Source: Macrostomum lignano
Lineage: Eukaryota
Reading direction: 5' to 3'
Assembly: GCA_002269645.1 (NCBI GenBank)
Contig: NIVC01001242.1
Span: forward strand, 1-64,000
Length of the DNA stretch: 64,000 nucleotides
Numbering within the stretch: the first letter of the stretch is position 1; every line of letters starts with the position of its first letter. The notes below the pieces were generated by a model. It saw only the letters and a program-made list of their open reading frames with translations. It ran no database searches and was not told the origin of the DNA. Positions 1 through 64,000 of this stretch are shown here, one piece after another. The position numbers and the translations under genes were made by a program.

Positions 1-34
1 AGGCAATGCGAACCAACCAACCTCACAAATGCAG

Positions 35-3000
35 GCACCCGCTGCGAGAACAACATTGACGACTGCGCCACCAATCCGTGCATAAACGGCCTGTGTAAAG
101 ATTTAATCAATAACTACACCTGCAGTTGCTATCAGGGCTGGCAAGGTCGGCACTGCTCAGCAAACATTAATGACTGCTTTGCTGGCGCCTGTCTGAATGG
201 CGGTCAGTGCATCGATGGCAATTCTAGGTTGGTAGAAAAACAATTTTTACGGACGATTTCACTTTATTGTGTTGCACTCCGTTTATGACTCAGGGGTTGG
301 CGCTCTCTGCAGAAAGATTAGGCGTTTCTGTTTGCACGGGTTCAATTTTTTTATTTATTTCATCTCTGACTTGTGTAACAAAATGTGTACCAGAATGATT
401 AAATTGATTCTTAAAACCAGCGAGTGATTTTAGGCATAAGACGCAGGATTTTTTTATTAGAGGCAGGGGTTGTGTGCACCCTGGCGCACTTTAAGCGACA
501 TAGGCACACAACCGGCGAGAGGCATTACTGCCCATTCCGCCGACTCCCCTGAGCAGGCATACAAGCGCGCGGATACGTACGCAGGCACACGCTCACACAG
601 GAGTGTACAGCGGCCCTAACTTTATATTATCGTTAGACATGTACACTTCACTGCGCCTTGGGGGGGTTGGCTCTCAAAGCCGTTAATTGCACGAGCAGAG
701 CCAAGCCGAGATTCCAATTCAGCCCCAAATTAATGTGACTGCACTTGGAATCGAGCCTGGGTCGCTGGCACACCAGAGCAGCTCCGCTACCGCTGGGCTA
801 CGGCCCCCTATATTTAACATGGAATCCTACGAGTATTTTATAAAGGAAAAGCTTTAAAAAAGGCAAGATATATACTCAGCAACATCGAAAAGTCGCCATC
901 ACAGAATATTCACTATGTAGTCGCCACTTTTGAGATCGCAGGTAAAGTCTCTCGATCTTTGCGAGTGACGCAGCTTAGCTACGCCACGCGGCAGACTTGA
1001 GTTCAGGAATGAAGTGGGGGAAGCGGTGTGCTAGGGTTGGACGGATTAAAGCTACGAATCTATAAAGCTATAAAGCTACAGCTAGAATGGCGAATTTTCA
1101 ATGTTGCTGAGTATATATCACAATATAACCACTGGCTCTCTTTTCTATCAAAAGCAATAACGACTTTTGTGCTGAAAAAAATGAAAACCTTCATTCTTCA
1201 TAATGTATATTTTCGGTTCAATCAATTCTATTATATAGTCAAGTGGGTTAATTTAAACCCATAAAATGCGCCCACACCTTGACAGCTACACCTGCAACTG
1301 CTCCGATACGGGATTTCGCGGTGCCAACTGCAGCGAAAACATTGACGATTGCGCTTCACCATCCAACCCCTGCTCCAACGGTGGCGTCTGCATTGACGGA
1401 GTGAAAAATTACACATGCCAGTGTCTGGCTGGCTACTCCGGCAGGAACTGCACGGTGGATGAGCCGGACTGCAGTCCAAACCCGTGCCACTACAATGGCA
1501 CCTGCTTAGAGAGAAGCAACCAGGCTCTGTATGGCAATGCCAGCCTGCCATATCCATTTGATGGTGTGTTTAACTATTCAGCGGCTGCTGGGTTTGTGTG
1601 CCTCTGTCCGAATGGTAAGTTCTCTTCTGAGTTCAGTTAGCTTCTGCTATTCACTGAGTCCACTCACTGCCATTTGTTCACAATTTAAACAATTTGCGAC
1701 AAAATTTGAAACTAACGCTTTTGAGCCTTACACCATAGGCTTGTGTAAGCGACCCTTAATATCATAGTGTGCTCGCAACCTGAAAAAACCCTTGGACTTA
1801 AAATGTATTTAAAGGCAAGTCATTTTAGAATCCGTCGACATGTGGCATAATGAATTGAGTTTTTTAAAATCGATGAAATGAAGCTACCTTGGCCAAGCGA
1901 ACTCATATCGTAGTGTTATTTGATCGTTGCACTAACATTTAATTAGACCGATAGAAGTCGGTCTAAGTGCTTTAAGGAATACTGACTTCTAACGGTATGA
2001 ATCATATGTTATTTAAACTTACCACTATCACTTATCACTTAGCGTTACAAGAATCGCTAAAGTGTCATTGCAAACAACTCCCTAGTGACTCAAACGACTA
2101 GTGACCTAGTGACCCTAGTGTCGTTTAACAACTCAAACGACTGTAATAAGATAAAGATGCGAGTTTTGAGTCACGAGCACATCGAATGCTTTCAAAAATT
2201 GTTAAAACAGTCGCGAAAAAGTCCTCCAAAAGCCATCGTGTTAGCGCTTAACTTTCTGATAACTTCAGTAGACTAAATAGAGTTGCTATAAGTTATTAGT
2301 GCGAAATGCGATTCTAATTTAAAAAGTAACGCAGCTTACTTACTAGTTGCAGACAATAAAACGCCTCAAATTGACTCTTAAAGGACTTTGACGACTGGTA
2401 CCGTGACATCTCGTCGTTTTGGAGTCGTCTAGAGTCACTTCTTTGCTTTTTTACCTGTGTTCCCTGCAACTTGTCCACCTGCACTCAAATTACTATCCAA
2501 TATAGTTCATTTTCTGCACCAAAGGCTCATCTGGAAATGACTGCTCCATCAACCCGAACGACTGTCTGGACCCGGCCACCAACCGCAGCCTGTGCGCTCA
2601 CGCGTCGAGCTGCACGGACGGCCTGGCCTCATTCACCTGCCACTGCCTGCCCGGCTACGAGGGCCCGACCTGCTCAATCGACATAAACGAGTGCGAACGG
2701 TTCGGACAGCCGTGTCAGAACGGAGCCGTCTGCAAGGATCTGGTAGCGGATTATGCCTGCACCGGCTGCACCGCTGAGTTCGGAGGCAAAAACTGCAGCG
2801 TCAGACTGACTGGCTGCGACTCCAGCCCGTGCGAGAACAATGCTACTTGCGAGCCGCTGCTTCTTCGCGAGCTGCCATCACCTGATCACGGCTACCGCTG
2901 CACCTGCAAGCCTGGCTGGTCTGGACCGCAGTGCAACGAGAACACTCTGGCTTCATTCAACGGGACGTCCAGTTTCAGCGCCAATTTCACCACAACAGCT

Positions 3001-6000
3001 GACTGCACCTTCGAGCTGTCGTTCCGCACGAGTCTCGCCCACTTCGATCTGGTCCGGCTCTCGTCTCACTGGGGAGACATCCGAGTCGGCGCTCACGACT
3101 CCAGTCTCGTGTTGTTGCTCTTCAATGCCTCATCGTCTTTGATTGGTCGGGCCGCTTGGCCAATCAGTGACAGCTTGGCCTCTACTGATTGGCTGACGCT
3201 GTCGGTCTCGCTGACCAATGGCAGTGCGACATTGAGTCGCAGTGAGTCAGGAGTGAGTCAGATGCCTGGAGCACAGCTGGTCGATGGACTGTCGGACTCA
3301 TTCAGGCCGAACAGTCGAATGTCAGTTCGTGTCGGCGGCGAGAGCGGATCCGGCATCGACGGCGGCGGCTTCCGCGGCTGCGTGAGAGACCTGCGGCTCG
3401 TGACGAACGACTCGACATTGGTCGCTACGGAGAGGACGGCGGAGTCGAGCAACGCGACCTGGGGAGTCTGCAGTCGGTCGGTGCAGTGCGGCAGCCCGTC
3501 GCCTTGTGAAGCAAAGACGAGCTCGATGTGCTCAGATGTGTGGAATGACTTTGTGTGCCACTGCGCTGCGGGCTTCGGAGGCCGAAACTGCTCCGTTGAG
3601 CTTCCATCGTTCTCACTGGGTTTGGGCGGCAGCGTGTCATCAGCGAGCTTCGCGTCTGCAGCAGGTGTGTCAAGTGTGTATGGCGGAGACTCGTGGACGA
3701 TTGAGCTGAGGCTGGTGACTTTGTCTCGAGGAGCGTTTCTGCTGCTGCTGGGCGACCCGAGCGACTCGGCGACCACTCCGAGACTGCTCGCTTCGGTCAG
3801 TGTCTTTTGTAGAAAACCAAATGAATCCAAGTGAATCCATTTATAATTAGTCAGTTTTTTTATTACTGACTTTTACTACGTGAATCTTACCGGTGGCTTT
3901 TCCGTAAACAGCGTGTCTCGACGTCTTGTTTGGATTAACGTCAAACAAAGCACATTAATATTTGTTTATTTATTTGCTAGTCCTAAGCGTAGTTTTTCAA
4001 AAATATTCGTCCCTATGCTTGAATTGTCCAAAAGCAAAACTGCATTGACTATCAGTTGAGCCATTTACTAACTTTCAGATTGACAACAGTGGCCGTCTGT
4101 CCGCCCAGTTACTGCACAGCAACGGCTCCGACATCGCAGCGCTGACGTCCTCAGACTCGGTGGCCACCGGCAGCTTCGTCTCCGTAAATATCTCCGTGTC
4201 GATATCGGGTCGCTCGCTGTCGCTGTCAGTGTCATCTTCAGTCAGGTCGGCATCGCTGAGCAGTGCGAGTCCGCTGCCGCAGCTGTCAGGCCAGCTCATC
4301 ATCGGCGGCTTCAGCGGCGCCAAGCCAGCCCCGGCTCCGCCGTTGAGCGGCAGCGTCAGCAGATCAAGGAGATCGCTGCCATCCAGTGTCGCCGCAGCTG
4401 TTGGCAATGACACAACGGCATTTCGCGGAGTGCTGAGCTCAGTGAGACTCAACGGTGACACGCCGCTACTGCTGGGCCCTGTGCCCGCCGGGTTGATTGA
4501 CAGCCTGCCAACAGCCGTTAGCGCCGACAACTCCACAGAAGTGACCACTGGGGCTCGCACTGAGAGCGTCTGCGTAGCTTTCACACCCTGCCAGAATGGA
4601 GGGAACTGTTCGGATGTGTTTTACAACTCCTACTCGTGAGGCTTTGCTGATTGCTTCTTTATTTTATTGTAGAGAGTCATTTGAGCTCCCATGACCTCCC
4701 CACTAAGATCCATGCGTCACTACAAAAATTTAATTTGATAAGTTTGGTAGTAATTTTCCATTTTTACTCGTAGGTGCAATTGCACCGCTGGATGGCGAGG
4801 ACGCAACTGCTCAGACCGAGACCTGTGCCACCCATCCGCCGGCTCGTGTCCGAACGGCACCCAGTGCGTCAATCTGGACGGCTCCGGTGGATTTGAGTGT
4901 GAGAGAATTTTGCTTGTATTAATCTGTGATTTTTATTTCCCTAAAGTCCCAAATCCCCTATTCAGTCTCTCCAAAATCCCTTTGAAAACTTACTAAAGTC
5001 ATTTCAAACAACTCGCTAGTGACTCTAAAGTGACTCTGAATTGACTATTGTGACTTTTTAACGACTCAAACGCGTCAAATTCGTTTGGGAGGCGGCTGTT
5101 GCGTACAAGCTCGCCACGTAAGTTGGACGACTCAAAAGAGTTGCTGTGTTGACGCCTAAATTTGTTTAGAGATTTGACTCATATTCATCAAGGTAATCTA
5201 CCCAGTGGTTTTACTGCAAATCTAGCGCGCGCATCAAATACGACTGAATCTACGGCTTAAAAGTCGTTTCAAAGTCGCAGACAATAAGACGCCTCAAATT
5301 AACTCTCCTATACGACTTTTTGACCACTTTTGGCGATTTGTACCGTGACATCTCGTCGCTTTAGAGCAGGGGTCGACAAACTTTTTATTTCAAGGGCCGG
5401 GTAAAGAAGCTAGATCATTGCTGCTGGCCAGACAAGCGCGTCAAAGAGAGGGAATGGGGGAGAGAGAAGAAGAAAGGGAGGAGAGATGAGATAGGATATG
5501 TGATTAGGGGAGGAGATGAGAAGAGACAAACCTTGAGCGAGCTGGATCGCTATTGTGAAGTTTCAAAGAACCCGAGGTCCGGATAGAGAGGCTTCGCGGG
5601 CCGGAGTTTTCCGATCGCTGCTTTAGAGTCATCTACATGTAGAGTCACTTCTTTCCTACAAGTATTTTACCTGTGTTACCTGCAGCGACTCTGTGGCGAC
5701 ACACAAGTGACTGTTGTCACGTTTGACACAAGTGACCATCAATTCCCCATTGCCAGGTCGCGCGGCTGCCACATTCGGCAGCAATCTGCAGTCGCCGCCC
5801 AGCAGCAGTCAGCTGATTCTGTCCGCATCCAGTCTAAATGAGTCCCTAGCAACGGTTACCGGGTGGGCTCGAACCCGTCAGTCGGACTGTCAGCTGCTGT
5901 CAGTGTCCAGCGGCGGTCGTCAGCTGACTGTGGGCTGCAGCTCCGGTCAACTGCAGGCCGGCCTTGACAACCAGACAGCGTTGGTAGCGGTTGGCATAGC

Positions 6001-9000
6001 AACGGGTTTACCGTTCACCTTTAGCGTAAATTGTTCTGCGGGCTCACCTCTCAGCCTGCAGGTATCTGTCAATAGCAGCGACTCGGTCTCGGTGTCCAGC
6101 AAGTCTGCCCTAGCAACCGACTTGTTGCTAGACTCCGCTGCCAAGGTTACCTTGGGCGGCGTCAAATTCAAAGGTTGCCTTGACAACGTGCGACTCAACG
6201 GTCGTCTGGCACCTCTGGCGAATCGATCGCTGCTTCCTAGCGGAGCTGTCGGGTTCGAGTGGGCCTCGGAGTCAGTGTCCGCACCTATGATCGGTTGTCA
6301 TGGCGACCAGGTGTGCCAGACTACTGTCAACGAGCGGGCAGAGAACGTGTGCCAGAATTCTGGCAGGTGCACCGATCTGTGGAACAAGTTCGAGTGCAGC
6401 TGCACTGATGGCTTCTATGGCGACACTTGCTCGGCGAAACTTGGCGCCACTGCGAGCGTCTCCACGGCTGTCATCATCGCCGTGTCCGTTGTGGGCCTCG
6501 TCATCATCATCTCTGTTGGTGAGTTAATGTTGATGCAGCTGAAACTGCAGTGACGGACACTTTCTGTGACAGAAACGTCAGTGACAGACACTTCAGTGAC
6601 AGACACTCCAGTGACAGATACTTCACTGACAGACACTTCACTGACAGACACTTCACTGACAGACACTTCACTGACAGACACTTCACTGACAAACACTTCA
6701 CTGACAGACACTCCAGTGACAGATACTTCACTGACAGACACTTCACTGACAGACACTTCACTGACAGACACTTCACTGACAGACACTTCACTGACAAACA
6801 CTTCACTGACAGACACTCCAGTGACAGATACTTCACTGACAGACACTTCACTGACAGACACTTCACTGACAGACACTTCACTGACAGACACTCCAGTGAC
6901 AGACACTCCAATGACAGACACTCCGGTGACAGACGCTCCCGTGACAGACACTTCACTGACAGACACTTCACTGACAGACACTCCAGTGACAGACACTCCA
7001 GTGACAGACACTCCAGTGACAGACCCTCCCGTGACAGACACTTCAGTGACAGACAATTTACTGATAGGCACTCCAGTGACAGACACTTCACTGATAGACA
7101 CTCCCGTGACAGACACGCAAACAACAGCTATACAGAATTGTATTTACAGAATGACACAATTTTCTTTTTAATTCTTATCTAGGCAGAAGAGTTTCTTAAT
7201 TTACCCACGTGGGAGAGAGTTTAGGTTATAAATTATTTAACTTTGAGCCTTGTTAGCCCCGTTCAGTATGTGTCAGCCTGCCTATTGTGATCGTGCTTCT
7301 TGGCATGCAATGCCAAGAGTTATTAATTAATTTGATATCTCATTTTATACTTGTGCCAACTTCTAATTAGATATGTTCTCAGCAATCTGCAGCAAAGCGG
7401 GTTGTAGCCTAGTGGTTAGAGCGTCGGAATCACGACTGAAAGATTGGGGGTTCGATTCTTGGACCACTCAGAACAATTTATCAATCTGCAGAAATCAGTT
7501 ATAAATCTGCAGTAATCAGTTATCAATCTGCTGTAATCAGTTATCAACCTGCTGTAATCAGTTATCAACCTGCTGTAATCAGTTATCAATCTGCAGTAAT
7601 CAGTCATCAATCTGCAGTAATCAGTTATCAATCTGCAGTAATCAGTTATCAATCTGCAGTAATCAGTTATCAATCTGCAGTAATCAGTTGTCAATCTGCA
7701 GTAATCAGTTATCAATCTGCTGTAATCAGTTATCAATCTGCTGTAATCAGTTATCAATCTGCAGTAATCAGTTATCAATCTGCAGTAATCAGTTATCAAT
7801 CTGCAGTAATCAGTTGTCAATCTACAGTAATCAGTTATCAATCTGCTGTAAACAATTATCAATCTGCAGTAATCAGTTATCAATCTGCAGTAATCAGTTA
7901 TCAATCTGCAGTAATCAGTTATCAATCTGCAGTAATCAGTTATCAATCTGCAGTAATCAGTTATCAATCTAGAGTAATCAGCTATCAATCTGCAGTAATC
8001 AGTTATCAATCTAGAGTAATCAGTTATCAATCTGCTGTAAACAATTATCAATCTGCAGTAATCAGTTATCAATCTGCAGTAATCAGTTATCAATCTGCTG
8101 TAATCAGTTATCAATCTGCAGTAATCAGTTATCAATCTGCAGTAATCAGTTATCAATCTGCAGTAATCAGTTATCAATCTGCAGTAATCAGTTATCAATC
8201 TGCAATAATCAGTTATCAATCTGCAATAATCAGTTATCAATCTGCTGTAATCAGTTATCAATCTGCTGTCATCAGTTATCAATCTGCTGTAATCAGTTAT
8301 CAATCTGCTGTAATCAGTTATCAATCTGCAGTAATCAGTTATCAATCTGCAGTAATCAGTTGTCAATCTACAGTAATCAGTTATCAATCTGCTGAAACAA
8401 TTATCAATCTGCAGTAATCAGTTATCAATCTGCAGTAATCAGTTATCAATCTGCAGTAATCAGTTATCAATCTGCAGTAATCAGTTATCAATCTGCAGTA
8501 ATCAGTTATCAATCTGGAGTAATCAGTTATCAATCTAGAGTAATCAGCTATCAATCTGCAGTAATCAGTTATCAATCTAGAGTAATCAGTTATCAATCTG
8601 CTGTAAACAATGATCAATCTGCAGTAATCAGTTATCAATCTGCAGTAATCAGTTATCAATCTGCTGTAATCAGTTATCAATCTGCAGTAATCAGTTATCA
8701 ATCTGCTGTAAACAATTATCAATCTGCAGTAATCAGTTATCAATCTGCCGTAATCAGTTATCAATCTGCAATAATCAGTTATCAATCTGCAATAATCAGT
8801 TATCAATCTGCTGTAATCAGTTATCAATCTGCTGTAATCAGTTATCAATCTGCTGTAATCAGTTATCAATCTGCTGTAATCAGTTATCAATCTGCAGTAA
8901 TCAGTTATCAATCTGCAGTAATCAGTTGTCAATCTACAGTAATCAGTTATCAATCTGCTGTAAACAATTATCAATCTATAGTAATCAGTTATCAATCTGC

Positions 9001-9463
9001 AGTAATCAGTTATCAATCTGCAGTAATCAGTTATCAATCTAGAGTAATCAGCTATCAATCTGCAGTAATCAGTTATCAATCTAGAGTAATCAGTTATCAA
9101 TCTGCTGTAAACAATTATCAATCTGCTGTAATTAGTTATCAATCTGCAGTAATCAGTTATCAATCTGCTGTAATCAGTTATCAATCTGTATTAATCCACT
9201 TCCTGAACCGGTCTTATGCAAAGTTTAAATTTCTAAGCCGGCAAACTCTACTAAAAGTAAGCTAATCGTAAAATGACTTAATTGTTATTATTTAATTTTT
9301 ATTTCAACCCGAACTTCCAGTTGCAGTGCTGCTATTCAAGTACGTGCAGAACCGTCGCAAAGAGTCTGGCACCTACGGCCCGTCCAAGGCTGAGAGCCGG
9401 AGCAACGCCCACGCGCAGGCCCAGCCACCTGTGAGGCCACCGCCTGAGGAGCGCCTCATTTGA
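35..9463 (+). CDS. crb: Crumbs homolog (gene A), 3' portion; 5' exons lie upstream of the window
   Basis: Phase-consistent GT-AG exons 35-227, 1286-1614, 2525-3795, 4079-4635, 4774-4898, 5757-6518, 9321-9463. They encode Ca-binding EGF repeats, the Crumbs-type long EGF ([10 protein letters not shown]...GFVCLC), three LamG domains separated by EGFs, TM ([23 protein letters not shown]) and tail [41 protein letters not shown] with FERM-binding GTYxPSxxE and PDZ-binding ERLI. Confidence 0.95.
449..808 (-). mobile_element. tRNA-derived SINE, copy 1
   Basis: - strand head GGGGCCGTAGCCCAGCGG (A box)...GGCTCGATTCC (B box), A-rich tail; homologous to 50279-50633. Confidence 0.75.
873..1113. mobile_element. 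TA-flanked MITE, copy 1 (Tc1/mariner-type)
   Basis: TIR TACTCAGCAACAT(C/T)GAAAA, TA on both sides; second copy at 51312-51582. Confidence 0.8.
2085..2460. repeat. Interspersed GTGACTC/GAGTCAC-rich repeat in crb introns, copy 1
   Basis: The block GACAATAA.ACGCCTCAAATT.ACTCT...GTACCGTGACATCTCGTCG...TAGAGTCACTTCTTT...TTTTACCTGTGTT recurs at about 4985-5690. Confidence 0.65.
4985..5690. repeat. Same repeat, copy 2, interrupted by the hAT MITE
   Basis: Colinear with 2085-2460 once 5367-5628 is removed. Confidence 0.65.
5367..5620. mobile_element. hAT-type MITE
   Basis: 8-bp TSD CTTTAGAG (5359-5366 and 5621-5628); imperfect TIR CAGGGGTCGACAAAC / CAGCGATCGGAAAAC. Confidence 0.8.
6551..7116. repeat. 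15-bp minisatellite (GACAGACACTTCACT)n in the last crb intron
   Basis: Direct reading; begins 33 nt after the 6518 donor. Confidence 0.95.
7398..7470 (+). pseudogene. tRNA-like sequence (tRNA-Val(CAC)-like pseudogene or SINE head)
   Basis: GGGTTGTAGCCTAGTGGTTAGAGCGTCGGAATCACGACTGAAAGATTGGGGGTTCGATTCTTGGACCACTCA: A box TAGCCTAGTGG, B box GGTTCGATTC, poor acceptor and T stems. Confidence 0.6.
7478..9188. repeat. 21-bp minisatellite (TATCAATCTGCAGTAATCAGT)n in the last crb intron
   Basis: Direct reading, about 1.7 kb. Confidence 0.95.
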
Positions 9464-9546
9464 GTCTGTCCTTGATAAATACTTTGTCACTTATAAATGA
9501 GATATGGGAATTATGTCTTTTTCAAAGCGAAATTGCAATGAACATT

Positions 9547-9552
9547 AATAAA
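9547..9552 (+). promoter_or_regulatory. Putative polyadenylation signal of crb
   Basis: AATAAA about 85 nt after the TGA at 9461-9463. Confidence 0.5.
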
Positions 9553-11200
9553 CTTGCTAATTTCCATTGCGATGTATTGTCATGAGATATTGTGGTTATT
9601 AGATGTTTAATAACACGTCATAAAGATTTAATAGTTTTTATGGTACATGTATTAACTGTTTTATTATTAGTAGAAGTGTTGTACAAAAATGTTGTAAATT
9701 GAGTACAGTATTGAGGTGGGCGGGTTCACTGCAGTAACATTCCACTGTGTTTTTAACTGTGCTTGAGAACATTCTCAGTTTTCTGTTTATAACCAGCAGA
9801 TATTCACAAGTGCTTCCTGTACTATTAGGCGCATACATTTTCATTGATATTTTATTTCCAGCAGACAGCTTAACTGTTAATATTTTTTCCAGCCGTATAT
9901 TAAAAATTGTTATAATCAGCTTTATATATTTTGCGTGTATTTTTAAAATCTAATTTGACTGTCTTGTAGAACTGCATTTCAGATGATTAAGCAACGCAAG
10001 CTGTTTCAGACTCGTAATAATTAATTAATTAAGTGCTGGTCTGCGAGCTGAAATTATAAGTTCGCAGGAAAATTATATATTTTTTTATAATCCATTCTTA
10101 TATTTCCAGGTTTTTACTTGTAATTGTGTGTTTTTTAGTTTTATTGCACTTAATTAATCAAAAAGTATTGCTTAGATTGGTTAGTAAATTCCACACTTGT
10201 TGAACAAACATTGGCCTTTGCTGTGGTCGCTTCGATCAATTCAGTTTATTTTATTTTTATTTTTCTAGCTCAAAAAACTTGAGTAAAGAATTTTTTGATA
10301 TGCTACCTATTTGAATTAACGACTGATAATGTGTGACATAATTTTTATTCCAAACAGCTGCAGCAGTTTTTGGCGGGCATGTTGTACTTAAATGTTAAAT
10401 TTATTATGAATACACAAGTTGCGTTTTTATTTCAAATTTATCACAATGATTTATGATGCATTGCTGCATCGGCAGTTTAAATAAATAATCATGCTCAAAT
10501 CTATTTATAATATTGTTTATACTTTTCATTTTTCAATCTTGGTAGATAGCTTCAAATTACTAATAACTAAACTAGTGCTCGAGCTTTGATGCAACCCAGC
10601 TTTTCCTACGTGGTTTTCTTGATTACTTCGTCCTTTCAGAAACGTTAAACAGTTAAAGTAGAAAAAGGGTAGCATTAGTGACAGTATATTTTAAGACAAT
10701 TCAGCTGTAATATGAGCGTTACTGACCGCTCTCCAATATCACTTCTTGTGCTGATGTGAATGAAGCTTGGAAAGAAAGCACACTTTTCCTCCTGTCGAAA
10801 CACCAAGGGGGATCCCGCCTTCGACAGCAACGCAGGCACACAAAATTCCAAAACACGGGCCAACTTGAGTTTGCGCACCTTCTCAAACAAGAATTAACAA
10901 GTCGGTAGCTCACCGGACCTTTGAGATATTCGACGATTCTGCAGGAAGGTTGGATTTTTCTCCATAAGCGCTAGCATATTCAATAGGTAGATTTGAACAT
11001 TCAATGGGCCTCGTACATTGAAGATTATCAAATCGATTCTTTCATTTTATTTAAGAAGTCGAGCATCAACTTAAGAAAAGGCCAGCCATTTTAAGCAGAA
11101 ATAATTGGCATTTTGAAAGTTATCAAAATCGAATGGGAACCTGATTCAGTTGTACTGATCATACTGTCAAAATTATAATATTGATTTGTCAAGTTCAACA

Positions 11201-11486
11201 TGAAGACGTCCGCCCTGCAATTTGGGAGCCGTTGCTGTGCAGTAACTGGGCGGACAGACGGCCAGAATGATAGATCTGAAAAGGTGTAAAAAACAAAGTT
11301 GACTTTAAAATATCTCATGCAGTCAAACAAAGGCGTCATAAAAGCTACTGACCGTACGCTCGTAGCCAGCAGTCTCAGAGTGGTCGCCGAGTCGCTCGGG
11401 TCGCCCAGCAGCAGCAGAAACGCTGCTCGAGACAAAGTCACCAGCCTCAGCTCAATCGTCCACGAGTCTCCGCCATACACACTTGA
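11201..11486 (-). pseudogene. Relic Crumbs-like paralog F (two exon fragments of the LamG region)
   Basis: 11353-11486 encodes ...[39 protein letters not shown] with an 8-nt insertion before the donor. 11201-11275 encodes [25 protein letters not shown] followed by C and a stop. Truncated upstream, next to a satellite array. Confidence 0.8.
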
Positions 11487-11548
11487 ATAATTTGGGAAAG
11501 AATCAAAACTTGCTGACGATACTCGCTAGTATCAATAGATACCAAAGA

Positions 11549-11760
11549 GCGCCAGCATCAGGGGCTTTAGCACCAGGGGCTTTAGCACCAGGGGCTTTAG
11601 CACCAGGGGCTTTAGCACCAGGGGCTTTAGCACCAGGGGCGCCAGCACCAGGGGCGCCAGCACCAGGGGCGCCAGCACCAGCGGCGCCAGCACCAGGGGC
11701 GCCAGCACCAGGGGCGCCAGCACCAGGGGCGCCAGCACCAGGGGCGCCAGCACCAGGGGC
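11549..11760 (-). repeat. 15-bp satellite (CCTGGTGCTGGCGCC / CCTGGTGCTAAAGCC), array 1
   Basis: Reverse orientation; AAAGCC variant on the left, GGCGCC variant on the right. Confidence 0.95.
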
Positions 11761-11777
11761 GACATGACATGACCGTT

Positions 11778-14700
11778 ACTACTATATGAACCCGTAACGG
11801 TTGATTTTGGAGGTGGGGTGGGTGTCAACCCTCCTCGCCTCTCATTGGCTGGCGCCCCGATCACTAGGTGATCGATACCCGTATCGATATCGGCGCTCGG
11901 CGCGCGCGCGCCGTAGGCGCGTGGCGTCAAGCGCCGTCCAGCCGCAGGCGACCCTCCCCAGCCGCAGGCGCACCTACCGATATTAGATCCCAATAAATCA
12001 ATCAGATCCCAAATCAATCAGATCCCAAATCAATCAGATCCCAAGCGCACCCTCCCGAGCAGCAGGCGTCCATGCCGCAGGCGCCCCTCCCCGCCGCACG
12101 CGCCCTCCCCCGACATGTATGCCGCAGGCGCCCTCCCCGCCTCAGGCGCCCCTCCCGATATGTATGCGCACTCTCCCTATATGTACACCGATATGTATGC
12201 AGCAGGCGCCCCGAGTGTACACTCTCCCGATATGTGTGTACACCGATATGTAGTCATCGATACGGGCCTCTTCCCCTCTCTCACCTACATCTCAACTAGC
12301 GAAATCGAACCCAGGTCGCGCCCATACTAGGACACTACACGGTTGTGGGGTATAGGGAGCGAGAAGTTTCAACCCTAACGCTGACGCAGCCCTGTACAGT
12401 GAGAGTGTACGGGCAGAGAGGGGTGGGTGGACAGAGAACCAGCCACTAGGTTGTTATACTGTTGAAGCATAGGGAGCGAGAAGTTTTAACCCCGATGCTG
12501 ACGCAGCCCTGTACACTGAGCGTGTACGGGCAGAGGGTGGGTGGAAAGAGATGTGAACAACACAGCCTGCTACAGGAGCCGGATAGAGAGGCGCATGCTA
12601 GGACAGAGAGGTAGTGTGAGTCACACACACCCCACAGAGAAAGCCATACAGAGGATAGAGAGCTCCCTCCCCAGTTGCAGGGGACAGAGAGGCAGGCAGG
12701 GTATGCAGGGGCATGCGAACCGTCAAGGGGCCACGCGAGGATAGAGTGGAGGAGCAGAGATGTGTTTGGACAGAGAGCCAGCCACGTGTGCGTAGTGTGA
12801 GGGAACAGAAACATATGGAGCAGGAGGGAGATGGGGAGCAAACGCGCAGGGTAAGGGAGCCACACAGGGCGGTACAGTGAGACACGGGCAGGGGTGGAGC
12901 CGTGCGTGGACAGAGCTAAACGGCACGGTCAGCTGCAGGAATAGGATGATAGAGAGGCGCGGAGGGGGACAGAGAGCAGTGTGCAGGGGTAGGCAGCCAC
13001 GCAGGCTGGGGAACAGAGAGGCGCGTGTCAGCCAGTTGCAGCCCGGGACAGAGAAGTATGAAGGGGGGCCTGGGACAGAGTTGCGAGCAAGGCACAGAGA
13101 GAGGTAGGGTCTGGTAGCTATGTATAGACAGGGACCCACGCGAGGGCAGGACAGAGGAGTAGACATGCAAGTTGCATGCAAGGGCAGAGAGGTGTGCGCG
13201 GAGGGAGACAGAGAGCAGTGTGTAGGGGTAGGTAACAGCAAACTTTAGTAGAGGCGCGCGCGGGGACGGAGAAACCAGTCTGAGCGTACAGAGACGTTAC
13301 AGAGAGGTACACAAACAGAGAATACTAAAAAGCACATGTGTAGGGACAGAGACGTGAGGGAGAATCCACCAAAACACGCTATGTATTATCAAAAGTTGGT
13401 TTTAGTGCCGCATATTTAATAGTGGGTAGTATAATAGTATGTACATAGTAGGTATAATAGTAGTAATAATAGTAAGCATATTAGCCCAAAAGGTAGGCTA
13501 AAACTGCTAAACAGTGTACACATCCTCATCATCCCACAAGCCCCCTCTCCCGCCAGACTCACTCTTCCAAACCCTCCAGACTCCTGTATCCCAAACCCTC
13601 ATTGTATGTAAGGAAAATATAGTGTAAAAATTCAGATGTTAACCTCTAGACCGCTGAAATCAGGGCACACTAGAGGGGTTTCGAGGGTCTGCAAGCTCTA
13701 TGTAAGCTGCTCGAGGAGGTTCCAGGGGTGTCGGGAGGGTTTCCATTATGATTTTGAAAAAAAACTGGAGGCTTAAATACAACGTTTTATTCAAAAGCAG
13801 GTTATTTTAATGAAATAGCCAACACAACCATCGTCGAGAGTAGATTTTTATAAGAAACTAGGTATTACAGCAAAATAAACCTTCAAACCATATAAAATTG
13901 AATAAAAAGCAGACATAATAAATGGCAAGTATTTTAATAGAAAAGTAAGCGAATTAGTCACCCGGGGTGTACATCCGGCAGGGTGGGCGTCCAGCGAGTG
14001 TACATCTGACAGGATGGGTGTTCAGCAAGTGTACATCTGACAGGGTGGGCGTTCAGCAAGTGTACCTTCAGCGTCGAGTAGGTGTACACCCGTCAGTGGG
14101 GAACTCCGCCCCTCCCACCAATGTCGTGTGCATGCGGTTAGTCAGTATAGTGGTGGGGTAGACGGTGCAGGAAGGAAACCCAGATGCTGACGCTGCCCTG
14201 TACAGCGAGCAACCAGCCCTCCTGTAGCAGGAGGGGGACAGAGAGTGCGTGGAGGCAGTAGGAGATAGAGGACGCTACCCGGCATGTCGCAGCACGCGGC
14301 GCGGGACAGAGAGGCAGTGTGTAAGTCACCCCGCGGAGGGACAGAGAGCTGCCCTGGCAGGAGGCGCGGGACAGAGAGGCGGTGAATCACACCCCACGGA
14401 GAGAGCCGTACAGTGAGCTTCCCCACCCGAGTCCGGTAAATATTACAGAGTATTACGTGCACACGCCAGCCCTGAATACCAAGCCATACTAGTCTACCTG
14501 CAGTGCTCCCAGAGGGAAGGGATGGTCAGGAGTTACACACCAAGAATGCATTCATACAAAGAGTACACAACTCGAGCCCAGACACCAAGTCACAGTCTAC
14601 TTACAGTAGAGATGGTAGATTAATAGCAAGATTATATTACAATTAGACCTCCCTAGCACATGAGGAGTGAAATTCAATAATAATTGAATTCAATAATAAT

Positions 14701-15908
14701 ACAACATTTAGACGTAGTAATTTAATTACAAAATACCACTAACACTGAGTCAACGAATTGTAGGTTACAAAGGAGTTGCCACTCATATGGAAAGCCAGTA
14801 TAATGCAGGTGTATATTATTAAAACATAGACAAAAACGATGCAGACGTATATACACACTATTGATTTTGTACATGTACATTTCGGCATATTACCACACAT
14901 CGCGGGCACATATTATATATCGGGGGATAGGTTAAAATACACACATCGTAGATGTAGAAGCAGACACAATGCAGGAAAATTATGATACGAGTGTACATAT
15001 TAGTGCGTAAAAGTATCATATTATGACACCCTGTAGCACATATTGACATAATGCAGGGGAAAATATTGACAGAAATAGTACACAATTGTAGAGGTAACAA
15101 CCCGCCAACTAGTAAGGGCATCCAGCACTTGTTCAGGTTTTTATTATTTCGAGACGAGTGTCATGCCCCCGCAAGAGATCTTATCAGAAATTTGTTGAAC
15201 TCCACTGCAACTCTCCCCAGAGCCTCCAAATGTGAGTTTTTAACCCAGGGTCGAGTACAAAGGACCCGCCCCCAGAGCCAGGGCCGGGGGATCCTAGCGG
15301 AGACCAAGTACAGTGCGGACGGAGAGGGGTAACAGAAAGCGCTGCATCAGACCGCGGGGCTGCATTCCTCCCCCGAGGTAGGCGCGTCAGCTCCCACTCC
15401 TCATTTAACCATCAAGTAAACTAAAGAAGTCAAGCAGAAAGCCTTACAATCACCCGCAACCAGCACAAGTAAGAGTACTTTCCACTAGAGAGCCATAGTG
15501 CAAGATTCGGGAGAGTGCGCATACATATCGGGAGGGGCGCCTGAGGCGGGGAGGGCGCCTGCGGCATACATGTCGGGGGAGGGCGCGTGCGGCGGGGAGG
15601 GGCGCCTGCGGCATGGACGCCTGCTGCTCGGGAGGGTGCGCTTGGGATCTGATTGATTTGGGATCTGATTGATTTGGGATCTGATTGATTTATTGGGATC
15701 TAATATCGGTAGGTGCGCCTGCGGCTGGGGAGGGTCGCCTGCGGCTGGACGGCGCTTGACGCCACGCGCCTACGGCGCGCGCGCGCCGAGCGCCGATATC
15801 GATACGGGTATCGATCACCTAGTGATCGGGGCGCCAGCCAATGAGAGGCGAGGAGGGTTGACACCCACCCCACCTCCAAAATCAACCGTTACGGGTTCAT
15901 ATAGTAGT
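11778..15908. mobile_element. Non-autonomous DNA element, 4131 bp, 400-bp TIRs, 6-bp TSD (Polinton/Maverick-like architecture)
   Basis: 11778-12177 is the reverse complement of 15509-15908. Termini ACTACTATATG...CATATAGTAGT; ACCGTT direct repeat at 11772-11777 and 15909-15914. No recognisable coding region inside. Confidence 0.85.
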
Positions 15909-16516
15909 ACCGTTAGTGATATGAAATACCCCAACTTAAAAGTCTTTAAAAAATATTTAAAATTTTTTCGCCCCAATCCGGGGTTGTAGGTATATAAGTT
16001 TTCCATGCAATTTTTGGCTGCGAAAATACTTGAAAATGCTATCATGGAGTTTTTATGGTTAAATCTGTCTTCCCATTATAGTAATTCGTTAATAATAATC
16101 ATAAGGTAATTTCTACACTAGCTTTATACCCCAGTGCTGGCAACGTTTTATTGGCATGAAAAATAAAATTTCAGCTGTTGATATGGCCTTGGAAACTTCG
16201 AAAAAAATACCTGGCTAACTCAGTATTTATTATATACATTAAATTGGCATACATACCAAGGACGACTTAAGTAGAATTGACGGGAGACCTCGTTTCTTAG
16301 AAAATTTAAAAGGTAGGTTTTTCCGAAAAAAAATACACTACGGAGATAGGAAGTTTTCATTTTTTCAACACAAAAACTGCTATTGCTTTTGATAGGAGGC
16401 AGATCCAGTGTTCATTTTTTGATATGTTGTGCCTTTTTTATTGCTCTCTATCGATATTCATAAAGCTTTTCGTTCAGAAAATTAGGTTAATCACATTATA
16501 ACATTCATAAATAGCT

Positions 16517-17190
16517 CAACAACAACAACAACAAACTACAACAAACTACAACAACCCTGGGCAAGCCAACTAAATTGGGTTGCTGTCAAAATGCGCGCGC
16601 AAGCGCAGATTTGCGCAGAATAGCGAGTCCGCGGGGATCGGAGATTTCAGCGTCTCTTAAAAGCAGGTCGACAAAACGCAGACTTCTCGCCTGACCAAGC
16701 CGGCGCGGCCCTTGGAGGGAGAGCAGCAGCACGTCTGGAAGCGGCTCAAGGCAGCACTGCTCTGCCAAGATGACGTGGCCGGCCAGCTGTAGGTGCCGGA
16801 TGCGCAGCAGCTGGCTGGGTCGGGAGAGCTGGGCCCGTCGGTATAACTCGTCGGTGTCCACGTTTCAGCGTTGTAAAGGAGGACGGTTTCAGTGACGGCC
16901 TGGAACAGCCGCCCTCTCAGCCGATCCGGCAGCGCGGCCGGCTCTGCAGGACAGTCCGCACGGTGCGGAATGCGCCCCAGGCAAGCGCCCTGCGCCGTGC
17001 CGTGTCCCCCATGATGCTTGGCGCCAGACCACCGAGGTAGACGATCACTCTTTGCAGCGGGCCAGCAACGCCACCGCCCGTTCGTGCAGCGGCAGTAGAT
17101 CTCAGCTGGGAGGTTCGTCGGCACGGTCAGCACCATCGTCTTTTTGGTATTCGCGGACAGTCCGAAATGGTCCAACTGGAACTCGCTCAC
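16517..17190 (-). mobile_element. Non-LTR retrotransposon 3' fragment (RT C-terminus, RTE-like) with (TTG)n tail
   Basis: Frameshifted FGLSANTKKTMVL...VYLGGLAPSIMGDTARRRALAWGAF...LFQAVTETVLLYNAETWT; CAA microsatellite at 16517-16554. Confidence 0.8.
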
Positions 17191-17425
17191 CAACAGTCCC
17201 TAGGCAAAAGCAAATTCACCAGTTGCATGAGCAACTTTACAAGTATTGTGCAATGGACAATTGGAAACACTAGCTCATGTTCTCAACATACATATTTTCT
17301 AATTATTCGTACTGATTTAAATTGACCTTCACGCTGAGCTAATGCCAATGACTCTAGAAACCACTAGAGTCATTTGCAATTCTCATTACGATTAATTCGA
17401 ATTATGATTAATTCGGTTTGTCGAC

Positions 17426-17990
17426 GTGACATCAAGCGTCTGCCTAGTTGTCAACACGCTGAAGTCCAAGGTGCTGACCATCCTAGCCGATATCCCAACG
17501 GAGCTGCCATGCCGCTGCGAAGACGGGCAGATGATTATAGGCTCGAGAACTGCCAGTGGAACACCTACCTCGGAGGTCTGGTACCCACCCGGCGCCAGGA
17601 CGACATCCGGCGCTCGAAAGGACAGTCCTGGATGGCCCACAGGTCGATTCGCTGCCCGACCGATTGCCAGAGGGCTCGGCTGTGGCAGGCGGTGGTAGTC
17701 GAGACCGTCCTGTTCTACACTGCCGAGACGTGGACTTTAGCGGCCACGCTGGAGGGGCAGCTGGACTTGACGCCTTTTAAGCTGATGAGAGTGTCCGGTC
17801 CGAAGACCTGTAACAGAGGACTTAGCTACAGCGCCCATCCACCATCCTGCACCGGCGGCAACGTCAACTGGTAAGCCACGTGAACCGGGTTGAGAGCTAC
17901 TGCCTTCAAGCCCGTTCAGGATGTCCTGCTGCTCACTTTGCCGGGACCGCTTAGGTGGGGTCAAGCGAGGACCCGAGGTACGTAGACTGC
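17426..17990 (+). mobile_element. Second, diverged non-LTR RT C-terminal fragment
   Basis: LVVNTLKSKVL...YLGGLVP...RARLWQAVVVETVLFYTAETWTL, frameshifted. Confidence 0.75.
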
Positions 17991-18300
17991 ATCCTGAGCG
18001 ACGCTGGGGCGCCAGACACCTTCAATTGGCTTTACAAGTTCGCTCGCTGACGCATCGATTTGACATCTGATGCTCTCTCCACTAACTGGGGGACTAAGTA
18101 TTTTGATGTTGTTGCTTTTTCTATTTCGATACCTATCGGTGCAAACCATTTTTTTGTTATTGCTAGTGCAGACTGCTCTTTTTTGACATACGCGTCTTAT
18201 GGTTATATGTGCGTCTATAATGGCTCATTTCTCTTTGTTTGCTAAAATTTTGATCGATAAAAGGTAATTCATTTTAATTTTTTCTGTCCACTTGTAAGTA

Positions 18301-18455
18301 TGGCGTCAACAATGTCACTCTATCGGAGGCCGGGCGACCAGTTTAGTGAAGGAGAGACGTACAGGCCCCGGGGGTACACCCAGCAGGCAAAAGTCTCCGC
18401 GTCGAGCAGTAGAGAGTTCGCACTCGAGAATAAACGGGTAAGCCCAGCTAATACA
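18301..18455 (+). pseudogene. 5'-truncated, diverged 7SL RNA copy (S domain only)
   Basis: Aligns to about 30660-30820 (GGAGAGACGTAC...GGGGGTACACCCAGCAGGCAAAAGTCTCCGCGTCGAGCAGTAGAG); lacks the Alu-domain 5' end. Confidence 0.85.
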
Positions 18456-18832
18456 AGCTATAAAATGTAGCTACAGCACTATAATTTTTTGCAGTTTCTC
18501 TTTGTAAACAATGCTACCCTACGGTTTTATAGTATCATTAAGTTCCAGGTTGTCATGATGCATTCCAGATGCATTTCAGAAGATGCAAGAAGTTTTTTAC
18601 ATGTACTTTAAATAGTATAAGGAAAGTAAAATGTATAGTTGTTAAGACGTATTTTTTTTCAAAAGGATGCAAACTGGGATGTGATCAGGCACAAGTATTT
18701 GTTCAAAGTACGAGCGCTCGTAAAATTTTGGTGAAAAGTTTTAGGATTGAAAGCATATTTACAATTAATAGGATTTCTAAAACAATGGCAGCATGATTGT
18801 TCGCAACAAACATATTGAAAGTTATTGAATGC

Positions 18833-25682
<6,850 letters not shown>

Positions 25683-26339
25683 TCTTGACGAGCTCAGAGC
25701 CAATGATTATGTAGTTTAAAACTTGAAAGTATTTGAGCAGCATGAAAAGACAAATTGAAACAATCTAAATTAGTAGAAATACAGGAAATTAGTATATAGG
25801 ATTTATAAATATGAAAATAATCAACAATGAAGAAGGAATCAAATAGTTAAAAGCAGTCACAGGTATATTTTCAAGTAGCAAGCTGGGGCTCAAAGCAAAG
25901 AAAAAACGAATTTTTCGAAGCCAAAAAAATAGAATTTCTTTATAGGAGCGAACTAATACTGCAAATTAAAATGCACATCGAAAAGACGTTGATTTTTTTA
26001 GTTAAGATCAGCTGTTTAAACAGAAAAACCGAAATTATTTACTTTTATTGTCGTAAATCATTTTAAAACAATTTTGAACTTATGCTACTAGTTTACAGAG
26101 CTATTAAGTAGTCAGATTATGACATTTGAAAGCTTAAATCTTTTGTGGTTCATATAAAAGCTTGATTATAGGAGCTAAAATTGTGCCAGTTTGACACTTG
26201 TTCGCCTGGACTTGAAGCAGCATGGCAGGGGAGCCTGTAAATTTAAAAGAAAACATACTTTAGTCTAGTACAGTTTCATTGCTTTTAATAAACAAAAACT
26301 GATGCTCAATGATACTAGCTAGAGCGAAAAGCAAGTGGG

Positions 26340-26990
26340 AGGTTCATTTCACATTTCTTGACTTACATGACTCAGCTGCGGGGGGCTCTGGACATCAAGA
26401 TAAAGTGGGAAGGCGTCGACGCCCATTCCGCAAACCCCTGGTGACCACGGGCAGCTGGTGCTGCGGTGTCGCGCAGGGAGATCTGGTGGTGCCGGTGTAC
26501 CCAGCGCGGTCTCCCTCTGGAGAGTCCAGGAAGTGGATTGTCGCTCGCCCGGTAGCCCTCAGATACCGGACGAGCTGGCAGAGATTCTCGGACCTGAAAA
26601 CGTTGGAGAGGTCCGGGTTTGGGCTGAGGTAGGTGAGCCTCTCCTGAGTTAAGGCGGAATAAAGTGCTCCGCATTTTCAACACCGGAGATTCAGAATGGG
26701 CATTCCCCACTATCGATTTTTACCTGCGGAGGGTGGGGGAAAGACAAGGGAACGGCCGCTCCGAATTCACCTCTTCCTGTGCTTTGAACTCACCAACTGG
26801 TGAATGCGAGTGATGACAACAAAGGCTGGAGTAGAGGCTACGGTCAACGGAGCAGTAAAAGATCCGGTCGAGCCAGCCTTGGCCAGGCGATCGGCCAACT
26901 AGTTGCCGGGTTGGCCCGAGTGCCCGGGGATCCACGTAGGGATACCTTGTTGGAGGTGTCGTAGACTAGTAGACTGTCCGAGGGGAAGGT
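26340..26990 (-). mobile_element. I/R1-group LINE 3' fragment (RNase H end plus degenerate Zn-finger region)
   Basis: WIPGHSGQPGN*LADRLAKAGS (RNase H C-terminal motif) followed by ...[13 protein letters not shown]...; contains stops. Confidence 0.7.
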
Positions 26991-27195
26991 ACTGGTAAAT
27001 GTCCTTCCGCCAGACACGCTGATTGTTTTATGGAACTATAAAAAGCTTAAATAATAGCTACAAATCATTCCTACGTATCACTCTAGCTCCCATTCTCCCA
27101 GTTAGTTTTACATGTAGAAACAGCGCTTCTACTTGAAACCCTTACAAGGATCCAGGGAATGTAGCTAAGGAAAAGAAAGGAAAGGAAACTGAAAA

Positions 27196-27967
27196 TGCTG
27201 GCGCCCCTGGTGCTGGCGCCCCTGGTGCTGGCGCCCCTGGTGCTGGCGCCCCTGGTGCTGGCGCCCCTGGTGCTGGCGCCCCTGGTGCTGGCGCCCCTGG
27301 TGCTGGCGCCCCTGGTGCTGGCGCCCCTGGTGCTGGCGCCCCTGGTGCTGGCGCCCCTGGTGCTGGCGCCCCTGGTGCTGGCGCCCCTGGTGCTGGCGCC
27401 CCTGGTGCTGGCGCCCCTGGTGCTGGCGCCCCTGGTGCTGGCGCCCCTGGTGCTGGCGCCCCTGGTGCTGGCGCCCCTGGTGCTGGCGCCCCTGGTGCTG
27501 GCGCCCCTGGTGCTGGCGCCCCTGGTGCTGGCGCCCCTGGTGCTGGCGCCCCTGGTGCTGGCGCCCCTGGTGCTGGCGCCCCTGGTGCTGGCGCCCCTGG
27601 TGCTGGCGCCCCTGGTGCTGGCGCCCCTGGTGCTGGCGCCCCTGGTGCTGGCGCCCCTGGTGCTGGCGCCCCTGGTGCTGGCGCCCCTGGTGCTGGCGCC
27701 CCTGGTGCTGGCGCCCCTGGTGCTGGCGCCCCTGGTGCTGGCGCCCCTGGTGCTGGCGCCCCTGGTGCTGGCGCCCCTGGTGCTGGCGCCCCTGGTGCTG
27801 GCGCCCCTGGTGCTGGCGCCCCTGGTGCTAAAGCCCCTGGTGCTAAAGCCCCTGGTGCTGGCGCCCCTGGTGCTGGCGCCCCTGGTGCTGGCGCCCCTGG
27901 TGCTAAAGCCCCTGGTGCTAAAGCCCCTGGTGCTAAAGCCCCTGGTGCTGGCGCCCCTGGTGCTAAA
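27196..27967 (+). repeat. 15-bp satellite, array 2
   Basis: GGCGCC units followed by AAAGCC units. Confidence 0.95.
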
Positions 27968-28973
27968 ATCTCTGGATCTAATAGTTGATTTTGAGCCGCT
28001 GTTCTGATCGTCAGCTTTTAATTTCTAGCAAATTTAGCCGCACATTAGCACTAGCTACTAAATTAACGCTGGACTAAGTGTTCAATGCAGGTACTCGAAA
28101 ATAAACTAAAAACTAAAAAACATACCAAAAATCGCTAATAGTTTTTCTAGGAATTATGTATGCAATTTATTGCAGTGGTATGTATTATTTACATTCATAA
28201 TATGAAGTCTTTAAGGGTAATATTCAACTTAATGAATACTTAAACAGTGAGTTACCTTTAGCTCGTAATACCATCGGTATTATTTAGGTTATCGTTAATC
28301 TCCTTAGTGCTGCAGCAAGACGCTGTCCTTATTGACAGGCAGGCAGGTAAAGTCTGCAGTTAAAGGTAAAGTATACGACTAAATTGGGTAGCCTTAAGCT
28401 CGCACAATACCCCCTTGAAAAGGGTACTCACTCAAAGCAATGCAATTTTCTACGCTTTATAAGAAAGACACATTGCTGCCCGAGAGCCTCTACACATGAG
28501 AGTGAAACGAAAAATGTACAGTTAGATTTTAGGATGTAGGATATGCTCAGCTTGAGTTTACTGTACATTCTCAGTCTCACGCTGAGATGTTTTGCTGAAA
28601 TTCTAAAAATACGGGCAGAGCTATTGTCTTGTGGGTTAATTGCATTTTGGCGAGATTCCGTCAGTAATATTTAAAGAGATGCGCAAACAAAAATTGTATT
28701 GTACAGCAAGTCCATCTGACCTAGTCTGTATGGTCACTGCTGCTTTTAATAAATTGCAGTGCGCTCGGATTCTATACGAATATTTGAACAAGGGACCTGG
28801 AAATTATCCACATCATGTGCAATTAGCTATTTTGTCCCAAGAAAGGGCAGTGCCACGCAATCGCATTAGCTCATTGGAGTAACAAAACTTGGTAACTGCA
28901 AATTGACCGATATGTAATCAGGTGCAGTAGATTGTCAGTAGACTGAAAACTGTCTGAATACCTGCTTAATTGT

Positions 28974-29684
28974 AGGGGCTTTAGCACCAGAAGCTTTAGC
29001 ACCAGAAGCTTTAGCACCAGGGGCTTTAGCACCAGGGGCTTTAGCACCAGGGGCTTTCGCACCAGGGGCTTTAGCACCAGGGGCTTTAGCACCAGGGGCT
29101 TTAGCACCAGGGGCTTTAGCACCAGGGGCTTTAGCACCAGGGGCTTTAGCACCAGGGGCTTTAGCACCAGGGGCTTTAGCACCAGGGGCTTTAGCACCAG
29201 GGGCGCCAGCACCAGGGGCTTTAGCACCAGGGGCTTTAGCACCAGGGGCTTTAGCACCAGGGGCTTTAGCACCAGGGGCTTTAGCACCAGGGGCTTTAGC
29301 ACCAGGGGCTTTAGCACCAGGGGCTTTAGCACCAGGGGCTTTAGCACCAGGGGCGCCAGCACCAGGGGCTTTAGCACCAGGGGCTTTAGCACCAGGGGCT
29401 TTAGCACCAGGGGCTTTAGCACCAGGGGCTTTAGCACCAGGGGCGCCAGCACCAGGGGCGCCAGCACCAGGGGCGCCAGCACCAGGGGCGCCAGCACCAG
29501 GGGCGCCAGCACCAGGGGCGCCAGCACCAGGGGCGCCAGCACCAGGGGCGCCAGCACCAGGGGCGCCAGCACCAGGGGCGCCAGCACCAGGGGCGCCAGC
29601 ACCAGGGGCGCCAGCACCAGGGGCGCCAGCACCAGGGGCGCCAGCACCAGGGGCGCCAGCACCAGGGGCGCCAGCACCAGGGGC
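28974..29684 (-). repeat. 15-bp satellite, array 3 (inverted relative to array 2)
   Basis: On the + strand, AAAGCC-type units come first, then GGCGCC-type units. Confidence 0.95.
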
Positions 29685-30540
29685 TTATCATTCTTGAGAA
29701 GGCATCAAAAGTTAATACTTTTACACAGAATGCCTTGAAAAATGTTTAAAAATGTTGAGAAAGCAATACCTATTAGCTGAATAATTCAGTATTTACTATA
29801 TATAAAATAGAAATTATATAAATTAGAAAATTGTCCACACAAGCACAGGGTAATCATCTTTAATTTTCCTCAATAACTCAGCCGGAACTCGCTCACCGAT
29901 AGACACTGGGCAAACTCAAATTCACCTGCTGCACGAACTACAGTACAAGCATTGTGCAATGGAGAAGTGGAAGCACATGCACCATTTTTAATTTTCTAAT
30001 TGTTCGTACTGATTTAAATTGATTAGTTCTCGCTTATCTATTCCAGGTATACCCGTATCTAGAAACTACTAGAGTTTTTATAGCGATTTTCATAACCAAT
30101 TTTATGCACTTCGATACAAATCGGTTCAAACCGTTTTTATAGAATATTGCAAAATCTGGCTGCTTTCCCTTCAAAATACGCATCATAGTTATTTTTGTGT
30201 CTTTTTATTCATTTATTTTTATTTCGTGCCTATTACAGTGCCAGTTATATGGTATTCAATTAATTTTTTAGTAAATTACATCGATATTGCTATATTCAGG
30301 TTGCGTTACTATCACCTAATCAACAACTTAGATCAAAGGGCTTTAGTTGTTCTTCGAAAAATGCAAAAGATAATCAATCACTACATGCTCAAAGCAGAAA
30401 TAAAAAATATGACTTTCAAATATTTAGTTTTTAAAGGGTTAGAATATAAAATAATGTCAATATTCGAATAAAATATATCGAAAAGCGCTATTTACACTAC
30501 TTTTCTCCTTTAAATATCACCTCTGACACCCCAATGAATG

Positions 30541-30839
30541 GCCGGGCGTAGTGGCGTGCGTCTGTAATCCAGCTACCTGGAGGCCGGGTAACGGAACGGC
30601 TTGAGGCTGGGAGTCCTGTCTGCCGACGCTCTATGTTGATCAGGTGTCCACTCTAAGCCTGGCGTCAACATGGTCACCCTGGCGGAGGCCGGGGCGGCCA
30701 GGTTAGCCAAGGAGAGACGTACCGGCCCAGGGGGTACACCCAGCAGGCAAAAGTCTCCGCGTCGAGCAGTAGAGGGATCGCACCCGTGAATAGGCGTCGG
30801 CAGGTAGCCTAGCTAATACAGACGGACTGTAACCTTTTT
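30541..30839 (+). ncRNA. 7SL: 7SL (SRP) RNA gene
   Basis: About 300 nt starting GCCGGGCGTAGTGGCGTGCGTCTGTAATCCAGCTAC (Alu domain), S-domain CAGCAGGCAAAAGTCTCCGCGTCGAGCAGTAG, and a T5 Pol III terminator. Confidence 0.93.
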
Positions 30840-33285
30840 GCTGTTTTGCTTATTTAAAGCAAAACAACAAATAATGTATTTGCTTATGCAACCCAAGTTT
30901 TATGGTTTAATTTCTTTCCAGAATCTTTCTTTCAACGGTAACTTCTTGTGGTCCTGGACATGATGTCTTGGAGTTTCTGTTCCGAACAGGTTATGTGTTG
31001 CTGTGCGTTTTGTCGACATCACTTTGAAGTTTTTCATAAATAAACATCATATGTTTCTTATGATACACATGCACCTCATTGCAAACATATTGCAAATATG
31101 ATATGATTTTGTTAACCATTTCAATCCACAGTAGGTCAAGGTTTGCTTCTAAAAATAGGGAGAGGTCACAAATGAAGGTGCATTTATTTATTTTTTTAAA
31201 TTCAATCACATCGAAATCTGGCCTCAATGGAATTTTGCATGATCTGCAAGTGCAGCTGTCTGGGGCAGGATCTACGCTCAGGTGAGTAAAGTCTAAGTCT
31301 CTCACCAGGCGTTTACACAGCGTGATGAGAAAGATACATTGGGCAGATGTGTGTAAATATCGCTGTTTTGCTCGTCTTTCTGTCTGCAAAATACTTAGGT
31401 TTTATTTACCATTTCTCTGGCAGTCGGTGCTATAAAGCAAAATTTCTTTAACAAGACAGACTCATACCCTAACACAGCCATTGTCTTCCAGTTAGTGTGT
31501 ACGAACATTTGCCTGCTCATTTGATAGAAATCTTACATCGGCGCGGTTCTCACACTCTAACCACAAACTTGTTTTTGTCGTCTTTCTCTGTGATACGCGC
31601 ACTGACGATGAACTTTTTGTGAACTGACTGACAGTTTTTTGCTATTTTTTTAAATTTGTTATTTTTGTTATTGTTTTCATTTTTGCCTCCGTGCCCCCAG
31701 GTACTACTCAATACTCAGTAGTCCTTTTGTGCCCCTTATTCTGTCTTTTTTACTTTTGAATTTCTTGTTCTATAATAACTGGATCATAAATAATTTTAAA
31801 AGCAGCCTATTAGGGCGTCAAAATTTGAGTCAGTCAGGTGATGCGTTTAGTTTCTAAACATTTATGGCAGGTCAATGTGATCTTTTTTTAGATAGCTATT
31901 GTTCTTTTCAACAAAATTAATATCTGTTCCTGCATGTCCCTATACGATCAAGTCTCAACAATGTCCCTTGCAACAAGTGAACATGGAGTTTCTTTACTTC
32001 AAAATTGACAGATAAATAACACTACTATCAGAAAAGCCGCTTCGACAAGGTTGTATAACTGAGTTAGCTCACGTGGCCCTTCAGTCGCTTCATCTTGAAC
32101 TTAGAAGTTCTGTTTTTCGAATTCCCTATGCTGATATCTTGCTGAAATTTCTTAGCAACAGGATCCAGCTGCACGCCCGCAATGCTGCTGCTTTGGGACC
32201 TACGTATCAGACGGAATTGGGTAGCTATGTTATAATTACACTCAAAATTTAATTCTGTTACCTCGGGATCCGAAATGAACTGAACTATTGAAAAGCCGGT
32301 CCCACCATGTTTATTTATTGATACTGAGCTGACCAGTAAGTTTAAAAAGTCAGATGTCCCATTTAACAGGTTGGACCTGAAACTAAGCAGAGGAGCGAGG
32401 GATACACGCAATAAAACAACGCAAAATGAGAGCTTATTTGATTTACACGGTCATTTACACGGTCAGGATTGCAACCAACCAAGAAACTTCTATCAAAAAC
32501 AGTAGTTGACCTCGTTCTCACATACAGTCAAACAAAAAATAAGCTACTTCCTCTCGAGAACAGTATACCTGACGACCTCTTACAGAAGTTGAAATGGAAA
32601 TTATCGATTTTTGAGGCTTTTAGTAGATGCTGTGTCGGATCTCATCAAAAATCAATCGCATCAATTATAAAAGCTTCAATGACGACAGCGTCATCGTAGA
32701 GATAAAATGAGCCAAAATCTTCTCTGGTTACTGAAACCAAATCAATATTTATTTTTGAACTTGTAGTAGATTTCATGGAGCAAATATGCAATTAGGACAT
32801 TGGTATTTTATCCGACATTTTACATTGTTTCCGAGTTTTTACATTTTATTGCATTTTATTACATATTACATTACTACATTTTACATTTTTACATTTTATA
32901 CGTGAAAACATCTGCATAAAAATTTGAAGTCTGTTTATTTTGTTCGCTCGTAGTTTAAAAATATGGGGTGCAATAGTGTACACAGGAATGTTTTTATTCT
33001 ATTAATAAGTTTGATGGCGCGAACTTCCAAAAATAGAAGCGAGTAAAGACAAGATGCTGCGATTATAATTATAGCGAAATTTGTCATAAACAAAATTTAA
33101 AATTGGCAGTGTTATTTCTGAAAAAGCACCGTTGAAAAGGATACATAAAAAATTTTACATGATGAAATTAAGGATTAAAGTCATGGTAACATTAAATTAC
33201 TTACATTACGTCGTTAAGAGTTATGTAAATTTTACATTTTTACAAGCATCAATTGCTCAATTTACTAAGCCATTTATTTACCAGT

Positions 33286-36200
33286 TCAGAAAAACACTTC
33301 TTGCGGAACGGGCGCCACACCGTCGTATCTCAGGTGTCCAACACGAACTCCTGTGGGCCCGTCCAGATCTAAGGTGGCCCAGTATGATTTACTAATCAGC
33401 TTCTCGGCTGCCAGTTTCTTGTGCCTCACGACAATAAAAATACCTGTTCATTACAAGAAATACAGGTGGCATGACGAAAAATTAAAAAAGCGAAAGCGAA
33501 CTTCGACTTACCAACAAACGCAGCGATGGCAGCAACTGCTGCGGCGCAACTACCAGCGATTAATGCCAGAGAAGCATTATTGCCTATCTCCTGCTTTGTT
33601 TGCTTTGCAGAATCTGCTTTGTTGCAGTTGGCACCGTGCCAGCCAGCTGAGCACTGGCATCTGCAAACATGGTGCGTGCGATTATACAGTTACTAAAATA
33701 TACACTGGAAGATGGATAAATTACCTACTACATGCATTAAAAAACTTACTTGTAACTATTAAGAAATGTATTCTTGCATGTTGCCCCATTCATGCATGGA
33801 GAGTCATACTCGCATACGCTCTCGTGGACAATGCCAGTGACAACACCAACAGATTCGGTGGCAATGATACCATTTGGCCAATCATCCACAGAGAAGTTTC
33901 TATTTAAATCTAGAATCAACGGCCACAGAGAGTTAACTCGAGGAGATGCAATTATTCCATGGAATGCAGTGATATTTGCAAGTCTCGACAGCAGCACACC
34001 AACAGATCTCCTTAATCTGCCCCGGTGGTTCAATGGTGGATCTGGAGCTGCCCGAAGACCGCTGAAGCCGCCAATGATGAGCTGGCCTGACAGCTGCGGC
34101 AGCGGACTCGCATGACTCAGCGATGCCGAACTGACTGAAGATGACACTGACAGCGACAGCGAGCGACCCGATATCGACACGGAGATCTTCACGGAGACGA
34201 AGCTGCCGGTGGCCACCGAGTCTGAGGACGTCAGCGCTGCGATGAGGGAGCCGTTTCCGTGCAGTAACTGGGCGGACAGATGGCCATCGTAATCAATCTG
34301 AAAATATTCAAGCAAAACCTAATGTAAAAACTATCTTGAAACCTACAAAGGAGTACCATTGTGCTCTTAAGGACACTAACCGTAGCGAGCAGTCTCGGAG
34401 TGGTCGCTGAGTCGCTCGGGTCGCCCAGCAGCAGCAGAAACGCTCCTCGAGACAAAGTCACCAGCCTCAGCTCAATCGTCCACGAGTCTCCGCCATACAC
34501 ACTTGACACACCTGCTGCAGATGCGAACATCGCTGATGACACGCTGCCGCCCACTCCCAGTGAGAACGATGGAAGCTCAACAGAGCAGTTTCGACCTCCG
34601 AAGTCCGCAGCGCAGTGGCACACAAAGTCGTTCCACACATCTGAGCACATCGAGCTCGTCTTTGCTTCACAAGGCGACAGACTTCCGCACTGCACCGACC
34701 GACTGCAGACTCCCCAGGTCGCGTTGCTCGACTCCGCCGTGGTCTCCGTGGCGACCAATGTCGGGTCGTTCGTCACGAGCCGCAGGTCTCTGACGCAGCC
34801 GCGGAAGCCGCCGTAGTCGTCGATGCCGGATCCGCTCTCGCCGCCGACACGAACTGACATTCGACTGTTCGACTTGAATGAGTCCGACAGTACGTCGACC
34901 AGCTGTGCTCCAGGCATCTGACTCACTCCTGACTCACTGCGACTCAATTTCGCACTGCCATTGGTCAGCGAGACCGACAGCGTCAGCCAATCAGTAGAGG
35001 CCAAGCTGTCACTGACTGGCCAAGCGGCTCGACCAATCACAGACGATGAGGCATTGAAGAACAACAGCACGAGACTGGAGTCGTGAGCGCCGACTCGGAT
35101 GTCTCCCCAGTGAGACGAGAGCCGGACCAGATCGAAGTGGGCGAGACTCGTGCGGAACGACAGCTCGAAGGTGCAGTCAGCTGTTGTGGTAAAATTGGCG
35201 CTGAAACTGGACGTCCCGCTGAATGACGCCAGAGTGGTCTCGTTGCACTGCGGTCCAGACCAGCCAGGCTTGCAGATGCAGCGATAGTTGTGAGCAGGTA
35301 ACGGCAGCTCGCCAAGAAGCAGCGGCTCGCAAGTAGCATTGTTCTGGCACGGGCTGGAGTCGCAGCCAGTCAGTCTGACGCTGCAGTTTTTGCCCCCGAT
35401 CTCAGCGGGGCAGCTGGTGCAGGCATAATCCGCTACCAGGTCCTTGCAGACGGCTCCGTTCTGACACGGCTGTCCGAATCGCTCGCACTCGTTGATGTCG
35501 ACTGAGCAGGTCGGGCCCTCGTAGCCGGGCAGGCAGTGGCAGGTGAATGAGGCCAGGCCGTCCGTGCAGCTCGACGCGTGAGCGCACACGCTGCGGTTGG
35601 TGGCTGGATCCAGACAGTCGTTCGGGTTGATCTCGCATTTGTCTCCGTAGGTACCTGTTGCAGCAAAAAAACAATAGGAGTGTTTGCTTTAGGTTAAAAT
35701 CTATAAGTATATCGATAATTTGATTTGCCGGACCTCCTCACCATGTGGACAGAGGCAGATGAACCCGGCTGCCAGTGTGTAGCTGAAGCTGCCGTTGAAA
35801 GGCGAAGGCAGCAATGAGTTTTTATACAGATCCTGTTTGCTGCGCTCTAGACAGGCGCCCTTATACTCGCACGGATTCGGCGAGCAGTCCGGCACGTCAA
35901 CTGAGCAGGTCTTTCCCGAGTAGCCGCTGAAGCAGCTGCAGCTGAAGTCTCTGTGCCCGTCAGTGCAGGTGGCGTTGTGGCTGCACGGGCTGCTGGCGCA
36001 GTCGTCAATGCGGCTCTGGCAGTTCGGTCCGTAGAAGTCGGTGGCAGAGCAGTCGCAGGTGAAGCTCCTGACACCGTCGTTGCATCTGCCGCCGTGGTGG
36101 CACGGGCTCGACGCGCAGTCATCGATCTTGGAGCTGCAGGTGTCGCCTTCGAAATCGACACGAGAGCAGTCGCAGGTGAACCTGAAAGGGAGAATTAAGG

Positions 36201-39200
36201 TAAGATAGCACACTTTAAAAGGCACCGAAAAATAAATGGAAAGATCAACATAGATTAACTTTTTAACTTTTTCCGACGCGTTTCTTATATAGGTAAAACT
36301 TTAAGACACTTGTACAATAGAGTTAGAGAACATTGGTTAAAAAGGTCGGCCATCCAAGACGGGTTCATGAGAAATGCCCGCAGACGAATTGCCCGCCGAG
36401 ATTTTCCCGCAGTGCAATTTGCCCGCGAGTGAATTGCCTGCCGAGTTTTTTTCCGCCGAGTTTTGCCCGCAATGCTTTTTTTTCCTGCAGCGCATTTATA
36501 GCTGAGGCAGCGCTGGATTCTACCGCTGTACTTATGACTAAGTGACTAGCTGATTGACTATTGAAATATTGACTGTACATCCAGTGTACCCACCACCCCG
36601 ATTTCGTACCCCGTGCGCCCCGCCACCCCAATGCGTTAATAATTATATATTGAGCTTCGTTTGTGTTAGCATCGTTTATGATTAATATATCGAGACTGAG
36701 ACATCGTTTATTTACAATACCAAATCATCGTGTTACTCAGTTGAACTCTTAATTAAACGACGCGACAATAGCCACGCGGCAGATTTTGTCTGCATTGTCT
36801 TCACAATGCTTAGTAAGTCTTAATAAAGAGATTTACACGATCAAAACGTTTTGATAGTAACTGCAAATCAAATGCATATTTCGGGGGGGAGGCAATGCAC
36901 ACTAAATCTGCCGCTTGGCTATAAATGCGCTGCACGAAAAAAGCAGTGCGGGAAAATCTCGGCGGGCAAATCTCAGTGGGCAATTTGTCTGCGGGAATTT
37001 CTCGTGCTCCCATCCAAGACCACCTGCTCTGCTTCAGCAGCTGTTGTGATAGTGAGCAAACTCAGCAGTTCCGAATTATTGATCGCTGTAGGGCTGACTT
37101 CAGGCTCAATATACTCAAATCTATGTAAATTAAAAGCCAGAAACCAAGTATAAATGTTCAGCTTTCTCACAGCGGTGCGGGCCATTTGCTCAAGGTATTC
37201 TAAGTGAAGGTAGAAACCCGATCAACGTACTCGCAATCTTCATTCTCACTTATTTGAACATTCTGCCCCTGATATGCCATTGGACTGTACAGTAAGCACT
37301 TGTTCTCTACTTATTTATTATAAAAGTTGTCGAGTGCGTTAAATACATCACAAACCCCTGAAGATGGCTCATGTCGGACCGAAACGCGTTGGAAAAAAGT
37401 TAATCTACGTTGATATTTACTTTTATTTTCCTGAAAATAAAACGTTTATTTCATTCCGGTACATTTTTGGCTTTTGTTTTTTAATTAGGTTTTTGTTAAT
37501 GATATTGATTTTTTAACAAATACCTGCTTTCCAGTGTCATACTGAAATGTGTAACTTAAAGCGAAAAGTTTTAGTTCTGATAGCTAATCCCGTTAGAAAG
37601 TCTGGCAATAATTGGGTCGAATCAATTTACGATCGTGCTATCTTCTGAATAGGTTGATCTCAAATCACCCGACTCACTGATCTTAAGTATTTGAGAAACT
37701 GTTTGACTATAATTGTAGGTTAATGGTACTCTAAACATTCAGCAGTTTCTTGGGAAAGTTAGATTGAACATTTTTCGATATACATATAGATTTGCGTTGA
37801 TCTTTTATTATTCTAACGTCAATGTGTTAGTAGGTGGGTGTTGGTCAAAAAAAATAAATCGGAAAAAAGATTATCGAAGAGCGGTTACTAAAAAACTCTG
37901 CTGATTCCTGAGTAATTATTATCTGAAATCTAACTTCATGTTTCAAACGAACCGATTTTTTTATAAACCTATAGTAAATACAAAACAGCAACTAAAAACC
38001 CAACCACAACCTACCTTTAAGCACCCTACCAATATCCAAACCCAACCACTCAACCGGAGACACCCAACAACAACTCAGCACCAAGCACCCAATACCAAGA
38101 ACCCAATTAGTCCGAGAAACGGAAAAACAAGAGCTTTCTGGAACTCTGCAGATAACTACAGCACGATTCAGAACTGCAAGATTATCCCAAGGAAATAAAA
38201 ACTCAATCAGCTTTGAGCCACTCACGTGGAGTTTCCGTCACTGCAGACGCCGCCGTTCTGACAGGGCCCTGACAGGCAGTAGTCAGTGTCCACTGAGCAG
38301 TTCCTGCCCTCCCAGCCTGTGAAGCAGCTGCAGCTGTAGTTTTTCACCAGGTCCGTGCACAGGCCGTTGGCGCAGGGCTTGCTGGCGCAGTCATCAATGT
38401 TGTTTTGGCACCTGTCACCTGTGAATCCCGTGTCTGTGCAGTCGCAGGTGAATCTGAAATTGAAGCAGAAAATTCGGCACTCTAGTCCGGCTGCTCAGTG
38501 TGCAGTTATCGGTGTTAAATTTTTCTAACCATGCAAACGACGGTTATAAAACTCAGAGTAAGGTTTTATGGTTTCGGAGTCGTAATTAAACTGCATATAT
38601 TAGTTTAAGTAGCCACTACAGAAGCAAAATTTAGAATCGAAACAGGAAAGTACCTATCTCGATACTTCACTAACAAAAATTGAAAAACTTAACCACAGGG
38701 ACATCAGGGTGGTAACCATGGCCCTCTCATACCCATACTGTTTTGCCAGACATCGCTACCTCCAGGTAAAAATCGCCAGTGAGGAAAGCCCTCTATGCCT
38801 CTTCGGTGTTGAGAATGCGGAGCACTTCATCTGTGAATGCCCGCCTTACTAAAGACAGGCTCACCTACCTCGGCCCCAACCAGGATCTTTCTGACATTTT
38901 CTGGCCTGAGAATCTCTGCCAGTTTACCCAATACCTTAAAACGGCTCATCCTACGGACACCGGCACTACAGGATCTCCCTGCGCGACACCGCAGCACCAG
39001 CTGCCCGTGGTCTCCAGAGGTTAGCGGAATGGGCGTCGACGCCTCTCCGCTGCATCCGCGGATGCCCAGAGCCCCCTGCAGCTGAGTCAAGTCAAGAAAG
39101 AGAACTCACGTGCCGTTGCCATCAATGCACCTGCCGCTATTGAGGCAGGCGCCCGTCGGACAGTCGTTGTGGTTGATGTTGCAGTTCCTGCCCTCCCAGC

Positions 39201-39719
39201 CTGTGAAGCAGCTGCAGCTGTAGTTTTTCACCAGGTCCGTGCACAGGCCGTTGATGCAGGGCTTGCTGGCGCAGGCATTATCTATATTAAACTCACAGCG
39301 AGTGCCTAAATTAAATTATAATTAAAATGCATTGATTTGGGCATATATATATTTGGACTTAAATTTCCCGATAAGTCTTGACATCTCAGATTTCAGCATT
39401 TGTCATTCAGCATTGACATGTCAGCAATTTTCTAACTTGACATCTCAGTAATTTTCTCAAGGAGCCACAAAATTGCCGCAATACCCCCATGAGCTTTTAT
39501 ATCTCAACGATTCCTCGCAGGTGCGGGGATCTCAAATATTTCTACTGTCAATCACCTTTGAACAAAAGACTCACCTTTGTATTCAGGGCTGCAAACACAT
39601 ACGGGGTCACCCTGCTGTTTTTCACATGTGCCACCATTTTTGCATTTCAAATTGCATTTTCCTCCTCCGGAAATGACTAGCGGATGCAGGGCGATCGCCA
39701 GCAAAAGCGTTGCAAAGCA
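33286..39719 (-). CDS. Crumbs-derived EGF/LamG single-pass receptor C (13 EGF, 2 LamG, TM, EVFF tail); ATG exon not located
   Basis: Exons 39575-39719 (hydrophobic CFATLLLAIALHPLVISG plus one EGF), 39110-39305, 38226-38453, 35742-36181, 34381-35654, 33750-34297, 33512-33660 (TM), 33286-33443. The 3138 nt are in frame; tail [46 protein letters not shown]. Confidence 0.83.
36243..37420 (+). mobile_element. 5'-truncated Penelope-like retroelement (GIY-YIG endonuclease C-terminus plus pLTR), interrupted by a MITE
   Basis: Removing 36361-37020 gives one frame: YIGKTLRHLYNRVREHWLKRSAIQDHLLCFSSCC...FRIIDRCRADFRLNILKSM*IKSQKPSINVQLSHSG. 3' motif CCTGAAGATGG...CCGAAACGCGTTGG at 37357-37392, with an inverted partial copy at 36243-36284. 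Confidence 0.8.
36361..37011. mobile_element. Mutator-like MITE (651 bp)
   Basis: 9-bp TSD ATCCAAGAC at 36352-36360 and 37012-37020; imperfect TIRs GGGTTCATGAGAAATGCCCGCAGAC / GGGAGCACGAGAAATTCCCGCAGAC with internal GCCCGCCGAG repeats. Confidence 0.8.
38700..39095 (+). mobile_element. Same LINE family fragment in the equivalent intron of C
   Basis: [18 protein letters not shown]...DRLTYLGP; same intron position as in B. Confidence 0.65.
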
Positions 39720-40082
39720 CTGTAGGTGAGTTGTAGAAGTCAGAAGAAACGGTTTACTCGAATCTAGCTACTCATGGAACCTACAACTAGCCAGCTGAAA
39801 TCACCTACGTATAGTGAGTTTTAAACATGGACAATACATTTAAATTATTATATGTTTTACAGCACGTTGTTCTTTACATTTTTAAGAATTCTGTAAGCCC
39901 GTGTAAATAAATAGATGAATATATAAATAGATTGGTGGAACTTAGTGGCCAGTAACTAAGTATTCTGACGGTATTAAGTGGTTATAAGTTACTAGAAGAT
40001 GCATTAGCTAAGTGAGGAGGAATCAGTGGTGCACGAAGAATTATTGATGGAAGGGAGGAGCCTGAAAGATGCGTTTGTGATC

Positions 40083-40920
40083 GCCTCTGTCTCTTGGTGG
40101 GCGCCCCTGTCTCTTGATAGGCGCTCCTGTCTCTTGATGGGCGCTCCTATCTCTTGATGGGCGCCCCTGTCTCTTGGTGGGCGCCCCTGTCTCTTGGTGG
40201 GCGCCCCTGTCTCTTGATAGGCGCTCCTGTCTCTTGATGGGCGCTCCTATCTCTTGATGGGCGCTCCTATCTCTTGATGGGCGCCCCTGTCTCTTGGTGG
40301 GCGCCCCTGTCTCTTGGTGGGCGCCCCTGTCTCTTGGTGGGCGCCCCTGTCTCTTGATAGGCGCTCCTGTCTCTTGATGGGCGCTCCTATCTCTTGATGG
40401 GCGCCCCTATCTCTTGATGGGCGCCCCTGTCTCTTGGTGGGCGCCCCTGTCTCTTGGTGGGCGCCCCTGTCTCTTGATAGGCGCTCCTGTCTCTTGATGG
40501 GCGCTCCTATCTCTTGATGGGCGCCCCTGTCTCTTGGTGGGCGCCCCTGTCTCTTGATAGGCGCTCCTGTCTCTTGATGGGCGCTCCTATCTCTTGATGG
40601 GCGCTCCTATCTCTTGATGGGCGCCCCTGTCTCTTGGTGGGCGCCCCTGTCTCTTGGTGGGCGCCCCTGTCTCTTGGTGGGCGCCCCTGTCTCTTGATAG
40701 GCGCTCCTGTCTCTTGATGGGCGCTCCTATCTCTTGATGGGCGCCCCTGTCTCTTGGTGGGCGCCCCTGTCTCTTGGTGGGCGCCCCTGTCTCTTGATAG
40801 GCGCTCCTGTCTCTTGATGGGCGCTCCTATCTCTTGATGGGCGCCCCTGTCTCTTGGTGGGCGCCCCTGTCTCTTGGTGGGCGCCCCTGTCTCTTGGTGG
40901 GTGCCCCTGTCTCTTGGTGG
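40083..40920. repeat. 20-bp minisatellite (CTCTTGGTGGGCGCCCCTGT)n with recurring variant order
   Basis: Direct reading; lies upstream of gene C. Confidence 0.95.
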
Positions 40921-42757
40921 CTGGTGCCCTTTAGCCTTGTCTGCTAGTCTATCAAAAAAGCAAATATATTTCGATTTAAGTAAATACCTTATTCATGTCC
41001 TTCGCGCTTTAAAGTAAATCTTGAATTTATAAAAAAATGTTTTAGCAATCTACAAAGCTTCTATCAGAGGTTCAGCAGGTTTGCATTTTTTGCCAAATTT
41101 ATAGTGCTACTAGGTAAAAACCTACGCTAGTAAGTTGATGCGTCTGAGTAACTCTTTCCGGCTTCTTAAAATGAATTTGTTGTTTTTGCTCTTCAAACAC
41201 AGCCTTACAGCCCTAAAGCCACCCCACTGAGCAATGCGTATTAAAGTATCCAATTTTAATATAGAATCCTGGATTTTCATTTGTTGCTAAAAATAACTTG
41301 TTTCTAGAGATATTTGTTTTCTTGTTTCCGAACTGCTTCTAAAGCAGAGAAGACACTTGTTTTTCGTATATAGGGCTGCATATATTGGCGTAAAGACCAA
41401 AAAATGTCTTTGCTCAATATATATAACATACAGGCAACAATAAAAGATGAACTAGCACTGAGTACACTACTAAAAAACACGTAAATGCGCCTACTCATTT
41501 TTGTCAAATAGCGCTCAAGCTGCTTTACGTCTAGCGAAAGCAAAAAATCAAGTTGAAAAAACACTGCTGCGTTAAGGATTTTGAGAATCTTATCGAATCC
41601 TCAATGAAAAAAATGCTGCATTGAAATTCATAAAAGTTCAAAACAGTCAAAGGTAGCAGCATCAAACTTATCCAAACTGTGAATTCAAGATTCTTTGTAA
41701 ATTTCTTCAAATATAGAAGTTGGAACAGCATGTTTAAACACTTAGATTTGGAATGCCTGGACAACCACATCGTCATATCAAATTAGCAGTGCAAGTTTGT
41801 GTCAATATTTGTGACAGCGCGTTTGCGCTGCGTTTGCACTATTAGAGAGCAGCATTGTGGTTGCCTCACTGGCTACTACTGACTTCTATCGCTTAAAGGG
41901 GTGTCAACCAAGCGCCAGAATGAAGCTTAAACTGAAGCTACGGACCAAACTGAGTAGAAACACTGAGGCATCGCCTCAGTCCCTCCCCTAGGCTACGAAG
42001 GGACAAAGAGTCCGAGCGGGCAGTTATCCATTGCATTTAATTTCTGCTTTACTTTTGGCTGCATAGTAATCTTCATAATAAATCTTTCATGATAATAATT
42101 TCTGGGTTAAAGAGACCTTGACGACATCATTCGACAGCCACCGCTGACAGCCAGAACACAGCTCGCACTCATACACACACACACACACACACAGGGTGTC
42201 TTTCTAATCCTCAAGCATGTACACTGTCTGTGCCTTGGCGGCTGGCCCTCATTGGTTGTTAATCGCACGGTAACCCATCAGCCAGTCTTTTGCTCACAAG
42301 CATCAAATTAATGACGCTCACGCGATAGAACTGCGGTAGCTAAGGCGTCAGAGTCAGGCGCACGTTTATACCGCTGAGTTGCTTTTGCCCCATGTACACG
42401 TATCTTTACTACACATGCACTTTACTCCAACGCAATTAATCAACTATTGTAGATACCCTAAACATCAGCATTAAAAATAGTTCAGAAACAAGTAGAGTTC
42501 AAAACTTTGAGACATCGATTCTGGAGCACTTCCATAGCTTCGCAAGGAATCAAGCCTTACGATCTGACTCAATTCCGGTGTTTAAGTTGTTCTCCATTTT
42601 AAGGATCATTCACGCCCAGGAGCGTCGCCACCGAGTGGGGGTGGGGGGGGGGGTTGGCGGACAGGGGGACAGGGGGACAGGGGGCCAATGCTTTGTCCCC
42701 CGCAACCTCATGACCCGTTATGAAAATCAATAATTTTGCTTCAGTGTGTCCAAATAT

Positions 42758-43055
42758 AGTGCCTGCGTCGCTAAAATGAGTGCCAGCGGCGCTAAAATGA
42801 GTGCCAGCGGCGCTAAAATAAGTGCCAGCGGCGCTAAAATGAGTGCCTGCGGCGCTAAAATGAGTGCCTGCGGCGCTAAAATGAGTGCCTGCGGCGCTAA
42901 AATGAGTGCCTGCGGCGCTAAAATGAGTGCCTGCGGCGCTAAAATGAGTGCTTGCGGCGCTAAAATGAGTGCCTGCGGCGCTAAAATGAGTGCCTGTGGC
43001 GCTAAAATGAGTGCCTGCGGTGCTAAAATGAGTGCCTGCGGTGCTAAAATGAGCG
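42758..43055. repeat. 21-bp minisatellite (GGCGCTAAAATGAGTGCCTGC)n
   Basis: Direct reading. Confidence 0.9.
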
Positions 43056-43880
43056 CTGACAACACCGATTCTGGAAATAACGTGCATGTACAGGTAGAAT
43101 TCTTGACTTTTCCCCCACTAAAAAACCATGGCAAAACCATTTGTAATCACGTCACCATAAAGGAAGGCAAATTTTGAATGACATGGCCTGTGTACACCGT
43201 TGGAGTTGTTTGATGCTATTCGATGGCACAAACAAGCCTTTAAGCCGTCAATTGTGTGAGGTCATAGGGCACCGGGCACTGGTTTTGGTGTCATGTACAT
43301 TGCTTATAATTTCTCTATATAAAGAAAACCTTGGCCGCCGCACACCAACGCAGTAGAGGCATATTTAATTCATATAAAAATACCTTTCCGTCTGCATTGA
43401 TTTTACGGTAAAAGCTGTCAAAATATTTCTGTTACCTTGTTCAAATTCGAGCGTAAAATAATAACAATAAAGAAGCCGAATTTCAAAAAAAAAGAAAGTT
43501 AGGCTGGCCAGAGCCTGAGATCCAGCGTGAAAAATCCTAAAGTAAATTTATAATAGAACACTCAAGGGGATGAAGCAATGAGATTTTGTGAATCTTAAAA
43601 TAGTCTATCGCGCTTTAAGAAGGTTCTGGATATTCTGCACCCAAGAAACGTACATAAACATTTTTTAAATAAATGACGGAGCTAAGTACTCGTAGAGACG
43701 TAGATCTTTTCAAATGAGAATAAGCTAAGATGTGGGGCCCAAGTATTGTATTTGCTAAATGAAAATTTGAATTTTGGTAAAATGGTAAAGGTATAAAAAT
43801 ATCTACAATCAATGGGATGTCAACAACAATAGCAGCTAGATTTTTCTCAACCCATGTATTGACAGGAACCAATCGACTAC

Positions 43881-46800
43881 TCAGAAAAACACCTCCTGTG
43901 GACACGGCGGCATTCCGTCCGGTCTCAGGTGTCCAACTCGAACACCGGTTGGACCGTTCAAGAAGAATCTGTCCCACGGGCTTCGATGCTTCACTTCGTG
44001 AGCTCGTCGGAGCTTCAGGAAAACAAGAATACCTGCAGGTGAAAATGAATTTAAACAAAATAACGAAGCCTCGCTCGTTAACTATGTAAAACAACGGACT
44101 CACCAATGCAGGCGCCAATGACAATGATCGTGGATGAAACAATTCCTGCAATCAATGCACTCGCACTTCTAGACGAGTCTTGTTTTGAATCCTTGTTGGA
44201 GTCCGGCTCAGAACACGTGGGACCGTGCCACCCAGCTGCGCACTCACACCTGCAACAGTTCGGACTCACGTGCGATGATAAATGACTATTTTATTAGCTA
44301 TTGCTAATAAACTTACCTATACGTGACAAAGAAAAAATTCCAACACGTAGCGTCATTCTGACAAGATTTTGAAGTCTCGCAACGAGTTTCAACTTTAGAG
44401 ATAAAGCGACTCCTACTGACTTGCTGGCAACAATTGTTCTTGGAAGCCTCTCGGTCCAAGTGGAATCGTTTTGTTTGAAGATCAACGGCCAAACTTCATT
44501 GATTCTGGGGGCAGATATAACACCTCGAAACGCAGAAATATTTGATGAAAGAAGCCGAGCAATGTCTGTTGGCAGTGCCGCCATGGATCGTCTCGATCGC
44601 CGGCTGGGATTAAACGATGGAGCCGGAGCTGGCTTGGCGCCGCTGAAGCCGCCGATGATGAGCTGGCCTGACAGCTGCGGCAGCGGACTCGCACTGCTCA
44701 GCGATGCCGACCTGACTGAAGATGACACTGACAGCGACAGCGAACGACCCGATATCGACACGGAGATCTTCACGGAGACGAAGCTTCCATTGGCCACCGA
44801 GTCTGGGGACGTCAGCCCTGCGATGATGGAGCCGTTGCCGTGCAGTAACTGGGCGGACAGACGGCCGGAGTAATCGATCTGAAAAATTCAAGTAAAACCA
44901 AACATAAAAATATCTTGAAACCTACAAAGGAGTACCATTACGCTCTTAAGAACACTGACCGTAGCGAGCAGTCTCGGAGTGGTCGCCGAGTCGTTCGGGT
45001 CGCCCAGCAGCAGCAGAAACGCTCCTCGAGACAAAGTCACCAGCCTCAGCTCAATCGTCCACGAGTCTCCGCCATACACACTTGACACACCTGCTGCAGA
45101 CGCGAAGATCGCTGATGACACGTTGCCGCCCACACCCAGTGAGAACGATGGAAGCTCAACAGAGCAGTTTCGACCTCCGAAGTCCGCAGCGCAGTGGCAC
45201 ACAAAGTCGTTCCACACATCTGAGCACATCGAGCTCGTCTTTGCTTCACAAGGCGACGGGCTGCCGCACTGCACCGACCGACTGCAGACTCCCCAGGTCG
45301 CGTTGCTCGACTCCGCCGTGGTCTCCGTGGCGACCAATTTCGAGTCGTTCGTCACGAGCCGCAGGTCTCTCACGCAGCCGCGGAAGCCACCGCCGTCGAT
45401 GCCGGATCCGCTCTCGCCGCCGACACGAACTGACATTCGACTGTTCGGCTTGAATGAGTCCGACAGTCCGTCGACCAGCTGTGCTCGAGGCATCTGACTC
45501 ACTCCTGACTCACTGCGACTCAATGTCGCACTGCCATTGGTCAGCGATACCGACAGCGTCAGCCAATCAGTAGAGGCCAAGCTGTCGCTGATTGGCCAAG
45601 CGACTCGACCAATCACAGACGATGAGGAATTGAAGAACAACAGCACGAGACTGGAGTCGTGAGCGCCGACTCGGATGTCTCCCCAGTGAGACGAGAGCCG
45701 GACCAGGTCGAAGTGGGCGAGAGTCGTGCGGAACGACAGCTCGAAAGTGCAGTCAGCTGTTGTGGTGAAATTGGCGCTGAAACTGGACGTCCCGCTGAAT
45801 GAAACTAGAGTGGTCTCGTTGCACTTCGGTCCAGACCAGCCAGGCTTGCAGGTGCAGCGATGTCCGTGAGCAGGTGACGGCAGCTCCTGAAGAAGCAGCG
45901 CCTCGCAAGTAGCATTGTTCTGGCACGGGCTGGAGTCGCAGCCAGTCAGTCTGACGCTGCAGTTTTTGCCTCCGAACTCAGCGGGGCAGCCGGTGCAGGC
46001 ATAATCCGCTACCAGGTCCTTGCAGACGGCTCCGTTCTGACAAGGCACTCGCTCGCACTCGTCGATGTCGACTGAGCAGATCGGGCCCTCGTAGCCGGGC
46101 AGGCAGTGGCAGGTGAATGAGGCCAGGCCGTCCGTACAGTTTGACGCGTGAGCGCACACGCTGCGGTTGGTGTCCGGTTTCAGACAGTCGTTCGGGTTGA
46201 TGGAGCACGTGTCTCCGTAGGCTCCTGTTAAAAAGTATTTTGCAAGTGGTAATAGCTGGCAGAGCTATTAGTGACCCCGATTTGTGTAACTTTCCTCTTA
46301 TTAGCTCCGAGCGTAGTATTTTTTGGGTGTTCTAGCTCGTATGCTTACTAGTGAATTTTTTTTTATTAGCATATACGACAGAAAAGAGGTTTTGAAATAT
46401 TTTACTTTGGTAGTTTTCAGTAGAAGCCAATAATTTAACGTGATCTACGAAGACCTTTTGCTGAAAGTCTGACCAAATCTTGGGTTCAAACAGACTAAAT
46501 ATATGAAACTCTGTGATTTTCAAGGAAAAGCATTACCGTAGGCAAAGTATGCAAAATTCGATGCTATAAAGTTGGATGCAGAGCCGTTTTGCAGCAGCGA
46601 AATTGATGATAATTTAGCGATTTAGCGAATGGTACAATGACTGTACCTAAGGTAGTTTGTTAATACAGTATTTGGGTCGTTTCAGCTTTTGGGAATTTTA
46701 AATTACGATAATAATTTCTAGTCTAAAAAGTTTATTTTTCTCAACTTAAGTCTTAATTTTGCTAGTTTTAAAGACGGCAATTTTTTTTGTTTAACACATC

Positions 46801-49044
46801 GACTCCATTTTAATTCATGGTGTCGGTGTCAACAGATTTATAATATACCTAATATTTAGATTGCGCTATTAGTTATCATTGTAGTCATCGCGATAGTCTG
46901 TAGTTTTAGAAATATTATTACAGCAGGCATTTGTTGGCAGTAAGGCAGTAATGCTTCATAAATTTAATCTCACCTTTCGGACACTGGCAGACAAAGCCAG
47001 CTGCTAGGGAGTAGTTGAAAGTGCCGTTGAATGACGGCGGAAGTGACGGATCTTCGTAGATTTTTTTGTTGCTGCGCTCTAGACAGATGCCATGGTTGTG
47101 ACATCTGTTTGGCGTGCAATCAATTATTTCATTGGAGCAGTCTGTACTGTCAAATCCATCGTAGCATTTGCAGCTGTACGAGTTGATGCCATCGATGCAT
47201 GTCGCTCCGTTTTTGCACGGGTTCGGCTGGCAATCGTCAATGTTCGTTTCGCAGTTCTGACCTGCAGTGGAAAATAGCCAGCAAAAACAGGACCAAATTA
47301 AATATTTTATTTCAGAGGCTGGTACTGATTTTCCAACCATGTTTTCTCTTTTTTGTAACTTTAGAACGCTATGTGTTTTCACTGAGGTGAACTCTGCTTA
47401 TATAATTTGCATAATTTTGCTGTAAAATACTTTTTCATGCGAATTAAGTTTGCTTCTCAACTGCACAATCTTCTCATTTTTTGTACCTCATGTGATTTCG
47501 GTTACAAACGAATGCTGGTTATTGCCGGACCAAGGGAGGAGTAGCACAGTGTTCTAATGATTAAGCTGTTTTCCTTTTCTACTAGGTTCTTTACATTACT
47601 TTGCTTTCTACGAGCGGATGCATATCAATGCATTAATACTTAATTTCATGCCAGTATTCATTTTTTCATGTCATATCAACTCATTGTGATGGAGTAAAAA
47701 TAGTTCGTTATGCCTTGCGGTGTTACAATGTTATGACACAATTTTACGAGTTTCAGGCTGAGTGTTTTTCGTTAGATTTCAGGAGTCCCAATTAAATTTT
47801 AGTTTTGGATTTCAACTCCATGAAAAAACAATGAAAAAATGTGAGGTTTTTGTTACAAATTGGCTGGTTGGTCGAGCATTATGTACACTCATTCCGTATA
47901 CATGTACATGAGACGCGCCCAGATGTCAGTTAAATAGGCGTGTCGGATTACATTCACGTAGTCTGCAAGCTGACATTGGTCAGAAATAACACAAGTGCCA
48001 ACATACCAAAACTTAGCTAGCTGACTAAAGTTTGTGCGATACCGTCCAAGTTATTTCACCAATGCAGTCTGGCTTCTCATTTCAATATTTTTAACAAAAT
48101 GCTATCCATACGCTGTCAACAACTATCAAAAATTAAACGACAGTAAAAGTTAATACCCGACAAAGGGACTGGACTGGAAGACTCTGGTCACTCGTCATCC
48201 GTCTTCTTATCGCGAAAATCTACGCTCGTATAGTATTTTGTTAGCCTTCGTTGCCTATTGTGTCAGCAAGTTATTGGGGTCCTAAAAGTGGTTGCAATAA
48301 CCTGAGATTATAAAATTAATACAACTTCTGCCAATTCGAAACCACGATTACACCACTATAGCAGTAGTGCAGCAACTGAGTAACCGTCCCGTGATTTCGT
48401 AAAGGTAAATGATTATTTAAGAAAATTCTACGTAACTATCAGTTTTAGCTACACTCGTAGTTCACCACCACTAAAAAATCGATACGTATAATAGGTCAGT
48501 AATGTAGATGAAGCCCCCGTTTAGAAATAATCTGACAGGTATCCTACAGCTGACCAAATTTGTGTCGGCAAGTGCTTGATTGAAATTCTAGGACAGACTC
48601 TGCTTATTATAACATTCCTCACGCAGTTACCTGATGTTTTTATAATCAAAACTTGAAAAACACAGGTGTGAATAGCTATTGACTCACCGGTGAATCCGGG
48701 AGCGCAGCTGCAGCTGTACCAGGGACTGGAATCTTTGCTGCTGCAGGTGCCTCCGTTCTGGCACTTAGATGGTTCTGTTGAACAGTATTTGATACGAACT
48801 GTGCAATAAGAGCCTGAATACGGCTCAAGACACACGCATGGAGGTGATGTATTGGTAGGGTGCGGCCAGCAATAGCCTCCATGCTTGCAGCTGCTGTTTT
48901 TGCACCCATTATTGTTCGCAAATGTCACTAAAGAAAATTTTCGGGACAATATAAAAAATTGAACGGATTTTTTTTTATTATCATGCATAAATTTTTAGCT
49001 TACTCACACAAGAAACTAACTGACAAAATGATGTAAACAAACAT
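43881..49044 (-). CDS. Crumbs-derived EGF/LamG receptor D (9 EGF, 2 LamG, TM, EVFF tail); one 1-bp frameshift (assembly error or pseudogenising lesion)
   Basis: Exons 49008-49044 ([12 protein letters not shown], short signal peptide), 48688-48927, 46974-47261, 44960-46224, 44317-44878, 44104-44249, 43881-44032. Exon 44317-44878 is 562 nt versus 563 in paralog B; the A-run at 44403-44405 has 3 A where B has 4. Corrected length 896 aa. Confidence 0.75.
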
Positions 49045-50278
49045 TAACACCTGTGAACCAGTGCCGATTAAACTTCGCTGGAACTCCAGCTTACCAGTAG
49101 CTTCCGAGGCGCTCTGAATTGTAATTTATAATTTGACTTAAAAGCTGTTTTTCTCTATTTAAAAATTATTTCCATGGAAAAGTTTTAGTTTTTACCCTAG
49201 GATTTTGCTTCCTATTGACAAATCTTCATTGACAAACCTTCGTAAGCTACCAAATTGAACCTGAAGCTGCAGTCTGAAGTGCATGCGTCTGCCTGGATGG
49301 AGATTAACTCTGGCTTACTATAGGCTACTTTTTACAGATGTTAACTAGACGTAAGAACAGAAAAATTAAGCTAGTAGGGTTCCGATGGAATTTCAGAAGT
49401 TGCTAAATGTGTCTTTTATAAAAGAGTTTTCCTAAACAGTGAAAAAAGCGATTCGTTTGTTATTATTTGCTCGGCTTGATTAAATAGAGAGCCATATTTT
49501 ACATTAAAAAGTAAAGCGAAAAAATATGCCAGTAAGAGAAGTATGTCGTTACCTTTTTCATTTTTCGCTTTTTCCGCTCCAATTTATTGTCTAGAAAAAA
49601 TTATTGAAATATATAATATTTCAATTTCTTTGCAGACTTCGCTCAGAGATACTCCTAATTTGATGAGCGTTAAATTTATAAGAGTTACAAAATATAATTG
49701 TGCTCGATATTAAATTGCAACTCTAGCTATCAATGCGAAAATTTCCGTGCTCCCCATACTGTATATCCAGAAAAAGAAGCAAACTAAATAGAGAAATTTA
49801 GTATCCTCAATTCAAACATTCCGCTTCTGTAAACAGCTTACTGTATATTGCCAGGTTGATAGAAAGCACACGGGCTGGGCTAAAACCCTTTCCACTGCGT
49901 TTCTGCTTTGCGTGAAAGCGCATGACTCAAGCGGCCCAAATAAACAACAAGTTTGTTAAGAAAAGATCAACAGAAAACTTGTTAATTAAGGCATGCTAGG
50001 CAATCTACACTGAAAAACAGGATGTTAATGAAGCTATTTTTAGCCTATTAAACCTGTTTATGAAAATGTACGAGTAATCCGTTTAAGAAGTGTTTATTTT
50101 ACCACTTGGGTGCGACGCTGGGTTCGTGCGCTCATTATTCAAACGTACTTGGGTGCTTTTAAGTGAGAACGCGGCATCAATTTATAATGTGAGTGTCTGT
50201 TGAAGAACACAAAGCCTTTCAATTTGTGCGAGTAAATTAAAACCTTAAAACCCCTTAGTAAAAATCTAAGGAGGCATC

Positions 50279-50633
50279 TTTTATTAGAGACAGGGTGGGC
50301 GGCTGTGTGTAGTCTGGTGCACTTTAAGCGACATTGTCACACAACCGGCGAGAGGTGCATTACTGTCTATTCTGCAGACTCCCCTGAGCAGGCACACAAG
50401 ATACGTACGCAGTCATACGCGCAGGCACACATCACACAGGAGTGTACAGCGGCCCTAACTCTTTTTATTGCTAAGCATGTACACTTCACTGTTCCTTGCA
50501 GTTGTCCCTCAAAGGTGTTAAAGAGCCAAGCCGAGATTCCAATTTAATCTTAAATTAATGTGGCTGCACTTGGAATCGAGCCTGGGCCGCTGACACATAA
50601 GAGTGCCGCGCCAGACCACTGGGCTGTCGTGCC
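50279..50633 (-). mobile_element. tRNA-derived SINE, copy 2
   Basis: Colinear with 449-808 over about 350 bp; A/B boxes at the 50633 end. Confidence 0.75.
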
Positions 50634-51311
50634 AAATAAGCAATATTTCTATTCACGCAAAAATTCTCCTCAATTAGTCGAGTATAATGTACTCGTGCTT
50701 AGTGCTATTTAGTTTGATCAACTTAAATTTTACCGACAGAAGTTACTTTAGTAACTTTTGGCATCTTAAATTTGTCAGCTAAATTGACAATGTCTGGCAT
50801 TTCTTATGAATATACTTCATGACTTTATCAGTTGATGAACGTCGATGAGTAAAGTGTGATCTCTGTTGTCGCATCTGTGCATTTCGATGTGTTTGTGTAA
50901 TTTATAGTTAAGGTTATAATATGCTGCAGTTTGAATCCTTAAAGCGAGTATAAAAAACCCGACTTTTCTTTGGTAACTAAGATGACAGTTGTAATTTAGG
51001 CGAAAAGCTGCAGTTACTGTTTTGCCAACAAAGCTGTAAATAATGTACGCTTTCTCATACTGAGAAGCTTCAGAAAAACAGCAAATTACAATATTTCGCG
51101 TGGTAAATTTATGCAACCTCTTTGTCCGCTTGTGGCAAAGAGTTGCTACCAGGTACTAGTAATACGTAAGTATGAGATGCGGAAAAAATGAAAACAAATC
51201 ATTGCTACGAAACAGTTGATACTTTTGTAAACTTAATCAAATGTGACCACAGACAAAGAAAAAAAACCAAGAGGTAAATCTTTTATACAAACGTTTGACC
51301 AGGTATTGATA

Positions 51312-51582
51312 TACTCAGCAACATTGAAAAGTCCCCATCATGGAAGATTCCTTCCGCGGTCGCCACTTTTGAGAGAGCAGGTAAAGTCTCAATCTTTGCG
51401 AGTAACGCAACTTGCTACGCCTCGGCAGACTTGAGTTGAGGAATGAAGTGGGGGAGCGGTGTGCGAGGGTTGGACGGATTGAAGCTACCCCGGTTAGTTT
51501 TCTCGTAACTTTTATTTCAGAATAGTCCAAGAGAAATTTCTCACTGGAGCACAGAGTTGCGACTTTTCAATGTTGCTGAGTA
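51312..51582. mobile_element. TA-flanked MITE, copy 2
   Basis: TIR TACTCAGCAACATTGAAAAGTC, TA TSD, internal sequence homologous to 873-1113. Confidence 0.8.
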
Positions 51583-51585
51583 TAT

Positions 51586-54500
51586 TTAATCATCTCTGCT
51601 CACTGAATTTTGGGGTAATTCTTCCGCATTATTTGTGCCTTTGATATCCACATACACGATATCCGGTTTCGCATATGATTCGGCGCTAGTTTCCCCATCA
51701 GGGTTAAATAGCTCCACTCTGGGCCTCGGTTTTGGCGCCTGTTGACCCGGCTGTGAATCATCTTGCCAACCGCTGTTTGTCGCTGCTTCAGCAGGAGTCT
51801 GAACTATATCGGCCACCTAGTGAATTAAGCGTGTATCGTTCGTTTAGTTTGCTTATGTATTCTTTGCAAATGACTCAATACTGTTAAAGAATAAGCAAAT
51901 GTCACTAACATTTTGTCCAGACGATCCGATATAGTCATATTCTCCGGTGACAATTGTACTTTCCTGTGTAGGAAACGGATTATAAATTCATAAAGTATTC
52001 AATGAACGCTACAATAATTTTTTATCAATAAAATAACAGCACATTGGGCGGAAGTCATACGTGTTGTCGGTCAGCAACCGCATAAGTTGAATCAGGCAGT
52101 CTGCCTAACTCAGTTGCCTCGGGTGCTGTGCGCCCCGCCTCCACCAGTCTCTGTCATATAATAAAACATTAAAGGAAACAACGCCATGTGGTTAAAATTC
52201 ATTAGAATAATGCTGACTACTGATATAAGAGCGAATGAGAGAGAGAGGGACGTTGCCAGGCTGAAATATTTGCGCCCTTTTTCCAGCAACCGTGGCGCCA
52301 CTGTTACCCATTTTAGCGTTCCCTAACAATTACTTTGGCAATGGCGCCCCTGGTGCTGGCGCCCCTGGTGCTGGCGCCCCTGGTGCTGGCGCCCCTGGTG
52401 CTGGCGCCCCTGGTGCTGGCGCCCCTGGTGCTGGCGCCCCTGGTGCTGGCGCCCCTGGTGCTGGCGCCCCTGGTGCTGGCGCCCCTGGTGCTGGCGCCCC
52501 TGGTGCTGGCGCCCCTGGTGCTGGCGCCCCTGGTGCTGGCGCCCCTGGTGCTGGCGCCCCTGGTGCTGGCGCCCCTTGTGCTGGCGCCCCTGGTGCTGGC
52601 GCCCCTGGTGCTGGCGCCCCTGGTGCTGGCGCCCCTGGTGCTGGCGCCCCTGGTGCTGGCGCCCCTGGTGCTGGCGCCCCTGGTGCTGGCGCCCCTGGTG
52701 CTGGCGCCCCTGGTGCTGGCGCCCCTGGTGCTGGCGCCCCTGGTGCTGGCGCCCCTGGTGCTGGCGCCCCTGGTGCTGGCGCCCCTGGTGCTGGCGCCCC
52801 TGGTGCTGGCGCCCCTGGTGCTGGCGCCCCTGGTGCTGGCGCCCCTGGTGCTGGCGCCCCTGGTGCTGGCGCCCCTGGTGCTGGCGCCCCTGGTGCTGGC
52901 GCCCCTGGTGCTGGCGCCCCTGGTGCTGGCGCCCCTGGTGCTGGCGCCCCTGGTGCTGGCGCCCCTGGTGCTGGCGCCCCTGGTGCTGGCGCCCCTGGTG
53001 CTGGCGCCCCTGGTGCTGGCGCCCCTGGTGCTGGCGCCCCTGGTGCTGGCGCCCCTGGTGCTGGCGCCCCTGGTGCTGGCGCCCCTGGTGCTGGCGCCCC
53101 TGGTGCTGGCGCCCCTGGTGCTGGCGCCCCTGGTGCTGGCGCCCCTGGTGCTGGCGCCCCTGGTGCTGGCGCCCCTGGTGCTGGCGCCCCTGGTGCTGGC
53201 GCCCCTGGTGCTGGCGCCCCTGGTGCTGGCGCCCCTGGTGCTGCGCGCCCTGGTGCTGGCGCCCCTGGTGCTGGCGCCCCTGGTGCTGGCGCCCCTGGTG
53301 CTGGCGCCCCTGGTGCTGGCGCCCCTGGTGCTGGCGCCCCTGGTGCTGGCGCCCCTGGTGCTGGCGCCCCTGGTGCTGGCGCCCCTGGTGCTGGCGCCCC
53401 TGGTGCTGGCGCCCCTGGTGCTGGCGCCCCTGGTGCTGGCGCCCCTGGTGCTGGCGCCCCTGGTGCTGGCGCCCCTGGTGCTGGCGCCCCTGGTGCTTGC
53501 GCCCCTGGTGCTTGCGCCCCTGGTGCTTGCGCCCCTGGTGCTTGCGCCCCTGGTGCTTGCGCCCCTGGTGCTAAAGCCCCTGGTGCTTGCGCCCCTGGTG
53601 CTAAAGCCCCTGGTGCTTGCGCCCCTGGTGCTAAAGCCCCTGGTGCTAAAGCCCCTGGTGCTAAAGCCCCTGGTGCTAAAGCCCCTGGTGCTAAAGCCCC
53701 TGGTGCTAAAGCCCCTGGTGCTAAAGCCCCTGGTGCTAAAGCCCCTGGTGCTAAAGCCCCTGGTGCTTGCGCCCCTGGTGCTTGCGCCCCTGGTGCTTGC
53801 GCCCCTGGTGCTTGCGCCCCTGGTGCTAAAGCCCCTGGTGCTAAAGTCCCTGGTGCTAAAGCCCCTGGTGCTAAAGCCCCTGGTGCTAAAGCCCCTGGTG
53901 CTAAAGCCCCTGGTGCTAAAGCCCCTGGTGCTAAAGCCCCTGGTGCTAAAGCCCCTGGTGCTTGCGCCCCTGGTGCTAAAGCCCCTGGTGCTAAAGCCCC
54001 TGGTGCTAAAGCCCCTGGTGCTAAAGCCCCTGGTGCTAAAGCCCCTGGTGCTAAAGCCCCTGGTGCTAAAGCCCCTGGTGCTAAAGCCCCTGGTGCTAAA
54101 GCCCCTGGTGCTAAAGCCCCTGGTGCTAAAGCCCCTGGTGCTAAAGCCCCTGGTGCTAAAGCCCCTGGTGCTAAAGCCCCTGGTGCTAAAGCCCCTGGTG
54201 CTAAAGCCCCTGGTGCTAAAGCCCCTTGTGCTAAAGCCCCTGGTGCTAAAGCCCCTGGTGCTAAAGCCCCTGGTGCTAAAGCACCTGGTGCTAAAGCCCC
54301 TGGTGATAAAGACTCGCTAAAATCCAGCCCCATCAATCGAAGTTCACAGTTTCGAGTGGCTCATGGGAAATCGTAAAAAAACATAAAATAAAATCTTTGC
54401 TAACATTTTTATTCCAACACCGATTTCTAAATTTAGGCCATGCGAACAACGACGCGAGGACAGCAGATATAGAAAAAATTGCTAAGATGGCGATAAATAC

Positions 54501-57500
54501 GTATTTCAATGCAGATAGTGAGCCTTCTGTTACTTGCGTCGCGGCGGAACCTTGTAAGGAGTGAAAAATAGAGTGGGAGACAGTACTGAAATTAATATAA
54601 AAATGATTCATCGCTCAAAATTCTGTATGGGATAATAAAGTTTGTGCAAGAAAATTGTATATGGACTAATAAAGTTCTGATAGGTGTGAAATCTACACGT
54701 ACATAGCATACTAAACATTTGAGAATAATTGTTTTGAACAATATCGTATTGCGAACCAAGCTAATGACTCGCACGAATTTCTCAAGAAAAACAAGTTTAC
54801 CCTCTGCCTGCTTACTGTTTCAAAGGCACACTAAGAAGGTACCACCACAGTGCAACATAATGATAAACAACAATCATTGGACTGTGTTTAGGCAGTAAGA
54901 AGTCAGTACTGCAGTAAAACTAAAGTAGAGAAGAGGGTTAGGCATTATACTACTTTTCTGAGACTAAAACCAGTCGTTCATTATCGTTGGAGAATAAAGA
55001 GAAGAGCAGGAGAAAGCAGTTAGAGAGAAGAGCCTATTTGTAAGGGACATGGCTTGGGTTTGCAAAACTGCTATACAAAAATAGAAATGAGATAATAGCA
55101 TGCAATGGCTCATGCAGAAAAAGGCGTACTTGTGAATCGTGATTCTTCACAGCCAGGTAAACACACAGAGCCGGACGCACGCGAAAAGCTAAACGAACTG
55201 TTGAAGGGCGATGGAAGGTCCGAACTGTTGTACAATGAGGCGTTGCTTTTTTCGAAACAGCAGAAACCTTCTCCGCAAGGATTGAGGTCGCAGTCCGGAA
55301 TGTCCTTGGAGCAGTCCTTGCCGTGGTAGCCCGAATGACATTCGCAGCTAAAAGTTGGGAGTACATGTATGTAGCTCGTACCAGTGGGTTACTCAGCCAT
55401 ATACTTTATTCACGATCGAAACATGCAGAAAGGCAACACCAGCGAACTTACACAAAATTGTTGTAGAAAATATCGTGACACGTCGCTCCGTTCTCACAAG
55501 GCTTGAAACGCTCGCAGACTTTTTCGGCCAGTTTTCCAAGAACCACATTTGTTGAGCCGCTCGGTTTAATTGCTCCAGGAAAACTTTCTTGTAGCGTTGC
55601 TGCTGGGGAGCTGAGAAGTAAAGCTGTGATTCCATTGATCCTGGTCGAGCCAATAATACCTCGAAATGCAGTAACATTGGCTACAGATGAAGATAAATTA
55701 GGATCCCAAACGGATCTTCTTGATCTGTCATTGCGGCTCAAAGGCGGAGCCGATGCTGCCGTGGCACCGTTAAAACCGCCGATGATGAGCTGGCCTGACA
55801 GCTGCGGCAGCGGACTCGCACTGCTCAGCGATGCCGACCTGACTGAAGATGACACTGACAGCGACAGCGAGCGACCCGATATAGACACAGAGATCTTCAC
55901 GGAGACGAAGCTGCCGGTAGCCACCGAGTCTGAGGACGTCAGCGCTGCGATATCGGAGCCGTTGCTGTGCAGTAACTGGGCGGACAGACGGCCAGAACGA
56001 TCGATCTGAAAAGATTTTAACAAACTGAAAGATCGCACTAAATCCAGAAAAAAGAACCATTAAGGACACTGACCGTAGCGAGCAGTCTCGGAGTGGTCGC
56101 CGAGTCGCTCGGGTCGCCCAGCAGCAGCAGAAACGCTCCTCGAGACAAAGTCACCAGCCTCAGCTCAATCGTCCACGAGTCTCCGCCAGACACACTTGAC
56201 GCATTTGGCAGAGAAGCGAAACTCGCAGACGATACAAGTCCGCTTATGCCGAACGAGTACTGTGGAAGCAGCACGGAGCAGTTTTTGCCTCCGAAGTGAG
56301 CGGGGCAGCCGGTGCAGGCATAATCCGCTACCAGGTCCTTGCAGACGTCTCCGTTCTGACACGGCTGTCCGAACCGCTCGCACTCGTTGATGTCGACTGA
56401 GCAGGTCGGGCCCTCGTAGCCGGGCAGGCAGTCGCAGGTGAAACTCCTGACACCATCGGTGCACCCGCCGCCGTGCTGGCACGGGCTCGACGCGCAGTCC
56501 TCGATCTTGGAACTGCAGGTGTCGCCTTGGAAGTCAACGCGAGAGCAGTCACAGGTGTATCTGTAAGTTTTGAAACCAGTTAGCTACAAATACATTTTGG
56601 TTACAGTTTGGTTTTGTACCAACTAGAATCACGCAACTTACGTTGAGTTTCCGTCCTTACAGACGCCGCCATTCCGGCAGGGCTTTGACAGGCAGTAGTC
56701 CGTATCTACGGAGCAGTTTGTGCCCTCCCAGCCTGTGAAGCAGGTGCAGCTGTAGTTTTGCACCAGGTCAATGCAAAGGCCATTGATGCAGGGCTGGTCA
56801 TAACACTCATTTATTTTGTTCTCACACCAGTCCCCAGTAAACCCTGTATCTGTGCAGTCGCAGGTGTATTTCTGACTTCATCGATACACTTCCCTTCGTT
56901 CTGACAGGGACTTGACAGACAGTTATCAATCCACGAGCTACAGGTTGAGTCTTGAAAGTCGATGCTGGTGCAATCGCAGCTAAATCTGCAGCATTTTTGT
57001 TGCATAAAATGAATCAATAATTGCAGCAGGGGAGGCTAAGAAATCTGTAGTAGCTCTGCAAAAGTTGTAGCTTTTTTTACTGTGTGGCGTTGGAAAACAT
57101 AAGGCTTTGTTCATCTACTTTTCAAGTAAAGAAACATTTTTTCAACATTTTAGCACTTTATATTACGCTAAAATTAAAAAAATCTAATGTAATTATAATT
57201 CCTAGATATGCTCAGAGCCACTCACGTGGAGTTTCCGTCGCTGCAGACGCCACCGTTCTGACAGGGCCCTGACAGGCAGTAGTCGGTGTCCACTGAACAG
57301 TTCTTGCCCTCCCAGCCTGTGAAGCAGCTGCAGCTGTAGTCTTTCACCAGGTCCGTGCACAGGCCGTTGGCGCAGGGCTTGCTGGCGCAGTCATCAATGT
57401 TGACCTCGCATCTGGAGCCATTGAATCCCGTGTCAGAACAGTTGCAGGTGAATCTGTCGAGGATACACACATTTCGGTATATTTTTTGTAGGTTTAAGAA

Positions 57501-60500
57501 AGCTTTGACTGTATCTGCAGTTATTTGTTGCAACCATCAGAGTAATGGTAAATGTTGCAAAATTTAGAAAGCCTATGTGCAAAAAGAACCTTAGAAAAAT
57601 TATCTCGATAAATTAATTTTATGAGCATATCTGTTCACCTACGTTTCATTGCCATCAAGACAGCGGCCGTCATTGAGACAGGCGCCGTAGAAACAGTTAT
57701 TGTGATCGACGTTGCAGTTCCTGCCTTGCCAGCCTCGGTAGCAGCTGCAGCTGTAGTCATTCACCAAGTCTGAGCACAGCCCGTTTATACATGGGTGACT
57801 TGCGCAGTTGTTGATGTCGATTTCGCAGTGTCTGCCTAGTTTTTTTTAATTAAAAGTACAAGCATTCGTTAGGCATTTAACAAGATTGCTGCTTATTGTT
57901 ATCACTTGGATTCAACAGTGGGTGGCAACGAGACGCCCATGACTTTTATCAGGAGTATCAGAGCGGTAGCCATAGTGACCCTTTTGGGAGTCATGGCTGA
58001 TTTAGTAAGCAATGCTACCTACAGGAAAATCCGCAGTGAGAAATACCAATTCTGCCTTTCAGGTGGTGAGAATGTGGAGTCTTTCATCTATGGCTGCCCC
58101 ACCTTTACTCGGGACAGGCTCGCCTACATCGGCTAAAATCCGGATGCTTTCGACGATTGTAAAGATAGTAATTTGCTATGTCCTACAGGCGGTATGGACT
58201 GTCCTGGAATGTCCCATGTCCTACAGGCGGTATGGACTGTCCTGGAATGTCCCATGTCCTACAGGCGGTATGGACTGTCCTGGAATGTCCCATGTCCTAC
58301 AGGCGGTATGGACTGTCCTGGAATGTCCCATGTCCTACAGGCGGTATGGACTGTCCTGGAATGTCCCATGTCCTACAGGCGGTATGTCCTGCAGGCTCGT
58401 TCACAACCGGCGCGAAAAGCCATCCACCTGCTGAACTCTCCGAATGGGACTGCGCTGCTGACACCGGCACCACAGGATCTCCCTGCGTGACGGCGCCGCA
58501 CTAGCGGTGGCAGGTGAGTCAAGATGATCAATAATAAAATTCTATGCAATTTACAGCCATCGATTCCAGTTTTGGCTCATAAAAACTTACCTTCAAACCC
58601 GGTCACACAAATGCAGGAGTAGTTCGAGCTGCCAACTTTGCTCGTGCAGGTGCCCCGTTTTGACATTTGAGTCCGTAAAGACTTGGGTCGCAGGGTGCCG
58701 GCTCCAGGCCAGCAGCAAGAACAAACGGATATTGGTTAAAGGCCAGCAAGAAAAAAAGACACCATGCAAATCACCTGCAATTTTAAATGAAGAAAAATCT
58801 AAGAAGTTAAAGCGCGTGATAATGTTTAAATTATATATTTTCCTATCCGAGTACAGTTACTTCTGTTTCTAATACATCAAATGTTATTTGAATGCTGGGT
58901 TTTTAGAAGATCAAAAACTTTTTAATTTGATTTGTTTAAATAACTTTAATTAACTAATTGTGATTAATATAGCTATGAAGCTTTTTTGCCTGGGCCTGAA
59001 ATTTATAGCCCTAAATTCACGGAGCGGAATTATTAAACCAATGTATTCTCTGAAAAAGTAAGGACACAAATTCTATGTCGAAAATATTCACCTTTTCCAT
59101 GTTTCTTCTCAGTGTCATTGACTTGTTTATGCCTCAGACTAAGCAGAATATCCACTAATAAATAGAAGCAGGTTAAAAAAGAATACTTGCCTAACTAGAA
59201 ACATTACAACTTGAAATGAGGTACAATAATATTTTTATACCTTCTTCAGTATGACTCTGATCTTTTTATGAAACAGAGATTCTGCTTATAAGAACATGGG
59301 TTCACTAGTGTACACTGTAGAAAACGCCACTGTACGCTGCACGGAAATTCCATGGAAATTCCGTAGACATTTGGGTATGAAATTTTTTGCATACACAGAC
59401 TATGTACTGTGTATCTATGTACTGTGTACTGTGAAAGGATTCGAAAGGAAAACAATCAGAACATTGAGTTTAACTGCTGCTGCGCGAATGCCGTCGTGGC
59501 TGGCTTTTGTGGTGACTCCAACCGGGCAGTTAACAACAAATATTTTACAAGGGTGAGAATTGACTTTTTACTCGTAGCTTTTCCGTATTTTAATTTTAAA
59601 GCGATGGCTTGGATTACGGGGAGGGAAAAATGAAAACAAATCGTCAGAGCTGGAGGAATTCTGAGAGTTGATTGATGACGCATCTGAGAGGATGGAATGG
59701 TCTTGTGAGTTGGTGGATGAGCTCTGTAAGATGGTGGATGGGATCTGTGAGATGGTGGATGAGATCAGTGAGGTGGCTGATTGTATGGAATGACATTGGT
59801 TTTCTGAGCCAGACAATCAGATAAGATTAGGCCATTTTTCCGAAGCGATTTTTAGCTTTGGTACAAGCCTACTCGTATTATGTTTTTTTGATATATATTT
59901 TGATTAAATTTCACGAAAAAAATATTTTAGTTAAAATAATTTTAGACAGCCTTTACTGTTTAATTAAGTTAAGCTGTTTCAATTTTACAAAGTGATGTAA
60001 CCACGCTCTGGTCGCGGGATAGGGCATGGGAACTTTTTCGAAAGTGCCTCCTATCCCGTGCACCCTCTGCACAGAGCTGTCGAGACTCGGCCAGGTCTCC
60101 GCCCAGGCCTGGAGACTCCCGCTCTGCTGCACCCCTCCTACTGCCTTGGTTCCGTCTCCCCTGCCGCCACACCTGCCTTTCCGGAGCTCCCCACCCCTCT
60201 CTGTACCTCCCCTCTACCCTATCTCTTCTGCCTCCCACCCTATTCTTCTTGTACTTTCCCTTTCCCCCCTCTTTTTGTCTCTCTCTGCACTCTTTTCCTG
60301 CGCTGTCCCCTCTTTCCCTGTGTCTACTTACAGTACTTTGTGTGCTCACCGTCTCCCCATCCCCTCTCAAACTCCCAAACGGTGACGCAAGTCGTGTGAC
60401 CCCTTCTCCCCCTCGGTGACTCATCGATGACTCACCCCTCTCTCTTGCGCAACCTTTTCTCACGCTATTGTTCTCCTTCCCAAATTTCTCATGTGACACC

Positions 60501-61230
60501 CACCCCACCTCCGCTTCTATTGTTCTCGTTTTTTGATTCTTTTGTTCTCTCGACCCCACCAATTATCACATTTTCTCCGATTTTCTCTTTCTTTTGTTCT
60601 CGTTTTCGCACCTAATTATCACCTTTTCTCCAATGTTTACTTTTCCATTGTTCTCAGTTTTCCCCAATTATCCCAGATTTCCAATTCCTTTGTTCTCGAC
60701 CCCAGCCCTATTGTTCTCAATGTTTGCTTGCGCAACACTTTCGCGACCACCCGCTGCGCCAATTATCCCCCACCCCACCTCCGGATTGCGCAATTTCCCT
60801 ATTTCTCATGTTGCTATGCCGGTCTCATGCTTCTCATCATGACTCATTCTGACGTCATTCTGCCGGCAGCCGATCAGAGAGAGGGAACCATGGTAACGAC
60901 CTTGAGGAGGCGGCTGTGAGGTCTATAAAAGGAAGCGATTTCGGCATGAGAATCCTCAACTTTTGCCCACCTTCGGGCTCCTAGTCTTTCTTTAGACTTG
61001 CCGTCAGACTGAGTTCTGACCCATTCGTCTATTAGACGAATCCCTGCCGGTCCGCGGTCTGTTACCGTCAAGTTATCCTTAGCTCCCCAAGCGAGCTCGC
61101 CTATCGGCCAGCGGTCTGATACCGCCCAGCATCATCAGCATCGCCTGATCTACATCAGCGCCTCGCCGCTCCAGCGCATCGCCGCTTCACTGTCTGCCTG
61201 ACTGCAGCCTACAGCCACCCTCGGTCACTC

Positions 61231-61267
<37 letters not shown>

Positions 61268-62972
61268 AGCTGCCGGTAAGTTCCTGTTACTAATTTGTGC
61301 TCCAATTGCCTTTGCTTATCCGGGGTTTGCCTATTTTCCATTGTCTGATTAGAGAGCTGAGCCAATTGTGATACCGCATCTTTTGCTGTATTTTACTCAA
61401 TAGTGAAGCCGCCTAATTGCCTGATTATTCGCCTAAGGGCCTAATTATTAACTATTAACTAACTTCATCATTATTCAATCTTTCACCATCATTTAACTCA
61501 TGGCTTGCTAAGCCTTTCTCCCGGGGTGGCAAAGCATAAGGAGTTTGGGTAAGCTAATGGCCTCTCCCCGTGCAAAGCCCGCCTGTGAGTGCGTGCTGCG
61601 GGGCCGCGTGTGCGTGCAGTAGAGGGATTAGCGAGTCTTGGCACAGAATGGCAGTAGGAAGGTTGCACCCCCATGCTAACGTGTCCCTTCGCCCTGAGCA
61701 ATCTAAACTGGAGACAGTACATGTTCGCCTCATACTACTCTTAGTAATCAAAGTCGCAAGTCAGCCTCGCTCACAGCCACAAAGGATCCCCTGCTGAGAA
61801 ATCCTCCAGGATTGAGCCCAGAGTTCCCGATCATGCCCCAAGCAGAGTCCCTGAACTCGGCTGCATGCGTCTCCCCTGTTAGCCTAAATCCCCTGGTAAC
61901 CAATCCAGGCGGGGCTCTAGCCTCGAGAGGTCTGGTAGAAAGATCCAGGTGCGCCAGGTCACATAGAGTGGTGGCAGCCACTCGGTCATACCATGACCGA
62001 GTGACCAACTATTGCACCTTGGCTACAGGTGGGGTCCATGTGGGTCCTTGGCCCTCTGGTCACGAAGCGCTACCAAAGCTACTAATCATGTGGGCGGGAC
62101 AGTCTGGTGCTGGAGGTCCGTCAGGTCATTGCCCGGTCATAGGCAGCCTACGGTCATTGCCCCTCTAGCCAAGTGTTCGTCTCTCAATAGGAGCGGACAG
62201 GCGACAAGGGCGGTTACATCAAAAGCTATTTTGATATTACTAGGTTTTTTAATTTTTAAAGTTTTTCATTTTGATTTACAGCGGGTCACCCACCTGTGTA
62301 GCCGTAAACGCAGCTGCAGTGATACCAGGGGCTCGCGTCTGTGTTGCTGCAGGTGCCTCCGTTTTGGCAGGGATTGCTTGATGAAGTGCTGCCATCGGAG
62401 GTTGTAGCACAAAAGTTTATTCTAACAGTGCAATATGTACCAGTGTACGCCTCAGTGCACAGACACGGAGGAGTGCTTGACGTCACAGGACCCGGCCAGC
62501 AAGTCCCGCCATTCTTGCAGTCGCCCTCGCTGCAGGCGGCTCGCCTCGTCCGCGCCAATTCGTTGGCGTCCTCGTCAGAACCTTCATATTGAAAATCAGT
62601 GGTGGAAAAATTATATTCATAAAGCTAAAGTTATTAACAGGCATTTAAGCGTGAGAAGAATAATTACTATTGGCAACAGAATTTTCATGAATTCATAACA
62701 CCTAAATATCATAACATCATTCCATAACATTTAAATTTCATAACGTCTAAACTTCAACTGTGTTGGGAATCGTTAATGAAAATCCTAATTTCCTGTAACG
62801 GCAAGTTCATTGGCGGTAAAATGAAAAAAACCTTTTCTTCATGCGAACTTGGCTTACCTGAACCTCCTATCGCTTCATTTACACACAAAATTGACGATAA
62901 ACCGATCATAATTAGCATCCTTATGATTTTTTGCCTCGGATTAACCCGCTGCTGAAGCACTCCAGATGTCAT
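51586..62972 (-). CDS. Crumbs-derived EGF/LamG receptor E with tyrosine-motif cytoplasmic tail (867 aa if the frameshifted cassette exon is skipped)
   Basis: Exons 62858-62972 (signal peptide), 62294-62581, 57643-57835, 57226-57453, [56642-56985, phase 2-2, -1 frameshift at 56869-56871], 56074-56560, 55452-56005, 55130-55347, 54405-54550 ([30 protein letters not shown]), 52061-52150, 51910-51963, 51586-51816. Without the bracketed exon the total is 2604 nt in frame. The tail exons were linked by splice-site and phase logic only. Confidence 0.7.
52342..54311 (+). repeat. 15-bp satellite, array 4, inside an intron of gene E
   Basis: About 2 kb; GGCGCC, then TTGCGCC, then AAAGCC variants. Confidence 0.95.
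58010..58510 (+). mobile_element. Same LINE family fragment in gene E, containing a 38-bp tandem expansion
   Basis: [23 protein letters not shown]; unit TGTCCTACAGGCGGTATGGACTGTCCTGGAATGTCCCA x5.5 at 58179-58386. Confidence 0.65.
58591..58765 (-). pseudogene. Signal-peptide plus single-EGF exon (possible alternative first exon of gene E) with two compensating homopolymer indels
   Basis: Conceptual translation [58 protein letters not shown](G) needs -1 in the A-run 58751-58757 and +1 in the C-run 58653-58656. As written there is a TAA at 58736-58738. Phase-1 GTAAGT donor follows. Confidence 0.55.
59993..62221 (+). mobile_element. Probable solo LTR (2229 bp) in an intron of gene E
   Basis: Termini TGATGTAACC...GGTTACATCA (TG..CA, 10-bp inverted), 4-bp TSD AAAG at 59989-59992 and 62222-62225, TATAAAA at 60924-60930, (CT)n tract near 61233-61262, no long ORF. 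Confidence 0.7.
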
Positions 62973-63634
62973 CCTACAAGCTTTAGAGGTGAAAAAGTAG
63001 CTGTCTTAGGTAGTCAAACAGCAATCTTCATCGAATGTACTCATAAGTGTACAAACGCAGTGAATAATTTCAAGCGATATATAAATATGAATTTAAATGT
63101 ATCTATAAATTGGAGTTGGGGTCGATTCTCAGGAAACTATTGAGTGCAGCCTTTAAACCTTCAGTGTAAATGGTTCAAAATGTAATCCATGTGCTCAGGG
63201 TAGGTTTAAATTTAAAACAATTCACAGCGCACTCACTAGTTTTGTTGCTCAGCTCAAATTATGCAAATATTGCTGATGAATCACCTGCCACTGATAAGTC
63301 ACGGATATTGTTGGGCTTTCAGATTAGATAATAGTGAAGTGATAGGTCGCATAGTCTTGAAGGGAGCTTCCACCTGAATCTTGTATTTATTGAGTTTATA
63401 TGGAATTTACACTAAGGTGAACTTCGCTTATTTCACACTAGACATAAATAACTACATGAAGAATTACTCATTACATTTGCATTCCTTATCTACTTATAAA
63501 ATTTATTTCTATATACACTGTAAAATCTATGCTTTCATTCCGTAGCTAAATTAAGCAACAAGTCTCGCATCAGGCTAAATGCGTGCCTAAATTGCCTGTT
63601 ATTTAGGTAATCTATTTTTAGAAAAAAAGCAAGA

Positions 63635-63803
63635 TGTAAGTTCCCGGCGGGAAATTCTAGGGCTGTGTGAGCTCTCTGCTGTGTGAGCTTGTGTGATCTT
63701 GTGTGAGCGTGTGTGTCATTCACGCGATATGATTCATACCGTAACTTTCTGTGTGCGATTAGAAAGCTCACACGGCCCCCAAATTTCCCAGCGGGAATTT
63801 ACA
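63635..63803. repeat. Short inverted-repeat (MITE-like) element upstream of gene E
   Basis: TGTAAGTTCCCGGCGGGAAATTCTAGGGCTGTGTGAGC pairs with GCTCACACGGCCCCCAAATTTCCCAGCGGGAATTTACA; no TSD identified. Confidence 0.5.
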
Positions 63804-64000
63804 CTCCTATTCAGAAAAGAGGAACACAGTTTTAACAAATAATATTTTCATTGAGCTTAGCAGCAAAGCTGCAATCGATAACGTCCCAGGAATTTGAGCA
63901 ATCGCAATCGATTCCACGGACCTCATATAGATGCCAAAGCTGGTGAAGTATTCTGGGGTGCTCCACTATTTGAGCACATCTAATAGCAACCCAAATGCAT

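Follow-up and report, generated by a model that had tools for sequence, protein, structure and literature searches.

The cell-polarity proteins of the Crumbs type (Drosophila Crb, vertebrate CRB1 and CRB2) are type-I membrane proteins that combine EGF-like repeats, about 30 in number, with laminin-G domains. Receptors of the Draper/CED-1/MEGF10 type also have an EGF-repeat ectodomain, joined to tyrosine-motif tails with NPxY and ITAM (YxxL/I x6-12 YxxL/I) sequences. Fly Crumbs carries four laminin-G domains, and the cytoplasmic tail of Crumbs is only 37 aa long, consisting of a FERM-binding motif and a C-terminal ERLI (PMC3564977). Nephrin has three cytoplasmic YDxV sites, and upon their phosphorylation Nck is recruited (PMC11247170).

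The window (the whole 64,000 nt stretch of Macrostomum lignano DNA analysed here) contains a tandem array of Crumbs-derived genes, of which five to six paralogues were mapped. Gene A is a true Crumbs. Its last exon (9320-9463) is 100% identical to P0102 and encodes a tail ending ...GTYGPSKAE...PPPEERLI. The tails of genes B, C and D are of a diverged Crumbs type, ending ...PQEVFF, and P0004 matches the exons of gene B at 99-100%. Gene E, on the minus strand from about 62.9 kb to 51.6 kb, is a lineage-specific variant of this known family, in which the usual cytoplasmic tail appears to have been swapped for a longer, tyrosine-bearing tail, found in sister copies as well. On balance, it is probably a tandem Crumbs-derived paralogue with a motif-docking tail of the kind seen in three annotated paralogues (P0001, P0003 and P0007).

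The 5′ end and ectodomain of gene E

All exons of gene E are on the minus strand. The ancestral exon 1 (62617-62688) is decayed, running into a stop codon, and relative to gene B its 3′ part and donor are missing. A scan upstream of exon 2 for an ATG, a hydrophobic stretch and a phase-1 GT gave a candidate replacement at 62858-62918, with the phase-1 donor CAG/GTAAGC and an in-frame junction to exon 2; this exon is uncertain and without homology support. Exon 2 (62294-62581; acceptor ttgaag/GT, phase 1) encodes two EGF-like repeats, is collinear with P0002, and is 100% identical to the C-terminus of the UniRef model P0009, with which it has the acceptor in common. EGF repeats continue through exon 3 (57643-57835; dN/dS of 0.20 against gene B), exon 4 (57226-57453; 0.25 against genes B and C) and exon 5 (56642-56985; 344 nt, three repeats). 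Exon 6 (56074-56560) encodes EGF repeats and the first half of a laminin-G domain, exon 7 (55452-56005) the second half, including an RSRRS loop, and the start of an EGF repeat. Exon 8 (55130-55347, with a phase-1 donor at 55130) supplies the membrane-proximal EGF repeat, which contains the Crumbs-typical insert ...RSNQxLY...PFNGSFSY..AAG.

Pfam searches detected nine EGF domains and, in exon 6, Laminin_G_2 (23.1 bits against a cut-off of 22.9). The earlier note had described the ectodomain as that of Crumbs, and this was borne out. In an exhaustive HMMER search, the nearest relatives of the LamG-EGF region from outside the family were full-length Crumbs proteins ending ...GTYSPSRQE...PPEERLI; nothing aligned beyond about query residue 375 in that search. 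At E=2e-4, the only laminin-G domain aligns with the second one (LamG2) of the true Crumbs P0021, the basic RxRRS loop being part of the alignment, and true Crumbs is itself present in the window as the tandem neighbour gene A. The product of gene E would be a membrane protein of type I, its ectodomain made up of about 12 EGF repeats, a single laminin-G domain equivalent to Crumbs LamG2 and the Crumbs-type EGF next to the membrane, with one TM helix. It differs from Crumbs in the number of laminin-G domains (one against four) and of EGF repeats (about 12 against about 30), and in having a 124-aa tail in place of the 37-aa tail with its FERM-binding GTY motif and ERLI. The intron position also differs, being after the TM segment in gene E and inside it in genes A and D.

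The transmembrane exon and the tail exons

The four minus-strand exons previously proposed for the 3′ end of gene E were recovered with their coordinates and translations; each has AG/GT borders, and the last ends in TAA. The TM exon (54405-54550; donor AAT/GTTAGC) opens with the last two bases of a codon that starts in the EGF exon upstream, and it ends in phase 0. Three phase-0 exons follow: t1 (52061-52150, 30 aa), with the motif Y-x-x-x-D-[RQ]-[RQ]; t2 (51910-51963, 18 aa), in which EYDYI fits the family motif Y-D-x-I; and the terminal exon t3 (51586-51816, 76 aa and TAA), with ESYAKP and IVYVDI. Joined together, they form a frame that is open over 172 codons and includes the 124-aa tail. 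The tyrosine motifs named in the earlier note (STYAV, EYDYI, ESYAK and IVYVDI) are all found in this tail, which ends SVSRDD, has few hydrophobic residues, and gave no match to Pfam. The introns between t1 and t2 (97 nt) and between t2 and t3 (93 nt) are short.

The proposal that a Crumbs ectodomain had been fused to a different, tyrosine-bearing tail holds at the level of the family, as annotated M. lignano paralogues carry homologous tails made of phase-0 mini-exons. The ectodomains of P0001 (BOX15_Mlig022007g1) and P0003 (BOX15_Mlig017317g1) end, as in gene E, with LamG, a Crumbs-type EGF and a TM segment. In both of these, and in P0007 (UniRef A0A1I8G109), phase-0 mini-exons with introns of about 90 nt come after a TM exon that itself ends in phase 0; in P0001 and P0003 the mini-exons measure 24-49 aa and the introns 84-106 nt. 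The TM exon ends after basic stop-transfer residues alike in gene E, P0001 (..NRHRN) and P0003 (..RYRS). By BLASTP, the t1/ESTIV..EYDYI region of gene E aligned with EHTYLTSDRRP/EISTV..PYDVI of P0001, and the t1-t2 intron is identical in residue and phase to the P0001 intron between DRRP and EISTV. A segment of the gene E tail also aligned with PSSGYLVADQRDSS of P0007 (E=0.06). The pairwise tail similarities (E=0.19, 0.98 and 0.06) are none of them significant singly; against a profile of the three paralogue tails, the gene E tail was outscored by only 22 of 2000 shuffles. Y-x-x-x-D-[RQ]-[RQ] and Y-D-x-I occurred together in 7e-5 of shuffles, these patterns having been defined post hoc, after the sequences had been seen.

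The comparison shows the predicted tail of gene E to be of the same type as those of P0001, P0003 and P0007, with a conserved order of T-Y-x-x-x-D-[RQ]-[RQ], intron and Y-D-x-I. Since t1 and t2 share this type, its motifs and the P0001 intron position, they are very probably real coding exons, at least ancestrally. Outside the shared motifs, the gene E and paralogue tails are unalignable (15-19% identity), and an HMM of Crumbs tails detected none of the family tails. Five P0001-type copies differ from one another at 14 of the 119 positions that follow the TM exon, while every tyrosine motif is unchanged among them. The weakest part of the tail model is t3, an exon (with ESYAKP and IVYVDI) that is without a clear counterpart in P0001, P0003 and P0007, and which bears only a loose likeness (AES.YA) to the last exons of the paralogues.

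Integrity of gene E

In the assembled exon 5, a 1-nt deletion in an A-run (56871-56869) brings the reading frame to an end after ...GVRTK. Adding one base gives an open CDS of 964 codons. Because of this frameshift in an EGF exon, gene E has been inactivated very recently, or is rescued by exon skipping, or is mis-assembled; it could be a pseudogene of recent origin or contain an assembly error. A decaying duplicate, in which the tail exons are genuine relics and no full-length protein is made today, is a real but rather unlikely alternative. The premature stop in exon 5 and the truncated ancestral exon 1 are what such decay would leave, but the stop is the single disabling lesion in a 2.9 kb CDS and lies in a homopolymer run, where long-read assemblies would typically err. 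Exon 5 is symmetric, so the frame survives its skipping, the remaining exons and the TM and tail frame are all open, and a plausible replacement for exon 1, with a consensus donor, is present. Estimates of selection also point both ways, with dN/dS of 0.85 in exon 6, from only 18 differences, and 0.20-0.25 in exons 3 and 4 against genes B and C, indicating past constraint. Further points for a pseudogene are that tail codon usage resembles non-coding sequence, that a MITE abuts the stop codon, and that the 3′ half is uncovered by gene models in both annotated protein sets, although exon 2 is in a UniRef model. In its frameshift and the lack of an annotated model, gene E differs from the annotated paralogues.

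Tyrosine motifs and proposed function

The conserved elements of the tail are TYxxxD[RQ][RQ] and YDxI, and not IVYVDI, which is positionally conserved in none of P0001, P0003 and P0007. The tail would probably work through a series of short linear motifs for docking. With its Asp (+1) and Ile (+3) strictly kept, the YDxI site would most resemble the YDxV sites at which, in nephrin, the SH2 domain of Nck docks on phosphotyrosine. Gene E and nephrin are alike in combining an adhesion-type ectodomain with a domain-free tail containing Y-D-x-(aliphatic), of which there are one to two sites per gene E family member. In gene E there is just one YDxI site, in which Ile takes the place of Val at +3, and the ectodomain of nephrin is of Ig/FnIII type, unlike that of gene E. 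The resemblance may serve as a lead, and is not a test. Receptors of the Draper/CED-1/MEGF10 type offer a second parallel, as gene E also joins an EGF-repeat ectodomain to a tyrosine-motif tail with predicted signalling; its tail, as read from the sequence, is without NPxY and ITAM, and the proteins are unrelated in sequence. The gene E-specific IVYVDI could, by consensus fit alone, bind an SHP2-type SH2 domain.

The same tyrosine sites would also be compatible with YxxPhi sorting signals. That the tail is real but its motifs remain unphosphorylated, binding clathrin-adaptor mu subunits as sorting or endocytosis signals and making gene E a trafficking or endocytic receptor, is doubtful. YDYI and YVDI of gene E both fit Y-x-x-[LIMFV], as do YDVI (twice) in P0001 and YDRI in P0003; however, two or more matches are found in 16% of shuffles, and the second conserved motif, TYxxxD[RQ][RQ], is no YxxPhi signal. 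Such signals require an accessible site, and those of gene E are far from the membrane, in a stretch of low hydrophobicity with no Pfam domain. Asp at +1 is not known to be required for clathrin-adaptor binding. An invariant Asp at this position is a hallmark of the nephrin YDxV SH2 sites (PMC11247170), which argues against sorting signals.

Splicing and coding support for the tail

It is improbable that the tail exons are chance ORFs and that the protein ends 23 residues past the TM exon, by read-through to a stop at 54333. This stop, given as the alternative end in the earlier note, is present in the sequence. Open reading frames with AG/GT pairs are not by themselves beyond chance, 76-codon ORFs being common in the window. 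TM exon and tail together matched no protein in a set of 5.8 billion sequences, M. lignano gene models included, but the read-through peptide is likewise without relatives. Splice sites were scored with a matrix trained on 25 family introns and ranked against decoy GTs and AGs. The tail donors fell in the 91st-96th percentile of decoys and the acceptors of t1, t2 and t3 in the 99th, 87th and only the 62nd, respectively, while the TM-exon donor GTTAGC reached only the 20th percentile of true family donors. The intron between the TM exon and t1, at 2.25 kb, is long compared to family introns, which are mostly under 110 nt, but it would be only about 290 nt without its satellite, and there is a precedent in the annotated gene A, whose exons at the TM segment are joined over a 2.8-kb intron laden with satellite sequence. 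By synonymous codons, the tail scores -0.22 per codon, the same as the non-coding null (-0.20 +/- 0.13), in a test of little power, since the annotated P0003 tail and the gene E TM exon fail it too. The tail model nevertheless stands above chance because its exon architecture, motifs and intron position match annotated paralogues: P0001 and P0003 splice in phase 0 at the equivalent point past the stop-transfer residues, and t1/t2 share with the paralogue tails two motifs (rare jointly in shuffles, as given above), their order and the intron position.

The remaining proposal of the earlier note, an ITIM-bearing inhibitory receptor in which IVYVDI recruits an SHP2/Corkscrew-type phosphatase, is very unlikely to be correct, for although IVYVDI fits the consensus (I/V/L/S)xYxx(I/V/L), its Val at +1 and Ile at +3 suit SHP2-type SH2 domains, and P0001 has one fitting site as well (SAYDVI), such a match arises in 13.7% of composition-preserving tail shuffles (about 1 in 7), IVYVDI is unaligned with the P0001 site, is missing from P0003 and P0007 and sits in the exon with the least support, the ectodomain differs from the Ig or lectin type usually seen in ITIM receptors, and there is no evident paired activating receptor.

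Repeats within and beside gene E

The 2-kb satellite reported between the TM exon and the tail was confirmed at 52342-54305, with a period of 15 bp and 130.9 copies (about 131). In minus-strand order, a GCTTTAG variant is followed by a GCGCCAG variant. The same 15-bp satellite family also occurs at 27196-27964, 28974-29686 and 11549-11761; homology between the flanks of these arrays was not found. Directly past the gene E stop codon begins a MITE-like element (51309-51585), which has 25-bp terminal inverted repeats (ATATACTCAGCAACATTGAAAAGTC) and contains an AATAAA at 51516-51511 on the minus strand. A second copy of this element is located at 870-1116.

Transmembrane and tail exons of gene E

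The 3′ end of gene E, a minus-strand Crumbs paralogue, was read and translated between nt 51400 and 54800. The earlier note had described a transmembrane (TM) exon (54550–54405) followed by three tail exons, t1 (52150–52061), t2 (51963–51910) and t3 (51816–51586), and this description is accurate. All four exons encode the peptides reported, their borders are clean (AG before, GT after, with t3 ending in a TAA at 51588–51586), and t1, t2 and t3 are all in phase 0, giving a joined TM and tail frame that is open for 172 codons. The first two bases of the TM exon complete a codon from the upstream EGF exon (phase 1 donor, 55130), its end is in phase 0, and the basic sequence PKFRNR directly follows the hydrophobic stretch. 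An alternative, read-through stop of the TM exon is present at 54333.

The satellite reported between the TM exon and t1 was also found, as 130.9 copies of a 15 bp unit at 52342–54305, within an intron of 2.25 kb. Such an intron is no obstacle in itself to splicing, since the annotated, plus-strand gene A is joined at its TM across a 2.8 kb intron packed with two other satellites (6544–7116, 15/105 bp; 7478–9196, 21 bp). The satellite family of gene E (CACCAGGGGCGCCAG and CACCAGGGGCTTTAG variants) recurs at 27196–27964, 28974–29686 and 11549–11761; the order of variants is the same at two of the four sites, and the flanks show no homology, so that the arrays at 27196–29686 and 11549–11761 were rejected as marks of decayed E-like 3′ ends. 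The gene E array is open in all minus-strand frames as (PGAPA)n. A coding (PGAPA)n exon was discounted because the same arrays are intergenic, without flank homology, and because the frame of the TM exon already ends at 54333, short of the array. Other satellites of the window lie at 21670–22194, 24281–25060, 40082–40920 and 42758–43053.

A MITE-like element is present in two copies; it has 25 bp terminal inverted repeats (ATATACTCAGCAACATTGAAAAGTC), and its target duplications are probably TA. One (51309–51585, 277 bp) starts directly after the gene E stop codon and supplies an AATAAA, while the other (870–1116, 247 bp) is intronic in gene A.

The Crumbs cluster and the ectodomain of gene E

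Mapping the ectodomain pieces of gene E onto the window showed a tandem array of paralogues: gene A on the plus strand (from nt 7 onward, 7–9463), and genes B (25.6–18.8 kb), C (39.3–33.3 kb), D (48.9–43.9 kb) and E (62.9–51.6 kb) on the minus strand. A minus-strand laminin-G (LamG) fragment at 11522–11201, which is 81–89% identical to the gene E LamG and abuts a short array of the 15 bp satellite, probably remains from an additional paralogue. The M. lignano protein P0004 (UniRef A0A1I8FWN0) agrees at 99–100% with the exons of one of the genes next to gene E, so the window is from M. lignano.

When gene E from the LamG to the tail was used as query, all proteins returned were from Macrostomum lignano. 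Outside the Macrostomum family, the best LamG and EGF matches by exhaustive HMMER were proteins of 2000–2250 aa ending in ...RATRGTYSPSRQE...PPEERLI, which are true Crumbs. Crumbs proteins are defined by a 37 aa cytoplasmic tail, in which a FERM-binding motif next to the membrane surrounds a conserved Tyr and ERLI forms the C-terminus (PMC3564977). The C-terminal peptide of another M. lignano protein, P0102, is encoded at 100% identity by nt 9320–9460, with the stop at 9461–9463, downstream of the gene A TM exon (region 6350–6518, exon end at 6518); the last exon of gene A (9320–9463) thus ends ...PPPEERLI. Since the nearest proteins outside the family are ERLI-ending true Crumbs and an ERLI-type tail is encoded at gene A, this gene is the genuine Crumbs orthologue of the worm, with B to E as its tandem derivatives. 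The last exons of genes B (18836–18991), C (33289–33444) and D (43884–44033), all on the minus strand, share the ending ...PQEVFF. By eye this exon resembles a Crumbs tail (TG.RV....PP.P.E) that has diverged, with EVFF in the place of ERLI and without the GTY motif; a Crumbs-tail HMM did not score the PQEVFF tails of the family above shuffles, though they are visibly related.

The LamG of gene E, used alone, aligned with the second laminin-G domain of P0021, a true Crumbs protein ending in ERLI (E = 2e-4), and a basic RxRRS loop is kept in this alignment (RSRRS in gene E, RVRRS in P0021). Pfam recognised nine EGF domains, one hEGF and a borderline Laminin_G_2 (23.1 bits; cut-off, 22.9). Given the tandem array with gene A, the LamG alignment and these Pfam matches, the 'Crumbs ectodomain' of the earlier note is correct in the evolutionary sense, in a shortened version that has a single LamG and about 12 EGF repeats. 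Gene E thus encodes a type I ectodomain of EGF repeats and LamG, with only one LamG, and its descent from a Crumbs gene follows from its place in the array with gene A and from Crumbs being the nearest non-family LamG and EGF matches. A sequence search of the PDB with gene E gave nothing but generic EGF matches. The RxRRS loop (55700–55730, minus strand; P0021 residues ~1340–1345) resembles a furin-type cleavage site in form.

Integrity of gene E

All exons of gene E were defined with the paralogue P0002 as guide, and they are open and collinear with the sole exception of exon 5 (56985–56642). This exon has 344 nt where 345 are needed, and the frame slips in an A-run at 56871–56869: CIDEVRN is read in one frame and YTCDC in another, with a stop shortly downstream in the assembled frame. 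Once one base is added, the coding sequence is uninterrupted over 964 codons. Exon 5 is symmetric, so its skipping also preserves the frame.

At the 5′ end, comparison with gene B shows that the 3′ part and donor of the ancestral first exon (ATG at 62688) are lost; this exon reaches a stop without a phase 1 donor, and was rejected as exon 1. A candidate replacement (62918–62858, minus strand), put forward on its form alone, has a donor (CAG/GTAAGC) in the correct phase. The annotated M. lignano protein P0009 (A0A1I8JA97) ends with exon 2 of gene E at 100% identity and with the same acceptor, so the locus exists in an annotated assembly, where its 3′ half was never modelled. Compared with its neighbours, gene E shows dN/dS values of 0.20–0.25 in exons 3 and 4, and 0.85 in exon 6, which is nearly identical to the neighbouring copies (dS 0.04). 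From these values, gene E has been under constraint through most of its history.

Inside the 4.4 kb second intron, an isolated EGF-like piece spread over two frames (58580–58770, minus strand) adjoins a perfect tandem repeat (38 bp × 5.5, 58178–58386). The piece represents an exon relic or, alternatively, a frameshifted exon that escaped recognition.

The gene E tail and its relatives

In place of a short (~37 aa) tail with a juxtamembrane FERM motif, gene E has 124 aa after the basic residues of the TM exon, and it ends in ...NSVSRDD, where gene A has ERLI. Two of the three molecular features of a Crumbs protein, both of them in the tail, are thus absent from gene E, while its ectodomain works like, and descends from, that of Crumbs. 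An HMM of four Crumbs tails gave no score on the gene E tail, and no Pfam family matched it.

A word-indexed search of a 5.8-billion-sequence set found no protein resembling the gene E TM and tail together; exhaustive HMMER with the LamG-to-tail part produced no alignment beyond the TM, and in tblastn searches of the window the tail exons matched only themselves, with no paralogous tail. The tail was then compared with annotated M. lignano paralogues at other loci, and the DNA of two of these loci, P0001 (BOX15_Mlig022007g1) and P0003 (BOX15_Mlig017317g1), was mapped exon by exon. Both share the ectodomain end of gene E (LamG, Crumbs-type EGF, TM), and both carry tyrosine-rich tails. In all three the phase 0 end of the TM exon comes straight after the basic stop-transfer residues (...NRHRN in P0001, ...RYRS in P0003 and ...NRCWNKN in gene E). 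The P0001 and P0003 tails are built of phase 0 exons of 11–49 aa, separated by introns mostly of 84–106 nt. Gene E has the same architecture, a phase 0 TM exon end and small phase 0 exons with introns of about 85–105 nt (t1–t2, 97 nt; t2–t3, 93 nt).

By BLASTP, the t1–t2 stretch of gene E aligns with EHTYLTSDRRP-EISTV..APYDVI of P0001 (E = 0.19), and the predicted t1/t2 junction falls between the same two aligned residues as the annotated P0001 junction, both in phase 0. The tail of a third annotated paralogue, P0007 (UniRef A0A1I8G109; PSSGYLVADQRDSS), aligns with a 14-residue stretch of the gene E tail (E = 0.06), and that of P0003 carries DYDRI. With a profile made from the three paralogue tails, 22 of 2000 shuffles reached the score of the gene E tail. 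The order of elements shared by the subfamily, Y-x-x-x-D-[RQ]-[RQ], a phase 0 intron and then Y-D-x-I, is found in gene E; in shuffled gene E tails the two motifs occurred at 0.6% and 1.5%, and both together at 7e-5, values that are approximate since the patterns were chosen post hoc. Each pairwise similarity is weak, and the combined evidence is stronger. From the combined profile, motif and intron-position evidence we conclude that t1 and t2 are homologous to real tail exons of the family. A search with a profile of four tails brought up close copies of the P0001 tail and nothing else; in five such copies all tyrosine motifs are invariant, with 14 of 119 positions after the TM exon varying.

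Exon t3 is less secure than t1 and t2, because of its weak acceptor and its loose similarity to the last exons of the paralogues. With a splice-site matrix built from 25 family introns, this acceptor (TTCACTAG/G) lies at the 62nd percentile of decoy AGs, and the other tail sites at the 87th–99th. A synonymous-codon test did not discriminate: it scored the gene E tail as non-coding-like, as it did the gene E TM exon and one of the two annotated control tails (P0003). Gene E belongs to a subfamily with tyrosine-type tails that is specific to Macrostomum; as it stands, it is a lineage-specific variant of a gene family in a highly duplicated genome. Literature on Macrostomum and Crumbs yielded nothing relevant to this family.

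By eye, the Crumbs motif GTYSPSRQE resembles both a stretch of t1, which in gene E lies ~30 residues from the membrane, and SSGYLVADQRDSS of P0007. The latter also keeps an echo (...PPTPTDEGIDL) of the Crumbs ending ...PPPEERLI. These likenesses, with P0007 appearing intermediate, suggest that the new tyrosine-type tails may derive from the old Crumbs tail, and are left as an idea. Descent of TYxxxDRQ from the GTYxPSxxE FERM motif is unproven, as the Crumbs-tail HMM scores no family tail above shuffles.

Possible functions of the tyrosine motifs

The gene E tail probably acts as a string of short linear motifs, of which TYxxxD[RQ][RQ] and YDxI are the family-conserved members. Phosphotyrosine/SH2 docking is ranked first as their putative role, by analogy with nephrin, whose YDxV sites recruit Nck when phosphorylated (PMC11247170). 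The family YDxI shares with these sites the fixed Asp at +1 and an aliphatic residue at +3; gene E has YDYI, with Ile for Val, and the resemblance is one of pattern only. The main functional rival is that the same tyrosines form YxxPhi sorting signals, a pattern which the gene E sites fit as well.

The earlier note had proposed an inhibitory or SH2-recruiting receptor. IVYVDI does fit the ITIM consensus, (I/V/L/S)xYxx(I/V/L), and is the sole basis of the ITIM reading, but 13.7% of shuffled gene E tails contain such a match, giving it little weight. Moreover, IVYVDI lies in t3, the least supported exon, and has no aligned counterpart in the tails of P0001, P0003 or P0007. An ITIM-bearing receptor is not supported by the tail. 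The feature described in the earlier note is real, and its interpretation there was partly correct.

No part of Crumbs is more conserved, or better defined in function, than the cytoplasmic tail. A broader reading is that Macrostomum turned Crumbs into a small receptor family, its tandem duplicates keeping a Crumbs-type EGF/LamG ectodomain and replacing the ultra-conserved, FERM- and PDZ-binding polarity tail with modular, exon-shuffled tyrosine-docking tails; an extracellular interaction like that of Crumbs would then be coupled to SH2 signalling instead of the Stardust/Par-6 polarity complex. The docking motifs would be TYxxxDRR, YDxI and YxN, and in gene E IVYVDI. We consider this scenario rather unlikely. 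Tail-swapped paralogues would be natural 'domain-swap' experiments on a Crumbs ectodomain uncoupled from the polarity machinery, and, if the tyrosine motifs are phosphorylated, a flatworm phosphotyrosine receptor would have been assembled from phase 0 mini-exons. With expression of gene E only putative and one exon frameshifted, the practical value lies mainly in annotation of the M. lignano Crumbs cluster.

Public gene models of the family

Several public M. lignano models (P0002, P0006, P0007 and P0009 were examined) are chimeras of neighbouring paralogues. P0009 spans from an upstream Crumbs-like gene into exon 2 of gene E, and P0006 consists of several paralogue copies strung together. The UniRef names of family models (Cubilin, Delta-like, Calsyntenin-1, LAMTOR1) were assigned automatically and mislead. 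Skipping of phase 0 tail exons differs between models, with two skipped in P0006 and P0087 and one in P0153 and P0154.
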